Shown here in pieces: positions 1 through 64,000 of a stretch of DNA of 64,000 nucleotides; position 1 is the first letter of the stretch; each line of letters begins with the position of its first letter. The DNA is from Bacteroidota bacterium. Lineage in GTDB: Bacteria; Bacteroidota; Ignavibacteria; Kapaibacteriales; UBA961. The stretch is taken from positions 4,916 through 68,915 of the forward strand of contig JAFDZU010000010.1 of assembly GCA_018266765.1 (NCBI GenBank). Reading direction: 5' to 3'. A program made the translations under genes and the position numbers. The notes below the pieces were generated by a model, which had not been told where the DNA came from, did not search any database, and saw only the letters and a program-made list of their open reading frames with translations.

Positions 1-2086
1 TGCAAGTTCAAGTGGTACAGCCAGATCACTCCAACTTCAAAATCCTGCGGCTACCTTTTTTACATCGTTTAAAGCCGGAGCACAAACAGCAGATATTACA
101 TATACGATGCCTACAGCATTACCTGCAATCAATGGATTTATGCAAACAAATAATACAGGAACATTGTCATGGCAAGCAATCCCTTCCGGTCAAAGTGTAG
201 TAACAGGGGTGGGAACAGCTACTCGTGTAGCATTTTGGAATGCATCGTCACAACTTAGTTCAAACGCAAATCTTTACTGGGATGATGCAAACAGTCGTTT
301 AGGAATCGGCTTGACAGCCCCTGTGCAACCATTACAAGTAAAAGGAAATACATTACTTTCGGCTATTAGTGGCACTGCTCCTCAACTTCAATTAGAAAAT
401 CCAGCCGGAACTTTCAAATCTACATTTCAGGCAGGTGCACAATCATCAAATATAAATTATTTACTTCCTTTAACATTACCTGCATCTTCAGGGTATCTTC
501 TCTCAAATGCAACTGGAAATCTTAATTGGCAAGCAATTCCCTTCGGAGAAAATTTAATTACAGGCGTAGGTGTTGCTACTCGGATTGCATTTTGGAATAG
601 TTCATCAGCTTTAGGTTCAAACTCAAATTTATTCTGGGATAACACTAATAGCCGGATGGGAATTAATGAAGTATTGCCAACTCAACCACTCCATGTAAAA
701 GGGAATGTACTCGTTGCAGCAAGTGGTGGTACGGCAAGTCAGCTTCAACTTCAAGAACCTGGTGGTGTTTTTTCAAGTACATTTAAATCGGCTGCTCAAG
801 TTACTGCAATAGATTATACACTTCCTGGACTAAAACCTGTTGCTAATCAAGTATTAACGGTTACTAACGTTACGGGAACCAATGTAACATTGGATTGGGT
901 AAGTTCAGGCGCAGGTTCAGGCTGGACATTAACAGGAAACGGAGGAACAACACCAGGCACAAACTATATTGGAACAACTGATAATAAGGCATTTGAAATT
1001 CATATCAATGAAACTGATGCTGCAAATCAAGGAAGTAAGCGAGTAATGCGTTTTGAGCCAACCGCTTCAAGCGCTAATATCATCTCAGGATTCCAAGCAA
1101 ACTCTGTTACAGCAGGTAAAGTTGGTGCTGTAATTAGTGGTGGTGGAGTCAATGGAAGTATTAATTCAGTAACCGATGATTATGGAGTTATTGGTGGTGG
1201 AACAGGGAATGTTGCCGGTAGAAAATCATCAATTGGTGGTGGTGAAACTAATATAGCAACAGGTATTAAAAGCACAATTTCGGGTGGTGAAACAAATACT
1301 GCTTCCGGGATAACAAGTGTTATAGGTGGCGGTAGTAATAATTCAGCTTTAGGGGATTCGAGTTCAATTTTAGGTGGAAGAAGTAATACTACTTCAGGAA
1401 AATACGCCTCGGTCTTAGGTGGAATTGGATTAAAACTCGGAGCAAAAAGTGTTGGTTATAGCGGGCAATCAGGCGTTACTCAAACAGATATTAGCGGAAC
1501 TTCAAATATTGCATATTTTGGGGATGTAAATTTGTGGATTGGAAATACAAACAGTTCTGCAGGCGAGTTACGTTTCTACGAGCCAAATAGTTCCTCAACA
1601 TATGCAGGAACTAATTATACTTCATTCAAAGCTGCAACTCAGAATACTGATATTATTTACACTCTTCCACTTGTTCCCGGGAATATTAATGATGTTCTCC
1701 ATAATGATGGGTCAGGTAATTTACTTTGGTCGAATCCCATTTCAGGTGGTAATCTGGCTTATAGTACAAATTCTCCAAATGCTTATGCCGCAAATCAAAA
1801 TAATTTGTCCCTTGGACTGACTAACTATACTGTTTTTCGTATAAGTGCTACCGGAGCGATTAATCTGACAGGTATTGATGCTACAGGTGTTAATGATGGT
1901 AAATTGTGTGTTTTGATTAACGTGGGTAATAATGCAATTACACTCCAAAATGATAATGCCGGTTCAACAGCAACTAACCGTTTTCGTATTAAAGGTGGTG
2001 CAAACTTAGTGTTAAATGCCGACGAGGTTGTACAATTGATGTATGATGCTACAACAGGTCGTTGGAGACCAATTGCTACTTATTAA
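1..2086 (+). CDS. 5'-partial giant secreted repeat protein. It has three ~120-aa tandem repeats, then a G-rich Hep_Hag/YadA-head-like block (GGxTNxAxGxxSxIxGG, seven or more copies, aa ~340-450 of the ORF).
   Basis: The reading frame is open from nt 2. The translation of nt 2-106 (…QLQNPAATFFTSFKAGAQTADITYTMP…) continues the internal repeat QLQLENPAGTFKSTFQAGAQSSNINYLLP, so the gene starts upstream of the window. The repeat unit TGVGxATRxAFWNxSSxLxSNxNLxWD is seen three times, and the motif YTLP…GNLxW four times. Confidence 0.6.
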   Translation, partial: ASSSGTARSLQLQNPAATFFTSFKAGAQTADITYTMPTALPAINGFMQTNNTGTLSWQAIPSGQSVVTGVGTATRVAFWNASSQLSSNANLYWDDANSRLGIGLTAPVQPLQVKGNTLLSAISGTAPQLQLENPAGTFKSTFQAGAQSSNINYLLPLTLPASSGYLLSNATGNLNWQAIPFGENLITGVGVATRIAFWNSSSALGSNSNLFWDNTNSRMGINEVLPTQPLHVKGNVLVAASGGTASQLQLQEPGGVFSSTFKSAAQVTAIDYTLPGLKPVANQVLTVTNVTGTNVTLDWVSSGAGSGWTLTGNGGTTPGTNYIGTTDNKAFEIHINETDAANQGSKRVMRFEPTASSANIISGFQANSVTAGKVGAVISGGGVNGSINSVTDDYGVIGGGTGNVAGRKSSIGGGETNIATGIKSTISGGETNTASGITSVIGGGSNNSALGDSSSILGGRSNTTSGKYASVLGGIGLKLGAKSVGYSGQSGVTQTDISGTSNIAYFGDVNLWIGNTNSSAGELRFYEPNSSSTYAGTNYTSFKAATQNTDIIYTLPLVPGNINDVLHNDGSGNLLWSNPISGGNLAYSTNSPNAYAANQNNLSLGLTNYTVFRISATGAINLTGIDATGVNDGKLCVLINVGNNAITLQNDNAGSTATNRFRIKGGANLVLNADEVVQLMYDATTGRWRPIATY

Positions 2087-2146
2087 ACTTTAACATTTTA
2101 GATGTTTGAGTAAAATAATAATTCTCCACCATTAAAAATTATTACT

Positions 2147-2827
2147 ATGAAAAATTATAAAGTTCTGATTATTATACTAGGTTTATTTAATATCTGTGGA
2201 TTTACAAATGCTCAAATTACCGGTAGTTTACGTTCAGAATATCGTTTGTCATTTTTAAATCCCGGTGTTCAGAATTCATGGCTTATACTTGCACCTCCAT
2301 CGGATTTATCCGGTCAATATTCTCTTACCTTGCCAATTCCACCTTTGGTAGATGGTTATATTCTTAAAATTGACAAGCAAGGAGTAATCTCTCCTTATAG
2401 AATGGATTATTTTGCTCCAATGGCCGAATTTGAACAAGTAAAGAAAGAAAACGTATTACTGAAAGAACAAGTTCAACAACTAGAAATTCGTTTGGCACAA
2501 CTCGAAATAGCTGTTCAATCTGCTGTTACAGGTAAAACAAGAACGGCACAAAGGGGTGGTGACTTCCCGATGATTAATCGTAATGAACCTAATCCTTTTT
2601 CAGAAAGTACCATAATTTCATACTACATACCGGAAACAGTTAATAAAGCTGAACTTATAATAGACTGTTCAACCGACGGAAAGCAAATGATGAAAATTCC
2701 TCTTACAGCCAGAGGTTTCAATTCCATTACAATTTTTGGCAAGGATTTAGTTACAGGTACGTATGTATTTTATCTTATTGCTGACGGACAAGTATTTGGA
2801 TCACAACAAATGATTGTTATAAAATAA
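2147..2827 (+). CDS. Small secreted coiled-coil protein with a T9SS C-terminal sorting domain.
   Basis: Signal peptide MKNYKVLIIILGLFNICGFTNAQ. Heptad coiled coil (EQVKKENVLLKEQVQQLEIRLAQLEIAVQ). C-terminal ~80 aa NPFSESTIISYYIP…TYVFYLIADGQ…MIVIK fits the Por_Secre_tail pattern. It shares the YSLTLPIPPLVDGYIL module with the upstream adhesin. Confidence 0.7.
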   Translation: MKNYKVLIIILGLFNICGFTNAQITGSLRSEYRLSFLNPGVQNSWLILAPPSDLSGQYSLTLPIPPLVDGYILKIDKQGVISPYRMDYFAPMAEFEQVKKENVLLKEQVQQLEIRLAQLEIAVQSAVTGKTRTAQRGGDFPMINRNEPNPFSESTIISYYIPETVNKAELIIDCSTDGKQMMKIPLTARGFNSITIFGKDLVTGTYVFYLIADGQVFGSQQMIVIK

Positions 2828-2859
2828 AAAACAATACAATTTATTCCTTATTGATTAGA

Positions 2860-5601
2860 ATGAACGCACGAATCATTATAACGTTAAAACTTCTTCTACT
2901 GGTGTTATTATTAACTCCTTTGGGAGTAAGTGCGCAAATTTTTACTAATAAAGGTGCGATTGTAACCGGTATGAACGGTAGTACAGTCTGGATAAATGGA
3001 ACATTATGTAATATTTCATCAGGACAAATTACCTTCAATGGTTCTTCTTTGTTACAAGTTAATGGGGAAATCCAAGTACAGTCAGGTGAACTTAAACTTT
3101 TGGATGCATCGAATGCTGTTGCAACTGAGAATTGTATCGTTTTTCCAAATTCTCAAGTATTGCGATATGGCAATGGCACATTAAATGTTTATAAACTTTA
3201 TACTAATAGAGGATTGTTAGATAATAAGGGAACAGTCGAAATTGGTAATACAACTTTTCCGGCAACAGTAAAACAGAATTTTCATAACGACTCAACCGCA
3301 ACTTTTCTTAATAACGGGATGGTGCGTTTTCTTGCTGATAGCGGACGATTTTCTAATTACCAAAGTAATATTACTAAAGTAAATAACGACGGTGGAATTA
3401 TCGAGATGAGAGGCGTATATAATCGCTTTACTGAAGGTAATGGCGCACAACCATTTCTTGGAGATAATAATTCTACTGCACTTGGTTCACGATGGAACTT
3501 TCGTATTGGTGGTTTAGTTCGGTACGCACATGCTACTGATTCTCAGATTGTTCAATCTCGATATTTCTATGACCTTGAAATGGATAATGTTGCTCGCAAA
3601 CTAATTCCAACGGATGTTTATGTAGGTAATGGCTATACTGTTACACCTACATCCGGCATTAGAAAATATGTAGGTACTTTCCATTATGATGGTGATAATA
3701 CTCAATATATTTATCCCGAAAATGGAGTAAATCCTCTCACAGACCGCTACTATAATTTAGATTTATTAGTAAGCAACCAATCTAAAAAAAGTAAAAAGCA
3801 TTTAGATACAAATCTCATAACTCGTCTTGATGCAGTTCTTACGAGTGATAGTTTAGCCCCACTGTATGTGGATGGACAAATGCACTTAGGAGATTTAGGT
3901 CTCGATACTTCTATCACGTTTGGTACAATAGATATACGAAATAATGGTTTGGTTTCTATGGGAACTCGTCCGGCAGTAGTTCATGCAAATGTAACTGTTA
4001 GTCCGGGTACGTTTCAATCTCCGATTGGTGCAGGTGATGTTCACGTAGCAAGTACTGCAACGTTACAACTTGCAGCGACTAATGGTGTTTTACGTTTAGC
4101 ACAAGCTACAAACCTTTTTGTAACCGGTGATTTTGTCAATAAAGGTAATGGAACAAATTTATTTGCAAATCCAACATCAACAGTTACTTTCAATGGTACA
4201 GCCGGGCAAGAAATAGAAAGAACTACTGATACCAATGGCTACGGAAATGTAACTACTATTCGTGAGAAAAATGCTCTTCGTGGTAATGTATTTATGACAG
4301 GAAATTTAAGAGTTGAAGCCGGAAATATTAATATGTTTGGCGATACTCTTACCATGATTGATTCTAAAAAATCAGCATCATACGTTGGTGGACTAGAAGA
4401 AGTTGTAGGAGCAATGAGAAGATTGAATCTTCCAACAGGAACTGAACCATTTACTTTTAATAATGTTAATACTACGGTTGCTTTTATCTCAGAAAAAGAA
4501 ACTGTACCACCTGATATGACATTCACTGTTACTCCAAAAGCAAGTCCAACTAATCCGGCACTTCAATTTATTGATACAACTGATGCTAACCGTAGGATAA
4601 TTTTGGCTTTTTCCGGCTCAAATGATTGGGAGGCAACTGTTCGAGCGGGCTATAAAGTGAATGAAATCGGTTCAAAAGTTGATGAAACTCACCTCGAATT
4701 TTTTGAAGCAACTGTAGATACTGCTAAAAATATTAATACCTCACTTTTGAATCCATCAAATCAATATTCGAGGAAATTAGCTACTGCTTCTTCTATGGGA
4801 TATGTAGAATTGTCGGGTGTTCGTCCTTTTAAGCCATTGTCTCCTTATCCTCCGCCATCATTATTTGCATCAGGAAATGATTTGTTATTACGGTATTCAC
4901 CCGGAAATCCCTATTTGATTCTCTCGGCACGAGTGTTGCTTGAAGGACCTTATCGGGATGGTACGATGGCATTTGATTTACGGACATTAAATCTAATAGA
5001 CTCAATTGCACCGAATATTGCTCCTTATAATTTAGATTCTAACCGTCTCTTTGAAAAAGTACGAATAATACCTGATTCGATTGTAGATTGGGCTACAGTT
5101 GAAATTCGTTCTCAATTGTCAGGTGGAACTCGTGTATTTCGTAATTGTTTTTTACGCTCTGATGGTATGTTAGTGGATTTAGACGGTAAAAGTGCAGTTA
5201 CTTTGCCAATTTCACAACCCGGAGATTATTATATTGTGGTACGTCACAGAAATCACCTTGCAGTTATGACTTCTGCTCCGGTTACATTAAAACAAAAAAC
5301 TACTAATCAAACAGGTCTTCAAACGGTTGACTTGTCTAATGAAAATATTGTTCTTGGTGGAGTTGATGCATTAAAAGCAATAGCTCGGCGACCAGATAAC
5401 TCGATAATTTATGGTATGCCGGCAGGTGACTATAATACTAATGGGGTTATTGATAATTTAGATTATGATAGAATTTGGGTATGGAGAGACTACGAAGGAT
5501 ATTGGAATGAAGATACTGATCTTAATGGAATTGTAACTACTAAAGATTTTAATGTAAGCTGGAACAACGCTAACATGAAAAAGAAAACAGTAGTTCCTTA
5601 A
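2860..5601 (+). CDS. Large secreted protein, probably beta-helix/pectate-lyase-like, with no recognisable T9SS tail.
   Basis: The ORF-track start at 2851 is TTG; ATG 2860 gives the signal peptide MNARIIITLKLLLLVLLLTPLGVSAQ. N/G/T-rich repeats (ITFNGSSLLQVNGEIQVQSG) are typical of beta-helical passengers. The C-terminus …NMKKKTVVP lacks a T9SS C-terminal domain (CTD). Confidence 0.6.
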   Translation: MNARIIITLKLLLLVLLLTPLGVSAQIFTNKGAIVTGMNGSTVWINGTLCNISSGQITFNGSSLLQVNGEIQVQSGELKLLDASNAVATENCIVFPNSQVLRYGNGTLNVYKLYTNRGLLDNKGTVEIGNTTFPATVKQNFHNDSTATFLNNGMVRFLADSGRFSNYQSNITKVNNDGGIIEMRGVYNRFTEGNGAQPFLGDNNSTALGSRWNFRIGGLVRYAHATDSQIVQSRYFYDLEMDNVARKLIPTDVYVGNGYTVTPTSGIRKYVGTFHYDGDNTQYIYPENGVNPLTDRYYNLDLLVSNQSKKSKKHLDTNLITRLDAVLTSDSLAPLYVDGQMHLGDLGLDTSITFGTIDIRNNGLVSMGTRPAVVHANVTVSPGTFQSPIGAGDVHVASTATLQLAATNGVLRLAQATNLFVTGDFVNKGNGTNLFANPTSTVTFNGTAGQEIERTTDTNGYGNVTTIREKNALRGNVFMTGNLRVEAGNINMFGDTLTMIDSKKSASYVGGLEEVVGAMRRLNLPTGTEPFTFNNVNTTVAFISEKETVPPDMTFTVTPKASPTNPALQFIDTTDANRRIILAFSGSNDWEATVRAGYKVNEIGSKVDETHLEFFEATVDTAKNINTSLLNPSNQYSRKLATASSMGYVELSGVRPFKPLSPYPPPSLFASGNDLLLRYSPGNPYLILSARVLLEGPYRDGTMAFDLRTLNLIDSIAPNIAPYNLDSNRLFEKVRIIPDSIVDWATVEIRSQLSGGTRVFRNCFLRSDGMLVDLDGKSAVTLPISQPGDYYIVVRHRNHLAVMTSAPVTLKQKTTNQTGLQTVDLSNENIVLGGVDALKAIARRPDNSIIYGMPAGDYNTNGVIDNLDYDRIWVWRDYEGYWNEDTDLNGIVTTKDFNVSWNNANMKKKTVVP

Positions 5602-5641
5602 TTGGAATTTAGAGTAAAGTGGAAGTAAAAATAATATACAA

Positions 5642-6922
5642 ATGAATATAAGAATTTCATATTTTATTGTGGTAATTGCGGTATTGTGCTTGCAGACACT
5701 ATCGGCTTTTGCTGTTTCAACAAATGAAATCGCGATAGCTACAATTGTCAATCCTTTACTTGAAAAAGATAATGAATTGCAATTTTCGGTAAACGTTACC
5801 CGCACTACTGATGAATGGGTTCGATGGGCTAATGGTACTTTCCAAATTGAATTATTCGGTGGGGGAATTAACTATCATAACTTAGGCATAGAACTTTTAC
5901 CCGATTCTACTGATTTAAATTTAAAGTATTATACTATTACTCCTCGAATTGTAACTTTAGAACTTGTTCCCGGCTCAAAAATTACAAAAGACAGAATTAG
6001 TATTACTGTTTTGGGACCTAAGGATTATTCTCAAGCTCATGAGGTTATTTTAGATACAGCAAAACCTCTTAAAGTTGGTCGTTTTCGTGTTTTTACGTTG
6101 GATAACAGTCCTTTCCCTTTACAAGTAACTATTGACTGGGCAACGCCTGTACTATATTATCAAACAACGGCTTATAAGCTATTGAATGACAGTATCCCAT
6201 GGCATTTTGGTGATAATAATATAGAAATGAGAAATAAAATTCTCTATAAATCAACCCAACGCCCGGGAATTCCGATTATGCAATTATCTCTTTGTGACAG
6301 TACTCATTACGAAGGTCAAAAAATTGTCCGGTTAAGTTGGTCTACTAATGGTGAACGTAATAGCTTTGGATTTGACATTATGCGTGCTTTGCTACCTTTT
6401 GGTGAAACTGACCCAAGTAAACTTACTTATACAAAAATAGCTTCATTCCCAAACTCTGGGCATGGTACAACATTTAAGCCTTATAGTTATGGTCCTTATT
6501 ATGATACTGTTGAAACACGTGGTGAAAAATATTTTTACAAAATCATAAGCATGTCATCTGAAAATGTACCAAATTTAGATACGAGTGGAAAAGTTATCGA
6601 GAGCTATTGCTCGGTAGATATACCGTATGCTGTTATAGTTCAAGCTGCTCCTCGTCAAAATCCTTTTAGTGAAGGTACGATAATTGATTATAAACTTGAT
6701 GATGATGTTTATTTAACAGTTAAAATTTATGATCCTATCGGACAAGAAGTAGAAACATTAGTTGATAATCAATTCCGTAAAATTGGATTCCATGATGTAA
6801 ATTTTGAGGCATCAAAATTTGCCGTTCAGGGTATGTACGAAGCAGTATTCACTGCCCATCCGATAAATGATAATTCAGTTGAATTATCACGAGCTGTCGT
6901 TAAATTACAATTAGTTCGCTAA
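5642..6922 (+). CDS. Secreted protein with a T9SS C-terminal sorting domain.
   Basis: Signal peptide …VLCLQTLSAFA. C-terminus NPFSEGTIIDYKLDDDVYLTVKIYDPIGQEVETLVDN…GMYEAVFTA…VKLQLVR is a Por_Secre_tail-like CTD. Confidence 0.7.
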   Translation: MNIRISYFIVVIAVLCLQTLSAFAVSTNEIAIATIVNPLLEKDNELQFSVNVTRTTDEWVRWANGTFQIELFGGGINYHNLGIELLPDSTDLNLKYYTITPRIVTLELVPGSKITKDRISITVLGPKDYSQAHEVILDTAKPLKVGRFRVFTLDNSPFPLQVTIDWATPVLYYQTTAYKLLNDSIPWHFGDNNIEMRNKILYKSTQRPGIPIMQLSLCDSTHYEGQKIVRLSWSTNGERNSFGFDIMRALLPFGETDPSKLTYTKIASFPNSGHGTTFKPYSYGPYYDTVETRGEKYFYKIISMSSENVPNLDTSGKVIESYCSVDIPYAVIVQAAPRQNPFSEGTIIDYKLDDDVYLTVKIYDPIGQEVETLVDNQFRKIGFHDVNFEASKFAVQGMYEAVFTAHPINDNSVELSRAVVKLQLVR

Positions 6923-6933
6923 AGAAAATTATT

Positions 6934-8415
6934 GTGAATATTCTATTCTCCATATTGAGTTTTATTGTAAAGAGTAACAGAAGTTTATTACTATCAATAC
7001 TTGTGCTCTTATGTTTGGTCTCATTTCCAGCAACTACATTTGCCCAGTCTTCAATTGGTGAATTTCGAGAAATCCGAGTATTGCCAAGTTTGGATACTTC
7101 AGTTCGCATTCGTAGAAATGGAACATGGTGGTTTGGTGCTATGGTTGGTGGAATGGGAAACTATTATCTAGGCTCACTAAATGTACCAAGACTTGGACCT
7201 GATCCCAAAAATGGAGTTGTAGAGATTACATCCGGTGACGGAAGTGGATTGTATGCAGGTCTATTATTACAATTTCAACCACTTAACTCGTATTTTGGAG
7301 GTGGACTAAGAGTAGCTCTTGCAGATAGAAGGGTGAGTTATGGTTCTACTGAAATATTGAGTAGCCCGGCAATTAATCCAAATGAAACAGATTCATCATT
7401 AAACTATCTGTCCAAAGCTATCAATAATTATATTGCAATTTCTCCTGAAATTCGGTTTAATCTTGCGTCTGAAGGACTTCACCTTCTTGGAGGATTAGAT
7501 TTGGAATTATTAGTTTCGTCAAATGCAAGCTCAGGAAGAAATTTTAAAAATGTTGCTAACATCACTCACTTACAAGTAGACACCAATTATAAACCTAATC
7601 CGGTTCGTTTTGGTGGGCACATTGGAATTGGGTTAGATATCTTTTCTGCTTCTTTATCGTCAGGATTGCGATTTAGATTGTGTCCTTATATAACACTTAA
7701 CTCAGGAACTATTGTAACAAGTAGTTTAAATTCTTCTTGGAATACTATTTTTGCTCGATTTGGAATGGATTTTAAATTTGGTTTTGATGAAATAAAAGAA
7801 ACTATTTTGCCGTTCGACCCGACCTATATAGAACCACCTCATTCATTAGCAAGTATCCAATGGGAAAAGGGAATTTCTGTTCCGGGGTTACAACGTCCAG
7901 AAAGATTAGCAGTTGCTGATATTTCTCTCGGTGCTATCGAAGCACCTCCGGTTGATGTACCTGTTGAAGTATCTTTACCTCCAACAGATGAAGTTAAACC
8001 TCTTGTTAATCCAACAATTACAGCAGAAGAAACTACCAAACCTGTATTAACTGAAAAAAAAGTACCGAAAATTACACCCGGAAAAACTGAAATTTTCTAT
8101 TTCTCGACTTCAACTTCACTTAGCATTCCCCCAAATGCAAATTCTTATTTAGATGGATTAGCAGATTACCTCAAATCAAATCCAGGTGCGACTGTTGAAA
8201 TAGTTGGACACACTGACAACCAAGGAACGGAAGCCGAACTTCAACAACTATCAATGGACCGTGCCCTTCAAGTGAGAACTTATTTACAAAAGAAGGGAAT
8301 TCCACTTCGTCGCCTTTATGCTTCTGGTAAGTCTTCTTTTAGTAGTATTGCAAGTAACAGAACAGAAGCAGGAAGAAAGCGCAACCGCCGCGTAGAAATA
8401 GTTGTTAATCCATAA
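6934..8415 (+). CDS. OmpA-family outer-membrane protein: N-terminal beta-barrel-like region, Pro/Thr/Glu linker and C-terminal OmpA/MotB peptidoglycan-binding domain. Possibly a PorP/SprF-type adaptor for the upstream cargo.
   Basis: GTG start. Signal peptide …LVSFPATTFAQ. C-terminus TVEIVGHTDNQGTEAELQQLSMDRALQVRTYLQKKGIPLRRL…RRVEIVV is the OmpA_C-like motif (TD-N-G…N..LS..RA). The PorP/SprF idea rests on position only. Confidence 0.7.
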   Translation: MNILFSILSFIVKSNRSLLLSILVLLCLVSFPATTFAQSSIGEFREIRVLPSLDTSVRIRRNGTWWFGAMVGGMGNYYLGSLNVPRLGPDPKNGVVEITSGDGSGLYAGLLLQFQPLNSYFGGGLRVALADRRVSYGSTEILSSPAINPNETDSSLNYLSKAINNYIAISPEIRFNLASEGLHLLGGLDLELLVSSNASSGRNFKNVANITHLQVDTNYKPNPVRFGGHIGIGLDIFSASLSSGLRFRLCPYITLNSGTIVTSSLNSSWNTIFARFGMDFKFGFDEIKETILPFDPTYIEPPHSLASIQWEKGISVPGLQRPERLAVADISLGAIEAPPVDVPVEVSLPPTDEVKPLVNPTITAEETTKPVLTEKKVPKITPGKTEIFYFSTSTSLSIPPNANSYLDGLADYLKSNPGATVEIVGHTDNQGTEAELQQLSMDRALQVRTYLQKKGIPLRRLYASGKSSFSSIASNRTEAGRKRNRRVEIVVNP

Positions 8416-8529
8416 CCACACTTTTCGTAAATTGTAACCGAAATTGTTCTTTCCTAATAAGAAATTATTATTTGTTGTGCTTAATTGTTAATTTAGTAAA
8501 AAAAATATTTACTTTGAGTAAGGATTGTA

Positions 8530-8916
8530 ATGAATAGTGAACCCGAACTTATTTGTGTGATTGAAGATAATGTTTCTATTAGAAAATTATATGAAGTTAT
8601 TCTAAAAAAAAACGACTATACAGTTGTTGAATTTGAAGAGGGTAATAAAGCTGTAGAATGGCTTTCTACACATAATCCATTAGCAGTAATTTGTGATGAT
8701 TTACTACCTGATTCAAGCGGAAAAGAAATTATTACTTCATTAAGAAATTTTTCTCATGGTAAGGTTCTACCAGTAATTATTGTTACAGGTTTTGCCCATG
8801 CAACAGATCGCGAACGATATTTAGCAATGGGATTTGACGGCTATATTTCAAAACCAATCAATACATCTTCTTTTGTTGAAGAGCTCCGTCATTTTATTGA
8901 TTCCAAAAAAAAGTAG
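8530..8916 (+). CDS. Stand-alone response-regulator receiver domain (CheY-like).
   Basis: 128 aa. Acidic pocket/phospho-Asp context IEDN…VICDDLLPDSSG, conserved T (VTGFA) and K (YISKP). No output domain. Confidence 0.8.
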   Translation: MNSEPELICVIEDNVSIRKLYEVILKKNDYTVVEFEEGNKAVEWLSTHNPLAVICDDLLPDSSGKEIITSLRNFSHGKVLPVIIVTGFAHATDRERYLAMGFDGYISKPINTSSFVEELRHFIDSKKK

Positions 8917-8969
8917 ATTATTAATATTTAAATAACCTTCATTTATTCAGAATAATTATATAATAGCGT

Positions 8970-11147
8970 ATGAATGCTTCTTACGATTCTATAATCAAAA
9001 ACACAGCAGAACAAAAGAAAACTTCTATATTTCAGTTTTCCAAAACCTATCCTGCTTTTATTGCATTAGTTATTGGATTAGTACTAAGTATTCTTATTTG
9101 GAACTATGTAAGTGAAACTGTTCGAACAGACCGTGAAGCCGCCTTCGATAAGGCCGCTTCATCAGTCATGAATCGCTTGCAAACCGCGTATGACCGTCAA
9201 TACCAAATCCTGAATTCATTTGAAAGATTATATAAAAATTCAGTGCAAGTAGTTCGGGGAGTATTTGAACTCTATGGTTCGATTCCGACAAGTTCATACC
9301 CTTCTATATTGAGTGTTTCATATGTTCCTTCGGTTAAAGCAAAAGAAAAAGAAGAATTTGTTTATTATGCTCGTTCAGAACGCTACTTTGACTACGTAAT
9401 TCATCCTCAAGGTGACCGTGATTATTATTATCCTATTGAGTATATAGTACCACTTGATAAAAATTTACACCGAAGTGGTTTTGATTTAGCAACCCAACCA
9501 GAAGCAGCACAAACAATTGAACTAGCTCAAAAAAATGAAGGAATTTTTTGTTCACCTTTTTATAATGTCCGTCCTGATACAATGGGGTTTTTGTTGTTGT
9601 TTAATGTTCAAAAAAAGATAACAGACCCAGTTGAAATTGCTCTTAAAGGAGATAAAATTGACGGAGTTGTAATGGTTGAATTAGATGCTAAAAGTTTTTT
9701 TAATAGTGCTATTACAAATAACCCTGCTTCAGGTGATACAAGTATTACATTTGAATGCTTTGATAAAACTACTGGTTCGCAAAGTATCTTTGCTTCGACT
9801 AATAGAAATATTCAACCGGAACATCCACTTTTAGTTGAAGATAGAAAATTTGAAATTGCTAATCGTGAAATTCATGTTCAATTTGCAACTGTTCCTAATT
9901 TTGGAGGTCAATTTCAAGGAATATTACCTCTTATTGCTTTGCTTGGCGGTGTTGTTACTAGCTTTATAGGGTTTGGTTTTGTTCTTTCGATTGTTACAGC
10001 CCGCGCTCGCGCATTAGATATTGCAGATAAAATGACTCGCTCTCAGCGCAGAATAGTTGAATCTTCTCAAGATATTATTGCTGTAATGGATTTAAGTGGT
10101 TCTTGGAAATCTTTGAGTCCTGCCGTGAAATCTGTTCTTCAATACTCTGAGGCAGAATTAGTAGGAAAAACCATCTATGATAGTTTTTATAGCGATAATG
10201 ATGCTAAAAAATTACATGACGAATTAGAATCTGCTAAAGATGAAGTTGGTGTTATGTTTGACGTTCAGACTATCACAAAATCCGAAGAAATTCGATGGTT
10301 AAGTTGGAATCTTACAGTATCTCGTGCTGATGGTTTGATTTATGCTGTAGGACGTGATATAACACTCCAAAAAACTGCAGAAGCGCAATTTAAGCTTAAA
10401 AATAAACAAGTACAGCTTGCCGAACAAGCCGCACTTGAAGGGAGCGAATTTAAATCAAAATTTATGAGGGATTTAAGCCATAACTTGAGAAATGCTCTCA
10501 CAGGTACTATGGGATTCTTGCAATTACTTTCGTCTAAAGCTTATTCAAACGATGAAGAGAGACATGTTTTTATTAAAACTGCAGAAGAAAGCTCTGAGCA
10601 ATTGTTTACCTTCGTTACTGATATTATAGATATAGCTGGTGACCAAGAAGCGACAGGAGTATTTGAACGTGAAAGAGTATTGTTTTCTTCAATCACTTCA
10701 AAAGTGCAAGAACAACTTAATGCTCAAAATCCAAATAAGAATGCAGAGATCAGTATTATTATAAATAAAAAAGGTGAAGATCCTATCGCCCTTGTGTATG
10801 AAGATTTATTTGTAGAATCATTAGTAAATACATACCTTGCACTCTCGGGTGGATTATTAAAATGCACTTTAGATATATCGGTTCGAGCAAATACGTATGA
10901 TAATCTTGTTGAAATAGAAATTCTTTCTACACCAGACTCTGATATAGCTGATGCTATCAAAAATTATAAAAATGATTCTACCCATTTAGTTGAAGCATTA
11001 ACTAAAGACAAAAATGATGTTATGTTTAATCTTGGATTGGCGGCTAGTGCATTAAGGAGATTAAATGGTGGATTGATGATTGATTCTTTAGGAGCAGGTG
11101 AACAAAATGTAGCAATGATTACGGTTCCACTAGCTAAAACTAAATAA
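8970..11147 (+). CDS. Sensor histidine kinase: TM, periplasmic CHASE domain, TM, PAS, HisKA and an atypical HATPase domain.
   Basis: Two TM segments (FIALVIGLVLSILIW; ILPLIALLGGVVTSFIGFGFVLSIV). Between them, SVSYVPSVKAKEKEEFVYYARSE…YYYPIEYIVPLDKNLHRSGFDLATQPEAAQTIELAQKNEG matches the CHASE pattern. H-box FMRDLSHNLRNALTGTMGFLQLL. G2-like FNLGLAASALRRLNGGLMIDSLGAGE. I could not recognise the G1 DxGxG box. Confidence 0.75.
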   Translation: MNASYDSIIKNTAEQKKTSIFQFSKTYPAFIALVIGLVLSILIWNYVSETVRTDREAAFDKAASSVMNRLQTAYDRQYQILNSFERLYKNSVQVVRGVFELYGSIPTSSYPSILSVSYVPSVKAKEKEEFVYYARSERYFDYVIHPQGDRDYYYPIEYIVPLDKNLHRSGFDLATQPEAAQTIELAQKNEGIFCSPFYNVRPDTMGFLLLFNVQKKITDPVEIALKGDKIDGVVMVELDAKSFFNSAITNNPASGDTSITFECFDKTTGSQSIFASTNRNIQPEHPLLVEDRKFEIANREIHVQFATVPNFGGQFQGILPLIALLGGVVTSFIGFGFVLSIVTARARALDIADKMTRSQRRIVESSQDIIAVMDLSGSWKSLSPAVKSVLQYSEAELVGKTIYDSFYSDNDAKKLHDELESAKDEVGVMFDVQTITKSEEIRWLSWNLTVSRADGLIYAVGRDITLQKTAEAQFKLKNKQVQLAEQAALEGSEFKSKFMRDLSHNLRNALTGTMGFLQLLSSKAYSNDEERHVFIKTAEESSEQLFTFVTDIIDIAGDQEATGVFERERVLFSSITSKVQEQLNAQNPNKNAEISIIINKKGEDPIALVYEDLFVESLVNTYLALSGGLLKCTLDISVRANTYDNLVEIEILSTPDSDIADAIKNYKNDSTHLVEALTKDKNDVMFNLGLAASALRRLNGGLMIDSLGAGEQNVAMITVPLAKTK

Positions 11148-11171
11148 TTCAAGTGGTAAGTAAATAAAATA

Positions 11172-11214
11172 AAAACGCCTTTCGGGATTTCAAACGAAGG
11201 GCGTTTTCTTTTTC
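11172..11214 (+). terminator. Rho-independent terminator after the kinase gene.
   Basis: AAACGCCTTTCG…CGAAGGGCGTTT inverted repeat, followed by TTCTTTTTC. Confidence 0.6.
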
Positions 11215-11378
11215 ATTATAATTAGAAATCATGTTTTTAGGATAATTATATAAATTGTTCCATGACTATAAAATATAAACTCAAAATTTTTTTCACAAGA
11301 AATACACGATAAAATTCGTCATAGAGTTGATAATGTAGATTATAATTACTTACTTGAACGATAATGAAGGGATAGTTT

Positions 11379-12023
11379 ATGGAAATGAATGATAAAAATC
11401 CCGCCTCGCGAAATATGGGCGGAAAACTAAAAAATCTATATAATTCTTATATTCGTACTGAAGATATTCAAGGAAAACAAGCTATGAATGACGATACACT
11501 CGAACTCCACCATGAGTCGAACATTGACTCAACTGAACATCAAAATAATGATAGTTCTTTGCACGAAAAAATTATTGCACTCGAAAAAGAACGTGATGAA
11601 ATGCGCGAACAAGCTCTGAGACGCACAGCAGAATTAGAAAATTTTCGCAGACGTACCATTAAAGAAAAACAGGAACTTACAGAATATGCAAACCAACATT
11701 TGCTGTTTAAAATGCTGCCGGTTATTGACGATTTACATTCAGCACTCAATGCAGCGCAGAAAAATACTGATTACCAAAGTTTACTTGAAGGTGTTGAAAT
11801 GATTTATAAAAAAGCAGTTAAAATTTTTGAAGATTCAGGAGTACTTGTAATTGAATCATCACTCGGAGAGCCGTTTAATGTCGATGTTCACGAAGCATTG
11901 GCACACTTACCTTCCGATACTCCCGAAGGGCATATTATTCAGGAAGTACAACGCGGCTATCTCTTCAGAGATAAAGTATTACGCCATACTAAAGTAATTA
12001 CATCAGCAGGACAACCTGAATAA
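11379..12023 (+). CDS. grpE: Nucleotide exchange factor GrpE.
   Basis: Coiled-coil N-region, then RRRTIKEKQELTEYANQHLLFKMLPVIDDL and the C-terminal beta domain FNVDVHEALAHLPSD…IIQEVQRGYLFRDKVLRHTKV. SD-like GAAGGGA upstream. Confidence 0.85.
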   Translation: MEMNDKNPASRNMGGKLKNLYNSYIRTEDIQGKQAMNDDTLELHHESNIDSTEHQNNDSSLHEKIIALEKERDEMREQALRRTAELENFRRRTIKEKQELTEYANQHLLFKMLPVIDDLHSALNAAQKNTDYQSLLEGVEMIYKKAVKIFEDSGVLVIESSLGEPFNVDVHEALAHLPSDTPEGHIIQEVQRGYLFRDKVLRHTKVITSAGQPE

Positions 12024-12053
12024 AAGAAATATGTATAACTTACTATAAAATAT

Positions 12054-13205
12054 ATGAGTAAATCTGATTATTATGATGTTTTAGGTATAAATAAATCTTC
12101 TTCGATAGATGATGTAAAAAGTGCATACCGAAAACTAGCAATGCAATATCATCCCGACAGAAATCCGGACAATAAAGAAGCTGAAGAAAAATTTAAAGAA
12201 GCAACGGAAGCATATGAAGTATTAAGTGATGCAAATAAACGTTCTCGATATGACCAATTTGGACATCAAGGTATCAGAGGCGGTCAGGATTTTCATCAAT
12301 ATCAAAATGTAAATGATATCTTTAGTGCTTTCGGAGATATGTTTAGCGGTAGCAGTATTTTTGATCAATTTTTTGGTGGAGGTCAGCAAAGACGTAATAC
12401 TTCGATGGGAGAACCCGGAAGTGATATACGAATACGACTGCCACTTACACTCGAAGAAATTGCTGATGGTACAAAAAAGAAATTAAATATCAAACGAATG
12501 GTGGTCTGTGAGCCATGTGGAGGCAAAGGTGCGAAACCTGGTAGCGGAATAAGTTCATGTTCAAGTTGTAATGGAACTGGGGAAATTAGACAAGTATCTC
12601 GTTCAGTTTTCGGACAATTTGTGAATATCGCACCTTGTGCAGCGTGTGGAGGTTCAGGGCAGATTATTAAAGAGCCCTGTGTTAGTTGTAATGGTGAAGG
12701 GCGTATAAAGGGTGAGACAACAGAAGAACTAACAATTCCAGCTGGAGTAAGCACCGGAAATTTTATTCCACTGCGTGGAAGAGGTAATGCCGGTAGAAGA
12801 GGTGGTCACCCCGGTGATGCTAATGTAATATTTGAAGAATTGGAACATGAACATTTTATTCGTCAAAATGATGATATTATTTCCGAACTTATTGTCAGTT
12901 TTCCTGAAGCAATATTAGGAGCTGAGATAGAAGTTCAGACTATTAATGGGTTCGGTGAAATTGAAATCAAAGCAGGAACACAGCCGGGAACAGAAATTCG
13001 ATTGCGTGGAAAAGGAATTCAACATTTAAATGAAAAGGGAAGAGGCGACCAAATCGTGAGAGTAAATATTCACGTTCCTAATTCACTATCAACCAAAGAA
13101 AAAACATTGATTAAAGAACTTGCTGATTGTGAAAATTTTTCACCTAATCGCGATGAGAAAAAAGGGAAGGATTTCTTTGACAGAGTGAAAGAAGCATTTT
13201 TATAA
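12054..13205 (+). CDS. dnaJ: Chaperone DnaJ.
   Basis: J-domain YYDVLGINKSSSIDDVKSAYRKLAMQYHPDRNP, G/F region, and four CxxCxGxG zinc-finger repeats (CEPCGGKG, CSSCNGTG, CAACGGSG, CVSCNGEG). Confidence 0.9.
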   Translation: MSKSDYYDVLGINKSSSIDDVKSAYRKLAMQYHPDRNPDNKEAEEKFKEATEAYEVLSDANKRSRYDQFGHQGIRGGQDFHQYQNVNDIFSAFGDMFSGSSIFDQFFGGGQQRRNTSMGEPGSDIRIRLPLTLEEIADGTKKKLNIKRMVVCEPCGGKGAKPGSGISSCSSCNGTGEIRQVSRSVFGQFVNIAPCAACGGSGQIIKEPCVSCNGEGRIKGETTEELTIPAGVSTGNFIPLRGRGNAGRRGGHPGDANVIFEELEHEHFIRQNDDIISELIVSFPEAILGAEIEVQTINGFGEIEIKAGTQPGTEIRLRGKGIQHLNEKGRGDQIVRVNIHVPNSLSTKEKTLIKELADCENFSPNRDEKKGKDFFDRVKEAFL

Positions 13206-13231
13206 TCAATTGAAAATTAATTTTTAGGTGT

Positions 13232-13747
13232 ATGGGCAAAGCATCTTTCATTAATCGTTTACAAGAAGTTTTCGGTGTAACGAAAAATGAAGTTATTGCT
13301 ATGATTTTGATGGTTAGTGGTTTGGCAGTTGGTGTAGTAATCCGTTATAATCCTTTTACATCAATTCACCCTGCTGAATATGATACTACGCTTTCACAAA
13401 AAGTGTATTTGATTTTGGATAGTATTGCTGAATCTGAAAATCGGACATTTTCAGAAGCTGATGAACAAACAAATCCAATTATTGGTCAAGGTGATACAGT
13501 AAGAGCAATGGCTCGCTATACGAGTAAAAGAAAAGAATTACCTAAGAATAAAATAAATATAGCGATTGCATTGAAGGCAGAGCTAATGCGACTGCCGGGT
13601 GTCGGTGAGAAAATGGCTGAAAAAATTCTCGAGCACAGGAAGATAACTCCATTTACATCAACACAAGATTTGATGAATGTAAAAGGAATCGGAAAAAAGA
13701 AATTCGAAAAAATTGAACCATACATTATTTTTGAAAAAAAGAAGTAA
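13232..13747 (+). CDS. ComEA-like membrane-anchored tandem helix-hairpin-helix DNA-binding protein.
   Basis: N-terminal TM (VIAMILMVSGLAVGVVI) and C-terminal HhH pairs LMRLPGVGEKMAEKILEHRK and LMNVKGIGKKKFEKIEPYI. Confidence 0.65.
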   Translation: MGKASFINRLQEVFGVTKNEVIAMILMVSGLAVGVVIRYNPFTSIHPAEYDTTLSQKVYLILDSIAESENRTFSEADEQTNPIIGQGDTVRAMARYTSKRKELPKNKINIAIALKAELMRLPGVGEKMAEKILEHRKITPFTSTQDLMNVKGIGKKKFEKIEPYIIFEKKK

Positions 13748-13791
13748 AAAATCCGTCAAGGAAATCGTCCACAAATTGAATTTCTAATGAT

Positions 13792-14703
13792 ATGCAAGCA
13801 ATCCTGACTATTTATCTTAGGAGCGACCGTACTCAAATTACCATTATTCAGCAAACAACTAAAGGATTTGAACTTAGTTATATAAAGTCCATTCCAGAAT
13901 ATGTTGATTCGGATGGTGATGTGTTTATGTTTTTAAAAAAAATAGAGTTACTTAGGCGAGAAATAATAGTTCATTATGATAAAATAAGAATATGTTTTCC
14001 TACCGAGAATATATTTGTTCACCAATTTCCTGCTGTAAAATCTAGTAATCAAGATGGTCTCAAGCAACTGCTTGAGTTAGAAATTCGCCAAGCATATCCT
14101 CAGCATTCCCTTGAAGATTATCACTCTATTGTATTACCTTTAACTCCAAAATTAGATGGCTCGGAAATGATGATTGCATTGATGATTGAAAAAGAGCAAC
14201 TCATAGTAGCCAATCAAATTTCTGAAATTTTTGATCTTAGGTGTGAGAACGTATATATTAGTCATTTTGCTGCACATGGTGCATTACTTTATAATTATCC
14301 TGAGCAAACAGAAAATACTATCATTGTAATTGGAATTCAGAATAGATTTGCAGACATAAGTGTACTCAAGAAAGGGGTTCTTGCATATTATGGTATTGTA
14401 CCTTATAATTTTAAAGATGAAGTTGGTAAAATATTTGATAAAGAAATTGAAAAGCTCCTTTCAGAATATATTCCATTTGCTGATTCAGCTTTTATTTTCG
14501 GTCCGGGACTTACCAGCGAAATTCTCTCACTAATCAGTGAAATATTACCATTGCCAATTCAACGCCTCAATCCTTTTCGAATGATGACTACCAAATTAAG
14601 TAGTTCTGACCGTGAGTATTGTACCAAAGCTGCACACCTTTTTCCTCCTAGTGTAGGTACTTCACTACCTGAAATTCAATCAGAAGATATGATTAAACTG
14701 TAA
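13792..14703 (+). CDS. Hypothetical protein, possibly a degenerate PilM/FtsA-like actin-fold protein.
   Basis: The order of secondary-structure-like segments resembles PilM (N-terminal beta strands ILTIYLRSDRTQITIIQ; central EMMIALMIEKEQLIVANQISEIFDLRCENVYIS; TIIVIGIQNRFADISVLKKGVLAYYGIVPYNF). The phosphate-1 DxGxxxxK-type motif is not conserved. The call is weak. Confidence 0.35.
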   Translation: MQAILTIYLRSDRTQITIIQQTTKGFELSYIKSIPEYVDSDGDVFMFLKKIELLRREIIVHYDKIRICFPTENIFVHQFPAVKSSNQDGLKQLLELEIRQAYPQHSLEDYHSIVLPLTPKLDGSEMMIALMIEKEQLIVANQISEIFDLRCENVYISHFAAHGALLYNYPEQTENTIIVIGIQNRFADISVLKKGVLAYYGIVPYNFKDEVGKIFDKEIEKLLSEYIPFADSAFIFGPGLTSEILSLISEILPLPIQRLNPFRMMTTKLSSSDREYCTKAAHLFPPSVGTSLPEIQSEDMIKL

Positions 14704-14880
14704 AATATCACGATGTTTGATGGTTATTCATAGTTCACCATTATAAAAAATTACCTTCTCTATGAAAAATAGAGTGTAAAGATTCCTCCAGAAAAGTTAT
14801 TTTTGAATAAGTTTAATGCGTCAAATTAATTTGGTGTGTATCTAATTTTAATAGTTCAACCGACTAAATACGAGCCAATT

Positions 14881-17334
14881 ATGCCTCAAAATCCTATTCC
14901 TAGCAAAGAAATCGAATCCTCAATTCAGAAATTTTGGGATGTAGTAAAATTATCAGGAGAATTGATAATTTCATTGCAAGAAGATAATGCTTCGCTTGCC
15001 CAAAAAGTAGCAGGGATTGAAGACTTGTTTGATGGAAAAAAAGTTGAATATGCTGCTTTAACCAATAGACTATCAGAACTTCAAACTCAGATTGAAGGTT
15101 ATCAAGCTCGTATTCAAAAAGTAAGTATTCAAGAAGCTCAGCAAAAGGATTTATTAGATTCTCTCGAAGAAAAAAACCGTAAAATAAAAGAGATTACAAA
15201 TGAAAAGAATGCTTTAGAAACTGAAAAATTAACATTAGTACAAACTGTAGAATCTTTACAAGAAGCTGTAATTAATCATGAACATTCTCTACGTCGAATT
15301 GAATTATTAGAACAAGAAAAGCAGGAATTGACTGGGCATTTGGATGAGATGAAGGAGTTTGAACAAAATAGGGAAATGATTCAGAAAGAACTTGCAAGAC
15401 GGAACGTAGAAGTAAATACTCGAATAAATGAAGCTCAACAATATAAGAATCAAATTGCTGAAATTGAAGATAAACTTTTTGAAATCCCAAAGTTAAAAGA
15501 GGAAATCGAGAAACTAATTACTTCGCTTTCGACTATCACCGAACAACGCGATAAATTGCTCCAAACTCATGAGCAAGCCGCTGAATTTACTAAAAACTAC
15601 GAAGACTTACAATCCAAATTACAAGAATATTCAAACCAAATTCTCGAATCTCAAAATCAAAAAGAGACAGACGACTCAACTATAGCAGAAGCTTTTGAAC
15701 GAATTACTGACCTTGAAAACAAACTAAATTCCGAACGATCTACTCAAGCTCGCCTCCATGTAGAGTTGCGCTCTGCTCGTGATTATGAAGAGCAAATTGC
15801 CAGACATTTAGGAGCGTTGGATGAATATTCATCCCAAATATTAGAACTAAAGAAGCAGAAATCTCTAACTGAACAATTGTTTGCAGAGGCGCAATCAGCG
15901 ATGCTTGCCGCACAAGCCGCTTTTGAAGTCGAAAAATCAAGTAACTGGGATTTGTCTGAAAAATATCAAATTCTTTCAGGACAATTAGTTACAGCTCAAA
16001 GTGAACTTGAAAAGCAATTAAATAGATTTAATTCTCTCGATGAAATACATAAAACCACAGATAAAAATTATAAAGAATTAAAAGAAGCGACTGAGCTTGC
16101 TCAAATCCAAACAAGTGAATATTTAACTGCTAAAAATGAAGCAGAACATCAATTAGAAAATGAAAAGGAACAAAGAACAGCAATTGAAGCTACAATTGCA
16201 ACTCTTAATTCTGAGTTAAGTCATTCAAAAAAAGAAGTATTGGAATTGCAAGGTGAAATTGAGAAAACTATTCTAACCAAAGCTGAAATAGAAGAAAAAG
16301 TAATTGAAATTCAAGGTAATTACGATTCTCTAAAATCAACCTTTGAATCGTTAAATAAAGAATTAATTGCCACCAAGAAAGAATCTGATAATTTACACAA
16401 TGAACTAGAAAAAATTGCATTAGCCAAGGCAGACGCTGAAGAAAAATTACGTGAAGCAATTGAAAAACAAACAACTTCAGAAATAAGTAATGATTTGTCC
16501 GGAAAAGAGCTAATTGCATATAAAAAGGAAATCACTGAATTACAAAGTGAACTCGAAAAAATTGCTTTGGCAAAAGCAGACACAGAGGAGAAATTACAAG
16601 AAGAGATTGATCTTCATAAGATTTCAGAATCAAAATTTAAAGAAATTAGCAAAGAACTTTTAGAATCGAAAAAAGAAAGTAAACACTTACAAGATGAATT
16701 AGAAAAATTAGCTTTAGCCAAAGTAGGAATTGAGGAAAAAATTCTTGAAGAAACTGAACTTCGTAAAACTCTAACGAAAAAATTAGAACAAGCATTAGAA
16801 GAAAAATCATTGTTGACAAAAGAATTACACGTTAAAGTGGAACAAGAAGAGTTGGGTAGTAACGAACTGTTGGCAGAAATTACTCGAACAAAAGAAGAAG
16901 TTAAATCTTTACGGAAAAAGCTGGCAATAGAAGAAGAAGAGAAAACTCAGCAAGATCTAATAATTCAACAATATAAAGAAGCGTATGATGCAGCAGACCG
17001 GATTCATCAATATAACAAAAGTCTTGAACGAGAACGAGATGAATTAACAATTGAATTAAGTAAAGTGCGACAAGCACTTTATAATTCTAATGAACAGATG
17101 CAAAAAAACGAGAATGAACTATTATCTCGTATCGAAATTTTAAATAAAGAATTAGCTGTCACTCAAACTGAAGATAAAGTACTAAAAACACTTTCTGTAA
17201 AAAAGGGTAAAAACATACCTATAATTGAACCTATTGTAGAAATACCAGCAATAGAAGATAAAAAAGCTGTAGTTGTCAACAAAATAGGGGATATTCTTGC
17301 AAGATTAGAAGAAGCATTACACCAACCAGAATAG
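14881..17334 (+). CDS. Long coiled-coil protein (~818 aa) with internal ~49-aa tandem repeats.
   Basis: The ORF-track start at 14836 is GTG; the first ATG is 14881 (MPQNPIPSK…). The protein is almost entirely E/K/L/Q heptads. It carries three copies of ELEKIALAKADAEEKL-like units. Confidence 0.7.
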   Translation: MPQNPIPSKEIESSIQKFWDVVKLSGELIISLQEDNASLAQKVAGIEDLFDGKKVEYAALTNRLSELQTQIEGYQARIQKVSIQEAQQKDLLDSLEEKNRKIKEITNEKNALETEKLTLVQTVESLQEAVINHEHSLRRIELLEQEKQELTGHLDEMKEFEQNREMIQKELARRNVEVNTRINEAQQYKNQIAEIEDKLFEIPKLKEEIEKLITSLSTITEQRDKLLQTHEQAAEFTKNYEDLQSKLQEYSNQILESQNQKETDDSTIAEAFERITDLENKLNSERSTQARLHVELRSARDYEEQIARHLGALDEYSSQILELKKQKSLTEQLFAEAQSAMLAAQAAFEVEKSSNWDLSEKYQILSGQLVTAQSELEKQLNRFNSLDEIHKTTDKNYKELKEATELAQIQTSEYLTAKNEAEHQLENEKEQRTAIEATIATLNSELSHSKKEVLELQGEIEKTILTKAEIEEKVIEIQGNYDSLKSTFESLNKELIATKKESDNLHNELEKIALAKADAEEKLREAIEKQTTSEISNDLSGKELIAYKKEITELQSELEKIALAKADTEEKLQEEIDLHKISESKFKEISKELLESKKESKHLQDELEKLALAKVGIEEKILEETELRKTLTKKLEQALEEKSLLTKELHVKVEQEELGSNELLAEITRTKEEVKSLRKKLAIEEEEKTQQDLIIQQYKEAYDAADRIHQYNKSLERERDELTIELSKVRQALYNSNEQMQKNENELLSRIEILNKELAVTQTEDKVLKTLSVKKGKNIPIIEPIVEIPAIEDKKAVVVNKIGDILARLEEALHQPE
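16400..16765 (+). repeat. Three imperfect ~147-bp tandem coding repeats inside the coiled-coil gene.
   Basis: gaactagaaaaaattgcattagccaaggcagacgctgaagaaaaatta (16402), gaactcgaaaaaattgctttggcaaaagcagacacagaggagaaatta (16549) and gaattagaaaaattagctttagccaaagtaggaattgaggaaaaaatt (16695). Confidence 0.7.
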
Positions 17335-17470
17335 AAAATTTTGCATCATTTAACTTTGTAAACAAAGCAAATTACTTATACCAAAAAATAATTTGTAACT
17401 TTTTTTTAGGGTACGGTGTCTGTAGATTTGAACGCCGAAACTATAATTAACTGATTTTTGGAGAAATGCC

Positions 17471-18034
17471 ATGTCGCTGTCAGTCCGAAAGCCGAATGAA
17501 GACGATTTGCGAGAAGCTGCCGACGAATTACGTTCGGGAAGCGCGGTGGCATTTCAGTTTCTCTACAAAGAGTATTCTCACAGCGTTTATCGGTTTTGTT
17601 TTAGAATGGTTGGTGATTCGGTAGCAGCACAAGATGCATTTCAAGAGACATTTATGAAGGTGTATGAACACCATCAAGAGTTTAGAGGGGACAATTTTGC
17701 GGCTTGGTTATTTACAATTGCCCGGAGGGTATGTCTTAACCATCTTCGTTCTAAAAAAGACCATGCGATTTTCGATGAAGAAGAGCATGGTTCAAATTCT
17801 CTCTTTCCGGTAAATGATATAGGTATGCAACTTTGCGTTAATAATGCACTTATGCTCCTACCGCTACAGCTTCGAGAAGCTGTAATCCTTCGTGAATACG
17901 AAGGATATTCTTATCAAGAAATAGCATTAATAGTTAGTATTGATATTTCACTTGCAAAAGTTCGGGTACATCGAGCCAGATTACTTCTTCGTAAATTATT
18001 AGCACCTGTTATGCAGGAATGGTATGAATCTTAA
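17471..18034 (+). CDS. ECF-type RNA polymerase sigma-70 family factor.
   Basis: Region 2 FQFLYKEYSHSVYRFCFRMVGDSVAAQDAFQETFMKVY. Region 4 HTH YSYQEIALIVSIDISLAKVRVHRARLLLRK. 187 aa. Confidence 0.8.
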   Translation: MSLSVRKPNEDDLREAADELRSGSAVAFQFLYKEYSHSVYRFCFRMVGDSVAAQDAFQETFMKVYEHHQEFRGDNFAAWLFTIARRVCLNHLRSKKDHAIFDEEEHGSNSLFPVNDIGMQLCVNNALMLLPLQLREAVILREYEGYSYQEIALIVSIDISLAKVRVHRARLLLRKLLAPVMQEWYES

Positions 18035-19427
18035 TCTTCTTATATCGAAATATGTAGATGGTGACCTCACAATAGAGGAAGACCAGCTATTGCGTTGCCT
18101 GCTGAGCGAAGATTCAGCAGCGAAAGAAGCATTTGATGCCGCTACAGCGTTACACCTAACTATGCTCGAAGACGAAGATAGTATTAGTATTCCTAATGAT
18201 TTTCTTTTGGAAACAGAAGCATTTATCACAATGAAATTTGCTACTGATGAAGCAATTGCAAAAGCTCTTCTACGAGAAAATAACATAAAAAACTTCAAAA
18301 ATAATTTAAGAAAATTAAGTTCAGTTGTTGTTGCTTTACTCTTTATATTTACTGTACCTTTTAGTGATTTGTTTTTACAAAGAAAATCTAATTTTGCAGA
18401 GAATACACAACAAATAGTTGATTCACAAAATGAAGCTTCTTTACAATCCTTTCATTTCTCAAATAGTAAAAGTAACAGAAATGGACAGATAACTCGTTTC
18501 TCATTAAGAAAACAAGATGTTTCAGCTTCGATGAATAACAGGTTATTGGCAGATAAAAACGTAAATATTGAATCGAATGCAGTTGAAACAATCAGCATTG
18601 AAACTCCATTTCTTACAAAAGATGCACCGAAGCCATTACCATCGGTTGTGTTGGCTTCGAGGAATGCACAATATTCTACTCTAGATTATAATAGTGGTAC
18701 TTTTGCTCAACAGTTCAATAGTAGTGGTATCTCACAGTCTAATTCCACTATTTATCAAACAAGTACTCATGCGGACCAACCGTTAAATAGTGAACAAACA
18801 GAAATTCAAGCTAAAAATACAGAGATTCAAGTAAATACTTTTTTATCAAATAAAGTTGCTAATAATCGAGATAATGCTATTTCAACGACAGCAATTTCTC
18901 AAAGTATTTCCTATTCACTCAATGAAAAAAGTAAAGTAGGTGTTGAAATCGGTTATAATGGATATTCTTACCGAGGTGGTGGAATAGTTCTTGTCCCTCG
19001 TGGAACAAGTTCTGTACTTTCCAAATCTACCATTCTAAGTATGGATGGGCCTGAAAGTGGAATTCCCGGAAAAGATTTAAATCCGATTGCCGAGAAAGCT
19101 TCTCAGAGCAAAGCCGAAGGATTTGAAGAAAAAAATGTTGAATACTCGATTGATAAAACTATGTATTGGGGAGCGGCTTTCTATGAATATATGATTTTTA
19201 ACAAAGGAAATATTTCTGTGAATGGTCGTATTGGTGCCGGTGGTTCAAATGATGGTGCGATGGCATTTACTCGCGCATTTGCTCGGTATGATGTTGTGAA
19301 AGGTGTTTCCTTAACTGTCGGTGCTGAGGCAAATGCTTTTATGGTAAATATGCAGACTCTTCCCAATGATAAAGAATCGATAAATTCAGGAATATCATTG
19401 GTCTACGGTATGCAAATAAAATTCTGA
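18024..19427 (+). CDS. Putative anti-sigma factor, translationally coupled to the sigma gene. It has a single TM and a large periplasmic region whose C-terminus looks like an OMP beta-barrel.
   Basis: Its start overlaps the sigma stop by 11 nt. N-terminal anti-sigma-like helix YVDGDLTIEEDQLLRCLLSEDSAAKEAF. TM LSSVVVALLFIFTVPF. C-terminal alternating hydrophobic pattern ending …GISLVYGMQIKF (terminal Phe). Confidence 0.5.
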   Translation: MNLNLLISKYVDGDLTIEEDQLLRCLLSEDSAAKEAFDAATALHLTMLEDEDSISIPNDFLLETEAFITMKFATDEAIAKALLRENNIKNFKNNLRKLSSVVVALLFIFTVPFSDLFLQRKSNFAENTQQIVDSQNEASLQSFHFSNSKSNRNGQITRFSLRKQDVSASMNNRLLADKNVNIESNAVETISIETPFLTKDAPKPLPSVVLASRNAQYSTLDYNSGTFAQQFNSSGISQSNSTIYQTSTHADQPLNSEQTEIQAKNTEIQVNTFLSNKVANNRDNAISTTAISQSISYSLNEKSKVGVEIGYNGYSYRGGGIVLVPRGTSSVLSKSTILSMDGPESGIPGKDLNPIAEKASQSKAEGFEEKNVEYSIDKTMYWGAAFYEYMIFNKGNISVNGRIGAGGSNDGAMAFTRAFARYDVVKGVSLTVGAEANAFMVNMQTLPNDKESINSGISLVYGMQIKF

Positions 19428-19560
19428 ACCTAAAGTAAAAGTGTTAAAAATCTGTAAAGTTTTTGTGTCTTTAAAAAATTAAAGTTTGGCAACATACAGT
19501 AAATCTTCTTATTTTCGGATAATGTTAAATAATGTATTATATGTTTTATTGGAGTTATAT

Positions 19561-21654
19561 ATGAAAAATTCGTTTCTTGTTCCTATTTTATCCGTTGGAT
19601 TACTGCTTGGCTCAGTTTCTTCCAGTATCGCCCAACGAACAGATAAAATTCCTGCTACAAATCTAAATACTCAAGTATTAGTTCGAGATGTGCACACACC
19701 AACACATAAATATGTTCCAAATTCTCCCGACGAAAGCACTCCTATTGCACCTTTTTCCCAAAAAGAAATTAAAAAAATCACTAAAAACACTGGTAACTCT
19801 GTTTTAGGTGGTGATAAAAAAATCAATGTAAACCTGCCGGGAGTTAAAGTTGGCTATACTTATTATGATTTCCAAACCAATAATTCAATGCCCGAACGCC
19901 TTGCATTATTCTCTGATGGAAATGATAAATATATTCAAATGTTTTGGATGGCTTCATTAGATAGCTCTAAAGAAGGAGCAACTGGTCAGTTACCAATTGT
20001 TGGATTTAATAATCAACGTGGCGCACACTATGCTTTTGTAGATGTATCAAAACCAGATGCACCTGCAAGTCAATATGAATGGAAAAAAATGGCTGCTGAA
20101 AAAAATGGTGGTACTGCAGAACGTCGTGGGTGGCCTTCAATTGTTCAATTTAAAAATGGAAGTGTCGGAACTCCTTCACACACACCTGTTGATTTCTTTA
20201 AAAGCCCTGATGTAGGTGATGAAAACTTTACAAGAACAACGGTTGACCAAACTACTTCTACTTGGCCAAGAGCTGCAATAGACGGTCAAGATATTGTTCA
20301 TGTTATTTATAATACTAATGCTTCGACTAATTCAGATGCCACACAAAACTTTACATGCTACCGTCGCTCGACTGATAAAGGAAAAACATGGGAAGCTGAA
20401 AAGATACTTACAAATGCTGCTTTTGACGGTAATTTTCCGCGTGGTGGTGGTGGTGATTCCTATGCAATTGCCGCACGAGACAATAATGTAGTAATATTGT
20501 ATGGTGAATATCCTTCTGAAAGAGCACTATATCGCAAATCTACTGATAATGGAGTAACTTGGAGTGCACCTCTCTTGGTATTAAATCGTTCCTTCCCTGG
20601 AAAAGATACAACAGTTGTTAGTGGAAATACTGTGCATTTAACATCAGAAGTTAGTATAGTAAGTGGTGAACAATTTGATGTAATTATTGATTCGGAAGGT
20701 AAAGCTCATTTTGCATTTAATTTAACACAGGCATATTTAACAAGTTCCGGAACAAAAAGTGTAATAAACGGTAAAGATAGTATAACTAATAGAAGTGATA
20801 CAATCAATTATTTAGATCAGCTATCTGACTATAAAGATGCAAATTTAGGAATCCTTTATTATAAAGAAGGCGATCAATTCCTTTATTATATTGCTCGCCC
20901 GGCATCCATTAATTGGGATGGAGCAGGAACTGTGGTAAGTCGTAGAGCAAGTTCTGGTATTAGCCGTTATCCTCAATTAGGCATAGATGACAAAGATAAT
21001 ATATATATGACCTTTACCTCAGTTAAAAGTGGCGATACGAAGCCAGTTATGGTAGATAATTCTTCTCCTCGTGATGGAGTGCCTGATATTCAGGTTGATG
21101 GTTTAATGGGGCATATTTATGTTACCCATCGTCTAAAAGGTGATAATCCTAATTGGTCATTACCGAAAGATATAACACCTGCCGGAGTAGATTGTCTTTT
21201 TGGAACATTATGTAATACAGTAGCTGATGGTAGAATGTATATCGGTTATTCGGCAGATAATACTCCTGGCGATCGTGTTACCAATACGGAGCTTCCAACA
21301 GAACAAACTGAGATTTATGTATATCCATTTCCAACAACTGAATTAAACCCTATTCCACCGGTTGGAGTACAAGAAGAAGCCGAGGCAAATGACGGGCTTG
21401 CACTTACAGCACAACCAAATCCAACGAATGGCTTAACGGTATTTGCTTTTACAGCACCTCAAAACGGCAATGCTAAAGTAACTCTTACAAATGGTCTTGG
21501 AATGAATGTAGCAATTCTTTATAATGGAATGCTAACAGCCGGAACAACACAAAGTGTTAATTTTAACGCTCAAAATCTTTCTTCAGGTGCATACTATGCA
21601 ACTTTTGAAATCAATGGACGGAAAATTACAAAGATGGTATCAATCATAAAATAA
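19561..21654 (+). CDS. Secreted BNR/Asp-box repeat protein (sialidase-like beta-propeller) with a T9SS C-terminal sorting domain.
   Basis: The ORF track begins at 19486; ATG 19561 gives the signal peptide MKNSFLVPILSVGLLLGSVSSSIAQ with GGAG upstream. Asp-boxes STDKGKTWE and STDNGVTWS. CTD …TAQPNPTNGLTVFAFTAP…VTLTNGLGMNVAILYNG…SSGAYYATFEINGRKITKMVSIIK. Confidence 0.7.
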   Translation: MKNSFLVPILSVGLLLGSVSSSIAQRTDKIPATNLNTQVLVRDVHTPTHKYVPNSPDESTPIAPFSQKEIKKITKNTGNSVLGGDKKINVNLPGVKVGYTYYDFQTNNSMPERLALFSDGNDKYIQMFWMASLDSSKEGATGQLPIVGFNNQRGAHYAFVDVSKPDAPASQYEWKKMAAEKNGGTAERRGWPSIVQFKNGSVGTPSHTPVDFFKSPDVGDENFTRTTVDQTTSTWPRAAIDGQDIVHVIYNTNASTNSDATQNFTCYRRSTDKGKTWEAEKILTNAAFDGNFPRGGGGDSYAIAARDNNVVILYGEYPSERALYRKSTDNGVTWSAPLLVLNRSFPGKDTTVVSGNTVHLTSEVSIVSGEQFDVIIDSEGKAHFAFNLTQAYLTSSGTKSVINGKDSITNRSDTINYLDQLSDYKDANLGILYYKEGDQFLYYIARPASINWDGAGTVVSRRASSGISRYPQLGIDDKDNIYMTFTSVKSGDTKPVMVDNSSPRDGVPDIQVDGLMGHIYVTHRLKGDNPNWSLPKDITPAGVDCLFGTLCNTVADGRMYIGYSADNTPGDRVTNTELPTEQTEIYVYPFPTTELNPIPPVGVQEEAEANDGLALTAQPNPTNGLTVFAFTAPQNGNAKVTLTNGLGMNVAILYNGMLTAGTTQSVNFNAQNLSSGAYYATFEINGRKITKMVSIIK

Positions 21655-21889
21655 ACAAATCTATTACGCATAGGGCAGACACAAGCCGAAACAAGTGGCT
21701 GCCCCAAGCGCACAAACTTTGATTCCAACATCGAATTTGTACACCCCTCATAAATGCATTTTTATCTGAAATAATTGATTGGTATTCAGTAAAGAATAAT
21801 TTTTCTGAATTTGTGCTATAGATGTGTGGAATTATCAATAATACAATACAGTTATAATATTTATTTATACAGTTTTTAGGGAGAATGAT

Positions 21890-24800
21890 ATGAAACGTAA
21901 TCTACTTCTTATGATTATGATTATGATGACTATTCCAATAGTCGCTTCTGCGGGTATAACAGGAGTTTTATCGGGTAAGGTCGTAGATGAAAAAGGAAAA
22001 GCTATCGGCGGGGCATCTATCCGTATAGTCGGAACAAACCGTGGAGGTAATTCTAAACTCAATGGTTCTTTTATTATTTCTAACATAAATGCAGGAAGTT
22101 ATGATGTCTTAGTAAAATTTGTTAACTATAAGGATTATACAACTTCTGTAAGAATCTCTGCTGACCAAACAACTGAAATTACTGTTAAAATGGTGGAATC
22201 AGTCATACAAACTAAAGAGGTTGTTGTAATAGATCATTTATATGAAAAATTAGTTGATAAAGGTAAAGTTGGTTCAATCAGAAGTAGTACCGGAGAAGAA
22301 AATACAAAAATTGCTCGTGAAACAGTTCAACAAGCTGTTGCCCTCAAAGCAGGTGTTCAAGCAACCGGAGGGGGATTTGAAATTCGTGGTAGCCGTTCCA
22401 ATGAAACTCAAATTAGAGTAGATGGACTTGATATGGGTGATCAATTTACCGGAGGATTCGGTAACGCTGGATTCAATCTAACTCCAACTGTAAGTAGTTT
22501 TGCTGTTGAAGAGGTACAAGTATTAACCGGTGGATTCTCTGCCGAATATGGAAATGCATTAGGTGGCGTTGTGAATACTGTGGTTAAAACCGGAAGTACT
22601 GATAGATACGAAGGATTTGCCAGATGGAGAACAGATGCACCTACATTATTTGGAAAAGCAGGAAACGGAATTCAGTTAATGGGTAAGAATGAAAATACCT
22701 ATGAACTTGGAGTTGGCGGACCTATCCCAGCTTTAACAGGTTCAAGCTTTTATTTAACGGGAAAATATGCGTATCAAAAATATGGTGGAAATGGATTAGG
22801 GGTTTTTGACCCATGGGGAAATAATTTAGGACAGATTGGAAATACTCAGACTTGGGTGAAAAATATAACCGGACGATTAAAATTTTATTTTGACAACATA
22901 TCTTTAAATATAGGTGGTCAGTTAGGACTATCCCAACGCGAAAGAGGTTCGTGGGGGTGGCTTTATGCGAATGACTATGGAGTAACGAATCTTCGAAATG
23001 AAGGCGGACGCATAGTTGGTGATACTAATTATGTTCGTGAAGGAATAGCAAAACCGGCAGTTGTTAACGCTAATGTTAGTAACTTATTTGTATCAATAAA
23101 TCATGTGTTAAGTAATGAAACTTTTTATGAATTTAAAGTTTCGACAAATATTAATACAAGTGACGTTTCTAAACGCAGTAACTTTAATGATCCTTCACTC
23201 TTGGGTGGGTTTGAAGTTTATACTCCTGCTGATAATTATGCTTCAGAATTTGACCCAAATAATCCTTTCCAAATGATAGCAGGTCATGATAGAGCTATAG
23301 ATATATTTCAATCTTTACCAAAAACTGTACCGACTGTAGATGGATATGCAAGTAATGACTATTTACAAAGAAATCATATTACCGGGTATATTGAAGGACC
23401 TGCAGATGCGACCGGAACTCAAAACCCCTATGGACTTGCGGGCTACTTTAATCAGCATGGTAACGATAGGAATTTTGATTTCCGCCGTTCTACTTTCCTT
23501 CAATTCGATGGTAATTTTAATACAATTATCAATGCTGGTGATACGAGTGCTGTAAAACATTTTATTAAAGCAGGTTTTGAATTGAGGACATTTACATTGA
23601 AACGTCATCAAAATAGTTTACCTTGGGATGGCAATGCATTTTACGATGTTTATACTGATGAATTTGGTGGAAATCCCTATGCAGATAATGCAATAGCCAA
23701 AAGCATTACAGAACAACCTAAAAAACCACTTTCAGGTGCAATTTATGTACAAGACCAAATGAGTTACAAAGGAATCATTATTAATCCTGGTTTGAGATTT
23801 GACTTTACAGACCCTAATTCTACATATCGTTTGCCAAGTACATACTTTACACCTATTACTTCAGATAGCGGATTTGCAAAAACTACGTTAAAATATCAAG
23901 TAAGTCCCCGTATTACAGTAGCTTATCCGGTTACAGATCGTTCGATACTTAATATTAGTTATGGTATTTATTTCCAGATGCCGGTTTTGAGTCAATTGTA
24001 TGATGCTTTTAACACAGACAGATTACGTGCCGGTTCGATTCTTGGTAATCCACAATTACCAGCACAACGTACAAATCAATATCAAGTAGCTTATAATCTT
24101 CAACTCACCGATGATTTTGCTTTTGATGTTACTGCTTACTACAAAGATAACTACAATCAAACAGGTTTAGTCCATGTGTATGCTATTCCAGATTCTTATG
24201 ATGAATATAGTGTATCTGAATATGGAAATAGTAGAGGTATAGAAATTACATTTAAAAAACGCCCTACGAATAATATTGGACTAAATTTAAATTATACACT
24301 TTCTTCAACTACTGCAACTTCTTCAGCAACTGAAGATAACTATAATCGCCCAGTAGACCCTTATACAAATAAAACGGCATTTCCGCTTTCAGAATTCCCT
24401 TATTCTAATGACCGTCGTCATCAACTGACCGGAATAGTCGATTTTGTTTGGGCCAGAGAAGAAGGACCGGGAATTGGTGGAATCAAACCTTTGGAAAATG
24501 TTAATTTAAACTTTACAACACGTTTTCAAACTGGAACTCCCTATACACGATATAGTCCAAAAGGTGTAGCAATTAGTGATTTTAATTCTGAACGTCAGCC
24601 ATCTTCATGGCAAACTGATATGCGTTTTACAAAGGCATTTCCTCTAAAAGATTGGTTTGGAGAAGGTTTCAGCAAAACAACCCTTGAATTTTTTGTGGAT
24701 GTATTAAATCTCTTTAATAGAACAGACTTTACAAGTGTGTATGCAAGAAGTGGTGATCCCGACCAAGATAATAGCTCCTATAACCGTGCACTTGGTGACT

Positions 24801-25045
24801 TTAGTGCAACTGTATATTATAAAACCGCTTCTCTGATCAATGCAACTACTTATCGATCTGACCAATATGATCGTTTCGGAAATCGACTGTACACTCCTCA
24901 AGCTGACTTTAATAATGATGGACAAGTGACTCAACTTGAGAAGTATCAATCCTATTTGAGTTTTGTAAATACTGCTCAAGCTCGAAGAGCTGCGAATTAT
25001 CAAGCTCCAAGACAAGTGTTTTTTGGCTTTATGATTCGCTTCTAA
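21890..25045 (+). CDS. TonB-dependent outer-membrane receptor with an N-terminal carboxypeptidase-regulatory-like domain.
   Basis: Signal peptide. CarbopepD_reg-like GVLSGKVVDEKGKAIGGASIRIVG…GSYDVLVKFVNYKDY. Plug-like EIRGSRSNETQIRVDGLDMGD. 1051 aa, ending in the beta-barrel terminal …FGFMIRF. Confidence 0.8.
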   Translation: MKRNLLLMIMIMMTIPIVASAGITGVLSGKVVDEKGKAIGGASIRIVGTNRGGNSKLNGSFIISNINAGSYDVLVKFVNYKDYTTSVRISADQTTEITVKMVESVIQTKEVVVIDHLYEKLVDKGKVGSIRSSTGEENTKIARETVQQAVALKAGVQATGGGFEIRGSRSNETQIRVDGLDMGDQFTGGFGNAGFNLTPTVSSFAVEEVQVLTGGFSAEYGNALGGVVNTVVKTGSTDRYEGFARWRTDAPTLFGKAGNGIQLMGKNENTYELGVGGPIPALTGSSFYLTGKYAYQKYGGNGLGVFDPWGNNLGQIGNTQTWVKNITGRLKFYFDNISLNIGGQLGLSQRERGSWGWLYANDYGVTNLRNEGGRIVGDTNYVREGIAKPAVVNANVSNLFVSINHVLSNETFYEFKVSTNINTSDVSKRSNFNDPSLLGGFEVYTPADNYASEFDPNNPFQMIAGHDRAIDIFQSLPKTVPTVDGYASNDYLQRNHITGYIEGPADATGTQNPYGLAGYFNQHGNDRNFDFRRSTFLQFDGNFNTIINAGDTSAVKHFIKAGFELRTFTLKRHQNSLPWDGNAFYDVYTDEFGGNPYADNAIAKSITEQPKKPLSGAIYVQDQMSYKGIIINPGLRFDFTDPNSTYRLPSTYFTPITSDSGFAKTTLKYQVSPRITVAYPVTDRSILNISYGIYFQMPVLSQLYDAFNTDRLRAGSILGNPQLPAQRTNQYQVAYNLQLTDDFAFDVTAYYKDNYNQTGLVHVYAIPDSYDEYSVSEYGNSRGIEITFKKRPTNNIGLNLNYTLSSTTATSSATEDNYNRPVDPYTNKTAFPLSEFPYSNDRRHQLTGIVDFVWAREEGPGIGGIKPLENVNLNFTTRFQTGTPYTRYSPKGVAISDFNSERQPSSWQTDMRFTKAFPLKDWFGEGFSKTTLEFFVDVLNLFNRTDFTSVYARSGDPDQDNSSYNRALGDFSATVYYKTASLINATTYRSDQYDRFGNRLYTPQADFNNDGQVTQLEKYQSYLSFVNTAQARRAANYQAPRQVFFGFMIRF

Positions 25046-25094
25046 TCCACTTTCATTTGAAAATAATATTTTTTTTACAGAGAGGAACATCTCA

Positions 25095-28000
25095 ATGAAA
25101 TTACAAATCAAAATTATGGTATTCGTGCTAATGCTCCTAAGTATTACTACTTATATGCAAGCTCGAACCAAAGATCAGGTTAAAGGTAAGAAACAGGAAG
25201 GTGCTGAAATTTTACGCGCTGCAACTGGTACGTATGACCTTCAAAAAAATAAAGTTAGTAGGATAGAATTATTTAATACTAATTATGGAATGATTGGTCA
25301 TGATGTCCAAAAAAGTTTAGGAGGCGGAATTTGGCCTAGAGGTTCACAAAATCAATACATTTATGGTGGTGGTATCTGGTTTGCCGCTAAGAAGCTTACA
25401 ACTAAAGGAGATACCACGAGACTAGTAGAAATCGGATATAATCCAAATTCAGGAGCTTCATGGTTTGCACCCGGTATGATAGAAGATGGAGACGAAGCAC
25501 AGGATGCATTTCGAAATAAATATCGAATTTATTTTTCTACCGATTTCCGCCCAGATGGTGTTCCGTTTAATCCTGCAGATGGTCCTAATTGGCCAATTTG
25601 GGACAGTAGCCCTGATAAATTAGATACTCTTAAAAAAGACAGATATTTAGGATATTATGTTGACGATATTGATTCAAGAAATAAACGTATAAATCCTAAA
25701 GGTCCTGCATTTATTTCCGGTGAAGACATATTTACAGTTTTTAAAGATACTGATTTAAATAGATTCGAAGGTGGAGTTGGAACACGACGTAGCCAAGGAT
25801 TTCCTTTAAGACTTCAATATGAACAAATAATATATTCTTGGGGTTTTGGTGATTATCGTGATTTTATGTTTATCAAATACTATATAATTAATAAATCTAA
25901 AGATACACTTTTAGATTGTTGGGCGGCGTCTGCATTTGATATGGATATTGCACCTACTACAAACACTCAAAATGGAGCCGGAAATGATCATACTCGTTTC
26001 TACGATGAAGACGATACTTTGAATTTAGCTGTTCAGTGGTCAGACGGTAATCAAGGAGAAAGTAGGAAGGGGTTTGGATATATTGGATTTGATTTTTTAG
26101 AGAGTCCGGCTTTAAGTACTAATAATTATATAAGACATGACAAAAAATACTATAGTGGTAAAGAACAATTAGGATTAGTTTCATTTCGAAATTGGACTAT
26201 AGACAATGATCCGAAAGACAACGGAGATAGATATGATTTTATGTCTCAAAAGAATCAAAAAGATGGAGATAATGGAGCCGGAGACAAGAGATTCCTTATG
26301 TCTACCGGCCCCTTTAATTTACGACCTAATGATACAGCACGCGTTGTTGTAGGATTAATAATGGCTAATACAGTAAAAGGTGGAGATGCTAATGGTACTA
26401 CAGCAGATTTAGAGGAACTTATTCGTAAAGACAAATTTGCGCAAAAAGTGTATGATGATAATTTCCGTGCTCCGATTCCTCCGGATGCAGGACCAGTTAC
26501 TTGGAAACCACTCAATAATGCTATGAGTATTTCTTGGGACAGTACTTCAGAAATGTCATATGATGCATTAGAAGAAGGGCTGGATTTCTTGGGATACCGT
26601 TTATATAGAGCAAGAAGAGAAGATTTAGATTCATTTGATGTTGACCAAAGAGGCGCACCTATCAATCGTGGTCCTCTCGGTTGGAAACAAATTGGTCAGT
26701 GGCAAATGCTGCTACCTTTTTTCAAATCTTTGGTTCAGGCAGGGGATGAAAGAGATTCTCCTTATTTTGATTCTCTAGTTTCAATAACGAAAATTGATTC
26801 GTTTACTTTTACAGTCCGTAGATCTCCAAACAATGTAACTGTTAATAACCCTTATGGTGTAGGTGTGTGGGGAAATTATTTCAGATCATTACCTCCGGCA
26901 CAATTACAAAATATTTTAACAGGACGTATTGATGTTTCAAGAGCTTTGGTTACATCGCCTCCAACTACAATACAAGGGCTAATGGGATTATTAAAAGATG
27001 GTACTGCAACCATAACATTCCCAGATATAGAACCAGATACTAATGTACGTAAAAGAATTAGAAAAGAAGTGATAGCTCCATATATGGATAGTATAACAAA
27101 TCATAGAACTTTTATTGACCTAGGTGATGATGATAAAGATGGAGTGATAAATGAAGATCCTAATCCTGTCAAAACTGAAAAATTACTCAATAATGTGGAT
27201 TATTATTATCGTTTATTAGCGTACGATGAAGGTGATTTCAAACAATTCAGTCCTAAGAAAGTGAATGTAGGAATTTCTGAACTTAATCAACAGAAAGTGT
27301 ATCCTTATGCCGCTCCAGCTGGTGCAAATAATTCAGAAGTTCAGGTTATTTCAGTAGATAGTGGAGCAATGGGCGGATTATATAATTTTAAATTTAAAGT
27401 ACTTGACCAAGACAGATTTAATCAACTATTTACAAATAGTGATAATGAAGGGCATGAGCTTGAGTTGGAATTCCAACCGTCTTGGGGAGTTATAGCTTAT
27501 CCGGCAGCAACTGTAGCCGCCCCAAATCCTCCAAGATATGGTCTCTATCAAAGAACTATTACATTAAAAGATAAAACAAATGGTCAGTTACTATTTACTG
27601 GCTCAACTTTTCTTGAACCGGTTCTTTGCAGTACACCAATATTAAAGCTTTTTACAGAAAATGCGGCTACTTATGTACAAGCTGATACTGCTCAAAAAGA
27701 TTCAATTAGTGGTCAAGTAAGTACCTTTGGAGTTCCAACTGATAAAGGTAAGCTTTTGCGTGTAGGATCCTTTACTACAGATAAAACAAGTAGTGGTTCT
27801 ACTTGCTATAGCAGTCTTTTAGATAATAACGCAAAGCAAACACTTGGTTTCTCATTTGATTACGGCATTCAGCAGCAGGGAGGTTTGTTTCGTTTAGATA
27901 CTTTATATATTTCAAATAACACTTCTGGTACTAAAACACCTATCAGTATAACCGAAGGTGGATTTAGAACTGTAGCTCAAATTGATACAATATTTACTGC

Positions 28001-29066
28001 GGCAGGTGGATTATTAGTTTATAGAGGGTTCAATAATGGTGCCGCACAATATGAGCTTGAATTCCTTGAAGGCGGAGATACAACTTTGACAGTAGCAACA
28101 GATGAAGCCGGTACGACTACAAAGCAATTTCCTGTTAAATATTTGAATGTTCGAGTCCATAATAAAATTACTTATAAGAGATTAAATGAAAATGGGGATT
28201 CGGTTAATGTAACGTATCCTAAAGAAGTTGCTTTTGCTCAACAAGATCCTGCTTCATTTAATGTTGACCTACCTCTGACACCAGCTATGTATGTTCCGAT
28301 AGGTTCTTATAATTTAGCTGCTTTTGGATGGATGAATGGACGAGTGTATGAAGTAAATGGAAGTACAACAGCAACTAATGGAGGATTAGCCCGAAAGAAA
28401 CAAACACGTGGCTTGTTAGGTCAACAAAATCGTTATTATCTAAGTTCGATAGTAGGAAGCGATACCCTAGATTTTACACATACATTTGAAGTATCAGGTG
28501 GAGAGATTGTTTTAGATTATGTCAACAAAGGGTATCGTAATAGACTTAATCAAATAGGTGTTAGAAATGAAGATCCTGCATTCAGTTATGGAAATGATTT
28601 TAAATCGGGTGATAAAATCGAAGTAGATATAACCGGTGGTGCTGTAGGATTTCCTTTACCCGGTGCTAAAGTAACTGCAAAAGTAGTTACCAGTATTCCA
28701 AAACTTGATCAATATACAGATAATTTACTTGATCAAGTAAAAGTAGTACCTAATCCATATTACATAACAAATCAAGCTCAAAGATCTCCTTATGATGCAA
28801 AAATATATTTTACAAAATTGCCCAGACAGTGTACAATTTCAATTTATACTGTAACCGGTGAACTTGTAAAAAAACTAGAGCATAATGAATTTACTTCTCC
28901 AGCTCCCGATAAATATGCAGTAGAAATATGGGACTTGTTAAGTACCAATCGTCAGCGTGTTGCGAGTCAAACGTTAATTGCTAAAATTGAGACTCCGAAT
29001 GGTGCAAGTACTATTCAAAAATTCTCTTTAGTTGTTGGTAGTTTCCGATTAATACCAACAGACTAA
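25095..29066 (+). CDS. Very large (1323 aa) secreted protein with a T9SS C-terminal sorting domain; function unknown.
   Basis: Signal peptide MKLQIKIMVFVLMLLSITTYMQA. C-terminus VVPNPYYIT…KIYFTKLPRQCTISIYTVTGELVKKLEH…VEIWDLLSTNRQRVASQTLIAKIETPNGASTIQKFSLVV fits the CTD pattern. It lies directly downstream of the TonB-dependent receptor. Confidence 0.6.
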   Translation: MKLQIKIMVFVLMLLSITTYMQARTKDQVKGKKQEGAEILRAATGTYDLQKNKVSRIELFNTNYGMIGHDVQKSLGGGIWPRGSQNQYIYGGGIWFAAKKLTTKGDTTRLVEIGYNPNSGASWFAPGMIEDGDEAQDAFRNKYRIYFSTDFRPDGVPFNPADGPNWPIWDSSPDKLDTLKKDRYLGYYVDDIDSRNKRINPKGPAFISGEDIFTVFKDTDLNRFEGGVGTRRSQGFPLRLQYEQIIYSWGFGDYRDFMFIKYYIINKSKDTLLDCWAASAFDMDIAPTTNTQNGAGNDHTRFYDEDDTLNLAVQWSDGNQGESRKGFGYIGFDFLESPALSTNNYIRHDKKYYSGKEQLGLVSFRNWTIDNDPKDNGDRYDFMSQKNQKDGDNGAGDKRFLMSTGPFNLRPNDTARVVVGLIMANTVKGGDANGTTADLEELIRKDKFAQKVYDDNFRAPIPPDAGPVTWKPLNNAMSISWDSTSEMSYDALEEGLDFLGYRLYRARREDLDSFDVDQRGAPINRGPLGWKQIGQWQMLLPFFKSLVQAGDERDSPYFDSLVSITKIDSFTFTVRRSPNNVTVNNPYGVGVWGNYFRSLPPAQLQNILTGRIDVSRALVTSPPTTIQGLMGLLKDGTATITFPDIEPDTNVRKRIRKEVIAPYMDSITNHRTFIDLGDDDKDGVINEDPNPVKTEKLLNNVDYYYRLLAYDEGDFKQFSPKKVNVGISELNQQKVYPYAAPAGANNSEVQVISVDSGAMGGLYNFKFKVLDQDRFNQLFTNSDNEGHELELEFQPSWGVIAYPAATVAAPNPPRYGLYQRTITLKDKTNGQLLFTGSTFLEPVLCSTPILKLFTENAATYVQADTAQKDSISGQVSTFGVPTDKGKLLRVGSFTTDKTSSGSTCYSSLLDNNAKQTLGFSFDYGIQQQGGLFRLDTLYISNNTSGTKTPISITEGGFRTVAQIDTIFTAAGGLLVYRGFNNGAAQYELEFLEGGDTTLTVATDEAGTTTKQFPVKYLNVRVHNKITYKRLNENGDSVNVTYPKEVAFAQQDPASFNVDLPLTPAMYVPIGSYNLAAFGWMNGRVYEVNGSTTATNGGLARKKQTRGLLGQQNRYYLSSIVGSDTLDFTHTFEVSGGEIVLDYVNKGYRNRLNQIGVRNEDPAFSYGNDFKSGDKIEVDITGGAVGFPLPGAKVTAKVVTSIPKLDQYTDNLLDQVKVVPNPYYITNQAQRSPYDAKIYFTKLPRQCTISIYTVTGELVKKLEHNEFTSPAPDKYAVEIWDLLSTNRQRVASQTLIAKIETPNGASTIQKFSLVVGSFRLIPTD

Positions 29067-29080
29067 ATTATTTAACCTCA

Positions 29081-29120
29081 GAAAGAGACCTTTTAGCATA
29101 CAAAAAAGGTCTCTTCTCGA
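29081..29120 (+). terminator. Hairpin terminator after the 1323-aa gene.
   Basis: AAAGAGACCTTTT agcatac AAAAAGGTCTCTT, a ~13-bp stem. Confidence 0.6.
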
Positions 29121-29177
29121 AGAAAATTTAAAATAACAACTTAATCTTCAATAAAAGAAAAACTTAGGAGATATATA

Positions 29178-30251
29178 ATGAAAAGAATAATACGGAGTTT
29201 ATTGACTGTTTCTATTGGAATCTTGTTGACGACAACTGTGCTTTTTGCAGTAGATACACAGTCCGAGGGGTCTTCAGCAGGAGATTTCCGAAAAGTTGGT
29301 GCTGCAGGGTCTCAATTTCTTAAAATAGGGGTAGGAGCAAGAGCATCCGGAATGGCTGGTGCTTATGGAAGTGTTGGAAATGATATTTCGTCACTATATT
29401 GGAATGCTGCAGGAATAGCAGATATAAAAGATATTGCAGGTAGTTTTTCTTACACTTCATGGTTTGCAGGTTTTTCTCATAATTTTGTTGGAGGTTGCAT
29501 ACCTTTAAGTGATAAATACAGAGCCGCATTTAGTATTACTTCATTTACCAGTGATCAAATTCCGATCACAACTATAGAAAAAGATCAGGGAACCGGAGCA
29601 AAATATAGTGTATCAGATTTTGCTATTGGTTTATCATTCGGAGGATATATTACAGACCAATTCTCATTTGGAACAACATTGAAATATATCCAAAATGCTT
29701 TCTCAACAGTATCAGCAAGTGGTATTGCTTTTGATGTGGGTACTATTTATAAAACCGGATTTCAAGGTACGAAAATTGGATTTTCTATTCATAATCTTGG
29801 CGGACAACAAAATTATACGGGACAAGACCTTAATCGTACAGGTAAATTAGTACCTGAACAATATGCAAGTCCATCAGACCTACAATTATTAAGTAGTCCT
29901 TATAATTTACCTCTAACTTTCCGTGCAAGTATATCTACAGATGTAATGAGTTTTATTAATGGTGAATCTATTACTCCTTCTGACGCAGACCATAAATGGA
30001 TTGCCTGTGTTGATTTTGAAACACTTTCAGATACTCCAGAACAATTTTCAATTGGTACTGAATATGTGTGGAAAAATTTTATAGCAATTCGTGGAGGGTA
30101 TCGTTTTGGACATGATACTTTTAATGTAGCTGGTGGTGTTGGACTTAAATATATAAGTGGTGGTTTTGACGGTCAAATTGATTATTCAATAAGCCCTGCT
30201 CAGAATCTTGGGTTAGTGAATCGCTTTACACTTTCAGTCAGAGTTCCATAA
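29178..30251 (+). CDS. Outer-membrane beta-barrel protein, PorV/LptO-like (FadL-fold T9SS shuttle family).
   Basis: Signal peptide. N-terminal FRKVGAAGSQFLKIGVGARASGMAGAYGSVGNDISSLYWNAAGIA resembles the PorV hallmark (PFL.I..DARA.GMG..G.A…D.S….WNPA). G/Y/F-rich alternating strands. C-terminal …RFTLSVRVP. The call is from memory of the family. Confidence 0.5.
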   Translation: MKRIIRSLLTVSIGILLTTTVLFAVDTQSEGSSAGDFRKVGAAGSQFLKIGVGARASGMAGAYGSVGNDISSLYWNAAGIADIKDIAGSFSYTSWFAGFSHNFVGGCIPLSDKYRAAFSITSFTSDQIPITTIEKDQGTGAKYSVSDFAIGLSFGGYITDQFSFGTTLKYIQNAFSTVSASGIAFDVGTIYKTGFQGTKIGFSIHNLGGQQNYTGQDLNRTGKLVPEQYASPSDLQLLSSPYNLPLTFRASISTDVMSFINGESITPSDADHKWIACVDFETLSDTPEQFSIGTEYVWKNFIAIRGGYRFGHDTFNVAGGVGLKYISGGFDGQIDYSISPAQNLGLVNRFTLSVRVP

Positions 30252-30300
30252 GTAATTTGATGTTAGTATCGTATTGCATCTAAGAATGCAAATATCTTAT

Positions 30301-30335
30301 AAATTGCCGTTGGATATTTCATTCAACGGCAATTT
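30301..30335 (+). terminator. Rho-independent terminator after the PorV-like gene.
   Basis: Perfect 12-bp inverted repeat AAATTGCCGTTG…CAACGGCAATTT, followed by GTATTTTAAT. Confidence 0.7.
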
Positions 30336-30377
30336 GTATTTTAATCAGTAATTTTTTGAATTATCTAAATATGATTT

Positions 30378-31820
30378 ATGAAACTTCAATTATCGCTTAT
30401 GACTGGGTTGATAGTGTTGTTTACAAACTTATCAACGGAAGCAAAGAACATCCCTTTCACAATTGATGGAGCTCAATTCCAATACGATAATACTCATGAT
30501 TTATGGGAATTTTATTATTCATTTCCAGATACCGCTCTTCGATATATACAAATAACAGATAGCAAAAAATATATTGGTTCATTACATATTACTGTTCAAA
30601 TTAATTCAATATCCTCTGGAATTGTTGAAAAAAAAGAATGGATAGTTGATAATTATTCCGATACAATTATTCGTTCACATAATCGAAATTTAATTGGACA
30701 AAAATCATTTATTCTCTTACCCGGACAATATAGTGTCGACGTTGAAATTAATGATATGAATGATACAGCTTCTCGTGCTAAAACTTCACTGCAGTTGCTT
30801 ATTAAGTCCTTTGTAAAAAATTCAATCGCAATCAGTGATATAGAACTTGCAACACAAATATTATCACAACAATCAAATAACCTTGTAAATTTAAATCCTT
30901 CATTTTTAAAAAATACTTTATTTGTCGTTCCGAATCCTAATCATGAGTTTATTGGTACAGCGCCAGTTCTTTCGGTTTACTCTGAAATTTATAATGCCAA
31001 AATATACGCCAGAGATAGTATTCGTATCGAATATAAAATTATCGATGGCGCAAAACGAGAACAGTTTATTGCGCAATTTTATCGTGTTGTTATTTCTGAT
31101 GGTCAAGTAGAAACAACATCCTTACCATTAGACGGCTTGGCAAGTGGTGTCTATTACCTACAACTTAGTGTACAATCTATCCACAATTCAGTAGATAAAG
31201 CTACAGCATTAAAGAAATTTTATGTCCTTAATCCAGAAATGCCGGTAGAACTTGCCCCGACATTGAGCGAAGATGAATTGTTTCATATCAGTGAGTTTGC
31301 AACACTTTCAGAAGAACGAGTTGAAGAAGAATTTACAAAAGCAAAAGTATTAGCTTCTCAAGCTGAAGTACAATTGTATGAATCTTTATCAGAGAATGTA
31401 GCCAAGCAAAAATTTTTGTATCGTTTTTGGAAAGAACGTGACCCAAAACCAGAAACTCCTGAAAATGAAAAATTGGATGATTTTCGTAAAGCAATCAAAC
31501 ATGCAAATACTTATTATTCAAACATTTTAATTAAAGAAGGTTGGAAAAGCGATCCTGGAAGAGTTCTACTCAAATATGGATTTCCATCACAAATAGACCG
31601 TCATTCTCAGAATAGTGAAACCAAACCATATGAAGAATGGTTTTATAATAATATACAGGGTGGAATATCCTTCCAATTCGTTGATTTAAAAGGATATGGG
31701 AATTATATTCAAGTGAATTCTAATGCAATCGGTGAATCACGAAATGAAAAATGGTTTGAACAATATGTAAAAATGTTTGAATCTAAAACTGATGAAGAAA
31801 TGATATCAACTCCACGGTAA
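30378..31820 (+). CDS. Secreted GWxTD-domain protein.
   Basis: Signal peptide. The C-terminal region IKEGWKSDPGRVLLKYGFPSQIDRH…YEEWFY matches the GWxTD-domain signature seen in Bacteroidota-type genomes. Confidence 0.55.
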   Translation: MKLQLSLMTGLIVLFTNLSTEAKNIPFTIDGAQFQYDNTHDLWEFYYSFPDTALRYIQITDSKKYIGSLHITVQINSISSGIVEKKEWIVDNYSDTIIRSHNRNLIGQKSFILLPGQYSVDVEINDMNDTASRAKTSLQLLIKSFVKNSIAISDIELATQILSQQSNNLVNLNPSFLKNTLFVVPNPNHEFIGTAPVLSVYSEIYNAKIYARDSIRIEYKIIDGAKREQFIAQFYRVVISDGQVETTSLPLDGLASGVYYLQLSVQSIHNSVDKATALKKFYVLNPEMPVELAPTLSEDELFHISEFATLSEERVEEEFTKAKVLASQAEVQLYESLSENVAKQKFLYRFWKERDPKPETPENEKLDDFRKAIKHANTYYSNILIKEGWKSDPGRVLLKYGFPSQIDRHSQNSETKPYEEWFYNNIQGGISFQFVDLKGYGNYIQVNSNAIGESRNEKWFEQYVKMFESKTDEEMISTPR

Positions 31821-31830
31821 GTAGTTATCA

Positions 31831-32709
31831 ATGAAAAAACTTGGCAACTATGCTCTCTCTCTTGTTTTACGTGGTATTGGTGTGATTAGTAGTTTAATTC
31901 CACATCAATTACTACAAAAATTGGGCTGGGTATTAGGTTTTATTTTACGAGTTGTAAGTAAAAAAAGATATAAAATTACTCTAATCAATTTACAATTAGC
32001 ATTCCCGGAAAAAACTACAATATGGCATCAGAAAACTGCTCGTGATTCTTATCGAAATCTCGGGATTGTTCTCGCTGAAATACTTTCTTTCCCACACTTA
32101 AACAATTCAAAATTAGAAAAGCTTATTCGCTTTAAAAATATAGAATTGTTACAAAATGCATATTCTTGTAATAAAGGTTTACTGCTTTTATCGGGACATT
32201 ATGGAAATTGGGAATTACTTGCCTATTCCGCCGGTTTATTATCAAATATTTCAATAAATGTAGTTGCTATTCAACAGCATAATCATTATGCAGATGAATA
32301 CATTACTCGTTTTCGCACTCGACATAATAATGCTGTAATCCCAACTGCTAATGCAGCAAAAAAAATAGTGCAAACTCTTCTAAATCACAAAGCAGTGGCA
32401 ATGCTCGCTGATCAAGCCGCAGATGGTACTAAAGATATTTTTATAGAGTTTTTTGGTCGTCCTGCCGCTACGTATGAAGCACCGGCTGCACTTGCTCTGA
32501 AATTCGGAGTTCCAATAATAATTGGTTTTGCTAAACGAAATGATGATGGTATCTATTATGTTGAATTGGAAGAAATCACCCATGATGATTTAGAATATTC
32601 TAAAGATGGAATTATTGAGCTAACTAAACGTCATGTAAGGGCACTCGAACAAGCAATTCTCGAAAAACCTCATTTATGGGCATGGCAACATAATCGTTGG
32701 AAACAATGA
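31831..32709 (+). CDS. Lipid A biosynthesis (Kdo2-lipid IVA) acyltransferase, LpxL/HtrB family.
   Basis: Lip_A_acyltrans layout with the catalytic HxxxxE motif LLLLSGHYGNWELL, and downstream MLADQAADG…IEFFGRPAAT. Confidence 0.7.
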   Translation: MKKLGNYALSLVLRGIGVISSLIPHQLLQKLGWVLGFILRVVSKKRYKITLINLQLAFPEKTTIWHQKTARDSYRNLGIVLAEILSFPHLNNSKLEKLIRFKNIELLQNAYSCNKGLLLLSGHYGNWELLAYSAGLLSNISINVVAIQQHNHYADEYITRFRTRHNNAVIPTANAAKKIVQTLLNHKAVAMLADQAADGTKDIFIEFFGRPAATYEAPAALALKFGVPIIIGFAKRNDDGIYYVELEEITHDDLEYSKDGIIELTKRHVRALEQAILEKPHLWAWQHNRWKQ

Positions 32710-33746
32710 ACTTTACAGATTTAAAACATATAGCAATTATTCAAACTGCTTTTTTGGGTGATGTTGCTCTTACTCTTCCACTTGCTGACGAAATTAGACG
32801 ACTTAATCCTACGATAGAAATTACATTTGTGACAACACCTACAGCTTTAACACTCGCTGAAAGTTCGCTTTCAATTAATAATGTTTTGACATTCGATAAA
32901 CGAAAATCCCAAAAGGGTTTAAGAGGTATTCTAAGTCTTACTGAAGAGTTACAGTTTCTTGATGTAGATTGTATTATAGCACCGCATCGTTCACTCCGTA
33001 CTTCTTTGCTTACGTATTTTACGCGACCAAAATGTTCAGTAGGATTTTCACGAAATGCCTTGTCTTTTTTATATTCTAAAACTGTAGAATATCCTGCAGA
33101 ACTACACGAAGTAGAAAGAAATATTATGCTTCTAAGTGTTTTTGATGATGTTCAGAATCAAATAAAACAAGAAATAGAACCGCCAAAAATTAAAATAAGT
33201 ATCCATGATTTAGAGATAATTGACCAAAAAATTAGAGAAAACAAACTCCATGCACCAATAATTGCACTTGCTCCCGGATCAGTTTGGGCAACGAAACGCT
33301 GGTGTGAGGAGTATTACATTTTAACTGCACAATCTCTACTTGAAAAAGGATATTCGTGCGTGTTTATCGGGGGAAATGAAGATCGTTATTTATGTAGCCG
33401 TTTAGCTTTAGCTTCGGGAGCCGTTTCAATCGCTGGTGAAACATCTATTGTACAATCAATCGCTCTGCTTTCAAAATGCTCTGCTTTACTTACAAACGAT
33501 TCAGCCCCAACCCATTTGGCTTGGATAGCAGGTTGCCCGACTGCTACTATATTTGGTGCAACTTCTCCTAAATTTGGATTTGCACCACGTGGAGATTCAA
33601 GCGTCGTTCTTCAAAACGATACTCTTGGCTGTCGCCCTTGTGCTATCCATGGCGGAAATCGCTGTCCGCTTGGTACTCTTGAATGTATGAAATCGGTTAG
33701 ACCGGAACGTGTTTCACTTACAATCGAGAGCATTGTAGCAAAGTAG
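32706..33746 (+). CDS. ADP-heptose:LPS heptosyltransferase (glycosyltransferase family 9).
   Basis: The ORF-track start at 32697 is TTG. ATG 32706 overlaps the lpxL-family stop as ATGA. N-terminus MNFTDLKHIAIIQTAFLGDVALTLPL is the classic GT9 start (…IRLSALGDV…). C-terminal GxxSAPTHLAWIAG. Confidence 0.7.
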   Translation: MNFTDLKHIAIIQTAFLGDVALTLPLADEIRRLNPTIEITFVTTPTALTLAESSLSINNVLTFDKRKSQKGLRGILSLTEELQFLDVDCIIAPHRSLRTSLLTYFTRPKCSVGFSRNALSFLYSKTVEYPAELHEVERNIMLLSVFDDVQNQIKQEIEPPKIKISIHDLEIIDQKIRENKLHAPIIALAPGSVWATKRWCEEYYILTAQSLLEKGYSCVFIGGNEDRYLCSRLALASGAVSIAGETSIVQSIALLSKCSALLTNDSAPTHLAWIAGCPTATIFGATSPKFGFAPRGDSSVVLQNDTLGCRPCAIHGGNRCPLGTLECMKSVRPERVSLTIESIVAK

Positions 33747-33838
33747 TTTCCTGAAAAAGCAACTATAAAACGCTGAAAATTTTGTAATTTGCTATATGAA
33801 AATATATAATCACGACAAATTATTCTTGTAATATCTCA

Positions 33839-34612
33839 ATGAAAAACGTTCCTAAATTATCTCCCAATAGAAAAAATAACTCAAAATCTGAGAAAGAACA
33901 AGGTGTACGTATCAATAAATATCTGGCTGATGCTGGGATTTGCTCTCGCCGTGCGGCTGAAGACCTTGTACGTCAAGGTGTTGTTAAAATTAATAAAGAG
34001 GTTGTCTCAGACCTTGGGAGACGAGTACTTACAAGTGACTTTGTTACGGTAAGAGGTGAACCTGTAACAATTTACAAAAATTTAATATATATCTTACTCA
34101 ATAAACCAAAAGACTATATTACAACAACAAGCGATGAAAAGGGTCGTAAAACAGTCATGGATATTGTTCGGAAGCGTGACCGAATATTTCCGGTCGGACG
34201 ACTCGACCGCAATACAACAGGAGCGTTACTACTTACCAATGACGGTGACCTTGCTTACCGACTGACTCACCCAAGTTTTGAAGTTCCAAGGGTCTATAAT
34301 GTCGTTTTAGACAAAAAAATTGAACTTGATGATGCTCGAAAAATTAGCGAAGGAATAGAACTTGAAGACGGAGTAACTTCGCCGTGTGAAGTATTAGTAC
34401 AACCTACAGATCGCTCGCATATTACTCTCGAATTACACGAAGGGCGCAACCGCGAAGTTCGTCGAATATTCGAATCATTAGGATATGAAGTAAAACGACT
34501 TGACCGCAAGAGTTTTGCAACACTTTCAACACGTGGATTGGCTCGTGGAGAATATAGACATTTGACACGAGGGGAAATTTTACAATTAAGATTGTCAATC
34601 GGTTTGGAGTAA
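33839..34612 (+). CDS. rRNA pseudouridine synthase, RsuA/RluB family, with an S4 domain.
   Basis: S4 motif RINKYLADAGICSRRAAEDLVRQGVVKIN. Catalytic motif FPVGRLDRNTTGALLLTNDG. Basic N-terminal tail. Confidence 0.8.
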   Translation: MKNVPKLSPNRKNNSKSEKEQGVRINKYLADAGICSRRAAEDLVRQGVVKINKEVVSDLGRRVLTSDFVTVRGEPVTIYKNLIYILLNKPKDYITTTSDEKGRKTVMDIVRKRDRIFPVGRLDRNTTGALLLTNDGDLAYRLTHPSFEVPRVYNVVLDKKIELDDARKISEGIELEDGVTSPCEVLVQPTDRSHITLELHEGRNREVRRIFESLGYEVKRLDRKSFATLSTRGLARGEYRHLTRGEILQLRLSIGLE

Positions 34613-34670
34613 TGGTATTGTTAAGTAATTACAATAATTAGAATTATAAAATTAGTTAATTGGAGCAACC

Positions 34671-35147
34671 ATGAAAATACTTTTCTCATTCATTTTCGTT
34701 TTTTTGTCGTTTTCGATAAATGTTAGTGCACAAGACAATCCACCTAAAGCAAATGCTCCGAGCGAAAATTTACCAAGTACAAGTGCACTTCCAAAAGAAA
34801 TTGTTAGTATGAGCACAGAATTTTTTAAGCTGATGATGGTTGGAAATACAGGAGAAGCATTTAAAAAATTACTTCAAAATAGCCCTATCGGTGATAAACC
34901 CGAGCAAATTAAACACCTTACCGACCAAGCAAAACGCGCAGAAGATATTTACGGCATAATGAAAGGATTTGAAAGGGTTGGCTCTGAATCCGTTGCTGAA
35001 TCTTATTTCCGTTTGCGTTATTTAGCATTACACGACAAATACCCAATGCGTTGGATTTTCACATTCTATAAATCTCCAATTAAAGGTTGGATAGCAGTGA
35101 ATGTGAAATTCGATGATGATTCTGAATATTTTTTCTCAAAAGAATAA
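34671..35147 (+). CDS. Small secreted hypothetical protein.
   Basis: Signal peptide MKILFSFIFVFLSFSINVSAQ; no recognisable domain. Confidence 0.45.
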   Translation: MKILFSFIFVFLSFSINVSAQDNPPKANAPSENLPSTSALPKEIVSMSTEFFKLMMVGNTGEAFKKLLQNSPIGDKPEQIKHLTDQAKRAEDIYGIMKGFERVGSESVAESYFRLRYLALHDKYPMRWIFTFYKSPIKGWIAVNVKFDDDSEYFFSKE

Positions 35148-35206
35148 AAAGACTTTATAATATCGTATTATTAAATAGAATATTATTATTAAATAAGGAG
35201 TTTACT

Positions 35207-35932
35207 ATGAAAACGGATAGACGTTCATTTTTAAGTACAGCAAGCATAGCAACAGCCGCATTTGCTGCTTCTTCACTTTCTGCTAAAGCAGTTCCGATTG
35301 ATGAAAAAGAACCAATGGGAAAACTCACCAAACACGAACTTCCTACATTACCATATAGTTATAATGCTTTAGAGCCGTTTATTGATGCGACCACAATGGA
35401 GATTCATCACTCCAAACATCATAAAGGTTATGTGGATGGACTTAATAAAGCTGAAATGGAACTAGCCAAAGCACGAGCTACCGGAGATTATTCGATGATT
35501 CAACATTGGTCAAAACAATCTGCTTTTCATGGTGGAGGGCATTTTCTTCATTCGCTTTTTTGGAGAATTATGGCTCCAAACGGTAAAGGTGGAGGAGGCG
35601 AACCTCAAGGAATATTGGCTGATAAAATCAAAGAAGATTTCGGAAGTTTCGATGCCTTTAAAAAACAATTTAGTTCTGCGGCAAGTTCAGTAGAAGGAAG
35701 TGGTTGGGGTTTGCTTCATTATCGCAAATCAGATAATCGTCTTATCATCGGACAAGCTGAAAATCAACACAAGCTATCGTCATGGGGAACAACACCAATT
35801 TTGGGAATTGATGTGTGGGAACACGCATATTATTTGAAATATCAGAATAAACGTGGAGATTATGTAGCCGCTTGGTGGAATGTTGTTAATTGGGGTGAAG
35901 TTGGGAAAAATCTTGAGATGATGATGAAGTAA
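35207..35932 (+). CDS. sod: Fe/Mn-family superoxide dismutase with a twin-arginine (Tat) signal peptide.
   Basis: TDRRSFLSTASIATAAFAAS Tat motif. Metal ligands in EIHHSKHHKGYV and GIDVWEHAYYL. Confidence 0.9.
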   Translation: MKTDRRSFLSTASIATAAFAASSLSAKAVPIDEKEPMGKLTKHELPTLPYSYNALEPFIDATTMEIHHSKHHKGYVDGLNKAEMELAKARATGDYSMIQHWSKQSAFHGGGHFLHSLFWRIMAPNGKGGGGEPQGILADKIKEDFGSFDAFKKQFSSAASSVEGSGWGLLHYRKSDNRLIIGQAENQHKLSSWGTTPILGIDVWEHAYYLKYQNKRGDYVAAWWNVVNWGEVGKNLEMMMK

Positions 35933-35995
35933 GATAGGAGGTGAAAATTATTCATAAATAATCTGAAATTCTAAAAAATATCTAATTTTAACTTT

Positions 35996-37438
35996 ATGTC
36001 GTCTCCTGAATTTAAACGTGATTTAAAGCTAATAGATGCCACTATGATTGTCGTTGGTTCGATGATTGGAAGTGGCATTTTTATTGTAAGTGCAGATATT
36101 GCTCGAAGTGTGGGTGGTGGTGGAATGCTACTGCTTGTCTGGGCAATAACGGGAATAGTAACGCTCATAGCCGCGCTTAGTTATGGTGAACTTGCCGGAA
36201 TGATGCCAAAAGCAGGCGGGCAGTATGTGTATCTACGCGAGGCATATAATCCGTTTGTGGGTTTTCTGTATGGCTGGACACTTTTTACAGTGATTCAAAC
36301 GGGAACAATTGCTGCAGTCGGAGTTGCTTTTGCAAAATATACAGGGATATTATTACCTGTTTTTAGTGAGAAAAATATATTGTTTACTATTGCAAGTTTA
36401 CCAATCTCTGCCGCACAACTTCTTTCAATTGTGAGTATTGCATTTCTGACGTGGTTGAATATTCGCGGAGTTCATGCGGGTAAAATTGTCCAAAATATCT
36501 TTACTTCAACAAAAGTAATTGCACTTATTGGATTGATATTACTTGGTATTTTTCTTGGTGCTAATGCAACTGCTTGGAATGCAAATTTCAGTGATTTTTG
36601 GTCGGTTGACTTAAGTAAATGGGATAGTATAGCACTTATCCCCACGGGTACTCCACTTACGTATGCACTCATAGCAGCAATCGGAACAGCAATGGTCGGC
36701 TCACTGTTTTCGAGTGATGCGTGGAATAATATTACATTCACTGCCGGTGAAGTGGTCAATCCAAAACGAACAATTCCTATGAGTTTAGCTCTTGGAACAG
36801 GAATAGTCACACTTCTCTATATTTTAGCAAATCTTGCCTATTTATTTGTTTTACCGGTAGTTGGAGATGCCGCTTCTTCTGATGTAATTGGACGAGGAAT
36901 TCAATTTGCTTCTACTGAAAGAGTGGGTGCAGCTGCAGCAGAAGTAATTTTCGGTGGCAAAGGTGCAATAATTATGGCTTCGCTTATTATGGTTTCAACA
37001 TTTGGCTGTAATAATGGACTGATATTATCGGGTGCAAGAGTATATTATGCTATGGCAAAAGACGGGCTTTTCTTCAAAAAAGCAGGTGAACTCAACGGAA
37101 ACAGCGTTCCTGCCGCCGCACTTGTCGTACAAGGAATCTGGGCTTCCGGGCTATGTTTATCGGGCAAATATGGAGCATTATTAGATTATGTTGTAACGGC
37201 AGTCTTGATATTTTATATTCTTACAATTGCCGGAATTTTCATTTTACGCCGTAAACAACCGAATGCAGAACGTCCTTATAAAGCATTTGGTTATCCATAT
37301 TTACCCGCTCTTTATATTCTGATTGCGACCGCAATTATTCTTGATTTAATAGTATTAAAATGGGATACAACAAAATGGGGATTAGCAATTATCCTTACAG
37401 GGATTCCCGTGTATTTTGTGTGGAATAGAAAGAGTTAA
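35996..37438 (+). CDS. APC-superfamily amino-acid permease.
   Basis: 12 predicted TM segments. N-terminal DATMIVVGSMIGSGIFIV…ALSYGELAGMMPKAGGQYVYL is typical of amino-acid/polyamine/organocation transporters. Confidence 0.8.
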   Translation: MSSPEFKRDLKLIDATMIVVGSMIGSGIFIVSADIARSVGGGGMLLLVWAITGIVTLIAALSYGELAGMMPKAGGQYVYLREAYNPFVGFLYGWTLFTVIQTGTIAAVGVAFAKYTGILLPVFSEKNILFTIASLPISAAQLLSIVSIAFLTWLNIRGVHAGKIVQNIFTSTKVIALIGLILLGIFLGANATAWNANFSDFWSVDLSKWDSIALIPTGTPLTYALIAAIGTAMVGSLFSSDAWNNITFTAGEVVNPKRTIPMSLALGTGIVTLLYILANLAYLFVLPVVGDAASSDVIGRGIQFASTERVGAAAAEVIFGGKGAIIMASLIMVSTFGCNNGLILSGARVYYAMAKDGLFFKKAGELNGNSVPAAALVVQGIWASGLCLSGKYGALLDYVVTAVLIFYILTIAGIFILRRKQPNAERPYKAFGYPYLPALYILIATAIILDLIVLKWDTTKWGLAIILTGIPVYFVWNRKS

Positions 37439-37599
37439 GAATTTAGTTTGTTATGTAAAGAGTAATTGAAATTCATGCTTAAGCAAATTGAAATTCAATA
37501 GATTAATTTTATTCAAGCCGCTCTACTTCTACAACTTTATGTAATTTTGCAATCAATGATAATTTTAAAACTCTCATTTTCTCAAGAAGGAGAAATCTT

Positions 37600-39750
37600 A
37601 TGAAACAATTCTGTACTTTTTTGTTGTGCGTATTCTTTGGGGCAATCGTAAGTGCTGAGGCACAATCTCCTAAAGATTTCGCAGTTATGATAAATGCTAC
37701 CACTCAAAAAACACCTAAGCCGAGCATTACAATAGGTTGGGAAAAAGATAAATTTGCTAAACATTATTCAGTATATCGCCGATTGCCGGGTGAATTTAGC
37801 TGGGGAAATGTTATGGCAGAGCTGGATTCTACAGTAACAAAATATACTGACAACTCAATTGAAATAGGCACTCAATACGAATATCAAATTCTCAAAAAAG
37901 CTGTACAAAACGATACAACCATTTATCTTGGAACAGGGTATGTAGTTTCAGGGATTGAAGTTCCACCTGCAGTTTTCCGCGGAAAAGTTTTACTGTTAAT
38001 TGACAGCACAATCGTTTCACCGTTGAGTAATGAAATCAATCGGTTGGAGAAGGATTTGAAATCTGAGGCATGGAGTGTTGTCCGCAGGTATGTTTCAAGA
38101 ACAGAAGCGTTCAACGGTCAAGCAGTGAAGAAAGTGAAGAGTATTATTCTTGAAGAATATAATAATGATAAAAAATATCTAAAATCCGTCTTACTGCTTG
38201 GTAGAGTTGCAGTTCCGTATTCAGGAAATCTCAACCCCGACGGGCATCCTGATCATTTGGGAGCTTGGCCTGCTGACTGCTATTATGGAGATATAGACGG
38301 AAATTGGACAGATAAATCTGTCAATAGTACGGTCGCCGGGCGTGCTCAAAACAAAAACATTCCTAACGACGGGAAATTTGACCAAACCGGATTCGACGAA
38401 GGGCTTACTCCGATTGCCATTGAATTACAAGTCGGCAGAGTGGATTTTTATGATATGCCGAGCTTTAGAGATACAGTCCTTCATAAAACACTTTTCGACT
38501 CAGAGCTTGCCTTATTAAAAAGATATTTAGATAAAAATCATGCGTACCGTTCCGGTGCGATGAATGTAAAAACTAAGGGATGGATAGCTGATAATTTTGG
38601 TTCGTATGGAGGTGATATGTTTGCTAATTCCGGCTGGCGGAATTTTTCGGCTTTGCTGAGTGATACGAATGTAAAAGCGGGAGATTATTTTACCGGAGTG
38701 GCTGATACAAATGTACTATGGGCTTATGGTTGTGGCGGTGGAAGTTTTACAAGTTGTGGTGGCGTTGGTTCAACCTCAGATTTTGTAGTTAAGCCCGTAA
38801 ACGCAGTATTTACAATGCTTTTCGGCAGTTATTTTGGTGATTGGGATTCACAAAATAACATTATGAGAGCAGTTCTTGCTTCGAAAGGTTCAGCTCTTTC
38901 ATGTTCATGGGCAGGCAGACCTCAGTGGTACTATCACAATATGGGGATGGGCGAGTCAATCGGCTATTCCACAGTACTTACTCAGAATAATTATGCAGAT
39001 TATATTTATCGCGGATTGTTTAATCAGCAATATCCAGATGGAGTTATTATACTTCCGTATGGAACACGTTGGGTTCATAATGCACTACTGGGAGATCCAA
39101 CTCTGAGAATGAATTTGAACAAAGGAGCGATTCCCAAACCGGATAATATCGAGCAACCATTACCCGTAAGTAGTGGAGAGGGAAGTTATATTCATTTAAA
39201 TTGGAATTATAATTCACCAAATGATGAAAAAAAAGTAGATGGGTATTTTATATATCGTCTTGATCCTCAATCAGGTAATTACATCCAAATCAATACTTCG
39301 ATACTAAAAGATGCTTCATATACTGACACAAATGTTGTAAAGGATAAATCCTATTCATACTTCGTGCGTGGGGTAGCATTATGTCATTCAGCTACTGGAA
39401 GTTATTATGATATGAGTGATAGTATTAGTATAAATAATATTCAAGTGCCTGTTGGTGTGGATGAAGGAAATCGAGCGATAGCAGGTTTAGAAAGTTCGCC
39501 GATTCCTGCTGTTCGTTATTCAGATATTCACTTTTCGTTAGAAAAAGCAGGAGAGGTTCAATTGGAAATAACTGATATTTCAGGTAATAAAGTTAATAAT
39601 TTAGGAACTCTGCATTATCAATTAGGTGAACAAACTATTCGTTGGGATTTGACTGATTCTCGCGGAAATCATGTAAGTGCAGGTATATATTTGCTCACAC
39701 TTACTCAAGACAAGCAATCAAAAACTATTAAAATAGTTGTAGCAAACTAA
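37600..39750 (+). CDS. Secreted peptidase-C25 (gingipain)-like protein with a T9SS C-terminal sorting domain.
   Basis: Signal peptide. The segment KVLLLIDSTIVSPL…YLKSVLLLGRVAVPY…DCYYGDIDGNW…VGRVDF follows the Peptidase_C25 pattern (LLIxD…LLvGd…sDxyYxxlDgd…GRlp). Possible catalytic Cys region AYGCGGGSFTSCGG. CTD …GEVQLEITDISGNKV…SAGIYLLTLTQDKQSKTIKIVVAN. Recalled from family knowledge, not searched. Confidence 0.45.
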   Translation: MKQFCTFLLCVFFGAIVSAEAQSPKDFAVMINATTQKTPKPSITIGWEKDKFAKHYSVYRRLPGEFSWGNVMAELDSTVTKYTDNSIEIGTQYEYQILKKAVQNDTTIYLGTGYVVSGIEVPPAVFRGKVLLLIDSTIVSPLSNEINRLEKDLKSEAWSVVRRYVSRTEAFNGQAVKKVKSIILEEYNNDKKYLKSVLLLGRVAVPYSGNLNPDGHPDHLGAWPADCYYGDIDGNWTDKSVNSTVAGRAQNKNIPNDGKFDQTGFDEGLTPIAIELQVGRVDFYDMPSFRDTVLHKTLFDSELALLKRYLDKNHAYRSGAMNVKTKGWIADNFGSYGGDMFANSGWRNFSALLSDTNVKAGDYFTGVADTNVLWAYGCGGGSFTSCGGVGSTSDFVVKPVNAVFTMLFGSYFGDWDSQNNIMRAVLASKGSALSCSWAGRPQWYYHNMGMGESIGYSTVLTQNNYADYIYRGLFNQQYPDGVIILPYGTRWVHNALLGDPTLRMNLNKGAIPKPDNIEQPLPVSSGEGSYIHLNWNYNSPNDEKKVDGYFIYRLDPQSGNYIQINTSILKDASYTDTNVVKDKSYSYFVRGVALCHSATGSYYDMSDSISINNIQVPVGVDEGNRAIAGLESSPIPAVRYSDIHFSLEKAGEVQLEITDISGNKVNNLGTLHYQLGEQTIRWDLTDSRGNHVSAGIYLLTLTQDKQSKTIKIVVAN

Positions 39751-40650
39751 ATGAATTCTAAGAGATTGCGGATTTTTCAAACGACGGTATTAGATTGGTA
39801 TATGGTTAATAAACGGGAGTTTCTTTGGCGCAAAGAAACTCCCGAGCCATTTATAACGCTTGTATCGGAAGTAATGCTCCAACAAACCCAAACTTCGAGA
39901 GTAGAAGAAAAATTACCTGAGTTTCTAATGCAATTCACTACCATAACAGCACTTGCAAATGCAAGTAACGCTGAAATCATTCGAGCATGGAAAGGTATGG
40001 GATATAATAATCGCGCTCTGCGACTTCGGGATGCCGCTCGTCGTATCTGCGAACTCCACAGTGGTACAATTCCTCAAACGCTTGATGACTTGCTTGCATT
40101 GCCCGGAATTGGTCGTTATACAGCAACTGCAATTATGGCTTTTAGTTATGGGTGTGATGTAGCGGCTGTAGATGTTAATATTCGCCGAGTATATTCTCGG
40201 TTGTTTTTTAAAATGGAAACAACATCGTCGGTAGCTTCGGAGAGTGAAATTAATAAACTTTCTGAACGTATATTTCCGAAAGGCCATGCTTCCGATTGGC
40301 ATCAAGCAATCATGGATATTGGCTCACGGTTCTGCACTGCAAAACGGCCTGATTGTTCAAATTGTCCGTTAATTTCAGATTGTCTTTCCGCCGGATTAAT
40401 GATAGAATACACTCCAACAAAACGAGCTGAACCGTCATACAAAAAAATCCCCCGAAGAATTTGGCGAGGGAAAATTGTGGATTTACTAAGACACACACAC
40501 TCTATGTCTTTTGAAACAATGATAGATTCATTATTCGGTGTAGAAGCAAATGACGATGACAGAAAATGGCTACTTGAAATTATCAGCATTCTCGAAAAAG
40601 ACTCAATGATTGTTCAAGATGGAAATACACTGCGACTAAAGGATAATTAA
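39751..40650 (+). CDS. mutY: HhH-GPD DNA glycosylase, MutY-like (A/G-specific adenine glycosylase catalytic domain), short form without an obvious NUDIX-like C-terminal domain.
   Basis: WYMVNKREFLWRKETPEPFITLVSEVMLQQTQ. HhH LPGIGRYTATAIMAF with no catalytic Lys, so monofunctional. Catalytic Asp in VDVNIRRV. 4Fe-4S loop CTAKRPDCSNCPLISDC. Only 299 aa. Confidence 0.65.
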   Translation: MNSKRLRIFQTTVLDWYMVNKREFLWRKETPEPFITLVSEVMLQQTQTSRVEEKLPEFLMQFTTITALANASNAEIIRAWKGMGYNNRALRLRDAARRICELHSGTIPQTLDDLLALPGIGRYTATAIMAFSYGCDVAAVDVNIRRVYSRLFFKMETTSSVASESEINKLSERIFPKGHASDWHQAIMDIGSRFCTAKRPDCSNCPLISDCLSAGLMIEYTPTKRAEPSYKKIPRRIWRGKIVDLLRHTHSMSFETMIDSLFGVEANDDDRKWLLEIISILEKDSMIVQDGNTLRLKDN

Positions 40651-40766
40651 TCAATCTAAATGGTGATAGGATAGTTACAGTTACAAGTAATAATTATGGA
40701 AACTTCATAGTTAGAATGTACTTGAAACTGATAAAAATAGAGCCGTCCATTCTTTAAAAACTAAAT

Positions 40767-40802
40767 AGCCCTAACAGACTGTATTATAATCTGTTTGGGC
40801 TA
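40767..40802. terminator. Bidirectional hairpin between convergent genes.
   Basis: AGCCCTAACAGACTG tattataat CTGTTTGGGCT (one mismatch). Confidence 0.5.
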
Positions 40803-40819
40803 CTTATCTTTGTTTTCTC

Positions 40820-42394
40820 TTAATGACTAACAATTATTGGTTTCATAATAGTCCCTTTTAAAGAGTGAATAACCGCAAAGTACATTCCACTTGCCAAGTG
40901 GGTAGCATCAATCTCAGCTTTACTGTTAATTACTTGCTGATTTGCGACTTCCATACCTATACTATTCATAATATGTAGCGATGTACCGTTTTCTATCCCC
41001 GATATTGTTACGGTTGTTGTTGTTGGGGTTGGATAGACAGAGATATTGTCATTAGGAATTAGTACTTGCTCCAAAACCCCTGTTGCTCTTGGGCGAAGGC
41101 GTGTGATTTGTATAGATGTTTCTTGTTCTTTCCCGTAAACTATACTGTTACAAACAAATACTACATCTCCATTTGGTGCTTCAGCAAAACTCATAATTCT
41201 ATTCATAAGATTTTTATCTCCTGTTGTATAATACCAATCACATTCACCTTCATCATTCAATTTTGCAATAATACCTAAATGAGCATCTGAATAATTAATT
41301 GAGCCGTCATCTTTAAAAGAATAGATTTCACCGGTAATAAAAAAACCGCCCGTATTTCCTTTTGTAATTTCAAAATAAAAGAATTTAAGGTTTTTTAATA
41401 GTTCAGGTTGTTTTTTCCATAATAAGTTTCCTTTAGTATCATATTTTGACGTAATAAATGTTCTATCACTGCTACCTTGCAAGATAAAATATGACCCATC
41501 AGTATTGATTGCAACATCTGCTTCATTTTCCGTATGAATGACTAAGCGATTTATAAATTCAAATTCATTTGTGTATCGAAGTAACGTAACACTCCTTGCA
41601 GTATCTAAAGGAAACAACCCCGAATTTACTATGGTAAATGAAGCACTATTATACGGTAATATGCCTCGTATTCTATTATACATATCCTTTTTATATTCAT
41701 TATTGAACGAAAGTGTATTCTGTATTTTTGTAAACGAAGTATCAATCGAGAAAATCGAAATGCTGTCGGATTTCTCTCTATTTACATACACTCTTGTGTC
41801 AGGAAAAATAGTATAAACAGGTCCATGAGGAAGTGACTTTGGTAAAAGGGTACGAGTTGATTTTTCTTCCTTGACAGTTCCATCCGGAGAAATAATGAAT
41901 CTAATTGGATATGTGTCATAAAACCGAAATTGGTCTATCTTTCCTTCGTAGCCATAGACAAGAATATCACCATTGGTAAGTTCCGAAATATTCTCAAATC
42001 GTATATAATACTTTGAGGTATCTTCAGGAAAATCTTCAGAAAATTTCCTGTTGATTGTCCATTCTATCGCACCACTACCATTAATTTTTGTAAGTAATCC
42101 CCCCCTATTATAGATATGGCTAGCATAATAGAAACTGCCATCAGAAGCCGCAAAAAAGTGATTGGTCGTTATATCATGCCACTCCGGCTTATACACTAAC
42201 TTTTGCCAAACAGAATCAACTTCTCCACCTATTGTTGTTTTGAAGACATTGTTACTCAGAATACGAGAACCGCTTTTACTTTTGTGAATGTTTGGAGCTA
42301 ATTCTTGGGCTCCCAATGAATGGATGCTGTTATTAATATCTACCGTTAGAGAAGATAACAGTACAACCAAAAAAATTACAATATTATTTTTCAT
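40820..42394 (-). CDS. Secreted protein with a T9SS C-terminal sorting domain.
   Basis: Signal peptide MKNNIVIFLVVLLSSLTV. C-terminus …ISVYPTPTTTTVTISGIENGTSLHIMNSIGMEVANQ…ASGMYFAVIHSLKGTIMKPIIVSH is a Por_Secre_tail pattern. Confidence 0.65.
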   Translation of the reverse strand: MKNNIVIFLVVLLSSLTVDINNSIHSLGAQELAPNIHKSKSGSRILSNNVFKTTIGGEVDSVWQKLVYKPEWHDITTNHFFAASDGSFYYASHIYNRGGLLTKINGSGAIEWTINRKFSEDFPEDTSKYYIRFENISELTNGDILVYGYEGKIDQFRFYDTYPIRFIISPDGTVKEEKSTRTLLPKSLPHGPVYTIFPDTRVYVNREKSDSISIFSIDTSFTKIQNTLSFNNEYKKDMYNRIRGILPYNSASFTIVNSGLFPLDTARSVTLLRYTNEFEFINRLVIHTENEADVAINTDGSYFILQGSSDRTFITSKYDTKGNLLWKKQPELLKNLKFFYFEITKGNTGGFFITGEIYSFKDDGSINYSDAHLGIIAKLNDEGECDWYYTTGDKNLMNRIMSFAEAPNGDVVFVCNSIVYGKEQETSIQITRLRPRATGVLEQVLIPNDNISVYPTPTTTTVTISGIENGTSLHIMNSIGMEVANQQVINSKAEIDATHLASGMYFAVIHSLKGTIMKPIIVSH

Positions 42395-42624
42395 AAAAAG
42401 TATGGAATAGTTAATTTAAACTTTATGGTCAAATCGGGTGTGTAGACTTATGTTACATGTTAAATTTTTATAAGATATTCCGTAGCGGCTGGTTTACAAA
42501 CCCACCGTACAGAATTTTATTACAAATTAAAGAATAATGATACCAACATTTGATTTTCACTTAATATATTTGATTCTATACTAAGTAGAATTTCAAGAAT
42601 TAATAACGAAACTTCATAGTATTG

Positions 42625-43488
42625 TTATTCCGGGCAGCTTAGAGAATAACAGCCGGTACGATGAACTATAGTACATCCGTCCGGAGCGGTAAATGAAGAA
42701 AACCCGGTACAAGATGTAGAGAAACCGTAAGATGTAGTTGTAGGATTACAAGTACGAACCTCTCCGGTTGAAACATCATAACACATCTGCCAAGTTTTGA
42801 TACAACATTTTGAAGATTCACAAGCCATCCTCCAAGTTCCGGCAAATGGGGATCCTGTTGATGATGTTAATTCAAGGAATTCATAACATTCAGCGGAATA
42901 TGATCGTACCACTGCAAAGCCAGAGCCGGACGCACATCCTGTTGAGCCGAGGCAATCATAGCTACTATTTCCTTGTCGAATATAATTTTTAAAAAAGTGT
43001 TTAGCTGCAAGAATGTGTCCATAAGGCCAGATAGATTCAGATATACTCTTCCATGTAGCTTTTTCAGCAGGAGTACCATTAATGGCTATGTTCTTAAAGT
43101 AGTCATAACAAGGATTAGCTATCTGATACTGATTGACTTCGACTTCATACGTAGTACCACACCATCTATACCTATATCCAAAACATACTTGACAGCCGAC
43201 AGATAAACCATCAATTGGTATATAGACAGTTGTACAAAGATCAGTATTAAGTGGAGAAGAATTTACTTGCGTCCAGGTAGTCCATGTACATCCAACTGTT
43301 GCAGGTCCACAGTCTTCTCCCTTTGCATTAGGAGAATAACTTAATGAAGAAATAAAGACTATAAGAAGTGCAAGCCAAATGGCTTTTCCTCCTAACTCTC
43401 TATGTAAACAAGAGGTTAAATTGCGTGGACTCGGGGGGGGGGGGGACAGTAACTGCATTCCACATATAAGCGGAACTACGGCGAACAT
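42625..43488 (-). CDS. Cysteine-rich secreted protein of unknown function, with a homopolymeric tract in its 5' coding region.
   Basis: ATG at 43488. Hydrophobic signal-like segment KAIWLALLIVFISSLSYSPNA, preceded by a 33-aa extension containing SPPPPSP, which is encoded by the G13/C13 tract. The mature part has ~19 Cys (DCGP, GCTW, KCCIK, SCPE…). No family recognised. Confidence 0.55.
   Translation of the reverse strand: MFAVVPLICGMQLLSPPPPSPRNLTSCLHRELGGKAIWLALLIVFISSLSYSPNAKGEDCGPATVGCTWTTWTQVNSSPLNTDLCTTVYIPIDGLSVGCQVCFGYRYRWCGTTYEVEVNQYQIANPCYDYFKNIAINGTPAEKATWKSISESIWPYGHILAAKHFFKNYIRQGNSSYDCLGSTGCASGSGFAVVRSYSAECYEFLELTSSTGSPFAGTWRMACESSKCCIKTWQMCYDVSTGEVRTCNPTTTSYGFSTSCTGFSSFTAPDGCTIVHRTGCYSLSCPE
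43433..43445 (-). repeat. Homopolymeric G13 tract (C13 on the coding strand). A candidate slipped-strand phase-variation switch.
   Basis: tcGGGGGGGGGGGGGacagt lies 14 codons into the ORF that starts at 43488. A length of 13 keeps the frame; +/-1 leads to a stop within ~10-15 codons. Confidence 0.75.
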
Positions 43489-43823
43489 TAGGGAGAAATT
43501 GCATAAAGCACTCCATAAATAATTAGTTAAAAAATAATACTATATTTATGTTAGGAAAACAATTCCAACAGACAACCCAAATTACTATTTAATTTTATTA
43601 CATGCAAGACCTTTGCTTAATAAAATTAATTATTCCAAAATGTTATTATCGGTTAAATATTTTCTGATTATTTAATTTTTGTTTAATTTGCAAGTAGGGT
43701 AGTGATAGGACGACCCTTACTCACAAAAAACGACGTTATCCTTCACGCGCTTAATTCTATATAAACTATTGATTTAATAATTTCGCTGTTACCGTGAGTT
43801 ATACAGCACAAGGAGAAATTATT

Positions 43824-44363
43824 ATGTCTAAAAATAGGCATCGTCTTTATGAAGGGAAAATAAAAGCATCCCTTCTTCTCAAAAATCTTCGCTCAGAAGA
43901 CCTTGAAACGGCACAACTATCTGCCCGCCGTTTTCAAATCCTCCCACAATATTCTGCTCTCGATAGTGAGTTAATTAATTTGCAGAGTAAAACTGTGCGG
44001 TTAAAACATGCTCTTGAGGTAATTGCACTCGAACATGGAGTTTCTGATTGGAGCAGGTTTAAGCGGAAAATTACCGAAGAAGACTGTTTGTATCCTCAAA
44101 CGTGGAGCGCGCATTTCAATACATGGTATGCAAACTACGACGAGGCGAAAGACCATCTCAATAAAGTGGGTGGATATTTACTTCGTTATCGGCAACACTA
44201 TTTTATTTGCGAAAATGGATATATCCAAGCGTTAGGTTTGGAAGAATTTCAAGCTGAATGGGAACGCATCGGCTATGATTGGGTAAAGCCCTCAGATATA
44301 CTATCGTGGAATGTATTATTCAAAGAAGCTGAAAAGCAATATTTGGCTCGAATGCCAAAGTAG
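43824..44363 (+). CDS. Hypothetical cytoplasmic protein (179 aa), divergent from the Cys-rich gene.
   Basis: The ORF track begins with GTG at 43794. ATG 43824 is preceded by AGGAG (caaggagaaattattATG). No signal peptide and no recognisable domain. Confidence 0.5.
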   Translation: MSKNRHRLYEGKIKASLLLKNLRSEDLETAQLSARRFQILPQYSALDSELINLQSKTVRLKHALEVIALEHGVSDWSRFKRKITEEDCLYPQTWSAHFNTWYANYDEAKDHLNKVGGYLLRYRQHYFICENGYIQALGLEEFQAEWERIGYDWVKPSDILSWNVLFKEAEKQYLARMPK

Positions 44364-44371
44364 ATATAAAA

Positions 44372-44410
44372 TGTAATGGTCGCAGAGGGTGTAATTCCTT
44401 AGCGACCATT
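44372..44410. terminator. Bidirectional terminator between convergent genes.
   Basis: AATGGTCGCagagggtgtaattccttaGCGACCATT, followed by TTGTTTTTATTTT. Confidence 0.65.
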
Positions 44411-44432
44411 TTGTTTTTATTTTGATGTTGAT

Positions 44433-46097
44433 TTATACTTGCAACACACCCGATTTCCAAACCTTTACTTCTGCATTATGAGAAGCAACTGCAAGTCCTC
44501 TCGAAACGATAAATCTTGTTTCCATTGGCGATATTATACCATCTACCCAAAGCTGTGAAGCCGCATAAAGTGGTTCTGTTTGCGCTGTATATTGGTCTTG
44601 AATTTCATTTAATAATTCTTTTTGTTCGGCTTCTGTTAATACTTTTCCAAGTTTTTTAAGGGAAGCAAGTTTAATTGTCAGTAGAGTTTTTGATGCTTGT
44701 GCGCCACCCATCACTGCTATTTGTGCAGATGGATAAGCGAATATAAGACGTGGGTCATACGCTTTTCCGCACATAGCATAATTTCCAGCTCCATAACTGT
44801 TTCCGACAATAAAAGTGAATTTGGGGACAACTGAATTTGAAACTGCATTGACCATTTTCGCACCGTCTTTTATGATTCCGCCTTGTTCGGCACGAGTTCC
44901 GACCATGAATCCTGTAACATCTTGAAAAAATACCAACGGAATACCTCGTTGATTACAATTCATGATAAATCGAGCTGCTTTATCTGCGCTTTCGGAATAG
45001 ATAACACCACCGATTTGCATTTCACCCGCACCAGACCGAACTATCTCACGATTATTAGCTACAATACCGACTGCCCAGCCATCAATACGAGCATAACCAC
45101 ATATTATAGTTTTGCCGTATTCAGCTTTGTACTCATCAAGTTCGGAGTTGTCGAGTATGCGAGCTAACAGTTCGTAAGTGCTATATGGTTTCGTTCGCTC
45201 TGAAGGAATAATTGAAAGTATTTCTTCTTCGGGGAATTTCGGCGGAACTGATGCCGACCGCTCAAAAATATTCTTTTGTCCTTTTGCCGGAGCAAACTTA
45301 CTGACCAAAGACCGAATCGTTTCGAGTGCTTCTTGGTCATTTTTTACTTTATAGTCTATTACTCCTGAAATAGATGCGTGCATTTCTGCGCCACCAAGTG
45401 GTTCAATGCCTGTTCTTTCACCGATTGCTGCCTCGACTAATGCAGGTCCGGCTAAAAATACACTTCCTGTTCCCTCTACAATAATTGCCTCATCACTCAT
45501 AATTGGTAAATATGCTCCGCCTGCAACACAAGGCCCCATAATAGCTGCAATTTGAGGCACACCCAAGCCGGATAACAGAGCATTGTTGCGAAATTGCCGT
45601 CCAAAATGTTCTTTATCAGGGAAAATTTCATCTTGCATCGGTAAAAATACACCTGCTGAATCCACCAGATAAATTATAGGAAGATGATTTTCAATGGCTA
45701 TTTCTTGCGCTCTCATATTTTTTTTTGCGGTCATCGGAAACCAAGCACCGGCTTTTACAGTTGCATCATTTGCAACAATCATACATTCGCGTCCGCTAAT
45801 TATTCCTATCCCACAAACGACACCTGCACTTGGTGCACCACCTTGATCGGCATACATATCATAAGCGGCAAAAAGTCCAATCTCTAGAAACTCTGAACTC
45901 TCGTCTGTTAGAAGTTCTATTCGTTCTCTTGCTGTCAATTTTCCTTTTGCTTTATGCTTTGCAATCGAGGATTTCCCGCCCCCAAGTTTAACTTTTGTAC
46001 CTTTGGCGGTAATGATTCGTAAGAGTTCAGAATTTACATCACGGTTTTTTTCCGTCGGAAGGTCAGATAGAAGAGGAGTGCCGATTTGTTTGGACAT
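44433..46097 (-). CDS. Acyl-CoA carboxylase carboxyltransferase subunit (propionyl-CoA carboxylase beta / methylmalonyl-CoA decarboxylase alpha family).
   Basis: 554 aa. Carboxyl_trans domain motifs …GGGKSSIAKHKAKGKLTARERIELL…, AGVVCGIGIISGRECMIVANDATVKAGA and GIVANNREIVRSGAG. Confidence 0.85.
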   Translation of the reverse strand: MSKQIGTPLLSDLPTEKNRDVNSELLRIITAKGTKVKLGGGKSSIAKHKAKGKLTARERIELLTDESSEFLEIGLFAAYDMYADQGGAPSAGVVCGIGIISGRECMIVANDATVKAGAWFPMTAKKNMRAQEIAIENHLPIIYLVDSAGVFLPMQDEIFPDKEHFGRQFRNNALLSGLGVPQIAAIMGPCVAGGAYLPIMSDEAIIVEGTGSVFLAGPALVEAAIGERTGIEPLGGAEMHASISGVIDYKVKNDQEALETIRSLVSKFAPAKGQKNIFERSASVPPKFPEEEILSIIPSERTKPYSTYELLARILDNSELDEYKAEYGKTIICGYARIDGWAVGIVANNREIVRSGAGEMQIGGVIYSESADKAARFIMNCNQRGIPLVFFQDVTGFMVGTRAEQGGIIKDGAKMVNAVSNSVVPKFTFIVGNSYGAGNYAMCGKAYDPRLIFAYPSAQIAVMGGAQASKTLLTIKLASLKKLGKVLTEAEQKELLNEIQDQYTAQTEPLYAASQLWVDGIISPMETRFIVSRGLAVASHNAEVKVWKSGVLQV

Positions 46098-46385
46098 AAT
46101 AAAATAGGTTTGAGGTTGAGTATGATTGTAAAAGTTTTAAAATTTATATTATTCTAAAACATTAGAAGAATTAAAAAAAATATGTTCTTCTTCTCAGTAT
46201 AAAAATCAGAATGCTAAATGATTTTAATATTGAGATAATTCTTTAATTAGTATTTGGTTGTTATAGATAATAATTGTATCTTAATAAATTCAAATTATAT
46301 AGAGTAAAGTAATATATAAATAATATTAAGTTCAAGCTGTATAATTGATTCTCATTTTATTTTTATAATATTCAGGGGTATAAAA

Positions 46386-46955
46386 ATGAAAACTATTCAA
46401 GAGAGAATAGAACACTTAAATAAACTTAGTAGTAAATTAAGCAAAAAATACGAAAAGTTAGAAGAAAAATATGAAAAATTGCGTAAAAAATCAGAACTCT
46501 TAAAAGAGCAGGCAATGCTTATTGACTCGGCTTACCAACACTTAAATTCTGAAATAGAACGAACAGATAAAATGGCTCATCGTGAAATAAATGTGATGGA
46601 TTATCCGGTTGAAAACACAGAAATTCATAGCAAAATTCAATCCTTCTTAATAGAGACCAACAGTGGGAACTCAAAAAAATTGGGGAGACCATTAGGTGCG
46701 AAAAATAAGAAGTCGAAAAAAAATGAGAATTCTAAAGTTAATATAGAACAACTACTTCCCAAAAAACGTGGAAGACCGTTAGGAGCTAAAAACAAGAGAA
46801 AAAGAAAAGTTAAACCTGAAGATTTGGTTGCAAAAATACCAAAACCACTCGGCAGACCACCCGGCTCGAAAAATAAAAAGAAGAAAAGACTCGGCAGACC
46901 AATTGGCTCAAAGAATAAAAAAACAATTCTTCGGGAAGAACATAATGGTGAATAA
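46386..46955 (+). CDS. Coiled-coil protein with four AT-hook-like GRP repeats; putative AT-rich-DNA-binding or nucleoid-associated protein.
   Basis: N-terminal heptads (LSKKYEKLEEKYEKLRKKSELLKEQ). The C-terminal half carries LGRPLGAKNKKSKK, RGRPLGAKNKRKRK, LGRPPGSKNKKKKR and LGRPIGSKNKK, which are AT-hook core (G)RP flanked by K/R. Confidence 0.6.
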   Translation: MKTIQERIEHLNKLSSKLSKKYEKLEEKYEKLRKKSELLKEQAMLIDSAYQHLNSEIERTDKMAHREINVMDYPVENTEIHSKIQSFLIETNSGNSKKLGRPLGAKNKKSKKNENSKVNIEQLLPKKRGRPLGAKNKRKRKVKPEDLVAKIPKPLGRPPGSKNKKKKRLGRPIGSKNKKTILREEHNGE

Positions 46956-47024
46956 GAATTTTAAGTGTTCTAAAGAATAACAGTTGCTGTTAATTCTAAA
47001 CTTAGATTTGTGTTTTTATTGTAT

Positions 47025-47576
47025 CTAATGGATTCTTAGTACTCGTTTTTTCAATAGTTTATCTGCTATCCAAAGTAAGGCAACTGAACAAAGCAAAAGT
47101 ATGAGTGAACTGAAGCTTTTTATGGGTAGAAATGATGCAAGAGTCATAAAAAAATCTGTAATAGAATGCCCGGATGTCACCAACCAATCAGAATAAGAGT
47201 GTATGATCAAATGAACTTCTGATGGTTTTGATTCAGCAGACTGGTGTTGCGGAATTGATGAAATCAATATCCCTAAACTTATGATTATGGATGCGGCTAC
47301 GAACCATTTCAGGCGGAATATTTCTAGATTTGAAAGTTTGAGATTCGCTTTTGGTAATGGCTCAGTCACAACTGTATTCATTAATTTTAATGAAAATTGA
47401 TGTGATGGCTCGAATATAGGACTACGTTCGAGAGTTTCTGTACATTCCTTGTGAAAATCTACTTCGGCACGGCATGTGGCACATTCTCGAAGATGAACTT
47501 CAATACGCTTCGCTTCACCTAGTTGAGCGGTGTTGTCAATATACTCGAAAATCTGTTCAAGCGATAAATGTTTCAT
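47025..47576 (-). CDS. Membrane anti-sigma factor (zinc-finger-type anti-sigma domain plus a single TM).
   Basis: Directly downstream of the ECF sigma gene on the same strand. N-terminal HLRECATCRAEVDFHKEC (HxxxCxxC-like). TM WFVAASIIISLGILISSIP. Confidence 0.6.
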   Translation of the reverse strand: MKHLSLEQIFEYIDNTAQLGEAKRIEVHLRECATCRAEVDFHKECTETLERSPIFEPSHQFSLKLMNTVVTEPLPKANLKLSNLEIFRLKWFVAASIIISLGILISSIPQHQSAESKPSEVHLIIHSYSDWLVTSGHSITDFFMTLASFLPIKSFSSLILLLCSVALLWIADKLLKKRVLRIH

Positions 47577-47603
47577 GATTCTATTTTTAAAATTTTAATT
47601 TAC

Positions 47604-48179
47604 TTACGTGAAATTAACCTTTTCAGGTAAGCGACGTGAAATAGCTTCACGAAGCATTAACCTACCACGAAAAAGACGTGTTTTTACAGTCCCGAGTGGC
47701 ATTCCGGTAATAGCTGTTATCTCGTCATACCGCATTTGCTGAACGAAAAAAAGAGTTAAAACTGACGAATACTCCACCGGTAAACGTTCTATTTCTCGGT
47801 AAATAACATTATTGTCTTCAGACTCTTCCATGAGTTCATCCGGTGAAGTTGCTTTAGATGCTATTTGCAGTTCAACGTTATTTATATCCTCACCCAGAGA
47901 TGTAAATGAAATATTACCTCTTTTTTCGAGAGCAGACGCGCAAACATTATAGACGATTCGGTAGAACCACGTAGCAAAATTTGCCTTTCCTTCGAAACTT
48001 CCAAGCGACCGAAACACCCGCAAAAAAGCATCCTGTAATGCTTCTTCGGCATCCTCACGGTTTTTCAGCATTCTCATTGCCAGTGTCATTGCTTTTGACT
48101 GATGACGATCAACAAGTATCGAAAATGCTCGGCGGTCACCCCTAAGGATTTTTTGAATTATTTCGTATTCTTTTATCAT
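47604..48179 (-). CDS. ECF-type RNA polymerase sigma factor.
   Basis: Region 2 FSILVDRHQSKAMTLAMRMLKNREDAEEALQDAFLRVF. Region 4 RYDEITAITGMPLGTVKTRLFRGRLMLRE. Confidence 0.8.
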   Translation of the reverse strand: MIKEYEIIQKILRGDRRAFSILVDRHQSKAMTLAMRMLKNREDAEEALQDAFLRVFRSLGSFEGKANFATWFYRIVYNVCASALEKRGNISFTSLGEDINNVELQIASKATSPDELMEESEDNNVIYREIERLPVEYSSVLTLFFVQQMRYDEITAITGMPLGTVKTRLFRGRLMLREAISRRLPEKVNFT

Positions 48180-48400
48180 TTAGAGTGACTTAATTCAACT
48201 ATATATAGATTGTTCGATTTACCAATAAATTTCATTTACTTTATTAGACCGGAAAATAATGATAAGAGTTTCAAATGTAAAATGATTTTCAAAATTTATT
48301 GAAAATTATAATTTTTTACTAAAACTGAAACCTAAAATACTTTTTTTCGGTCAAAGTAGGAAAGGTTATCAATTATTCAATTATTTAAAAAGAGGTAAAC

Positions 48401-48838
48401 ATGAATCATCCAGAAGAATTATTTGTTCCTATTATTGCAATTCTGTGTACATTCGGAATTCCGGGGTTTGTACTTTGGAAATACATCGAAGCACGCAATA
48501 AAGAGCGTATGGCAATAATCGAAAAAGGAATGGCGGCAGAAGAAATACGACAATTATTTAAAAGAGAACATCTTGAACGGAGAAATCCAAATCCACTTTC
48601 AAATTTGAAATGGGGATTATTGATTTTTTTTATTGGGATAGGGATTGTAGTTGGAATGAATACTAGTACATATTTATATAATGGATATTCATCCTATAAT
48701 TCTTATAATATGATACCCGCCGGAATTTTAATTGGTGGTGGTTTGGGGCTATTTATATATTATCTTATAGCCGCCAAAAAAGAGAAGGAAGCTAAAAAAG
48801 AAGAAATGAAAAATGTCACTCAATTAAAGCAAATGTAA
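48401..48838 (+). CDS. Small hypothetical membrane protein (2-3 TM).
   Basis: SD AAGAGGT upstream. TM segments PIIAILCTFGIPGFVLW, WGLLIFFIGIGIVVGM and IPAGILIGGGLGLFIYYLIAA. K/E-rich tail. Confidence 0.5.
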   Translation: MNHPEELFVPIIAILCTFGIPGFVLWKYIEARNKERMAIIEKGMAAEEIRQLFKREHLERRNPNPLSNLKWGLLIFFIGIGIVVGMNTSTYLYNGYSSYNSYNMIPAGILIGGGLGLFIYYLIAAKKEKEAKKEEMKNVTQLKQM

Positions 48839-48866
48839 AAGTATATGATGACGGTAAAAAACAATG

Positions 48867-48905
48867 TCAGCTCTTCCCTATATTTGAATCTGTGGGAAGA
48901 GCTGA
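48867..48905 (+). terminator. Rho-independent terminator.
   Basis: TCAGCTCTTCCC tatatttgaatctgt GGGAAGAGCTGA, followed by TTTAGTTTG. Confidence 0.65.
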
Positions 48906-49036
48906 TTTAGTTTGTAAAAATCTTAAAATGAATAACCATTAAACTCAAAATTTCTTGGCAGGATTTCCGTTAATGGCAGTTAAAAATTCAGAGAAACTTC
49001 TCTGGAAAACTTCCAATTAATTCTTCGAAAAACTGC

Positions 49037-50815
49037 ATGAATCTACTCTACTCTTATCTCAAACAATATTGGAAATTGGTACTGCTTGCCTTGGTGCTCG
49101 CTGCTTTCAACCAAGTATTCTCTCTTCTTGATCCTCTGATTTTTCGCCACGTGATAGACGATTATGCTACTAAATTCAAAGAGAAAACTCAAATGGAGTT
49201 TTTTATGGGAGTAGCTTCTTTGCTTGGTTTGGCTGTTGGTGCAGCATTTGTTTCTCGTGTTGCAAAGAATTTCCAAGATTATTTTATTAATACTATCACC
49301 CAAAAACTGGGTGCACAAATTTATGCAGACGGTTTGCGCCACTCACTTGAATTACCATATTCAGATTTTGAAGACCAACAAAGTGGCGAACTCTTAGGGA
49401 AACTCCAAAAAGTTCGCTCGGATGTAGAGCGAGTGATAAATGCTTCGATAAGTATGCTCTTTACAACACTCGTTGGTGTGATATTCGTAACGATTTATGC
49501 GTTTACCGTTAATTGGATGATAGTTCCATTATACTTTGGAGCAATTCCTATCATAGGATTCGTTAGTAATAAATTATCACAAAAAATAAAAAATGTCCAA
49601 AAAATTATTGTAGGTGAAACGACTGCTCTCGCTGGAGCTACTACAGAATCTCTTCGCAATATCGAATTAGTAAAAAGTCTAGGACTTGCCCAGCAAGAAA
49701 TCGGACGTTTAAATTCCACAACTGCTAAAATTCTCGTTCTCGAACTCAAAAAAGTGCGCTATATTCGCTCATTGAGTTTTGTGCAGGGAACGATGGTTAA
49801 TTTTATTCGAACCAGTATTCAATTCTTGATGTTATATCTTATTTTTTCACAACAAATTACCGTTGGTCAATTCTTTTCATTGTTTGTATATTCATTCTTT
49901 ATATTCGGGCCATTGCAGGAATTAGGAAGTATTATCAGTATTTACCGCGAAGCCGAGGTTTCTTTGAATAATTTTGATGAAATTCTCAAAAAACCCAAAG
50001 AACCTATCGCTGTAAATCCGATTCCGATTGATTCTATTGACACACTTGAGTTTAATTCAGTAACATTCAAGCATCAAAGTGCCTCGACTAATGCGCTCGA
50101 AGAAACTTCATTTAAAGTCAATAAAGGAGAGACAATTGCTTTTGTCGGGCCGTCGGGTTCGGGCAAAACTACTCTTGTCAAATTACTCGTTGGATTATAT
50201 CATCCGATTTCAGGGGAAATTCTTTATAATGGAGTGCAAGGTAAGGAAATAAACCTTGATAAATTACGTGAGAAGATTGGATTTGTATCTCAAGATGCAC
50301 AGCTTTTTTCGGGAACAATCCGTGAGAATTTATTGTTTGTGAATCCTAAAGCTACCGACGAAGATTGCCTCGAAGCACTTAGGAAAGCATCATGTCAGAA
50401 TCTATTAGAGCGTGCCGAAAAGGGCTTGGATTCAGTGATAGGAGAGGGCGGAGTAAAAGTTTCGGGTGGTGAAAAACAGCGGCTTTCGATAGCTCGCGCG
50501 CTGTTGCGTCAGCCGGATTTGTTAATTTGTGATGAGGCAACTTCTGCTCTTGATTCGCTGACCGAAGAGGAAATTACATCAACAATTCGTGAAATTTCTG
50601 CACAAAAGCATCTTATCACGATTTTGATTGCACACCGACTCTCAACGGTTATGCACGCCGACAGAATTTACGTTCTCGAACGCGGGCATAAGATTGAATC
50701 GGGTAAACACGAAGAACTGTTAGAGTTAAAGGGGTTGTATTACGCGATGTGGAGACAGCAAATCGGTGAGCGTGACGGTTTACGACTGACTATGAAGAAG
50801 TTTGAATTGAATTAG
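49037..50815 (+). CDS. ABC exporter with fused transmembrane and ATPase domains (MsbA/type I exporter-like).
   Basis: Six N-terminal TM segments. Walker A GPSGSGKTT. Signature VSGGEKQRLSIARAL. Walker B LLICDEATSALD. H-loop IAHRLST. Confidence 0.85.
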   Translation: MNLLYSYLKQYWKLVLLALVLAAFNQVFSLLDPLIFRHVIDDYATKFKEKTQMEFFMGVASLLGLAVGAAFVSRVAKNFQDYFINTITQKLGAQIYADGLRHSLELPYSDFEDQQSGELLGKLQKVRSDVERVINASISMLFTTLVGVIFVTIYAFTVNWMIVPLYFGAIPIIGFVSNKLSQKIKNVQKIIVGETTALAGATTESLRNIELVKSLGLAQQEIGRLNSTTAKILVLELKKVRYIRSLSFVQGTMVNFIRTSIQFLMLYLIFSQQITVGQFFSLFVYSFFIFGPLQELGSIISIYREAEVSLNNFDEILKKPKEPIAVNPIPIDSIDTLEFNSVTFKHQSASTNALEETSFKVNKGETIAFVGPSGSGKTTLVKLLVGLYHPISGEILYNGVQGKEINLDKLREKIGFVSQDAQLFSGTIRENLLFVNPKATDEDCLEALRKASCQNLLERAEKGLDSVIGEGGVKVSGGEKQRLSIARALLRQPDLLICDEATSALDSLTEEEITSTIREISAQKHLITILIAHRLSTVMHADRIYVLERGHKIESGKHEELLELKGLYYAMWRQQIGERDGLRLTMKKFELN

Positions 50816-50911
50816 TCTATGTTTATTAACCACATAGATACATAGGAAACATAGAGTTAGGTTTTCTTTTGTTTTAACTAGTAAGTAAAGTATATACACT
50901 TCAAAGAACTG

Positions 50912-51490
50912 ATGCAAATTTTTCGTTTAATAATATTCATGTTTTGCTATGTCATTCTATTCAATGACTTTTCAAGTAATAAGCATCCAAATGATAAAAT
51001 TTATTATATAATTGAACATCCTGAAAAACAGATTAATATAGAAAAAATCGAACTTGTAAATTTACCACCACCTCCTCCTTTTTATAGTTTTTATAACTTT
51101 ATTTTATTGGATACAACAAAAATATTCTATCATTCTAAATATATTGACTATACGGGAGATTGCCTTACGGACCATACAACACCTGTTGTAATTGATTTAA
51201 TTCCTGAAAATTTAATTGAAATAAAAATTGATAGTTTGAAACGATTTCTAGATAAAACAATTGCTACAAAACAAACAAGCAGTGCAATGAATTATATCAC
51301 AATCTCTTCACCATCAGATACTATAAAAAACAGAGCATTTACTATTATAACTGAATATAAAAACCAAAAAAAATTCCATCTTAATATTCGTAATTGGACA
51401 GAAGAAGAGCAATATGTACTTGACGCAAAAATGAGTAATAAGCCGTATCACCCTGATTCTGTGAAATGGAAAAATAGCTTTTATCCTTGA
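50912..51490 (+). CDS. Hypothetical protein with an N-terminal signal-anchor; low-complexity.
   Basis: MQIFRLIIFMFCYVILF. PPPPP tract. No recognisable domain. Confidence 0.4.
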   Translation: MQIFRLIIFMFCYVILFNDFSSNKHPNDKIYYIIEHPEKQINIEKIELVNLPPPPPFYSFYNFILLDTTKIFYHSKYIDYTGDCLTDHTTPVVIDLIPENLIEIKIDSLKRFLDKTIATKQTSSAMNYITISSPSDTIKNRAFTIITEYKNQKKFHLNIRNWTEEEQYVLDAKMSNKPYHPDSVKWKNSFYP

Positions 51491-51561
51491 CCAATTTACA
51501 TTGAAATCTACAAAAAATAAACTTTTTAACTCTCTACATTTAATAATAATTCAGATTCGTT

Positions 51562-51969
51562 ATGGTTCAAATAAATATAACTTACGAAGGCGATTTACAT
51601 TGCCGCCTTGTTCATGCGCCTTCCGGTGCTGTAATGGAAACAGATGCTCCAATTGATAACAACGGACGTGGTGAAAGCTTCTCTCCAACAGATATGGTTG
51701 CAGCGGCTCTCGGTTCGTGTATGGGAACTCTTATGGGAATTAAAGCTCGAGCAAGAGAATTAGACATTACGGGAACTACGATAACTGTTCAAAAAGAAAT
51801 GACGAATCAGCCCTTTCGCAAAATCGGGCGATTGATTGTAGATATTCTACTTCCACGAGAGTATAGCGAAGAAGAGATGGTAGTTCTCCGAAATGCCGCA
51901 CTGACCTGTCCGGTTATCAAAAGTATTAACCCGGATATTATCGTTGAAACTACATTTCGAACTTCGTAA
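51562..51969 (+). CDS. OsmC/Ohr-family peroxiredoxin-like protein.
   Basis: ETDAPIDNNGRGESFSPTDMVAAALGSCMGTLMGIKARARELDITG is the OsmC signature, including the conserved Cys. Confidence 0.8.
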   Translation: MVQINITYEGDLHCRLVHAPSGAVMETDAPIDNNGRGESFSPTDMVAAALGSCMGTLMGIKARARELDITGTTITVQKEMTNQPFRKIGRLIVDILLPREYSEEEMVVLRNAALTCPVIKSINPDIIVETTFRTS

Positions 51970-52010
51970 TTTCTCCTTAAAGTCATTTGTACTATTTTAT
52001 CTATAAATCC

Positions 52011-53426
52011 ATGAAAATTTTTTTCTTTATTTGTTTAGTATTCACTTCTCAAATTGCGTTTTCTCAATCAGTTTGGCAGAGCAAATCTTCGGGTTGGTTA
52101 TTAATTTCACCCGACCAACGAAAAGAGTGTTTTGCACTTAATGAAAACCTAAAAAATTACTTAAATAAAGCACGTAATGAACTTACATCAACCAAAGAAG
52201 TTCTTTCTCTTGCAAAAGCCAAAGGTTTTAAAGAATTCACCGAGCCATCGCAAGTAAAGCCGGGTGCTAAACTTTGGATTAATAATCGTGACCGAGCTGT
52301 TGCACTTGTTGTGGTGGGAAGTAATCCGATAGTTGCAGGGTCAAGGGTAATTGCCGCACACCACGACAGTCCGCGAATAGATATTAAAGCTCGACCTCTT
52401 TATGATGCAAGCGGTTATGCAATGCTCCAAACGATAATTTATGGTGGAATTAAAAAATATCAATGGGCAAATGTTCCGCTGATGATTATCGGAAGAGTTG
52501 ATACCAAAGACGGAAAAACAATCGAAGTTGCAATTGGTGATGATGCCGATGAGCCGGTGTTGATTATTCCTGATGCGGCACCTCATGTTGATGCACCGCT
52601 TCGGAATAGAACATATACAGGAGTTTTCGATGGTGAAGAACTTGACCCGATAATTGGCTCGATTCCTCAAGCAAAAGGGAATATAGCAAATCAGATAATG
52701 GCAATTCTTACAGAGCAATTTGGAATATCCGAAGAAGATTTTGTTAGTGCTGAGTTGAATCTCGTTCCGGCAACTTCGCCGCGTGATGTTGGGTTGGACA
52801 AAGGTTTAACAGCGGCGTATGGACAGGACGACCGTTTATGTTCTTTTGTAGCTGTCAATTCAATTTTGGAACTTTCCGGACAGCCGACTTTTACTTCAAT
52901 TGCTTATCTTACCGACAACGAAGAAACCGGAAGCATCAATAATACAGGAGCGCAATCAAGTTTTCTAAGTGGATTGTACGGACGACTGACGGAAGCGCAA
53001 CTTGATGCAAAATATAATGATAATGAAACTCGCAAAGCACTTCATAATGCACATGTTATTTCTGCTGATGTCAATGATGGCATTAGTCCGCTGTTTCCTT
53101 CGCTATCAGAGCCAAGTAATGCCGCACGTCTTGGTTTTGGTGTGGCAATTAAACGGTACGGACGTTCATTTGATGCTAATTCTGAATTCACTGCTCTTAT
53201 ACGCAAAATTTTAGATGATAATAGTATTCCTTGGCAAACAGCTTCGTATAAAGTAGAAAGCGGTGGAGGTGGAACTATCGGTGGGTTTATGTCCAAAGAA
53301 GATATGGAAGTCATTGATATAGGAATACCTATTCTTTCGATGCACTCAACGTATGAAATTTCATCAAAAGTAGATGTGTGGAATCTTAGTCGCTTTTTTA
53401 CAGCTTTTTATGTGTCCGGAAAATAA
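52011..53426 (+). CDS. M18-family aminopeptidase (aspartyl aminopeptidase-like) with an apparent signal peptide.
   Basis: The ORF-track start at 51987 is TTG; ATG 52011 gives MKIFFFICLVFTSQIAFSQ. VIAAHHDSPRIDIKARPL matches the M18 AHTDSP-L-K motif. C-terminal …IPILSMHSTYEISSKVDV. Confidence 0.6.
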   Translation: MKIFFFICLVFTSQIAFSQSVWQSKSSGWLLISPDQRKECFALNENLKNYLNKARNELTSTKEVLSLAKAKGFKEFTEPSQVKPGAKLWINNRDRAVALVVVGSNPIVAGSRVIAAHHDSPRIDIKARPLYDASGYAMLQTIIYGGIKKYQWANVPLMIIGRVDTKDGKTIEVAIGDDADEPVLIIPDAAPHVDAPLRNRTYTGVFDGEELDPIIGSIPQAKGNIANQIMAILTEQFGISEEDFVSAELNLVPATSPRDVGLDKGLTAAYGQDDRLCSFVAVNSILELSGQPTFTSIAYLTDNEETGSINNTGAQSSFLSGLYGRLTEAQLDAKYNDNETRKALHNAHVISADVNDGISPLFPSLSEPSNAARLGFGVAIKRYGRSFDANSEFTALIRKILDDNSIPWQTASYKVESGGGGTIGGFMSKEDMEVIDIGIPILSMHSTYEISSKVDVWNLSRFFTAFYVSGK

Positions 53427-53476
53427 ATAAATCTCAGTGTATTTTTTATTTAAAATAATAAGTAAAATAGTTTTAT

Positions 53477-53911
53477 TTATTTAATTTTAATTATTTCTGA
53501 TGTTTGAACTTGAGAAGAAAAATTAGATGAAGTTGTTTGAATATATGAGTTTGGTTTTACTTGTATGATTTTGATAGTCAGAACACCGGTTTTCGGAAAG
53601 TTAGGAGTTTTTTTGAGAGTTTCTTCTGTTGGTGTTAGTGTATAAGTGCAATCTTTAATCCACTCTATTTTATAGACTTGTTCGTTTTCTTTGTATGATT
53701 CAATTTGAATATTGCCATTTCTTTTGATTGTATAACCCTTTAAAGCGGGATTTAATATTTTGAATGTTCCATTTTTAAATTTAGAGCAATCTAAGGTTTT
53801 ATCACTTTTATCAAATGCGTTTAAATACGGGTTGTAGCTTATAATAATTCCAATTAAAATAATTGGAATTATTATAGTATTTACTTTTATTTTTTTCATT
53901 ATTATATTCAT
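53477..53911 (-). CDS. Small secreted hypothetical protein.
   Basis: N-terminal hydrophobic KIKVNTIIIPIILIGIIIS; no recognisable domain. Confidence 0.4.
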   Translation of the reverse strand: MNIIMKKIKVNTIIIPIILIGIIISYNPYLNAFDKSDKTLDCSKFKNGTFKILNPALKGYTIKRNGNIQIESYKENEQVYKIEWIKDCTYTLTPTEETLKKTPNFPKTGVLTIKIIQVKPNSYIQTTSSNFSSQVQTSEIIKIK

Positions 53912-53951
53912 TAAATCTATTTTTTTTCTGTAATAAATACTGAATACTATT

Positions 53952-56195
53952 TTACTTACGAATTACAGCAATTTTAGCTAAAGAACCGGAATTATTTAAA
54001 GTAGAATTTGCCTTTACAATATAAACACCTGTAGGTGCAAGTTCACCATTTTCTGTTCGTCCGTCCCAGACTGTACGACGACTTTTGGTATCCAATGCAC
54101 GAATTAGAGTGCCATCTACCGACAATATTCTAATTGAACTTTCTGCCGCTAATCCTTCTATAACTAATTCTCCGTCTGTTTCCGGTGCAAAGGGTTGTGG
54201 AAAACACACAATTGCATATTCTTCGAGTGGACGTTGTGAGAGTGTGGTCACTTCTGATAACCCGACTTCAGTACCGAAATATACTTTGCCACTAAGTTCA
54301 TCAACAGCAACAGATTTCACTTGATTGCTGATAAGCGGTGAGTTGGTTGCATTGATAATTCCAAGAACAGATGAGCCGTCATCATTAAGCACAAAAACAC
54401 CTTCGTTTGTTGCTACCCATTTATTATTCAAAGCATCGACAGCAATATCATTAATCACTTGATTTGATAATGAGTTAATTTTTTGGACAAATGGAAGTGA
54501 GTTGCGTTGAACTGTACTTGGGGTGAACATCACAGCGATACCGGAGGGAGTACCAATCCAAAGTGCGCCGTTTTTATCAACTACAATCGCATTTATTGCA
54601 TTATCAGGAAGAGCAGAATTAGAGCTTGTTACTTTACCCCAAATATCATCATCTTTAGCTGATAGAGTTGATTTTTCGTAAAAATAAACTAGTCCATCAC
54701 CATCACTGCTCCCAAGCCATTTTGTAGAAGAAAAATCTACAGAAATACTTTGAAATGTGTGCTTTGATACTACTGATTCGTTTGTAAATCCGAACCAATC
54801 TCCTTTTGTATTTTTCGCTACAAGTACCGGTGTAGGATTGTCATTTCTCAAATTAGTTATCCAAACAGTCCCATTGCGGTCAGATGCAGCTTCACCTGCG
54901 AGTATGAATGTTGGCACATCTTTGATTCCTGCTAATGATGAATTAGTTTCGTTAAATATAGTAATAACGCTATCATTTTCGATACGAGTAACACCACAGC
55001 CCCAACATCCTGCCCATGTACTTCCATCCGGTAATGAACTTATCCTAAAGTATCCATTTCCTTTCAGTTGAGGTTTTGTTGTAGTCGTAAAACTTGTCCA
55101 ATTTCCATTAGAATAAAGCGTAAACCCTTGGCTGTTATCATAATTAGTTGTACTCCAAAGCGAACCCTTAGTATCAACAGTAATATTTAAAAATAGATTT
55201 GATATAGGGGTGTTAAGTATGATTTTAGAAATTCCCGAACCGCGAATTATTCCCATTCCATTTAATTTATAAAATGGAAATACTAAATTACCTGATGTTG
55301 TGTGACCTGTAATCACATCCGGAGATTGAAGAAGTCTAACTACATTTCCATTTTCAGCTACAGAAAAGAGAGCATAACTATCCACATAATAGACAAGTTT
55401 ATTTGATGCAGAAATCGATGTTATTGCTCCCAAATCTGATAAGTTTGATAATCCTGGAATAGGTGTGATTACTCCTGAAGAGTATTTTACCATACCACTA
55501 GATTGAGCAATATATAAATCATTATTTAGGATTACCATTCCTATAACATTAGAGTTCGGAAATAATCCGTTGCTTGAGGTAATTGTATTCCATGCTTTCG
55601 GGTCTTTGAGAGATGGAGATGAGAGTGGGGCATAAGCAATTCCAAGTGGAGTCGCCGCCCAAATTGAATCGCGTAAAATATTAATTTTTAAAATAGGTGT
55701 GTTCTTTTCAAACGTGCCGAGTTTCTGAACATCATCACCGGGAGCATTATTTTCGTTGAAATCTATTAATCCAAAATCTCCGGCAACATAGACTTTATTT
55801 CCAACAAACAAAAAATCATTAATTCGCCGTCTTGTGAGTGTGGTTTGATAACGTATGTCTGTGATATGCTTAAAATTAAGATTCTTATCAATAATATCAA
55901 TTCCTCCGTCAAACATACCAACATATATTGATTTATTTATTGGATTATACGCAATAGCCGTTGCGTCCAAACTAAGAAGAGCATTTATATTTCTAAATTC
56001 AATAGTTTCTTTCGTTGTGGTATCATATCGAAAAACACCTCCTGAAGTTGCCACCCAAATATGTCCGGATTCATCCAAAGTTGCAGCACGAACATTGTTT
56101 AAAGAAGAATAGGTTTTCCAGTTATCGAGTCGTATTTGAGCAGAAACAGCGTAAGTAGAAACTATTAAAAATAGCAAACCAATAAGGTATTTCAT
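53952..56195 (-). CDS. Secreted two-component-regulator-propeller (Reg_prop/Y_Y_Y-like) beta-propeller protein with a T9SS C-terminal sorting domain.
   Basis: Signal peptide MKYLIGLLFLIVSTYAVSAQ. Repeated xWxxTxxGxxxx motifs (IWVATSGGVFRYD, IWAATPLGIAYA, LWIGTPSGIAVM, KWVATNEGVFVLN, VYFGTEVGLSEV). CTD …SSIRILSVDGTLIRAL…ELAPTGVYIVKANSTLNNSGSLAKIAVIRK. Confidence 0.65.
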   Translation of the reverse strand: MKYLIGLLFLIVSTYAVSAQIRLDNWKTYSSLNNVRAATLDESGHIWVATSGGVFRYDTTTKETIEFRNINALLSLDATAIAYNPINKSIYVGMFDGGIDIIDKNLNFKHITDIRYQTTLTRRRINDFLFVGNKVYVAGDFGLIDFNENNAPGDDVQKLGTFEKNTPILKINILRDSIWAATPLGIAYAPLSSPSLKDPKAWNTITSSNGLFPNSNVIGMVILNNDLYIAQSSGMVKYSSGVITPIPGLSNLSDLGAITSISASNKLVYYVDSYALFSVAENGNVVRLLQSPDVITGHTTSGNLVFPFYKLNGMGIIRGSGISKIILNTPISNLFLNITVDTKGSLWSTTNYDNSQGFTLYSNGNWTSFTTTTKPQLKGNGYFRISSLPDGSTWAGCWGCGVTRIENDSVITIFNETNSSLAGIKDVPTFILAGEAASDRNGTVWITNLRNDNPTPVLVAKNTKGDWFGFTNESVVSKHTFQSISVDFSSTKWLGSSDGDGLVYFYEKSTLSAKDDDIWGKVTSSNSALPDNAINAIVVDKNGALWIGTPSGIAVMFTPSTVQRNSLPFVQKINSLSNQVINDIAVDALNNKWVATNEGVFVLNDDGSSVLGIINATNSPLISNQVKSVAVDELSGKVYFGTEVGLSEVTTLSQRPLEEYAIVCFPQPFAPETDGELVIEGLAAESSIRILSVDGTLIRALDTKSRRTVWDGRTENGELAPTGVYIVKANSTLNNSGSLAKIAVIRK

Positions 56196-56371
56196 ATTGA
56201 TAGAAGTAAAATTGTGAGGAATTAAAAATAAAATAGTGGCGAATTATCTCACGCAACACTCCCCAAAATAATGAAAAAGATGAAAGTACAATTTGTTTTA
56301 ATTGAAAGTATAAAGCAAAATTCGCCTTTTTTTCATTAACTTTCAAAACTCAAATGAAATTTATTTTAGTT

Positions 56372-57514
56372 TTAGAGTAAATTCTCGAGAATTTTCTTGA
56401 TTTGATAGCCAGCAAAATCCCAATTAAGTCTTTGCTTGTATTCTAGAAAAGAGGAATGTGCAAGTTTATAATATTCTTCTGGGTTAGTAATTAATTGAGC
56501 AATATATTGACTGAATTCTTCTGGTGAATCCAGTTTGTCGAATAGTTGCCCGTTTTTTCCGTTTATAATCACTGATGGAATTCCACCTACAGTTGTACTG
56601 ATACATGGAAGTCCGAAAGAATTAGCTTCAGAAAATACAATTGGAGTACAATCAGCTATCGAAGGGAGAATTAAAAAATGAGATTCTATGAACAGTTTTC
56701 TTAATTTGATAACATCAGTTGGGTCTGATTTATTTAAAAATCCGATTAGGTTTACAAAATGCGGTAACTTAGTTGTAGTAGGAACACAACCAACTATATT
56801 TAATTCAGTTTTTATACCTTTGTTATGTAGATTTATCGCTGTATTCAAAGCGATATTTCCACCTTTGCGTTCCCAATCTACACCTAAAAATAATAGTTTA
56901 CATACATCATTTTTAACACGTTTTTCAATAAATTGTTCTATTTCACTTTCACTTGGCGGAACATCAATATTAGCACCGAATGGAACAACATAAACTTTAT
57001 CCGGAGAGGTGTTATACTCATTAATTGCACTTTGTGCTGCCCATTGCGAGCTATAAATAACCGCTGCGGAACGGTTCAAAGCAGACTGCTCTAATTGTTT
57101 AATATTACGAATCGTTGAGGTACTCAGATTTGAATATTCTTTATAGTAGTTATGCATCAATGGGAACGTTGCATCTGCTATAAATACTATAGGTTGTTTA
57201 CAATCTAATAAAGCGATTGGATACGCCCAAATTGCTAAAATAATATCCGGTTTTATTTTTTCAATTTGTTTTGAAATTTGAAGTGCATTATGAAGCACAA
57301 TAGCAGGTTCTGCTTGGCGGATGTGACGTTTTCTGAGAATTTCTCGATAAAAAAGCTGTTTAGCTTTATACAATAGACTGTTCTTTTCTGTAAGTGGTCC
57401 GACATATGAAATTTCTAAACCCTGTTTTTCTAATTCTTTTGCGATAGTATATCCGGTACCTGACCAACTATGGACTAACCGAGCGTCAAAAGTAGAAACA
57501 TAGGCGATTTTCAT
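56372..57514 (-). CDS. Glycosyltransferase family 4 (GT-B fold).
   Basis: C-terminal EANSFGLPCISTTVGGIPSVIINGKNGQLF matches the GT4 E-x7-E/GxP nucleotide-sugar motif region. N-terminal MKIAYVSTF. Confidence 0.75.
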   Translation of the reverse strand: MKIAYVSTFDARLVHSWSGTGYTIAKELEKQGLEISYVGPLTEKNSLLYKAKQLFYREILRKRHIRQAEPAIVLHNALQISKQIEKIKPDIILAIWAYPIALLDCKQPIVFIADATFPLMHNYYKEYSNLSTSTIRNIKQLEQSALNRSAAVIYSSQWAAQSAINEYNTSPDKVYVVPFGANIDVPPSESEIEQFIEKRVKNDVCKLLFLGVDWERKGGNIALNTAINLHNKGIKTELNIVGCVPTTTKLPHFVNLIGFLNKSDPTDVIKLRKLFIESHFLILPSIADCTPIVFSEANSFGLPCISTTVGGIPSVIINGKNGQLFDKLDSPEEFSQYIAQLITNPEEYYKLAHSSFLEYKQRLNWDFAGYQIKKILENLL

Positions 57515-57743
57515 AAGTGTAATAAATAAGGCGGCTTGTTTTTGTGAATTATTCAGAAATTTATTCTATTCCGTAAAGAGATGAGTTCGATAACACAATT
57601 AACGAAATGGAGTAACGGCGTTTGGGTTTTGCAAGTAGAGAGATAGAAGTGCAGTCGCTCCGCTCATTATTCTTATCGTAGAAATAAATATCGTAGTATT
57701 TTCACAATCATTGCCGCCAATATATAAAGTTTTTTATTTACAA

Positions 57744-59120
57744 TTAAATTGATTGTTTGCCCATTTCATCGTAAAATGCTGCTGTTGCAATTATTCCTTT
57801 TTCAAAATTATCAAGTAAGAAGTGTTCATCAGGAGAATGAGCATTTTCTGTTGAAAGTCCAAATCCCATTAAAACCGTGGGGGCATGAAGAATCGTATCA
57901 AATAATAGACATACAGGAATTGAACCACCTTCGCGTGTGAGAACCGGTTCTTTATTATATGCCTCTCGTAGTGCAACTCGTGCCGCATTCATACCCATTG
58001 AATCTCGAGGAGTAAGAACAGGATTTGCTCCATGATGATTAACAATTTCTACTTTAACAGTCGGTGGGGCTATAGTTTTTAAATACTCTTGAAATTTTTG
58101 AGCAATATCATCAGAATCTTGGTTTGGAACAAGGCGCATCGAAATTTTTGCCTTAGCAATAGAAGGAAGAACAGTTTTTGCACCTACACCTGTAAATCCA
58201 CCTAAGATTCCGTTTACGTCTAATGTCGGGCGTGCTGAAATTCTTTCTAAAGTTGAATAGCCAAACTCTCCGAACGTAAATGGAATTTCGAGTTGAGTTC
58301 GATATTCTTCTTCATCGAATGGAAGCGAAGCATAATCTGTGCGTTCTTCTTGTGTGAGTGGGAGAACGTCGTCGTAGAATCCGGGAATAGTTATTCTTCC
58401 GTAGCCGTCTTTTAATGTTGCAATCATATCACAGAGAGCATTCACCGGGTTTTGAACAGCTCCACCAAAACTACCCGAATGTAAATCACGGTTCGGCCCG
58501 GTAATAGTAACCTCCATATAACATAATCCACGTAAACCATAAACAAGCGAAGGTACTCCGGGAGCATAAATTGGTGTATCCGAAACGACAACGGTATCAC
58601 ATTTTAGCAAGTCTTGGTGGGTTCTTATAAATTCCTCAAGATGGACACTACCGATTTCTTCTTCTCCTTCTATCAATAATTTGACATTTACAGGTAATTC
58701 TCCATTCACTTTTAAATACGATTCTAATGCTTTAATATGAAGGAAAATTTGTCCTTTATCATCCGTTGCACCACGTGCAAAAACTTTTCCATCTCTGAAA
58801 GTTGGCTCAAATGGCGGATTTGTCCATAAATTCAGCGGGTCAACCGGCTGAACATCATAATGTCCATAAAAAAGAACAGTCGGCGCATTTGGTCTGGAGC
58901 ATTTATACTCCGCATAGACTATAGGATGACCTTTTGTCGGATAAATTGTAACATCATCAATTCCTGCAGCACGAATATGTTCAGCAACAAACGAAGCACA
59001 ATGAGCAACATCGGCTATATGTTCAGGAGCGGTCGAAACAGATGGAATTCGTAATAAATCGGCAAGTTCTTCAAGAAATCGAGATTTATTATTGAGAATG
59101 TAATTCTTAATATTGTTCAT
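57744..59120 (-). CDS. M20-family metallopeptidase/dipeptidase.
   Basis: The ORF-track start at 59165 is TTG; ATG 59120 gives MNNIKNYILNNKSRFLEELADLLRIPSVS. Metal-binding motifs FYGHYDVQPVD, GATDDKG and LIEGEEEIGS. Confidence 0.75.
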   Translation of the reverse strand: MNNIKNYILNNKSRFLEELADLLRIPSVSTAPEHIADVAHCASFVAEHIRAAGIDDVTIYPTKGHPIVYAEYKCSRPNAPTVLFYGHYDVQPVDPLNLWTNPPFEPTFRDGKVFARGATDDKGQIFLHIKALESYLKVNGELPVNVKLLIEGEEEIGSVHLEEFIRTHQDLLKCDTVVVSDTPIYAPGVPSLVYGLRGLCYMEVTITGPNRDLHSGSFGGAVQNPVNALCDMIATLKDGYGRITIPGFYDDVLPLTQEERTDYASLPFDEEEYRTQLEIPFTFGEFGYSTLERISARPTLDVNGILGGFTGVGAKTVLPSIAKAKISMRLVPNQDSDDIAQKFQEYLKTIAPPTVKVEIVNHHGANPVLTPRDSMGMNAARVALREAYNKEPVLTREGGSIPVCLLFDTILHAPTVLMGFGLSTENAHSPDEHFLLDNFEKGIIATAAFYDEMGKQSI

Positions 59121-59279
59121 AATTAAAGCAGTTATTATTTCTAAAATTGGTTGTTTAGTAGACAAAATTACGAATTATGAATTTAAATAACTATTAAAAC
59201 AAAAAATATAAACATCTATAAAGTACTACGATTTTTTGTTTATTGACTATAACGAGTATTATTGGTTTATTATTCTAAT

Positions 59280-60374
59280 TTATAATCTACTGCCGTCTTT
59301 ACCAAATAATAGTAAATGAGAGTAAAGAGTATAGAAAATAACTTTTTGACCTACACTTACTGTTGCAACAGAAGGAACCCTGCAACACTTCATATCTCCA
59401 TTTGTACTAAAATACAATAACGATTCGTGTCCAATATATTCAATTGCCTTAATTTCTGCTTCAATTTGAATGTTTTGATCGTTGGAACTCATAGTTAGAG
59501 AAAGGTCTTCCGGGCGAATTCCAATAGTTAGTTCAGTTCCATCTGCTGGAAGCATAGTTTTAAAATTATCTTTCGAAAACTGAAATGAAAATTGACTTGA
59601 ATTCTCATAGAAATGTAATGCTGGATTTTCTCGTATTATTCCATGAAATAAGTTAATTTGCGGACTTCCGATAAATGATGATACAAAAAGATTTGAGGGG
59701 TTACGGTACATTTCTGCAGGTGTTGAAATTTGCTGTATTTCACCCTGTTTCAAGACTGCAATTTTATCGCCCATCGTCATTGCTTCCGTTTGGTCGTGTG
59801 TAACATAAACAGCAGTTACACCAAGTTTTCGTTGCAATGCGATAATTTCTGAGCGCATTTGAACTCGCAGTTGAGCATCAAGATTCGAAAGAGGTTCATC
59901 AAACAAAAATATCCGAGGACTACGGATAATTGCCCTGCCTAAAGCTACTCGTTGTCGTTGTCCGCCAGAAAGTTCTTTTGGTTTACTTGAAAGAGCGTTA
60001 TCTAATCCGAGAATTTCAGCTACTTCTTGAACTTTTCGTTTAATTTCAGATTTGGACTCTTTGCGAATTGAAAGTGGAAATCCAATATTTTCACCAACAC
60101 TCAAATGAGGATACAGAGCATAATTTTGGAAAACCATACCAATATCACGGTTTTTAGGTGGCTCTTCATTCATTCTTTTCCCATCAAAGAGTAAATCACC
60201 CGAACTAATGGATTCTAATCCTGCAATCATCCGTAGTAGAGTACTTTTCCCACATCCTGATGGCCCAACTAAAACAAGAAACTCACCCGGCTGTACTTCA
60301 AGGGATACATTCTTTACTGCAACGGTTTTATTGTCGTATAGTTTAGTAATTGAAGATAGTTGCAGATGCGTCAT
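59280..60374 (-). CDS. ABC importer ATP-binding subunit, MalK/UgpC/PotA type, with a C-terminal TOBE-like domain.
   Basis: Walker A GPSGCGKST. Q-loop. Signature LSGGQRQRVALGRAI. Walker B IFLFDEPLSNLD. H VTHDQ. No adjacent permease or binding-protein genes. Confidence 0.85.
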   Translation of the reverse strand: MTHLQLSSITKLYDNKTVAVKNVSLEVQPGEFLVLVGPSGCGKSTLLRMIAGLESISSGDLLFDGKRMNEEPPKNRDIGMVFQNYALYPHLSVGENIGFPLSIRKESKSEIKRKVQEVAEILGLDNALSSKPKELSGGQRQRVALGRAIIRSPRIFLFDEPLSNLDAQLRVQMRSEIIALQRKLGVTAVYVTHDQTEAMTMGDKIAVLKQGEIQQISTPAEMYRNPSNLFVSSFIGSPQINLFHGIIRENPALHFYENSSQFSFQFSKDNFKTMLPADGTELTIGIRPEDLSLTMSSNDQNIQIEAEIKAIEYIGHESLLYFSTNGDMKCCRVPSVATVSVGQKVIFYTLYSHLLLFGKDGSRL

Positions 60375-60846
60375 TTTTGTTAATAAAGTCAGATAGCTGT
60401 AAAATATATATTTTATTTCTAGTATTCTTTGATTTTATTCCAAATATTATCAAACAAATATAGGGAATTTTATTGCATTTGCAGTTGATAGTCAAGGGAG
60501 TGATTTCGGTGAGTTTTAGACTTGGACTCTATTTTTTTTAGTGACTAATAATTGTAAAGAAATAAAAAATTTTGCTTAAAGTAAAATTTTGCTTGTCTTT
60601 TCCCTCTAAGCATGATAGATTTGTATTGAATTTTATTGAGCAGCATCAAAAAAATTCTGTATCCCGCATGTTTTTGAGTCTGTATTTTGTTTAACAGATT
60701 ATTTCTTGGCTTCAATAACGCTCTGCTTAATTACTTTTTTGCAGATAGGTTTTGAGTCATGGATATTCTATATTTCCTATCAATTAGGAAGAATAAACAT
60801 TCATTAAATAGAAAAACACATGATATGGGGTAAAAGAGGTAAGTAA

Positions 60847-61626
60847 ATGGCAAAAAAACAGTTACAGCAAGATTTGGCGGAGAAAGACAAGCGTTCTTTT
60901 TTATATAGCAAGTTGTTGACTATTCTTATAATAGTTGGAGGAATATTTGCCTTGTCATTCATGTGGAAGTCCAAACAGAGACTCCAAACGATTGAAATTG
61001 TAGGCATTAAAACTCTTACAGAGCACGAAATTCTTGAAAAAATCGGAATAGACAAAGACGAACATCCGTTTTTACGTGATATTCAGCTCGCTGAATTGCG
61101 GATTAAAATCAAACAACATCCTTTTGTTCGCTCTGCGACCGTGGCTCACGGTGATAATGGAAAAATTATTGTAACAATTGAAGAGCGACTTCCGGTCGCG
61201 GCTCTCAAAAGTTCGCAAGGTGAGTTACGATATATTGACCGCGATGGAGTCGTACTTCCGTATAGGTTGTTTTCAGTGGTAACCGATGTGCCGCTGGTAC
61301 ATGGGATTAATATTGATGGTAAGATTGACACAATGGTAGTGGGTGGACTGGTTAGAATTTTAAATCTGTTAGAGAATACTTCAAATGGTGAATTATACCA
61401 AGCTGTTTCAGAAGTATTTTACCAGCAAAATCAAAATTCTTACTATTTGCGTTCTACTGAGTCAGGAATTATGGTAAACATTGGATATCCTAAAAACTTG
61501 CAAGAAAAAATTGATTGTTTGATTCGGTTTTGGAAAAATGAATTTCCTAAAGTAAATAAACAAACAATTGAGTATATTGACCTTCGTTGGCAAGGACAAT
61601 TGATACTCAAAAAAAGAACTCAATAA
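60847..61626 (+). CDS. ftsQ: Cell-division protein FtsQ/DivIB (TM plus POTRA).
   Basis: TM LLTILIIVGGIFALSFMW. POTRA-like LQTIEIVGIKTLTEHEILEKIGID. Immediately upstream of ftsA-ftsZ. Confidence 0.6.
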   Translation: MAKKQLQQDLAEKDKRSFLYSKLLTILIIVGGIFALSFMWKSKQRLQTIEIVGIKTLTEHEILEKIGIDKDEHPFLRDIQLAELRIKIKQHPFVRSATVAHGDNGKIIVTIEERLPVAALKSSQGELRYIDRDGVVLPYRLFSVVTDVPLVHGINIDGKIDTMVVGGLVRILNLLENTSNGELYQAVSEVFYQQNQNSYYLRSTESGIMVNIGYPKNLQEKIDCLIRFWKNEFPKVNKQTIEYIDLRWQGQLILKKRTQ

Positions 61627-61682
61627 AAAAAAATATATAATAGTCATATTGAACAGACCGTTAAACCTAAGGTGCAATAGGC

Positions 61683-62945
61683 ATGAATCCAGACTTGAGT
61701 ATAAATAACGACGATATTATTGTTGGACTTGATATCGGGACATCGAAAGTATGTGTACTGATTGTAGCAACAGATTCTTCGCGCAAATCACTGAATATAT
61801 TGGGGGTTGGATTGGCTGATAGCGATGGACTTCGTCGTGGAGTTATCGTTAATATTGACAGAGCCGTACGTTCAATTCAACAAGCAGTTGCTATTGCCGA
61901 ACAGCAAGCAGGTATTAAAGTAAAGGATGTAGTTGTTGGAATTGCAGGCGACCACATTCACTCATTTGCAACCCGCAGTATCATTTCAATTTCAAACCCT
62001 ACTAAAGAAATTACCCATGCTGATGTTCAACGACTTTTAGATGAAGCTCGTAGAATTGCAATTCCTTCCGACCGCCGAATCTTACATGTTATACCCCAAG
62101 ATTATATTATAGATGGTCAAGATGGCATAACCGACCCTATTGGAATGAGTGGTGTACGTATGGAAGCAAATGTCCATATTGTTACTGCCCTAGTTACAGC
62201 AATGCAAAATATTCATCGATGCGTAGAACGAGCCGGCTTAACAGTTAGTGATTTAGTCTTAGAACCACTTGCAAGCAGTGAAGCTGTTCTTGATGATGAC
62301 GAAAAAGAAGTTGGGGTTGCATTGATTGACATTGGCGGAGGTACGACAGATGTAGCCGTTTTTGTTGAAGGAATTATCCGTCATACTTCAGTATTTGCAG
62401 TAGCAGGACATCAAGTAACCGATGATATTTGCAATGTGTTAGGAATACTTCATGTTCAAGCAGAGAGAATTAAAAGAGAGTACGGTCATGCACTCCAAGA
62501 AAGTATAATGCGTGACGAAGTTTTTATGATTCCCGGAATTGGTGGTCGTAAACCACTCGAAGTAACTAAAAGCTTGCTTTGCCAAGTGATTCAACCGCGA
62601 ATGGAAGAAATATTTGAGTTTGCATATGCAGAAATTAAAAAATCAGGTTATGCAGATCGGCTTTCAGCTGGTGTAATTGTGACAGGTGGAAGCGCATTAC
62701 TTAATGGAACGGACGAATTAGCTCATAATGTGATTGGTCGTCCGGTAAAAATTGGAATACCATCAGCAATGACGTATGGAGGACTTGCACCTGAAGTAGA
62801 AAGTCCAATGTTTGCTACGGCAGTCGGATTAGTGATGCACGGTTTACGTGCAAGGAAAGATAGTATTGATGAAGGAATTGATGATATCGCAACAAAAAAG
62901 CCGTCATTATTTCGCAAAGTCAAGTCTTTTTTTGAGGATTTGTAA
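61683..62945 (+). CDS. ftsA: Cell-division protein FtsA.
   Basis: DIIVGLDIGTSKVCVLI phosphate-1, IDIGGGTTDVAVF phosphate-2, and actin/HSP70 fold motifs. Confidence 0.9.
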   Translation: MNPDLSINNDDIIVGLDIGTSKVCVLIVATDSSRKSLNILGVGLADSDGLRRGVIVNIDRAVRSIQQAVAIAEQQAGIKVKDVVVGIAGDHIHSFATRSIISISNPTKEITHADVQRLLDEARRIAIPSDRRILHVIPQDYIIDGQDGITDPIGMSGVRMEANVHIVTALVTAMQNIHRCVERAGLTVSDLVLEPLASSEAVLDDDEKEVGVALIDIGGGTTDVAVFVEGIIRHTSVFAVAGHQVTDDICNVLGILHVQAERIKREYGHALQESIMRDEVFMIPGIGGRKPLEVTKSLLCQVIQPRMEEIFEFAYAEIKKSGYADRLSAGVIVTGGSALLNGTDELAHNVIGRPVKIGIPSAMTYGGLAPEVESPMFATAVGLVMHGLRARKDSIDEGIDDIATKKPSLFRKVKSFFEDL

Positions 62946-63043
62946 TTATTTTTGTGGATAGTTTGAGAATTTACTTATTTTGTCTAATAATTTTCTTTTT
63001 TATATTATGAACGTATTGTTTTCATTTAACCGTGGGGGGAAAA

Positions 63044-64000
63044 ATGATAGAATTTGATACAGTTGAAGAGCAGGGCGCAAAGATACGCGTCATAGGCGTT
63101 GGCGGCGGAGGCGGTAACGCTATTAACAGCATGATAACTCGAGGACTTGTAGGCGTTGATTTTGTTGCAGCCAATACCGATGCCCAAGACCTTGCACGCA
63201 ATCTTGCACCACATAAAATCCAACTTGGCAAGGAAACTACCCGAGGATTGGGAGCCGGAGCAAAACCCGAAATCGGGCAACGTTCAGCGGAAGAAGACAT
63301 TGACGAAATTCGAGAAGCACTTCTCGGTAGCGATATGGTGTTTGTGACAGCTGGAATGGGTGGTGGAACAGGTACTGGAGGAGCACCTGTTGTAGCACGT
63401 GTAGCTCGTGAACTCGGAGCTTTGGTCATTGGAATAGTAACCAAACCCTTCGATTGGGAGGCACGTCGCCGCTCAACCGAAGCCGAGGGTGGAATTAGCG
63501 AATTACGCAAACATGTCGATGCACTTATTACTATACCTAATCAAAAGTTAATGAGTATTATCACTCGTCAAACTTCCTTTAAAGATGCTTTTAATCGTGT
63601 AGATGATGTTCTTTATAATGCTACTCGCGGAATTGCAGATCTTATTTCTCATACCGGTGATGTGAATGTGGACTTTGCAGACGTTCGTACCATCATGAAA
63701 GATATGGGTGACGCACTTATGGGTATTGGTATCGCCAGCGGCGAACACAGAGCAATTGAAGCCGCTCAAAACGCACTCAATTCTCCTTTGCTCGAAGGTA
63801 TTTCTATCGCAGGCGCTCAAGGGTTGCTTGTTAATATTTGCGGAAGCTCTGATTTGGCTATGGTCGAAGTGCAAGATGCCGTTAAAATTATAGAAGAAGC
63901 TGCCGGACATGAAGTTAATTTGATATTTGGTATCGTTACCGATGAAAACATGGGCGATAAAATTATGCTCACAGTTGTTGCTACCGGTTTCAAATATGAG
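63044..64000 (+). CDS. ftsZ: Cell-division GTPase FtsZ, 3'-partial (continues beyond the window).
   Basis: MIEFDTVEEQGAKIRVIGVGGGGGNAINSMI; tubulin signature GGGTGTG in AGMGGGTGTGGAPVVA; T7 loop NVDFADV. The frame is open to nt 64000. Confidence 0.95.
   Translation, partial: MIEFDTVEEQGAKIRVIGVGGGGGNAINSMITRGLVGVDFVAANTDAQDLARNLAPHKIQLGKETTRGLGAGAKPEIGQRSAEEDIDEIREALLGSDMVFVTAGMGGGTGTGGAPVVARVARELGALVIGIVTKPFDWEARRRSTEAEGGISELRKHVDALITIPNQKLMSIITRQTSFKDAFNRVDDVLYNATRGIADLISHTGDVNVDFADVRTIMKDMGDALMGIGIASGEHRAIEAAQNALNSPLLEGISIAGAQGLLVNICGSSDLAMVEVQDAVKIIEEAAGHEVNLIFGIVTDENMGDKIMLTVVATGFKYE

Follow-up and report, generated by a model that had tools for sequence, protein, structure and literature searches.

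The 64-kb stretch of DNA analyzed here (the window) carries, downstream of grpE and dnaJ, a same-strand run of genes for a ComEA-like, a PilM-like and a long coiled-coil protein, which raises the question of whether the three form one functional module. The sequence-only reading had favored an actin-like/coiled-coil module, cytoskeletal or associated with DNA uptake, with the coiled coil occupying the place of pilN/O/P/Q behind a pilM-like gene. All five genes lie on the plus strand in the order grpE (11379..12023; Pfam GrpE, 2.3e-44), dnaJ (12054..13205; Pfam DnaJ, DnaJ_C and DnaJ_CXXCXGXG), the ComEA-like gene (13232..13747), the 303-aa PilM-like gene (13792..14703) and the 817-aa coiled-coil gene (14881..17334). 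The proposed array thus exists as a set of open reading frames, but its lengths, repeat count and spacing had to be corrected. While the first pair is indeed tightly spaced (44 nt), the coiled-coil gene is not, as it is preceded by a gap of 177 nt and followed by one of 136 nt. No terminator-like sites were predicted in the gaps between the array genes or 3′ of the coiled-coil gene.

The first gene encodes a 171-aa bitopic helix-hairpin-helix (HhH) protein, and its architecture, with one hydrophobic segment near the N terminus (aa ~21-38) and an HHH_3 domain at the C-terminal end (Pfam, 4.3e-18), agrees with the ComEA-like assignment. Its scores fall under the NCBIfam cutoffs for ComEA (TIGR01259, 51 versus 152 bits; TIGR00426, 42 versus 53 bits). 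The short N-terminal tail carries a conserved LQxxFGxTKxE motif.

The second gene had been suspected to encode a PilM/FtsA-type actin fold devoid of canonical phosphate-binding motifs, and both parts of this suspicion were borne out. The AlphaFold2 model of the 303-aa protein (pLDDT, 87.4; pTM, 0.87) retrieved PilM first in a Foldseek search against the PDB (E values of 3e-19 to 6e-16; TMq up to 0.73), although no Pfam match, PF11104 included, rose above threshold. A profile of its family matched Myxococcus xanthus PilM (3jc8) at 4e-5 and aligned by hhalign with remote relatives at 100% probability (E value of 8e-54); these relatives in turn match PilM at 8e-32, and 26 of 39 match PF11104 (PilM_2) at an E value of ≤0.01. 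Our sample of 58 members, 19 close and 39 remote, describes short PilM homologs of ~290 to 310 aa with FtsA/PilM 1C-type topology. None of the 58 retains the phosphate-1 (D-x-G) or phosphate-2 (D-x-G-x-x-T) motif. The GG-type adenosine motif was matched in a single remote member (1/39), and all three motifs are absent from the 303-aa protein and from 19/19 close members. The canonical FtsA encoded in the same window (61683-62945), next to ftsQ, has DIGTSK, DIGGGTTD and GGSA all intact. At the level of the structural model, these data confirmed that the actin fold is of the PilM type and that its ATP-binding motifs are dead, and such a pseudo-ATPase would be incapable of ATPase or ATP-dependent polymer function.

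PilM of the type IVa pilus alignment complex (PDB 5EOU/5EOX from Pseudomonas aeruginosa, 2YCH from Thermus thermophilus and 3JC8 from M. xanthus) is the best structural match. As we read the model, its secondary-structure elements come in the order expected for a 1C insertion of the FtsA/PilM type, and the C-terminal LNxFR...IGxxL of the family aligns with NPF...GLALR of PilM. However, the 303-aa protein is about 50 aa shorter than PilM, lacks its PF11104 match and has lost its three nucleotide motifs. The second-best match, FtsA (6e-14), shares the actin fold with the 1C insertion, and FtsA binds the C-terminal peptide of a filament-forming partner; yet the organism's own FtsA, in addition to its intact motifs, carries an SHS2_FTSA domain that the 303-aa protein lacks. 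BT_3980/DUF3822 (PF12864; PDB 3HRG), an actin-like fold of Bacteroidota, followed at 5.8e-12 (TMt, 0.65). Both families occur in the FCB group, and 12 of the 19 close members matched DUF3822 weakly (best, 1.3e-4), all of them under the Pfam gathering score (14.6 versus 24.9 bits for the window protein). The 303-aa protein exceeds BT_3980/DUF3822 by ~45 aa and is closer to PilM in structure; the two may nonetheless be orthologs. The cytoplasmic domain of GspL/EpsL in type II secretion is a nucleotide-free protein-binding adaptor and thereby a functional precedent for a motif-dead member of the actin fold. This domain (PDB 1YF5, 1W97 and 4PHT) was a weaker structural match (7e-10) and differs in that it continues into transmembrane and periplasmic portions of the same protein, whose gene lies in gsp operons.

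We then compared the neighborhood of the PilM-like gene across 39 Kapabacteria-type species loci, 38 of which were evaluable for the downstream gene and 36 for the HhH gene. In 23 of the 38, the gene directly 3′ was rsmD, for the 16S rRNA m2G966 methyltransferase, at gaps of −4 to +28 nt, which makes it the deeply conserved and translationally coupled partner; a 1-nt overlap was counted in 16 of the 23, the gene starts behind these overlap counts having been refined heuristically. The complete order grpE-dnaJ-HhH-PilM-like-rsmD was found at L020, L022 and L023; grpE is syntenic with the three genes that follow it also at L010 and L011, and dnaJ lies 5′ of the HhH and PilM-like genes at L001-L003, L009-L013, L020, L022 and L023. 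Among the remote relatives, a PilM_2-positive member showed the order PilM-like-rsmD-coaD, and three more, with no recorded Pfam match, showed PilM-like-rsmD with a 4-nt overlap. A parallel comes from Bacteroides, where genes of the DUF3822 and RsmD families both belong to the conserved clsA neighborhood (bioRxiv 10.1101/2025.05.12.653583). Such family-wide linkage is what would be seen if the PilM-like protein were a functional partner of RsmD, maybe tethering or regulating late 30S maturation, with rsmD relocated in the window's clade. We regard this partnership as unlikely, since rsmD is missing from the slot in 15 of the 38 evaluable loci, the window included, and no RsmD homolog is encoded anywhere in the 64 kb, so that the linkage is dispensable. 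Moreover, housekeeping operons of the rsmD-coaD type often pick up unrelated genes, and we know of no actin-fold partner of RsmD.

The HhH gene was directly 5′ of the PilM-like gene in 11 of the 36 evaluable species loci (gaps, 17 to 69 nt), and an HHH_3-PilM-like order recurred at one PilM_2-positive remote relative (P0120). A recurrent pair that combines a ComEA-type HHH_3 domain with PilM homology could be what remains, or the minimal core, of a pseudopilus system for competence, with the PilM-like protein working with pilus-type components encoded elsewhere, all the more so as the title of PDB 2ych names Thermus PilM as a competence protein. Several observations make this origin doubtful. 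Neither pil nor com genes were found among the other open reading frames of the window or adjoining the PilM-like gene in any locus, and pilN/O/P/Q were absent from the window and the locus flanks. The complete genome of Kapabacteria Ch6 (CP058732), which carries the family in the PilM-like-rsmD order (locus L043), was reported to be without type IV pilus genes (PMC7509429). In addition, the family has lost nucleotide motifs that are kept in P. aeruginosa and T. thermophilus PilM and partly in that of M. xanthus, and the ComEA-like protein scores below the equivalog cutoffs.

The coiled-coil gene followed the PilM-like gene in 3 of the 38 evaluable loci (L009-L011 only), as well as at L003 and in the window. 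All these loci belong to the window's clade, with PilM-like identities of at least 60%; elsewhere, the slot is filled by rsmD, by a gene for a 185-aa membrane protein or by unrelated genes. The postulated module with a coiled coil in the pilNOPQ position therefore did not survive the synteny comparison, as the trio is not co-conserved in relatives. The same-strand adjacency in the window and at L003 and L009-L011, the lack of predicted terminators, and a flexible linker and conserved amphipathic C-terminal helix in the coiled-coil protein that could dock on the actin-fold groove all speak for a joint machine. Its confinement to a single clade, the other occupants of the slot, a distant coiled-coil ortholog that sits elsewhere (see below) and an invariant promoter-like block within the 177-nt spacer render it quite improbable. 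As judged from gene order, an actin/coiled-coil machine is without evidence, since the blocks to which the two genes belong touch only in a narrow lineage.

The spacer itself contains a conserved noncoding block (~14763-14843) around an invariant 25-nt core, AGAAAAGTTATTTTTGAATAAGTTT (14790..14814, plus strand), that emerged when five loci were aligned, even though the proteins encoded on either side are only 54 to 62% identical. This block had no match in Rfam and no stable predicted RNA fold (z = 0.12). It includes TATTTTTG, which fits TAnnTTTG, the −7 promoter consensus of Bacteroidetes, and probably serves the coiled-coil gene as its promoter or operator. A second element, the ECF-type promoter-like motif TGTAAC-N17-GTGTCTG (17394..17422, plus strand), precedes the downstream sigma factor gene and is conserved at L003, L010 and the distant locus L051. 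It matched twice in the 64-kb window, versus 0.05 matches expected, and no copy was found 5′ of the coiled-coil gene.

The true start of the coiled-coil gene is the ATG at 14881 (position 14878 reads ATT, and the mechanical open reading frame begins at GTG 14836), yielding 817 aa rather than the ~818 aa first assumed, the same length as a database protein of 100% identity (P0020). The near-pure helical character was upheld, as the AlphaFold2 model is 92% helix, with four long helices and a short C-terminal one. Its conserved parts are the N terminus, a central block (aa ~140-330) and a C-terminal helix (aa 796-815), amphipathic as judged by its hydrophobic moment, which follows a disordered linker (aa 764-795). 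Peptides of just this kind are bound by FtsA/PilM-type proteins, a point against full independence of the coiled-coil and PilM-like proteins. No informative match was found in Pfam, NCBIfam or the PDB, and the SMC, Rad50 and crescentin models were matched in their coiled-coil parts only, by weak compositional resemblances far under the cutoffs. In its helicity, long segments and heptad-multiple repeats, the protein recalls crescentin, Scy/FilP and SMC/Rad50 arms; however, it has neither the ATPase head nor the hinge of SMC/Rad50, and its conserved blocks are its own.

The 49-aa repeats (147 nt, seven heptads) are real, but we counted four in-register units instead of three (16255..16842, plus strand), starting at aa 459, 508, 557 and 606: three clear ones (ELEKIALAKAD, ELEKIALAKAD and ELEKLALAKVG) and a more degenerate one upstream (EIEKTILTKAE). 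Pairwise identities of only 31 to 55% in protein and 48 to 64% in DNA explain why TRF and a DNA repeat finder did not detect them. Four units were also present in P0022, P0023 and, by alignment, at L010; three were present in P0024-P0026, relatives at about 55% identity, and none was recognizable in P0027/P0028. Copy number thus differs between species, as had been suggested, but near-identical relatives (71 to 100% identity) have 817 to 819 aa and a constant repeat number. With DNA units this ancient and divergent, we see no sign that the number of repeats is still actively varying.

The coiled-coil family comprises nine database clusters from a few Ignavibacteria/Kapabacteria-type lineages only. 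The distant ortholog mentioned above (P0027, at L051) shares the specific N-terminal, central and C-terminal blocks, yet it adjoins no PilM-like gene and stands between an unrelated 1111-aa gene and orthologs of the genes that follow in the window. These are, in the window, an ECF sigma factor gene (17471..18034, plus strand; Sigma70_r2, 1.8e-19; Sigma70_r4_2, 3.5e-12) whose product is 58% identical to its L051 counterpart; a putative anti-sigma gene (467 aa; 18024..19427, plus strand) whose start overlaps the sigma stop; a TonB-dependent receptor-like gene (CarboxypepD_reg and Plug; 21890..25045, plus strand); and a 1323-aa open reading frame (25095-29066), the last two 53% and 53% identical to L051 proteins. 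The anti-sigma assignment relies on the position in L051, where a 455-aa protein is 31% identical over the full length, and on an N terminus that by inspection resembles an anti-sigma motif; the protein has no Pfam match. On the basis of gene order, the conserved partners of the coiled-coil family are thus the downstream sigma, putative anti-sigma and receptor genes.

We consider it moderately probable (roughly 0.6) that two blocks, each conserved independently, have been juxtaposed in this lineage to give the array, and that the PilM-like protein serves as a scaffold, an orphan pseudo-ATPase functioning in the absence of type IV pili. Block A would consist of grpE, dnaJ and the ComEA-like and PilM-like genes, with rsmD as the ancestral continuation (plus coaD in one remote relative), and block B of the genes for the coiled coil, ECF sigma factor, anti-sigma, a T9SS-tailed BNR protein, TonB-dependent receptor and 1323-aa protein. 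Within the clade of the window, rsmD no longer occupies that position and block B adjoins the PilM-like gene instead, parted from block A by the spacer with its own promoter-like element; the units are, from their sequence features, separated by the conserved noncoding block and the ECF-type promoter. Because the adjacency is stable in at least five genomes (the window, L003 and L009-L011) and no terminator was predicted, read-through co-transcription or a clade-specific functional link may still exist in this clade, which counts against a strict two-block arrangement.

Tight coupling of the PilM-like gene to the housekeeping genes rsmD and dnaJ suggests constitutive expression. PilM with PilN and the cytoplasmic domain of GspL with GspE are precedents for adaptors of this fold. 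By analogy, the PilM-like protein may act in the cytoplasm as an adaptor that needs no nucleotide and clamps a short partner peptide at the inner membrane, with no type IV pilus machine involved. Among the products encoded here, the best candidate ligand would be the conserved ~20-aa N-terminal tail of the ComEA-like protein, which resembles PilN in having a short tail at its N terminus and then a single hydrophobic helix. Adjacency of the two genes is, as noted, limited to a minority of the evaluable loci, an observation at odds with this pairing. The coiled-coil protein, in turn, would be a separate cytoplasmic rod-former whose length changes in steps of seven heptads.

The run of same-strand genes studied here lies in a window of about 35% G+C and opens with grpE (11379-12023) and dnaJ (12054-13205), which are followed by the gene for a 171-aa ComEA-like protein (13232-13747), the gene for a 303-aa PilM-like protein (13792-14703) and a coiled-coil gene ending at 17334. 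Further along the strand lie an ECF sigma gene (17471-18034; Sigma70_r2 and Sigma70_r4_2, regions 2 and 4 only), a 467-aa putative anti-sigma ORF that overlaps the sigma stop (18024-19427), a gene for a BNR/T9SS-tailed protein (19486-21654), a gene for a CarboxypepD_reg+Plug receptor (21890-25045) and, as the last of the run, the gene for a 1323-aa protein. Among the labels of close homologs of the window proteins are Ignavibacteriae, Candidatus Kapaibacterium and 'Bacteroidetes bacterium'; together with the T9SS markers of the window, they place the source organism with the Kapabacteria-type members of the FCB group. The sequence-only reading had the genes and their same-strand order right, and its spacing, one gene start and a repeat number needed correction. 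The ComEA-like and PilM-like genes are 44 nt apart, but 177 nt precede the coiled-coil gene and 136 nt separate it from the sigma gene; no terminator-like site was found in these three gaps. The long coiled-coil ORF mechanically starts at GTG 14836; since its homologs start with MPQN, the real start is ATG 14881, which gives a protein of 817 aa, the length of a 100%-identical database protein (P0020).

The sequence-only reading had likened the segment order of the 303-aa protein to that of PilM/FtsA actin-fold proteins and noted missing phosphate-binding motifs, and both points were borne out. An AlphaFold2 model built on the family alignment (pLDDT 87.4, pTM 0.87) showed an order of secondary-structure elements that fits the actin fold with a 1C-type insertion, as in PilM. 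When the model was compared with the PDB by Foldseek, the top 10 matches were all PilM, with the proteins of P. aeruginosa, M. xanthus and T. thermophilus reaching E values of 3e-19 to 6e-16 and a TMq of up to 0.73. FtsA ranked after PilM (6e-14), followed by BT_3980 (PDB 3HRG) of the Bacteroidota family DUF3822, which shares the fold (E value of 5.8e-12, TMt 0.65), and by cyto-EpsL/GspL (~1e-9).

At the sequence level, the homology to PilM is reachable through profiles only. With just 19 clusters at 90% identity among 5.8 billion proteins searched, the close family is small and lineage-restricted. Its profile matches M. xanthus PilM at 4e-5. When 1.8 billion representative proteins were searched exhaustively by HMM, 436 relatives were recovered at E ≤ 1e-3, and the stricter limit of E ≤ 1e-30 gave 86 representative clusters. 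The remote relatives (39 members) align with the 303-aa family over the full length (hhalign 100%, E value of 8e-54) and match PilM structures at 8e-32 and 1e-16. Pfam PilM_2 (PF11104) is found at E ≤ 0.01 in 26 of these 39, but neither the window protein nor any of the 19 close members matches it even at E ≤ 1, let alone at the gathering score. The DUF3822 model gave weak matches in 12 of the 19 close members (best E value, 1.3e-4), and the window protein stays below the gathering score of that family (14.6 bits versus 24.9).

No member of the family, whether among the 19 close or the 39 remote ones, has a phosphate-1 (D-x-G) or phosphate-2 (D-x-G-x-x-T) motif, and the GG adenosine motif is present in a single remote member. 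In the HMM alignments, the DIG of PilM pairs with YLR or YFG and its DIGATMT with GIQNRFA of the 303-aa family. The FtsA encoded in the same window, in contrast, keeps all three motifs (DIGTSK, DIGGGTTD and GGSA). The canonical ftsQ-ftsA pair (60847-62945, with ftsA at 61683-62945) carries POTRA_1 and FtsQ_DivIB_C in FtsQ and FtsA and SHS2_FTSA in FtsA; a normal FtsA is thus present besides the PilM-like protein, and we rejected the idea that the latter substitutes for it. Unlike FtsA, the 303-aa protein matches neither of the Pfam models FtsA and SHS2_FTSA, and its gene lies outside a dcw/ftsQ context. These data characterize it as a predicted PilM-derived pseudo-ATPase, distinct from the cell's FtsA.

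The sequence-only reading suggested that the ComEA-like, PilM-like and coiled-coil genes form one actin-like/coiled-coil or DNA-uptake module, which, if true, would be a cytoskeletal or uptake system new in bacteria. We scanned one genome per GTDB species and obtained 39 Kapabacteria-type loci with the PilM-like gene, which were annotated by BLAST using the window proteins and the RsmD sequences of related loci as queries. Several of the GTDB-representative metagenome-assembled genomes with such a locus (L010, L022, L028, L031 and others) are titled 'uncultured Hyphomicrobiales' or 'Chitinophagaceae' and are probably mislabelled bins. Among the species loci, the slot after the PilM-like gene is taken by the coiled-coil gene in L009-L011 only, a clade of at least 60% PilM-like identity to which the window and L003, a metagenomic locus, also belong. 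At 50% PilM-like identity (Candidatus Kapaibacterium sp.), a 185-aa protein is encoded in this slot (L001, 11098-11655; L002, 4520-5077), and unrelated genes occupy it at 44-46%. A diverged RsmD was considered for the 185-aa protein and rejected, as it is membrane-protein-like with hydrophobic segments and gave no methyltransferase match and no family assignment.

In 23 of 38 evaluable loci, the slot is filled by rsmD, the gene for the 16S rRNA m2G966 methyltransferase (Pfam Cons_hypoth95, ~1e-40), at distances of -4 to +28 nt and with a one-base overlap in 16 of the 23. The linkage reaches beyond the close family: in one remote relative the PilM-like gene is followed by rsmD and coaD, and in three further remote loci rsmD overlaps the PilM-like gene by 4 nt. 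On the other side, the ComEA-like gene lies directly upstream of the PilM-like gene in 11 of 36 evaluable loci, an HHH_3 gene occupies this position in a remote relative, and the complete order grpE-dnaJ-HhH-PilM-like-rsmD is present in L020, L022 and L023. PilM is encoded with pilN, pilO, pilP and pilQ, but none of these genes follows the PilM-like gene in any locus. The PilM-like gene is thus independent of pilNOPQ and of the coiled-coil gene; it is tightly coupled to rsmD and, in many cases, to the ComEA-like gene as well.

The coiled-coil gene keeps other company. That of a distant ortholog (P0027, locus L051) is preceded by the gene for an unrelated 1111-aa secreted-type protein and followed by those for a sigma factor (58% identical to that of the window), an anti-sigma-like protein (31%), a TonB-type receptor (53%) and a large protein (53%). 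The synteny of the PilM-like loci and of P0027 therefore places the PilM-like gene with grpE, dnaJ, the HhH gene and rsmD, and assigns the coiled-coil gene to the ECF sigma/TonB-receptor block. Only in the window's clade do the two blocks adjoin. The proposed module fails the co-conservation in relatives that the sequence-only reading itself had set as its test. The evidence shows that the adjacency of the three genes is an accident of gene order, and the claim of a new cytoskeletal or uptake system falls. A clade-specific dock of the linker-plus-helix of the coiled-coil protein onto the actin-fold protein could in principle exist, but nothing supports one. What is left standing is an orphan, motif-dead offshoot of the PilM/DUF3822 type, linked to rsmD and conserved across Kapabacteria-type bacteria, together with a small new coiled-coil family.

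The spacers between these genes support separate units. The 177-nt spacer harbors a conserved noncoding block (14763-14843) with an invariant 25-nt core (14790-14814), which is present in five genomes and is kept even where the flanking proteins are just 54-62% identical. Within this block, TATTTTTG resembles the Bacteroidetes -7 promoter element. A search of 13000-17600 against Rfam gave no match, and no stable RNA fold was found in the 177-nt spacer. An ECF-type promoter-like motif, TGTAAC-N17-GTGTCTG, precedes the sigma gene (17394-17422) and is kept even in L051, the distant locus. The motif was also sought before the coiled-coil gene, as a sign of membership in the sigma regulon, and is absent there; the window contains a single further match (2961-2990), which falls within an ORF.

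The sigma gene and the 467-aa ORF form a sigma/putative anti-sigma pair, and the ortholog of the latter in L051 is syntenic. The anti-sigma identity of the ORF is inferred from its position and N-terminus. The protein has an anti-sigma-like N-terminus, a hydrophobic segment at about aa 98-115 and no Pfam match, and its C-terminus (...GMQIKF) resembles an outer-membrane beta-barrel signature; for an anti-sigma factor this is an unusual combination. A second ECF sigma gene (47604-48179, minus strand) is accompanied by a zf-HC2 anti-sigma gene (47025-47576, minus strand).

The description of the coiled-coil protein as an almost pure coiled coil was supported, as AlphaFold2 predicted helices only, covering 92% of the protein. 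In the numbering of the model, which was made for the 818-residue translation from 14878 and runs one residue ahead of that of the 817-aa protein, the helices span residues 10-199, 209-353, 361-533 and 543-763 and are followed by a disordered stretch (764-795) and a short amphipathic helix (796-815). No signal peptide or further domain was detected. Searches of Pfam and NCBIfam with the whole protein and three conserved blocks, and a PDB profile search, gave generic coiled-coil noise alone and lent no support to the ZapB-like N- and C-termini that had been suspected. In SMC/Rad50 proteins, N- and C-terminal ABC-type ATPase heads flank the coiled coil, but the head halves are absent here and coiled-coil segments alone match (42 bits versus a cut-off of 567). 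Orthologs down to 28% identity nevertheless have specific blocks in common: FWDVVKLSGELIVSLQEDNASL at the N-terminus, IQKELARRN.E.N.R.NE.Q.Y.N..AE.E.KLF.IPKL and LH.ELRSAR.YE.QI in the center and V.NKIGDIL.RLE.AL. at the C-terminus. By these blocks, the proteins form a real, small and new family, and the window member is predicted to be a separate rod-shaped cytoplasmic protein.

The 49-aa repeats noted in this protein and their unit length proved correct, but there are four units, not three: four in-register copies at nt 16255-16842, each exactly 49 aa or seven heptads long, with identities of 31-55% at the protein and 48-64% at the DNA level. Because of this low DNA identity, Tandem Repeats Finder (TRF) and a DNA repeat finder applied to 14800-17400 detected no 147-nt repeat, and the repeats were confirmed at the protein level. 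Four units are also present in relatives at 71-95% identity and, by alignment, in L010 (59%); three are found in the relatives of ~55% identity (P0024-P0026), and no recognizable ones in those of ~28%. The suggested variability in repeat number thus exists between species, four versus three, and the length of the rod has therefore been altered in steps of seven heptads during evolution. The units themselves are old, and nothing suggests present-day copy-number switching.

The ComEA-like protein begins with a ~20-aa N-terminal tail and a single hydrophobic helix; a conserved YxxLDSIA segment lies in the linker to the C-terminal HHH_3 domain (PF12836; aa 105-165; 65.6 bits versus a cut-off of 27), a tandem helix-hairpin-helix of the DNA-binding type. 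The hydrophobic segment, VIAMILMVSGLAVGVVI at aa ~21-38, was found by inspection and is conserved among orthologs. HHH_3 is shared with known ComEA, but the protein scores below the cut-offs of the NCBIfam ComEA models (TIGR01259, 51.3 versus 152.35; TIGR00426, 41.9 versus 53.1). 'ComEA-like' is a fair name for the architecture, as proposed, and true membership of the competence family does not follow. A residual competence role of the PilM-like protein, one of the two main rival explanations, would fit its ComEA-like neighbor; no Pil families were found among the window ORFs of at least 150 aa, and no pil or com genes among the other window ORFs. Moreover, type IV pilus genes are reportedly missing from the complete genome of Kapabacteria Ch6 (PMC7509429), and this genome (CP058732, locus L043) holds the PilM-like-rsmD pair.

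PilM clamps the N-terminal peptide of PilN, FtsA binds the tail of FtsZ, and cyto-GspL is a nucleotide-free adaptor. By analogy, the 303-aa protein would probably serve as a cytoplasmic adaptor that needs no nucleotide and grips a short peptide of another protein at the inner membrane, and its neighbor genes suggest that it would be expressed constitutively. The most economical candidate ligand would be the N-terminal tail of the ComEA-like protein encoded upstream, with its conserved LQxxFGxTKxE; in this protein, as in PilN, the tail is short and leads into a single hydrophobic helix. The other main rival explanation ties the PilM-like protein functionally to RsmD. A study of Bacteroides lists genes for a DUF3822-family protein and for a methyltransferase of the RsmD family in one conserved neighborhood (bioRxiv 10.1101/2025.05.12.653583). 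This parallels the PilM-like/rsmD linkage of the relatives and fits the weak DUF3822 matches and the structural match to 3HRG. The rsmD neighbor is missing from the window, and no RsmD homolog was found anywhere in its 64 kb.

Our broadest reading, to which we give a probability of roughly 20%, is that Bacteroidota DUF3822 and the short PilM_2-positive relatives belong with the Kapabacteria family in one FCB-wide orthologous group, a PilM-derived, nucleotide-dead actin-fold adaptor freed from type IV pili, constitutive and translationally coupled to rsmD. Such an adaptor would possibly clamp the cytoplasmic tail of the ComEA-like protein, as a pilus-independent envelope/DNA-receptor anchor, or tether late 30S maturation to the membrane, and in the window's clade it could also have recruited the coiled-coil rod via the C-terminal helix. 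Should orthology with DUF3822 hold, this core Bacteroidota protein, whose structure is solved, would gain an evolutionary origin in PilM and a testable model as a peptide-clamping adaptor.

Elsewhere in the window, T9SS markers fit an organism of the FCB group: a PorZ-like protein and several Por_Secre_tail proteins are encoded at 53952-56195 and 40820-42394 (both minus strand) and at 19486-21654. Five consecutive same-strand ORFs at 107-8415 (659, 226, 916, 426 and 493 aa) may constitute an uncharacterized envelope gene cluster: the fifth has an OmpA domain at its end, and the first four gave no Pfam match at 1e-5.

Follow-up and report, generated by a model that had tools for sequence, protein, structure and literature searches.

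The locus lies within a 64,000-nt stretch of DNA (the window) from a Kapabacteria-type genome. Six open reading frames were found on the + strand where the initial annotation had placed them, followed by a terminator-like hairpin at the claimed position, and nearly all of its identity calls stand (Table 1). In order, these genes encode an ECF sigma factor, an anti-sigma factor, a BNR protein, a TonB-dependent transporter, a giant secreted protein and a PorV-like barrel.

Table 1. Features of the locus and of the genes directly downstream, in window coordinates
Feature	Position	Strand	Basis
ECF-type promoter candidate GTAAC-N18-GTC (TGTAAC ... GTGTCT)	17395..17420	+	76 nt 5' of sigma start codon
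ECF sigma factor, 187 aa	17471..18034	+	Sigma70_r2 1.8e-19, Sigma70_r4_2 3.5e-12
Dma-like, predicted dual-membrane anti-sigma factor, 467 aa	18024..19427	+	Domain architecture, AlphaFold2, Foldseek
Anti-sigma domain	aa 1-~55 of 18024..19427	+	zf-HC2 matches in 21/32 homologues
Inner-membrane helix of anti-sigma factor	aa ~98-118 (nt 18315-18377)	+	Hydropathy
Disordered S/N/Q-rich linker of anti-sigma factor, ~150 aa	aa ~111-263	+	AlphaFold2
8-strand beta-barrel of anti-sigma factor, ends YGMQIKF	aa 268-466 (nt 18825-19421)	+	AlphaFold2
BNR/Asp-box protein with T9SS type-A CTD, 697 aa	19561..21654	+	Asp-boxes, TIGR04183
Stem-loop 3' of BNR gene, without T tract	21667..21710	+	RNA fold -17.7 kcal/mol, z-score -3.3
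TonB-dependent transporter, 1051 aa, barrel ending ...GFMIRF	21890..25045	+	CarboxypepD_reg, Plug (Pfam)
Giant secreted protein, unannotated family, 1323 aa	25095..29066	+	Signal peptide, CTD-like end
Divergent T9SS-type CTD-like beta-sandwich of giant protein	28737..29033 (aa ~1215-1313)	+	hhalign
Stem-loop between giant and PorV-like genes, without T tract	29077..29122	+	-16.8 kcal/mol, z-score -4.5
PorV/PorQ-family outer-membrane barrel, 357 aa	29178..30251	+	NF033709 166 bits vs cut-off 90
Intrinsic terminator-like hairpin	30298..30338	+	18-bp stem, then TTTTAAT; RNA fold -22.7 kcal/mol, z-score -7.9
GWxTD-domain protein, 480 aa	30378..31820	+	TIGR04514 82 bits vs cut-off 28
LpxL-like lipid A late acyltransferase	31831..32709	+	PF03279 at 2.7e-43
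Family-9 glycosyltransferase (GT9, heptosyltransferase-like)	32697..33746	+	PF01075 at 2e-33

TIGR02937 identified the sigma factor at 82.9, where the cut-off is 42.9. Among specific models, sigma_PG0214 came nearest, but its 87 bits fall short of the required 130. The initial annotation had suggested looking for an ECF motif upstream of both 17471 and 21890, and a candidate was present before the first of these and absent before the second. Upstream of sigma genes, the two-block motif T-GTAAC-N16-GT-GTC-T occurred 31 times within 250 nt (37 loci screened), and with random shuffling no such motif reached more than 5 loci. Given that the pattern was not enriched in the window alone (2 matches vs 2.7 expected), the evidence for this promoter is its conserved position. 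The sigma gene may be autoregulated through it.

The anti-sigma gene shares 11 nt with the sigma gene, to which it is translationally coupled. In the AlphaFold2 model, helices (residues 3-110) are followed by disorder (111-263) and then by eight long strands (268-466), with a pLDDT mostly >90 in the barrel strands. The top Foldseek matches of this barrel were outer-membrane beta-barrels without exception, with the OmpA TM domain, NspA, OmpX, Ail, OmpW and, at TMt 0.81, a de novo TM barrel among the 8-strand ones. A beta-signal-like C-terminus, ...YG-x-Q-x-x-[FLI], was kept in 32/32 aligned homologues. Together, the eight-strand model, the barrel matches and the conserved end confirm the outer-membrane-protein-like C-terminus noted in the initial annotation. 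The family comprised 236 clusters at E<=1e-30 and, among the 150 clusters listed, nearly all aligned across the whole profile. From its modeled structure, the anti-sigma factor is predicted to bridge the inner and outer membranes.

The same protein had been singled out as an oddity, but it is not unprecedented, because its architecture matches the Dma (dual membrane-spanning anti-sigma) proteins, a family reported from Bacteroides in 2024; for B. thetaiotaomicron Dma1, experiments demonstrated that the protein crosses both membranes and undergoes cleavage (PMC10927553). In Phocaeicola, a Dma-type architecture is induced by envelope stress, and Dma1/Das1 has orthologues in B. fragilis (Reo/EcfO) and in Phocaeicola vulgatus (M0N98_03760/61; PMC9308784). 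As in Dma systems, an anti-sigma gene comes after the sigma gene, and its product is predicted to combine a sigma-binding domain at the N-terminus, a single inner-membrane helix, a long disordered tether in the periplasm and, at the C-terminus, an 8-strand outer-membrane barrel. The envelope-related context is also common to both, and the present lineage falls inside or beside Bacteroidota. The likeness is one of architecture; the barrel was not detected by PF13568 (OMP_b-brl_2), the Pfam family of Dma1. Unlike the Dma systems, the pair described here is directly followed by a module of outer-membrane proteins and by LPS genes.

The third gene encodes a protein with two canonical S-x-D-x-G-x-T-W Asp-boxes and a type-A CTD that is barely at the cut-off of TIGR04183 (23.5 vs 23), so the initial call of T9SS cargo holds; Pfam Por_Secre_tail (25.4 vs 27) and Pfam BNR were both below threshold. 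A tblastn match to this protein was found at the same position in 43/63 loci, a count that includes some CTD-only matches (46-65 bits).

Sigma factor, anti-sigma factor and T9SS-sorted BNR protein form a first module (module A, 17395-21654). By analogy with Bacteroides Dma1/Das1, the anti-sigma barrel would monitor outer-membrane condition or barrel assembly. On damage, the anti-sigma tether would be proteolyzed, and the freed sigma factor would then transcribe at least its own operon.

The remaining genes form a second module (module B, 21890-30251), an invariant trio of TonB-dependent transporter, giant protein and dedicated PorV/PorQ-family barrel. The giant gene was adjoined by the transporter gene in 72/72 testable loci and by the PorV-like gene in 70/70. 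The gene order recurred across dozens of genomes; because of this recurrence, the arrangement is far beyond chance, and the conservation of order claimed initially is borne out. The sigma/anti-sigma pair was co-directional with and adjacent to the trio in 38/61 loci, whereas in the other 23/61 (38%) the trio occurred without it. A putative Dma-like envelope sensor often sits upstream of the trio. The reading that we favor, tentatively, is that the locus consists of these two modules in series rather than of a single signaling unit.

The PorV-like family profile had F. johnsoniae PorV (6h3i_F, E 8.5e-14) as its sole significant match in the PDB, with no FadL chain among the matches. With the NF033709 score, this upholds the initial view of the last gene as PorV-like and not generic FadL. 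Equivalence to PorV or PorQ themselves was rejected (68 vs 250 for the PorV model and 68 vs 220 for the PorQ model). With a PorV/PorQ-family product from the last gene and a conserved order, neither of the two outcomes that the initial annotation had named as counting against it was found.

The giant protein consists of a highly conserved N-terminal half (aa 50-530), a variable middle and a CTD-like domain. It had no sequence match in Pfam, NCBIfam or the PDB, family profiles included, and it is not a lipoprotein, as there is no lipobox cysteine. An AlphaFold2 model of aa 36-1210 was mostly beta (pLDDT 85, pTM 0.67), and its Foldseek matches, to glycoside hydrolases/phosphorylases such as GH116 and GH94, were all weak (E ~1e-6, TMq 0.17, rmsd ~10). 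The model is without the helices of the (alpha/alpha)6 catalytic domains of these GH116/GH94-type matches, and the similarity is presumably to their beta-sandwich part; the modeled fold offers no clue to a substrate. Identification as PorU or PorZ was rejected, as no C25, NF033707 or NF052228 match was obtained.

The last ~100 aa of the giant protein aligned by hhalign to a local profile of type-A CTDs (probability 90%, E 1.5e-6, 80 columns), and a conserved tail, VVG-x-FR, directly follows the CTD-like domain. Mean identity to the window protein was 61% in the CTD-like end, 64% in the N-terminal half and 39% in the middle. The initial annotation had listed this protein as T9SS cargo, for which the type-A alignment speaks, but both curated T9SS HMMs missed it.

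So divergent a CTD-like domain could also point to dedicated export, in which the TonB-dependent barrel would work outward and release the giant protein, which the PorV-like barrel would then capture by its CTD, independently of the classical T9SS translocon. Myxococcus Oar is a TonB-dependent barrel that reportedly works outward. The invariable linkage of the three genes, with cargo encoded between two barrels, and the non-SusC architecture of the transporter (CarboxypepD_reg, Plug and barrel, ~1050 aa) are consistent with this route. We consider it improbable, however, in that a folded, beta-rich protein of 1300 aa fits a plugged 22-strand barrel poorly. Moreover, three other proteins in the window passed the T9SS CTD cut-off, and the presence of ordinary type-A CTD proteins there implies the normal T9SS route.

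In the transporter, a CarboxypepD_reg N-terminal extension is followed by a TonB-box-like stretch, TKEVVVID, and the barrel was confirmed at the family level only (PF00593 in 7/30 relatives). Against the PDB, its family profile matched PhuR (E 1.2e-18), 9gbc (4e-16) and the SusC N-terminal extension 9hfj (1e-6). Profile searches detected no STN signaling domain and no SusC/RagA signature in it, no SusD in the locus and no FecR domain in the anti-sigma factor.

These searches bear on the wiring drawn in the initial annotation, in which, as in PULs, the transporter would sense its substrate and signal through the anti-sigma factor, and the ECF sigma factor would induce the locus. The co-directional, adjacent genes of the 38 loci noted above and the autoregulatory character of the candidate sigma promoter agree with such signaling. 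It is nevertheless disfavored as very unlikely. The domains through which it would run (STN, FecR) and the SusC/RagA and SusD hallmarks were not found, the anti-sigma factor is predicted to reach the outer membrane unaided, and the pair is missing from more than a third of the loci. In addition, no ECF-type promoter precedes the transporter gene at 21890, and such promoters were only sporadic before the transporter genes of other loci; a relaxed ECF pattern was found before 28/37 sigma genes vs 6/71 transporter genes. Sigma control of the transporter was thus not borne out. The trio has no ECF promoter in front of it, and stem-loops follow both the BNR gene and the giant gene, so that module A is not proven to control module B. 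FecA/FecR/FecI systems likewise place an ECF sigma factor, a membrane anti-sigma factor and a TonB-dependent barrel in one neighborhood, but neither STN nor FecR is present here and the anti-sigma factor has its own outer-membrane domain.

The terminator does not close the locus, as had been proposed, because the conserved block extends into the genes for a GWxTD protein (downstream of the trio in 47/63 loci), an LpxL-like acyltransferase (syntenic in 43/59) and a GT9 glycosyltransferase (29/58). This neighborhood could point to an envelope-biogenesis machine, in which the trio and these three proteins would work in surface attachment or in the assembly of the outer membrane or LPS, and not in import, for example by handling LPS-linked surface proteins, as the PorU/V/Q/Z attachment complex does. 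Relatives of the giant protein were present in 209 species genomes, essentially in single copy, and in locus L052, for example, the trio (transporter 41%, giant 40%, PorV-like 51%) was conserved to about the degree of LpxL (42%) and GT9 (36%). Such housekeeping-level conservation in single copy, and the synteny with LpxL and GT9, agree with a role in envelope biogenesis no less than with uptake. The upstream Dma-like regulator is of an envelope-stress type, and FadL-fold barrels are platforms in both the Bacteroidota BAM (BamG-BamH, PMC12578637) and the T9SS attachment complex (PMC12365241). On the other side, the LPS genes are absent from one quarter to one half of the loci, a bare trio exists (L088), and in the window the PorV-like gene and the GWxTD gene have a terminator between them. 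A transporter with Plug and TonB box is a hallmark of import, and the giant protein lacks similarity to PorU (no C25, no NF033707). We regard envelope biogenesis as rather unlikely, though it deserves some weight.

Under the favored two-module reading, the giant protein would cross the outer membrane via the T9SS with its CTD retained, and its cognate PorV-like barrel would hold it at the surface, as PorV holds PorU and PorQ holds PorZ. It would there be the exposed partner of the transporter, the part that SusD and surface lipoproteins play for SusC-type transporters, and the two would carry out TonB-powered uptake of a substrate. The nutrient capture proposed initially is, like any function of the trio, inferred. 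Because module B occurs in single copy and its conservation is close to that of the neighboring LPS enzymes, the role or substrate is probably core and not an accessory glycan.

Parts of this arrangement are known. PorU and PorZ are reported to retain the CTD, with PorV and PorQ as their respective anchors, and genes for cargo to lie in clusters with those of cognate PorV-like barrels (PMC12365241, PMC10202324). In those pairs, the gene for a large surface protein with a T9SS-type CTD lies beside that of a PorV/PorQ-family FadL-fold barrel, as it does here for the giant, presumably surface-exposed protein; their retained CTD docks on the barrel, and the CTD-like domain here is nearly as conserved as the protein core. 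Unlike them, the present barrel is neither equivalog, and the trio has a TonB-dependent transporter as its obligate third partner. SprB-SprF (type-B CTD, PorP/SprF) also sets cargo and its own anchoring barrel side by side, with a CTD that, as in the giant protein, is probably uncleaved (PMC10202324), but the present barrel is of the PorV/PorQ and not the PorP/SprF family, and the CTD aligns to type A, not type B. With SusC/SusD, the trio shares the CarboxypepD_reg extension and a presumed surface-exposed partner in the next gene; it differs in having no SusC/RagA signature and no SusD, and its giant partner is a non-lipoprotein ~3 times larger. In contrast to multi-copy PULs, the module is slowly evolving and single-copy.

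As a minor point of gene structure, the BNR gene probably starts at the ATG at 19561, where a GGAG ribosome-binding site is present and the product gains a signal peptide, and not at the TTG at 19486 of the mechanical open reading frame.

The window carries on its forward strand, at 17471-30335, the six ORFs described in the initial annotation: an ECF sigma factor, an anti-sigma factor, a BNR protein, a TonB-dependent transporter, a giant protein of 1323 aa and a PorV-like barrel. Relatives of the giant protein were found in 209 genomes by scanning one genome per species, 80 loci were retrieved, and neighbours were counted in those loci with enough flanking sequence. The giant gene had the transporter gene before it in 72/72 loci and the PorV-like gene after it in 70/70 loci, which upholds the annotated gene order for these three genes (the trio). 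The sigma and anti-sigma genes were kept together as a pair in 37-38 of 61 loci. At one retrieved locus (L088:6836-15074) the bare trio lies between unrelated, divergently oriented housekeeping genes, and at another (L087:4708-18754) the full block is present minus the sigma and anti-sigma genes; together these show the trio to be an autonomous unit. Based upon the neighbour counts and these two loci, the locus has an invariant core of three genes, often with a regulatory module upstream and often with envelope genes downstream.

Features of the window and their occurrence as neighbours of the giant gene in the retrieved loci
Feature	Position	Strand	Loci with neighbour	Remarks
Five co-directional ORFs	107-8415	+		
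Response regulator and sensor kinase	8530-11147	+		
832-aa coiled-coil protein	14836-17334	+		
Sigma promoter motif copy	17395-17420	+		Position conserved across genomes
ECF sigma factor	17471-18034	+	38/61	
Anti-sigma factor	18024-19427	+	37/61	
BNR protein	19561-21654	+		
CTD protein			43/63	
Stem-loop directly after BNR gene	21667-21710	+		Stable, z-score -3.3, no T tract
Transporter	21890-25045	+		
Giant protein	25095-29066	+		
Stem-loop directly after giant gene	29077-29122	+		Stable, z-score -4.5, no T tract
PorV-like barrel	29178-30251	+		
Terminator-like hairpin	30298-30338	+		18-bp stem, -22.7 kcal/mol, z-score -7.9; strongest of the region
GWxTD-domain protein	30378-31820	+	47/63	
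LpxL-like protein	31831-32709	+	43/59	
GT9 protein	32697-33746	+	29/58	
716-aa protein	37600-39750	+		
524-aa protein	40820-42394	-		

The locus had been taken to end at a terminator. The hairpin after the PorV-like gene does fit a transcription boundary, but synteny continues past it. The next gene encodes a GWxTD-domain protein (TIGR04514), as in most of the loci counted, and no mention of this domain was found in the literature searched. The trio was conserved about equally to the adjacent LPS enzymes; that it is an envelope or LPS-related machine is a minority possibility. The stem-loops after the BNR and giant genes could be partial terminators or mRNA-processing/stability elements that set differing expression within the locus.

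A MAG labelled Bacteroidetes encodes a "hypothetical protein" with 100% identity to the giant protein, whose relatives are found in MAGs with the labels Kapabacteria/Kapaibacterium, Ignavibacteria, Chlorobiota and FCB group (NCBI taxonomy places Kapaibacterium within Bacteroidota and Ignavibacteria within the sister phylum Ignavibacteriota). The giant protein has a signal peptide and no lipobox. No relative was found in Pfam, NCBIfam or PDB, including by profile searches and by Pfam searches of 31 family members. A confident AlphaFold2 model of residues 36-1210 (pLDDT 85, pTM 0.67) is nearly all beta, and its structural matches in Foldseek were weak, to glycoside hydrolases/phosphorylases (GH116, GH94 and GH15-type; TMq 0.17, rmsd ~10). 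Assignment as a glycoside hydrolase was rejected, because the matches are weak and the model is without (alpha/alpha)6 helices; such similarity is not evidence of catalysis. Since the model is without the helical catalytic domain, presumably the beta-sandwich part of GH116/GH94 alone was matched. Identity with PorU, an idea taken from the porU-porV adjacency in Bacteroidota, was also rejected, as there was no C25/NF033707 match and the fold matches were unrelated.

The giant protein had been called T9SS cargo from the start. The curated CTD models did not bear this out (neither TIGR04183 nor PF18962 matched, including when the last 120 aa were scanned alone at E ≤ 10), but homology to type-A CTDs was recovered at the profile level. 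Its last ~100 aa aligned to a profile of 84 type-A CTDs, built from the CTDs of these same retrieved loci (hhalign probability 90.3%, E 1.5e-6, 80/84 columns), and the reverse HMM matched a Por_Secre_tail protein (2.4e-4). Mean identity to the giant protein of the window was 64% in the N-terminal half, 39% in the middle and 61% in the CTD-like domain, the latter versus only 32% for the ordinary CTD in BNR-family proteins. Three other proteins of the 64-kb window pass TIGR04183.

The PorV-like barrel scored 166.1 bits on NF033709 (family cut-off 90), and a protein identical to it is named "PorV/PorQ family protein" by NCBI. It fell below the cut-offs of both equivalogs (NF033710, 68.0 against 250; NF033711, 67.8 against 220), and on these scores it is placed in a third, dedicated PorV/PorQ subfamily. 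Searching PDB with the family profile returned F. johnsoniae PorV (6h3i_F, E 8.5e-14) as the sole significant match and no FadL chains among the matches. The last gene is therefore of the PorV/PorQ type, as first proposed, and not a generic FadL/OmpP1 transporter. The homologue search for this barrel gave orthologues only (at least 49% identity) and so does not reach to more distant paralogous modules.

The Plug domain PF07715 was matched by the transporter at 40.4 bits (cut-off 23.9) and by 30/30 relatives, and the transporter carries a CarboxypepD_reg N-terminal extension. The 22-strand barrel model PF00593 (TonB_dep_Rec) gave no match to the window transporter itself; it matched 7/30 relatives (best 8e-23), and the family profile matched the PhuR barrel (E 1.2e-18), so that the barrel is confirmed by homology at the family level. 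A TKEVVVID stretch at aa ~108-115, before the Plug, resembles a TonB box by eye (family consensus V-x-V-x-A).

Upstream, the 187-aa product was identified as an ECF sigma factor by domain models, and the anti-sigma ORF (467 aa) follows the sigma gene with an 11-nt overlap. The anti-sigma factor of the window had no Pfam or NCBIfam match above threshold, and among 32 homologues the zf-HC2 anti-sigma domain was matched in 21 and RseA_N in 4. AlphaFold2 predicted N-terminal helices at residues 3-53 (pLDDT ~90) and helices up to residue 110, disorder at 111-263 (pLDDT <50), and then eight long strands at residues 268-466 (pLDDT mostly >90). A hydrophobic segment lies at aa ~98-118 (mean Kyte-Doolittle 2.2 over aa 100-118). 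In the alignment the N-terminus and the C-terminal ~200 aa are conserved, the linker is S/N/Q-rich and variable among homologues, and every aligned sequence has a C-terminal end of the form YG-x-Q-x-x-[FLI]. The top PDB matches from Foldseek were all outer-membrane beta-barrels (E down to 1e-6), with 8-strand matches to the OmpA TM domain, NspA, OmpX, Ail and OmpW and to a designed TM barrel (TMt 0.81). Given the agreement of alignment, model and Foldseek, the odd OMP-like C-terminus remarked on in the initial annotation is a real barrel signature. A full-library profile search at E ≤ 1e-30 returned 236 clusters; nearly all of the 150 clusters listed align across the whole profile, which marks this architecture as a stable family.

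In the Dma family, which Pardue et al. 2024 (PMC10927553) described in Bacteroides, a sigma-binding domain at the N-terminus is followed by a helix in the inner membrane, a long disordered stretch and, at the C-terminus, an 8-strand outer-membrane barrel. For a tagged Dma protein, Western blots of membrane and vesicle fractions supported dual-membrane placement and growth-phase-dependent cleavage (PMC10927553), and a Phocaeicola orthologue of the system is induced by envelope stress and alters O-antigen length (Evans et al. 2022, PMC9308784). Every element of this layout, namely ECF neighbour, anti-sigma domain, helix, disorder and barrel, is present in or predicted for the window's factor, which by predicted architecture is a divergent Dma-like factor. 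Dual-membrane architecture in an anti-sigma factor is thus already known and not first seen here. To our knowledge, Dma-like factors have so far been described from classical Bacteroidota only. Dma1 is annotated with PF13568 (OMP_b-brl_2), whereas this model matched neither the window anti-sigma factor (E ≤ 10) nor its 32 homologues (E ≤ 1). The present loci add a large, sequence-divergent branch of more than 230 clusters, to whose tested sequences the Pfam barrel model is blind. It belongs to deep-branching relatives, and its link to a concrete envelope gene set offers a simpler setting in which to ask what the barrel senses. By analogy with Dma1, we infer that the factor would probably couple outer-membrane or barrel-assembly status to sigma release via proteolysis.

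A two-block enumeration over 160 nt upstream of 37 sigma genes found TGTAAC-N16/17-GTGTC before 22 loci, versus ≤5 in shuffles. Across 3.29 Mb (both strands) the relaxed pattern GTAAC-N16-18-GTC was found 131 times, 31 of them ≤250 nt upstream of a sigma gene, and the anchored consensus is T-GTAAC-(T-rich)-GT-GTC-T with nearly always constant spacing. A copy was present upstream of 17471, one of the two sites that the initial annotation proposed to search. Counted in the window alone, the pattern had 2 matches versus 2.7 expected, which is not significant, so that cross-genome position alone is informative. With a relaxed pattern the motif was rare before other genes (BNR 2/44, transporter 6/71, giant 7/73, PorV-like 3/71, GWxTD 1/48). 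The idea of an ECF promoter in front of the transporter, BNR, PorV-like or GWxTD genes was rejected for want of a conserved two-block motif; the "motifs" enriched ahead of the PorV-like and GWxTD genes were coding ends of the genes upstream. Given a motif conserved before sigma genes and rare elsewhere, the sigma factor is very likely autoregulated, and its control of the trio is unproven.

These results also bear on the PUL-like signalling unit by which the locus was initially interpreted. In FecA/FecR/FecI signalling the transporter carries an STN domain and the anti-sigma factor a FecR domain. Here STN was absent from the window transporter and 30 relatives and FecR from the window anti-sigma factor and 32 relatives, and since these defining domains are missing, the classical cell-surface signalling model is disfavoured. 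In contrast to a SusC/RagA-SusD pair, the transporter lacks the SusC/RagA signature (TIGR04056, no match at E ≤ 0.01) and the giant protein gave no match to the SusD model. An ECF-type motif was likewise absent upstream of 21890. The locus was correctly observed, and its interpretation is partly supported.

Published work reports that PorU and PorZ retain their CTDs, with PorV and PorQ holding them in place, and that cargo genes cluster with those of cognate PorV-like barrels (PMC12365241, PMC10202324). By analogy with PorU-PorV and PorZ-PorQ, we infer that the dedicated PorV-like barrel most likely displays the giant protein. Since the giant gene is invariably flanked by the transporter and barrel genes, the protein probably acts together with the transporter at the cell surface. 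On these analogies the trio is best taken as a new case of two known principles, anchoring on a cognate PorV-like barrel and the pairing of a transporter with a surface partner; it appears undescribed, as no account of a module of transporter, PorV-like and giant proteins was found in the literature searched. A bolder reading, which we consider unlikely, makes it a hitherto undescribed three-component outer-membrane machine of Kapabacteria/Ignavibacteria-type bacteria in which a TonB-energised barrel and a dedicated PorV-like barrel would together operate the CTD-bearing giant protein. The evidence is compatible with two forms of it: one anchored by T9SS, as an alternative to the lipoprotein-based SusCD "utilisome", and one in which TonB-powered secretion and anchoring take a route around the classical T9SS translocon. 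The machine would, in many lineages, stand under a Dma-type sensor reading outer-membrane integrity directly. Outward transport through the TonB-dependent barrel is very unlikely. With cognate anchoring, the principle known from PorU-PorV, PorZ-PorQ and SprB-SprF would extend to a new CTD cargo family with a fixed link to a TonB-dependent transporter. Should the giant protein be the surface partner of that transporter, SusCD-like capture devices may use T9SS anchoring and not exported lipoproteins. The giant family itself (1300-1600 aa, without annotation) is flagged as conserved in more than 200 species.

The BNR protein has two Asp-boxes (STDKGKTW and STDNGVTW) that fit S-x-D-x-G-x-T-W, and all Pfam BNR models stayed below their cut-offs. 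Its mechanical ORF starts at TTG 19486; since ATG 19561 has a GGAG RBS and a normal signal peptide (MKNSFLVPILSVGLLLGSVSSSIAQ), the protein is probably of 697 aa, not 722. Further downstream, the 716-aa protein has a T9SS type-A CTD (TIGR04183 32 bits, FlgD_ig 31 bits) and a weak Peptidase_C25 (gingipain/PorU-type) match; by its domains it would be another T9SS cargo, possibly a protease. In the 524-aa protein the T9SS type-A CTD is clear (35.7 bits) and an SBBP beta-propeller is matched weakly; with two further CTD proteins of the window it shows T9SS-type sorting to be common in this genome.

At the other end of the window, the fifth of the co-directional ORFs (493 aa) has a C-terminal OmpA peptidoglycan-binding domain, the other four (659, 226, 916 and 426 aa) had no Pfam or NCBIfam match, and the group may be another uncharacterised envelope cluster. 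The coiled-coil protein directly upstream of the sigma promoter has weak SMC/Rad50-type matches and is conserved at this position only in the retrieved loci L007, L018, L026 and L063. Between the two lie genes for a stand-alone response regulator and then a CHASE-PAS-HisKA sensor kinase.

Follow-up and report, generated by a model that had tools for sequence, protein, structure and literature searches.

The presence of a long G/C homopolymer within the 5' part of a gene for a cysteine-rich secreted protein raises the question of what such a run does there and whether a change in its length would change the expression of the gene. In the window (the whole 64-kb stretch of DNA that was analysed, with a GC content of 35.8%), the run is a G13 on the forward strand at 43433-43445 with C and A as its flanks, and reads as C13 on the coding (minus) strand, 43433..43445. 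It supplies proline codons in both relevant frames, as V-PPPP-E in the frame of the conserved start codon (frame A) and as S-PPPP-S in the frame of the protein body. The initial annotation had proposed the run as a candidate slipped-strand mispairing switch, with the ORF intact at 13 residues and soon stopped at 12 or 14. The results described here retained the coding tract whose length re-phases the ORF and replaced the plain ON and OFF lengths by a different set of states, and we give a probability of about one half to the reading that C13 is a slippage-driven, three-level translational phase switch in the leader of the secreted protein.

The C13 tract is exceptional in the window

The remaining G/C runs in the 64-kb window were all of 7 bases or less (one C7, one G6 and nine of length 5), and the number of runs of 13 or more bases calculated from the base frequencies is ~3e-5 in 64 kb. 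The homopolymer count proposed in the initial annotation, made here within the window, thus bore out its claim that the tract is exceptional among G/C runs, the next-longest being of 7 bases. When the sequences fetched for comparison were included (~120 kb), all G/C runs of 8 or more bases were found at this one leader position. The C13 tract is real and lies far beyond chance, and it has the properties of a hypermutable repeat, which is an uninterrupted G/C run of ~7-8 bases or more that is unexpected from composition. A G/C run of 13 bases cannot be mutationally inert because of slipped-strand mispairing. The origin of the run as a poly-G sequencing or read-end artefact was considered and rejected, as it is internal to the contigs in three assemblies and both of its flanks align to tract-free homologues. 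A need for polyproline at the protein level is likewise an unlikely cause. Of the proline codons in the window, CCC is the rarest, at only 8.8%, and the probability of four consecutive CCC codons from this usage is ~6e-5; therefore, the run is not accounted for by the need for prolines.

The conserved start codon lies one base out of phase with the protein body

The 287-aa ORF (42625..43488, minus strand) comprises a leader, a signal-peptide core and a cysteine-rich mature domain of ~230 aa. At 13 residues it is open and reads through the run as ...MQLLSPPPPSPRNL..., as had been noted, and the run begins 14 codons after ATG 43488 and upstream of the only hydrophobic segment of the protein. This segment is the signal-peptide core AIWLALLIVFISSLS (residues 36-50; 43339..43383, minus strand), and the conserved SYSPNAKG follows it. 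The assignment of ATG 43488 (43486..43488) as the start codon did not survive comparison, as this body-frame ATG is unconserved, being ATA in L004, the closest homologue that lacks the tract, which also has a downstream stop in that frame. The start codon of the family is ATG 43504 (43502..43504, minus strand), which lies in frame A and is conserved in nucleotide and peptide alignments with L004, L006, L007, P0019 and P0029; the peptide read from it, MQFLPNVRRSSA..., matches P0019, P0029, P0002 and P0009. A Shine-Dalgarno-like GGAG core is located at 43511..43514, 6 nt upstream of ATG 43504, and was found invariant or near-invariant in all cassettes (GGAGTG / GAGGTG). Because SD-like cores precede 10 of the 42 ORFs of the window (24%) vs 7% in the background, the GGAG ahead of ATG 43504 is meaningful. 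No SD-like core was found before ATG 43488 or before ATG 43458 (43456..43458), which is the start codon of the NCBI annotation (277 aa, MBS1536573.1). The latter ATG is also in the body frame at C13, and it results from a reading of the conserved Asn-Ala codons AAT-GCx that is shifted by one base.

The long leader has, in one subfamily, the consensus MQ(F/Y)LPxxRRSSAxMQNAV..SPAKxTGIFSYxxKKLGGKAxWLxLL..SLSYSPxAKGQ. Its first part, MQFLPNVRRSSAYMWNAVTV, is encoded from ATG 43504 up to the tract and is in frame A, whereas the second part (..TSCLHRELGGKAIWLALL..) is in the body frame, with C13 between them and one base off. The predicted precursor peptides at the frame junction are ...AVTVPPPPSPR vs MQLLSPPPPSPR. 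Leaders that are free of the tract read CACCCGCCAAG or similar at this position, and the tract-free homologues L004, L006, L007 and P0029 read GTATCACCCGCCAAG or similar, in frame. At C13, translation from the conserved start meets a dead end after 34 codons (43400..43504, minus strand; MQFLPNVRRSSAYMWNAVTVPPPPESTQFNLLFT) at the stop TAG 43402-43400. With the conserved start out of phase, these genes have been annotated from arbitrary codons, at lengths of 277, 287, 142 and 112 aa.

The initial annotation had pointed to an AGGAGG just downstream of the tract, and had named a translation start beyond the tract as the finding that would turn the tract into 5'-UTR. The AGGAGG is present (43393-43388; 43388..43393 on the minus strand), and it consists of the Leu-Gly-Gly codons (TTA-GGA-GGA) of the invariant leader motif (K/R)(K/E)LGGK, with no conserved start after it: the codon 7 nt past it is ATT, GCA, ATA, CTA or GTA among the copies. 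A translation start 3' of the tract was rejected on these grounds. Between the position of the tract and the hydrophobic core, in-frame starts are absent from all homologues, and in no copy was any start codon found; thus the run is coding sequence and translation must cross it, as had been claimed. The proposed signal-peptide check with alternative starts showed that every start variant keeps the same hydrophobic core together with a positively charged n-region.

The frame table and the frame walk confirmed that changes of one base in either direction shift the frame of this translated 5' part and re-phase the ORF. From ATG 43488, C12 leads to a stop after 23 codons and C14 to a stop after 29, so the early stops at these lengths, worked out earlier by hand, were reproduced, as was the entry of ATG 43465 into the main frame at C12. 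C12 also brings ATG 43516 and ATG 43504 into frame; because this includes the conserved start, C12 is not an OFF state. Three states can be told apart. When the run is of 3n bases (C9, C12, C15), ATG 43504 is in phase together with the second conserved Met of the leader (M14, 43463..43465, frame A, which is in the body phase only at these lengths), and a precursor with the full leader of about 292 aa is encoded. With 3n+1 bases (C10, C13, C16), only ATG 43488 and ATG 43458 are in phase and the product has 287 or 277 aa, and with 3n+2 bases (C11, C14, C17) there is no in-phase start and no full-length ORF. Two of the three phases therefore retain a full-length ORF initiated at ATG, and the precursor encoded at C12 or C15 (292/293 aa) aligns throughout with the homologues. 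The pN/pS values of the first 18 codons were 0.59, 0.76 and 0.64 in the three frames, and the frame in use was not distinguishable from substitutions; the substitution test is uninformative upstream of the tract because the 5' region is conserved at the nucleotide level.

A three-level switch is proposed

On this arrangement of frames, the run would join an upstream frame that is led by GGAG and ATG 43504 to a downstream frame that carries the signal-peptide core and the mature domain, and the number of C residues would set which starts are in phase with the body. Replication slippage at a G/C run of 13 bases would move cells among the three states, and the assembled C13 state would be the one in which the conserved start is disconnected. 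The leader would be removed with the signal peptide and the same mature protein would be released from all ON states. The last point is suggested by family members with plain short signal peptides, in which the mature domain begins at the equivalent point, just before the first conserved Cys; an identical mature product of all ON variants is thus probable, and if so the switch would set the amount and not the product. Slippage at a useful rate, weak initiation at the alternate ATGs and an adaptive value of the switching are inferred.

Run length and phase are constant among strains and cassettes

The length of the run was C13 in the NCBI MAG, in the Logan assembly SRR24111707 and in L005 from SRR18313621, that is, in three assemblies and two strains that are ~4% apart. 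The SRR24111707 copy is 100% identical to the MAG over 10.9 kb and possibly represents the same material, and L005 comes from the second strain (95.8% identity over 8.3 kb). The length heterogeneity that the initial annotation had proposed to look for was accordingly not seen in these consensus sequences, in which minority lengths within a population are invisible. No product of another tract length was found in the 90% cluster of the protein, protein- and DNA-pattern scans of JGI metagenome contigs gave no further copy and no other tract length, with 0 hits to the tract flanks, a scan of viral contigs for the leader gave no other tract length, and an exact-protein look-up of the adjacent 179-aa gene gave no further contig.

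The leader is common to genes with different mature domains. The MAG with the locus-tag prefix JST20, which is the one containing the window, has at least three genes with this leader, two of them with a C run at the same site. The leader genes besides that of the window include JST20_07150 (P0028) and JST20_07140 (P0026), the latter being annotated from just before KKLGGK. JST20_07150, recovered also as L013 from the same run as L001, carries C8 at the leader site, a length that is the same in two assemblies. A third cassette (L012), from another organism in a JGI metagenome, carries C7, and a second strain of this gene (P0027) has the same SPPS reading. Exactly 72 nt separate the conserved ATG from the GAG after the run in every tract-bearing copy, vs 78 nt in the tract-free ones. 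In the window, L005, L012 and L013, the run is read in frame A as ...CCC CCC GAG TC, with the body lying in the +1 frame. The tract-bearing copies are each one base too long, the in-phase lengths being 12 for C13, 6 for the C7 of L012 and 7 for the C8 of L013, and the upstream differences of L012 and L013 are only indels in multiples of a codon. By nucleotide register, the extra base may not belong to the run itself and would then be located 10-12 nt 3' of it. The chance of all three cassettes being at +1 is 1/27, or 1/8 if only out-of-phase states were sampled; the uniform +1 phase is therefore suggestive and not significant, and random ON/OFF flipping would predict mixed phases. To judge from the sequences, the constant length and phase look like a maintained state and not like free flipping, which counts against the switch. 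This constancy across strains and paralogues raised two alternatives, namely recoding at the run and a fixed arrangement.

In the first, the state with one C in excess would be the normal one and the recoding would be programmed: ribosomes that start at ATG 43504 would shift +1 on CCC_CCC_C/G by slippage of peptidyl-tRNAPro as they stall on polyproline, or RNA polymerase would drop one C, and leader and body would be joined with the DNA left as it is. We regard this as unlikely, while it has several observations on its side. The frame transition is conserved in the three distinct cassettes (all exactly +1 with 72 nt from ATG to GAG, at C13, C13, C7 and C8), the length is identical in strains ~4% apart, and the ATG, the GGAG core and the MQxLP..RSSA motif are kept upstream. 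Frame A moreover places slippery codons in the P site, reading CCC CCC (CCC CCC) GAG, and CC[C/U]-[C/U] is a documented +1 slippery motif (PMC4519876). The usual stimulators of such a shift are missing, however: the 0-frame codon after the run is GAG, which at 10.2 per 1000 codons is not rare, and there is no stop; no SD-like core lies just 5' of the run, and the local mRNA fold at the run is unremarkable (z = -1.4, single-sequence). The measured shifting on CCC-C is ~1% or less, and a genome-wide survey found transcription insertions at homopolymers mainly at A and T runs (PMC5574713). The runs of L012 and L013 are of only 7-8 bases, and the three cassettes may share an inherited arrangement, with an all +1 outcome by chance at only 1/27 or 1/8. 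The narrower proposition that these leaders, which occur on several cysteine-rich secreted proteins that are unrelated to one another and come from uncultured Bacteroidota/Ignavibacteriota, form a clade with an obligatory, conserved +1 transition at poly-C, in which a precursor from the conserved start would need tRNAPro slippage or loss of a C in transcription, appears a shade less probable still than either of the two alternatives.

In the second alternative, an old one-base frameshift is tolerated, and a body-frame ATG or TTG just upstream of the run provides for initiation and for a usable signal peptide; the ATG-led frame further upstream would be a relic or a small upstream ORF, and the C run a mutational by-product that encodes prolines. 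This we also think doubtful, marginally more so than programmed recoding. Body-frame starts do exist upstream of the run, at 43458/43488 in the window, ATG 3001 in L012 and TTG 65/74 in L013, and phase and length are alike in all samples. The conserved AAT-G codons yield the body-frame ATG automatically, some members have shorter leaders (P0008 from M14, and P0026 as noted above), all start variants keep the hydrophobic core and positive n-region, and conservation of the 5' region is seen at the nucleotide level regardless of frame. Against it, a G/C run that is not mutationally inert and that repeats the rarest proline codon four times would have to be a by-product, L013 has no body-frame ATG upstream of the core but TTG only, and three diverged cassettes have kept the ATG, its GGAG and 24 codons of open frame. 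The three-level switch thus remains the reading that we prefer at the probability given above.

Purifying selection on the gene body

The two strains differ in the gene body by 13 nonsynonymous vs 19 synonymous changes (pN/pS 0.20; binomial p against neutrality = 9e-6), a pN/pS similar to that of three neighbour genes (0.21-0.31), the other two being at 0.06-0.08. The low value of the body indicates that the gene is under purifying selection while carrying the run, and so is in use. Decay of the gene, with the run as a frameshift hot spot in a pseudogene, was considered in view of damaged copies: L005 carries TGT->TGA at codon 85, and the family is often disrupted elsewhere, the L006 homologue being broken by a frameshift at a G7 run and a 5-nt duplication and L003 being without its 5' third. 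Such decay is very improbable given the purifying selection between the strains, the 287-aa ORF that is open in the window, and a confident AlphaFold model in which all cysteines of the family are conserved. It is just as hard to credit that the length was miscalled and that the true run is 12 in an ordinary in-frame gene, since, although long G/C runs are error-prone in short reads and the nanH3 study remarks on the difficulty that assemblies have with them (bioRxiv 10.1101/2020.09.16.300947), all three assemblies, which cover two strains and at least two read sets, have 13, the C7 and C8 runs are short enough for reliable reading and have the same +1 offset, and the flanks on both sides align to tract-free homologues.

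The protein belongs to a secreted cysteine-rich family next to type IX cargo

The 287-aa protein gave no Pfam match at E <= 0.1, and no solved structural relative of its AlphaFold model was found. The number of relatives depended on the method, with 3 recovered by word-indexed search vs 21 by exhaustive HMMER search; word-indexed profile searches with the leader and full-length profiles also recovered few relatives. Together, these relatives define a cysteine-rich domain of ~230 aa behind a signal peptide. The downstream gene (40820..42394, minus strand) encodes a 524-aa protein with a type IX secretion C-terminal sorting domain (PF18962 at 2e-9), and its synteny with the cysteine-rich gene extends to L005 (93% identity), L003 (62%) and L006 (53%). 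The sorting domain (PF18962, Por_Secre_tail) was not found in the 287-aa protein itself. The signal-peptide core, the type IX cargo neighbours and the at least three leader genes in the MAG together point to a surface or secreted product encoded in a gene family that shares the repeat.

Comparison with known systems

The proposed switch would be of a known kind, as judged by analogy with licA, pilC, opa and nanH3, and the uniform +1 offset is its unusual part. In pilC1/pilC2 of Neisseria gonorrhoeae, a poly-G is located in the signal-peptide coding region (PMC5354566, PMC13017665), so that, like here, one-base changes in a G/C homopolymer of the export-signal region shift the frame. Unlike in the present locus, the switching of pilC has been demonstrated experimentally and the tract length differs among pilC variants, whereas no such difference was seen here; furthermore, two of the three phases keep a start here, and the organism is an uncultured environmental bacterium of the FCB group. 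The opa genes of Neisseria form a family with CTCTT repeats in the leader-peptide region (PMC5354566), which resembles the occurrence of several genes in one genome with a conserved 5' leader and an embedded repeat; the opa repeat is a pentamer and the opa copies are in different phases, while a homopolymer in one phase was found here. The closest likeness in the number of states is to licA (lic1) of Haemophilus influenzae, in which a CAAT repeat and three start codons in two of the three frames are known (PMC2212159): in both cases the repeat number aligns alternative starts with the ORF and more than two expression states result or would result. The licA repeat is a tetranucleotide, however, its enzyme is cytoplasmic, and its switching has been measured at ~1e-2 to 1e-3 per generation. 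The nanH3 gene of Gardnerella carries, ~100 bases into its ORF and directly behind the signal-peptide region, a poly-C of 8-14 residues (bioRxiv 10.1101/2020.09.16.300947). It thus shares with the present gene a poly-C beside the signal-peptide region ~100 nt into the ORF and annotated starts that shift with its length; it differs in that its run follows the signal peptide, so that an out-of-frame length means truncation, and in that its lengths vary within and between strains.

As regards recoding, +1 shifting on CC[C/U]-[C/U] amounts to at most 1% in E. coli, with m1G37 and EF-P suppressing it, and CCC-G also shifts with the UGG isoacceptor (PMC4519876). The leader described here resembles such tRNAPro shifting and prfB-type +1 sites in its CCC codons followed by C or G and in its conserved +1 frame relation, and differs from programmed +1 sites such as prfB in lacking a stop or hungry codon as well as an SD-like stimulator upstream. 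If the uniform +1 offset is the result of recoding and not of sampling, proline-codon slippage would have a new natural use here, and an obligatory +1 transition would couple the expression of the family to EF-P, tRNA modification or the state of the polymerase, instead of or besides DNA slippage.

If the three-level switch is true, a homopolymer switch embedded in a leader is present in a secreted-protein family of an environmental, uncultured FCB-group bacterium. To our knowledge, nearly all known contingency genes driven by repeats are those of host-adapted pathogens; the switch would mean that repeat-driven switching operates in free-living communities too. It would also flag a protein family that has no solved relative and lies beside type IX cargo as one that needs adjustment up or down by the cell.

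Features upstream of the leader

The 5' region shows ~75-80% nucleotide identity between genes whose proteins share 44%, and small hairpins were predicted in it. The only Rfam hit was a chance match (E = 0.095, below the gathering score), and no known RNA element was thus found there. A regulatory upstream ORF with a conserved stop was rejected, as the stop of frame A comes after 34 codons in one cassette, 54 in another and >50 in the third. A sigma-70-like promoter match is located within the conserved upstream block at 43539..43568 on the minus strand (TTGGAA, 18 nt spacer, TATAGT); it is a consensus match only, and the number of such matches in the region was not above the shuffled expectation. 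The same block contains a conserved dyad, CTGTTGGAA-ttgtt-TTCCTAACA (43548..43571, minus strand), that can form a hairpin and has compensatory changes in L004, L006 and L007, and this dyad may be an operator or an RNA stem.

Conservation of the 5′ region in leader-bearing genes

From the promoter-proximal region to ~170 nt into the gene, the cysteine-rich gene and its tract-free homologues were found to be ~75–80% identical in nucleotide sequence, whereas their mature proteins share only 44% identity. This conserved 5′ region spans 43330–43580 on the minus strand of the window, and it corresponds to 5925–6160 in L004, 3925–4160 in L006 and 70–300 in L007. Several small hairpins were predicted in it by RNAalifold, including a dyad at 43571–43548 on the minus strand with compensatory changes, a GGAG...CUCC pairing around the start codon, and GUUCCGC/GUGGAAU with one compensatory pair. 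The region may serve as a conserved regulatory 5′ cassette. In the tract-free homologues, a 13-nt tandem repeat, GTTGAAATCGTGC, is present in 2–5 copies ~100 nt upstream of the start (~5815–5875 in L004, ~3851–3890 in L006, 1–35 in L007 and ~1560–1595 in L008). Searching the window for this repeat with up to 3 mismatches allowed returned 0 matches.

The loss of a start codon was seen in another leader-bearing copy, L011 (1–120), in which the first conserved ATG is gone, with TATTAGCAA in place of TTTATGCAA, and the protein begins at the second Met. The nucleotides that are no longer translated in L011 are still nearly identical to those of the other copies, and P0029, from a sister strain of L011, retains the first ATG.

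Further leader genes in the same MAG

At least two further leader-bearing genes, MBS1537505.1 (JST20_07140) and MBS1537507.1 (JST20_07150), were found in the MAG from which the window comes; both lie on one 18.7-kb contig, two locus tags apart. The annotated start of JST20_07140 is just before the KKLGGK motif of the leader, and JST20_07150 carries a C8 run (L013 1–560). The Logan contig L013 starts exactly at this conserved leader; such a contig end would be expected if the leader acted as a repeat and interrupted assembly.

Disruption of family members and strain differences

Members of the cysteine-rich protein family are often disrupted. The homologue in L006 (4001–4889; Ignavibacteriae MAG GCA_016197185.1) has an intact, in-frame leader, but two lesions break up its body: a frameshift at a G7 run (4236–4242) and, near 4790, a tandem duplication of the 5 nt AGGAC. 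The L003 homologue (1–735) is without the first ~90 codons. In the second strain, L005, codon 85 of the cysteine-rich gene (1539–2361) is changed from TGT to TGA and is directly followed by a cluster of substitutions at codons ~85–105, where the sequence resembles the L003 homologue (IPINGI); the cluster may be a recombination patch.

Neighbouring genes

The second-longest G/C run of the window (42099–42105, C7 on the plus strand and G7 on the coding strand) lies in frame inside the 5′ third of the adjacent gene for a 524-aa type IX secretion cargo protein, and it is found in strain L005 too (2922–2928). Located ~3.5 kb from the locus, at 47025–48179 on the minus strand, a gene for an ECF-type sigma factor (Sigma70_r2/r4_2) is paired with one for a zf-HC2 anti-sigma factor.

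What the first reader, a model, noticed from the sequence alone, without database searches (positions are those of the whole stretch)
42625..44363. Orphan pair: a ~19-Cys secreted protein divergently paired with an unrecognisable cytoplasmic protein
The mature part of the 42625-43488 product has ~19 cysteines in ~230 aa (motifs DCGP, GCTW, CQVC, KCCIK, SCPE), no T9SS tail and no recognisable fold; I cannot assign either protein to a family. Its divergent neighbour 43824-44363 (179 aa, W/Y-rich, no signal peptide) starts ~335 bp away across an AT-rich promoter region. The patch 40.8-48.2 kb is flanked by hairpin terminators and contains several unrecognisable genes plus a sigma/anti-sigma pair, so it looks accessory. 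A disulfide-rich secreted effector/toxin-like protein under phase-variable control, with an intracellular partner (immunity or regulator), is one reading.
Basis: partly seen in the sequence, partly recalled or inferred. Interest (0 to 1): 0.6.

Follow-up and report, generated by a model that had tools for sequence, protein, structure and literature searches.

The report
Cysteine-rich protein paired with T9SS cargo
The cysteine-rich secreted protein is real and belongs to a tiny, uncharacterised family, but its true partner is the secreted beta-propeller-like protein encoded just downstream, not the divergent neighbour, and a 13-base C run near its start may switch it on and off.

Summary
ORF 42625-43488(-) encodes a Sec-type pre-protein with 19 Cys in 231 mature residues. 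It has no T9SS tail and no match to Pfam, NCBIfam, PADLOC, PHROGs, PDB sequences or folds.

The interpretation does not hold. The 179-aa neighbour (43824-44363) is a backbone gene, with 47 homologues in several phyla. In relatives it sits between the HhH-GPD glycosylase and carboxyltransferase genes with no Cys-rich gene present.

About 3 kb (~40651-43638) is an insertion of two genes: the Cys-rich gene plus the downstream 524-aa T9SS-sorted, beta-propeller-like protein (40820-42394). The same pair recurs in at least six other lineages in unrelated contexts, and the two genes diverge in parallel. The family has about 16 clusters among 1.84 billion representatives, and all named sources are Ignavibacteria-like. 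AlphaFold gives pLDDT 89.

A C13 run (43433-43445) lies between the conserved SD/ATG (43514-43502) and the signal peptide. At C13 the conserved start is out of frame; C12 or C15 restores it, and alternative ATGs are in frame at C13. dN/dS is 0.24 against a sister strain, so the gene is maintained. All three assemblies read C13, so switching is not shown. Function is inferred: a disulfide-locked binding partner of the T9SS cargo.

The parts
42625..43488 (-). Cys-rich protein ORF as it reads in this assembly (287 aa from ATG 43488; NCBI aa from ATG 43458). The mature part is about 231 aa with 19 Cys.
   Evidence: AlphaFold2 pLDDT 89.4 and pTM 0.82; no family or fold match
43499..43514 (-). Conserved ribosome-binding site and canonical start, GGAGTGCTTTATGCAA (SD GGAG 43514-43511, ATG 43504-43502). 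It opens the conserved leader frame MQFLPNVRRSSAYMWNAVTV...
   Evidence: GGAGTGCT is invariant in window, L002, L013, L014 and L023, and the leader peptide is conserved in that frame
43433..43445 (-). Poly-C13 tract (G13 on the + strand), located between the canonical start and the signal-peptide core. At C13 the canonical start is out of frame and ends at a TAG after 34 codons. C12 or C15 joins it to the Cys-rich ORF. C11 or C14 leaves no ATG.
   Evidence: the same length occurs in L006 and in cluster member P0077; homologues have no tract
43318..43386 (-). Signal-peptide core and predicted SPase I site (KAIWLALLIVFISSLSYSPNAKG | EDC). It is preceded by the invariant AAGTTAGGAGG/KLGG motif at 43388-43398.
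   Evidence: sequence inspection plus the family alignment, which shows equivalent A-x-G/Q | Q/E-x-C sites; no SignalP-type tool was run
43539..43568 (-). Promoter-like site TTGGAA-N18-TATAGT, about 25 nt upstream of the SD. It lies in a stretch conserved with L002 and L023.
   Evidence: consensus match only
40820..42394 (-). Conserved partner: a 524-aa protein with a signal peptide, an internally repeated (SBBP/beta-propeller-like) body and a T9SS type A C-terminal sorting domain.
   Evidence: PF18962 E 2e-9 and TIGR04183 E 6e-9; orthologues lie downstream of Cys-rich genes in L005 (62%), L023 (52%), L014 (30%), L017 and L019
42478..42514 (-). Strong imperfect hairpin in the 230-nt spacer between the two cassette genes. 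It may be an attenuator or processing site and has no clean T-run.
   Evidence: region z = -2.7; not called as a terminator
40651..43638 (.). Extent of the ~3-kb two-gene insertion relative to the syntenic relatives L008 and L011.
   Evidence: no flanking repeats or mobility genes were found
43824..44363 (+). The divergent neighbour: a conserved 179-aa cytoplasmic protein of unknown function. It is a backbone gene and not part of the cassette.
   Evidence: 47 homologues; synteny without the cassette; AlphaFold2 pLDDT 92.7 with no PDB fold match; dN/dS 0.30

Best explanation
Window ~40651-43638 is an accessory two-gene cassette inserted between a HhH-GPD glycosylase gene and a conserved 179-aa gene. 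It encodes (1) a Sec-exported, CTD-less protein of ~231 mature residues locked by about nine disulfides, which founds a very small, previously undescribed family seen in Ignavibacteria-like bacteria, and (2) directly downstream on the same strand, a ~520-aa beta-propeller-like protein carrying a type IX secretion sorting domain. Shown: the family exists, the pairing is conserved, the pair co-diverges, it lies in an insertion, and it is under purifying selection. Inferred: the Cys-rich protein folds and oxidises in the periplasm and acts as a specific binding partner of the T9SS cargo, as a subunit, chaperone or inhibitor, so that the pair works as a two-component surface or extracellular module. 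In this lineage only, a C13 tract sits between the conserved SD/ATG and the signal peptide. Slipped-strand changes of one base (or RNA-polymerase slippage) would move the conserved start in and out of frame. This makes production of the Cys-rich subunit stochastic or tunable, independently of the partner. That step is inferred from anatomy and was not observed. The divergent 179-aa gene is an unrelated housekeeping-type neighbour.
For: Family and rarity: there are 3 hits in 5.8 billion clusters and ~16 true members among 1.84 billion representatives by profile search. Seventeen cysteine columns are conserved across the family, plus a subclade-specific pair C85/C102. The model is confident (pLDDT 89.4). 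No known family or fold matches.

Pairing: the Cys-rich gene is followed by a ~500-546-aa Por_Secre_tail protein in the window, L006, L005, L014 (35-nt gap), L017/L018 (41 nt), L019 (96 nt), L020 and L023. The partners are homologous. Identities of the two genes fall in parallel: 56/62, 38/52, 29/30 and 28/29%. The partner family is equally rare, with 9 hits. The genomic contexts differ from locus to locus.

Insertion: L008 and L011 have HhH-GPD, then the neighbour, then carboxyltransferase, with a 190-bp spacer.

Selection: dN/dS against L006 is 0.24 for the Cys-rich gene and 0.22 for the partner. Flanking genes give 0.26-0.30.

Tract: C13 is unique in the window. The SD/ATG and leader frame conserved in five lineages are out of frame at C13 and in frame at C12 or C15.
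Confidence: 0.55

Rival explanations
1. One reading: the Cys-rich protein is a secreted toxin or effector, and the divergent 179-aa cytoplasmic protein is its immunity protein or regulator.
For: The two genes are arranged divergently across an AT-rich spacer. Both lack any annotation.
Against: The linkage is not conserved in either direction. The neighbour and its 185-nt upstream leader are syntenic backbone in relatives that lack the cassette. The two families have very different phyletic spread. A cytoplasmic immunity protein would not meet a Sec-exported toxin.
Confidence: 0.03
2. The tract is not a switch. C13 simply encodes a PPPP linker in a long N-terminal extension, and the gene is expressed constitutively from ATG 43488 or 43458.
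For: The ORF is open through the tract from two in-frame ATGs. C13 is identical in three assemblies, including a strain about 4% divergent across the gene. dN/dS is 0.24, which shows the downstream frame is maintained.
Against: The SD-preceded start and the leader-peptide frame conserved in L002, L013, L014 and L023 are in the other frame in the window. Neither alternative ATG has an SD-like sequence, although this lineage uses SDs. A 13-base G/C run is expected about 3e-5 times by composition. From general knowledge of contingency loci, runs of this length are mutationally unstable.
Confidence: 0.3
3. The Cys-rich gene is decaying in this lineage. The homopolymer frameshift has disconnected it from its start, and the sister strain has acquired a nonsense codon.
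For: The canonical start is out of frame. L006 has TGA at codon 85 and a cluster of 10 changed codons in 85-106.
Against: The window copy has no internal stop over 287 codons. dN/dS is 0.24, with 20 synonymous and 16 non-synonymous changes, the same as flanking genes. All family-conserved cysteines but one (the alignment-column-265 position, which is Pro214 here and also missing in P0003) are retained.
Confidence: 0.1
4. The Cys-rich protein acts alone, for example as a periplasmic or outer-membrane-associated binding protein, protease inhibitor or bacteriocin-like factor. Its adjacency to a T9SS protein would then reflect only co-regulation.
For: No interaction evidence exists. L001/L022 pair it with a different large protein. 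The window has a 230-nt spacer between the genes.
Against: Seven lineages keep a ~500-546-aa CTD protein immediately downstream, often 35-96 nt away, and the two genes co-diverge. Both families are similarly rare.
Confidence: 0.2

Closest known systems
Homopolymeric-tract (slipped-strand mispairing) contingency genes for secreted or surface proteins, e.g. the poly-C tract in Gardnerella nanH3 (bioRxiv 10.1101/2020.09.16.300947); Neisseria, Haemophilus and Campylobacter loci (own knowledge)
   Same: A long G/C homopolymer lies in the 5' coding region of an exported protein. One-base length changes switch between a full-length and a truncated product.
   Different: No length polymorphism has been observed here. 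Two of the three frames offer an ATG. The host is an uncultured environmental Ignavibacteria-like bacterium, not a host-adapted pathogen. The tract lies upstream of the signal-peptide core, inside a conserved N-terminal leader.
T9SS type A cargo proteins (Por_Secre_tail, PF18962 / TIGR04183)
   Same: The downstream partner has the sorting domain, and the organism encodes other such cargo.
   Different: The Cys-rich protein has no CTD. If it leaves the periplasm, it must do so bound to the partner or by another route. To my knowledge no T9SS accessory family resembles it.
Extended signal peptide regions (ESPR) of proteobacterial autotransporters and TPS proteins (own knowledge)
   Same: A conserved extension of ~35 residues precedes an otherwise normal n-h-c signal peptide.
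   Different: There is no sequence similarity. The extension is restricted to one subclade of this family, and distant members (P0057, P0061, P0065) have ordinary short signal peptides. The conservation persists at DNA level even where the first ATG is lost (L013), so an RNA-level role is possible.
PF20066 Glyoxalase_8 N-terminal helical motif (for the neighbour only)
   Same: The short KHALxVIAxExG motif matches weakly (E 0.032 here; 3 of 45 family members down to 1.4e-4).
   Different: The score is below the gathering threshold and covers only ~30 residues. There is no glyoxalase domain, and the predicted fold has no PDB match.

Membership tests
T9SS type A cargo (Cys-rich protein) | C-terminal Por_Secre_tail sorting domain (PF18962 / TIGR04183) | tested here: not met
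   No hit at E <= 0.1-1 in Pfam or NCBIfam for the window protein or any of the 18 family members.
T9SS type A cargo (524-aa partner) | C-terminal Por_Secre_tail sorting domain plus an N-terminal signal peptide | tested here: met
   PF18962 at residues 453-522, E 2.2e-9 (37.9 bits, cutoff 27). TIGR04183 E 6e-9. The N-terminus MKNNIVIFLVVLLSSL is hydrophobic.
Simple-sequence-repeat phase-variable (contingency) gene | Long homopolymer (about 8 or more G/C) within the 5' coding region or promoter | tested here: met
   C13 at 43433-43445, between the start codon and the signal-peptide core. The next longest G/C runs in 64 kb are 7 and 6.
Simple-sequence-repeat phase-variable (contingency) gene | Tract-length change toggles between a full-length and a truncated reading frame | tested here: met
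   In-silico lengths 9-17 were tested. The canonical start is in frame at 9, 12 and 15. Alternative ATGs are in frame at 10, 13 and 16. There is no ATG at 11, 14 or 17.
Simple-sequence-repeat phase-variable (contingency) gene | Tract length varies within or between populations | tested here: not met
   The window, L006 (a different sample) and P0077 (Logan contig) all read C13. Only consensus assemblies were compared, not reads, and scans of the JGI metagenomes found no further copy.
Simple-sequence-repeat phase-variable (contingency) gene | Reversible ON/OFF expression demonstrated | not testable with these tools
   This needs culture, reporter or read-level data.
   The neighbour is present without the Cys-rich gene in L008-L012. 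No 179-aa homologue was recognised next to the Cys-rich gene in L001-L005, L014, L017-L020 or L023.
Sec/SPase I secreted protein | n-h-c signal peptide with small residues at -3/-1, and no lipobox | tested here: inconclusive
   By inspection: K35, h-region AIWLALLIVFISSL, and A-K-G|E. Equivalent sites occur across the family, and there is no [LVI][ASTG][GAS]C lipobox. No dedicated predictor was available.
Any curated protein family or solved fold | Significant sequence or structure match | tested here: not met

The most novel reading that the evidence does not exclude
The CTD-less, disulfide-locked protein is a new-fold subunit. It leaves the cell by hitch-hiking on its CTD-bearing beta-propeller partner through the type IX secretion system, forming a two-component surface or extracellular complex. 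In this lineage its stoichiometry or presence is switched stochastically by a poly-C contingency tract, placed in a conserved, ESPR-like leader that also folds to hide the SD and AUG. That would make it a contingency locus in a free-living Ignavibacteria-like bacterium.
Probability: 0.1. Interest if true: 0.65.

Novelty: new variant of a known kind. Interest (0 to 1): 0.4.

Why it matters
If the pairing reflects a physical complex, it would define a new accessory family for type IX secretion cargo. It would also raise the question of how a protein without a sorting domain reaches its partner, possibly by co-export of a folded complex, which is not an established T9SS mode. A homopolymer switch in an uncultured environmental Ignavibacteria-like bacterium would extend contingency loci beyond host-adapted pathogens. 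The confidently predicted model with about nine disulfides and no fold match would be a useful structural target. As it stands, the result corrects the gene pairing and gives a testable hypothesis. It does not demonstrate a function.

Tried and rejected
- Toxin-immunity pairing with the divergent neighbour: rejected by synteny.
- Defence-system or phage origin: no PADLOC or PHROGs hits.
- Known RNA element in 40.5-44.5 kb: only a chance lncRNA hit at E 0.69.
- Mobile-element hallmarks around the insertion: no convincing terminal repeats.
- Diversity-generating retroelement as the cause of the L006 substitution cluster: considered, but no second copy of the region turned up in 40.6-43.75 kb. 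The rest of the window was not scanned for a template repeat or a reverse transcriptase, and the changes are not adenine-specific, so I dropped it.
- Internal start after the invariant AGGAGG: rejected because no consistent in-frame start codon follows it across homologues.
- Wnt/lipocone relationship suggested by a literature hit: not relevant.
- Tract-length variants in the JGI metagenomes, and more family members in genome or metagenome collections: only one extra locus, L022.
- Promoter and terminator scans: not above shuffles.
- P0064 (2453 aa) in the profile search: a compositional false positive.

Full report
**Observation.** The ORF at 42625-43488(-) is real. It has no Por_Secre_tail and no hit in Pfam, NCBIfam, PADLOC or PHROGs. 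None of the 18 family members hits Pfam either. The divergent ORF 43824-44363(+) is 179 aa, has a conserved AAGGAG Shine-Dalgarno sequence and has no signal peptide. The plus strand carries G13 at 43433-43445, which is C13 in the gene. The next longest G/C runs in the 64 kb are 7 and 6, and composition predicts about 3e-5 runs of 13.

**The neighbour is not a partner.**
- The 179-aa protein has 47 homologues at E <= 0.01, with sources named Ignavibacteriae, Blastocatellia/Acidobacteria and Deinococcota.
- In relatives where it is 73-75% identical (L008-L012), the gene order is T9SS protein, HhH-GPD glycosylase, 179-aa gene, then carboxyltransferase. Only ~190 bp separates the glycosylase from the 179-aa gene, and no Cys-rich gene is present.
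- The 185 nt upstream of the neighbour (43639-43823) align closely with those relatives. They therefore belong to the backbone.
- The window's extra DNA runs from just after the glycosylase stop (40650) to ~43638. It holds exactly two genes: the Cys-rich gene and the 524-aa T9SS protein at 40820-42394(-).
- A 96%-identical strain (L006) has the same insertion.
- The neighbour's AlphaFold model is confident (pLDDT 92.7), but it has no PDB fold match (best E 0.9) and no PDB sequence match.
- Its only lead is a sub-threshold match of a ~30-residue helical motif to PF20066. Its function stays unknown, but it behaves as a conserved core gene (dN/dS 0.30).

**The real pair.**
- The Cys-rich protein has three hits in the 5.8-billion-cluster database, one of which is itself (NCBI MAG 'Bacteroidetes bacterium', MBS1536573.1).
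- A profile search of all 1.84 billion representatives found 19 proteins at E <= 0.001. About 16 are true members of 200-285 aa, and P0064 is compositional noise.
- GTDB species representatives hold one locus, from an uncultured Ignavibacteria MAG. The JGI metagenomes hold none.
- Wherever enough contig is available, the gene is followed on the same strand by a ~500-546-aa Por_Secre_tail protein. This holds for L005, L006, L014 (35-nt gap), L017/L018 (41 nt), L019 (96 nt), L020 and L023.
- These partners are homologous to the window's 524-aa protein: L005 62%, L023 52%, L014 30% at E 4e-63, L017 by full-length alignment with L014, and L019 at HMM E 1e-16.
- The identities of the two genes decline together across lineages, and the partner family is just as rare, with 9 hits.
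- The flanking genes differ in every lineage, so the pair moves or is retained as a unit.
- The exceptions are L001/L022, which have a 1018-1024-aa IgGFc-binding-like protein instead, and L020, whose CTD proteins did not match the partner HMM.

**The protein.**
- Seventeen window cysteines fall in columns conserved across the family. C85 and C102 co-occur only in the window's subclade and are probably a pair.
- A cysteine present in most members (alignment column 265) is Pro214 here. Its absence tracks loss of the C272 position in three distant members. The window protein therefore has an odd count and possibly one free thiol. This pairing is inferred from presence and absence, not from coordinates.
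- AlphaFold2 with the 18-sequence alignment gives pLDDT 89.4 and pTM 0.82. The model is a three-stranded N-terminal sheet, a 32-residue helix and a C-terminal six-stranded, cystine-dense domain.

**The 5' end.**
- Five lineages (window/L006, L002/L001/L022, L013, L014, L023) share an invariant GGAGTGCT followed by ATGCAA. This reads as an SD six bases before the start (L013 has lost this ATG and starts at the next one; see below).
- They also share a conserved leader peptide: MQFLPNVRRSSAYMWNAVTV in the window, MQILSFVRCNSASLQNAVSS in L023, QFLPFVRRSSASMQNAVSS in L013 and MQYLPNSLCSSALMQNVFSS in L002.
- An invariant AAGTTAGGAGG (KLGG) sits just before the hydrophobic core.
- In the window this canonical start is ATG 43504-43502. 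The homologous frame is frame A upstream of the tract and the Cys-rich frame downstream of it.
- With C13 the two frames are offset. Frame A stops at a TAG after 34 codons. C12 or C15 restores a continuous ORF. C13 is in frame only with the non-conserved ATGs at 43488 and 43458. C11 or C14 has no ATG.
- No homologue has a tract at this position.
- The gene is nevertheless maintained. Against L006 it shows 20 synonymous and 16 non-synonymous changes (dN/dS 0.24), like the partner (0.22) and the flanking genes.
- L006 itself has TGT-to-TGA at Cys85 within a dense patch of substitutions.
- All three assemblies containing the tract read C13, so variability is not demonstrated.
- The anatomy matches known poly-C contingency genes such as Gardnerella nanH3. 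It is equally compatible with constitutive use of the alternative ATGs or with transcriptional slippage.
- RNAalifold proposes a hairpin that pairs GGAG with CUCC and buries the AUG. Its pairs are invariant and so uninformative. A second hairpin has two compensatory pairs from only five sequences.

**Mechanism.**
- Shown: this is an accessory, co-inherited, selectively maintained gene pair. One product is T9SS-sorted, and the other is Sec-exported, disulfide-rich and CTD-less.
- Inferred: the Cys-rich protein is a specific binding partner (subunit, chaperone or inhibitor) of the beta-propeller cargo, and the C13 tract modulates its production.
- I give about 0.85 to the re-pairing and insertion, about 0.35 to a direct physical partnership, and 0.4-0.5 to the tract acting as a genuine switch. 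The overall confidence of 0.55 weights the well-supported genomic part against these less certain mechanistic steps.

**Novelty.** The family and fold appear undescribed, and the pairing with T9SS cargo is new to my knowledge. The components are nonetheless of familiar kinds: Sec export, a T9SS CTD and a homopolymer. I rate it a new variant of a known kind, of moderate interest.

Noticed in passing
window 43639-43823: The ~185 nt upstream of the 179-aa neighbour are conserved at DNA level with relatives whose protein is only ~75% identical (L008, L011). The stretch includes GGGTAGTGATAGGAC...CACAAAAAACGACGTTATCCTTCA. It has no Rfam match, and could be a regulatory leader or promoter.
   Followed up: partly
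window 43372-43514 (-); L002 1691-1840; L013 37-190; L014 917-1042; L023 3938-4088: The leader of the Cys-rich gene is more conserved at nucleotide level than the mature coding region. This holds even in L013, where the first ATG is replaced by TAG. A predicted hairpin pairs the SD GGAG with CUCC and buries the AUG. AAGTTAGGAGG is invariant, including its synonymous positions.
   Followed up: partly
L002 ~1555-1590 and L023 ~3810-3840: A tandem direct repeat, GTTGAAATCGTGCG x2, lies ~130 nt upstream of the Cys-rich gene in two lineages. It may be a regulator binding site. The window lacks it, because the insertion boundary lies closer to the gene.
   Followed up: no
window 42099-42105: The second-longest G/C run in the whole window (C7 on the + strand, G7 in the gene) also lies in the cassette, inside the partner gene near codons 97-99.
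   Followed up: no
L006 ~5380-5445 (equivalent to window 43170-43236): The sister strain has 10 changed codons within codons 85-106 of the Cys-rich gene, including a TGA stop at Cys85. The rest of the gene is nearly identical. This could be a recombination patch or local relaxed selection.
   Followed up: partly
window 46386-46955 (+): A 189-aa lysine-rich protein with an N-terminal coiled coil and four AT-hook-like repeats (K-x-GRP-x-G-[AS]-KNKK). It is probably a small DNA-binding, nucleoid-type protein. A 189-aa ORF occupies the same position in L007.
   Followed up: no
window 40689-40711 and 42598-42620: A 23-nt direct repeat (83% identical; minus-strand ACTATGAAGTTTC...) occurs downstream of the stop codons of both cassette genes. 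It may be chance or a shared 3' element.
   Followed up: no
window 42478-42514 (-): A strong imperfect hairpin sits in the 230-nt spacer between the Cys-rich gene and the T9SS partner gene. The spacer folds better than shuffled sequence (z = -2.7), but no T-run follows the hairpin.
   Followed up: partly
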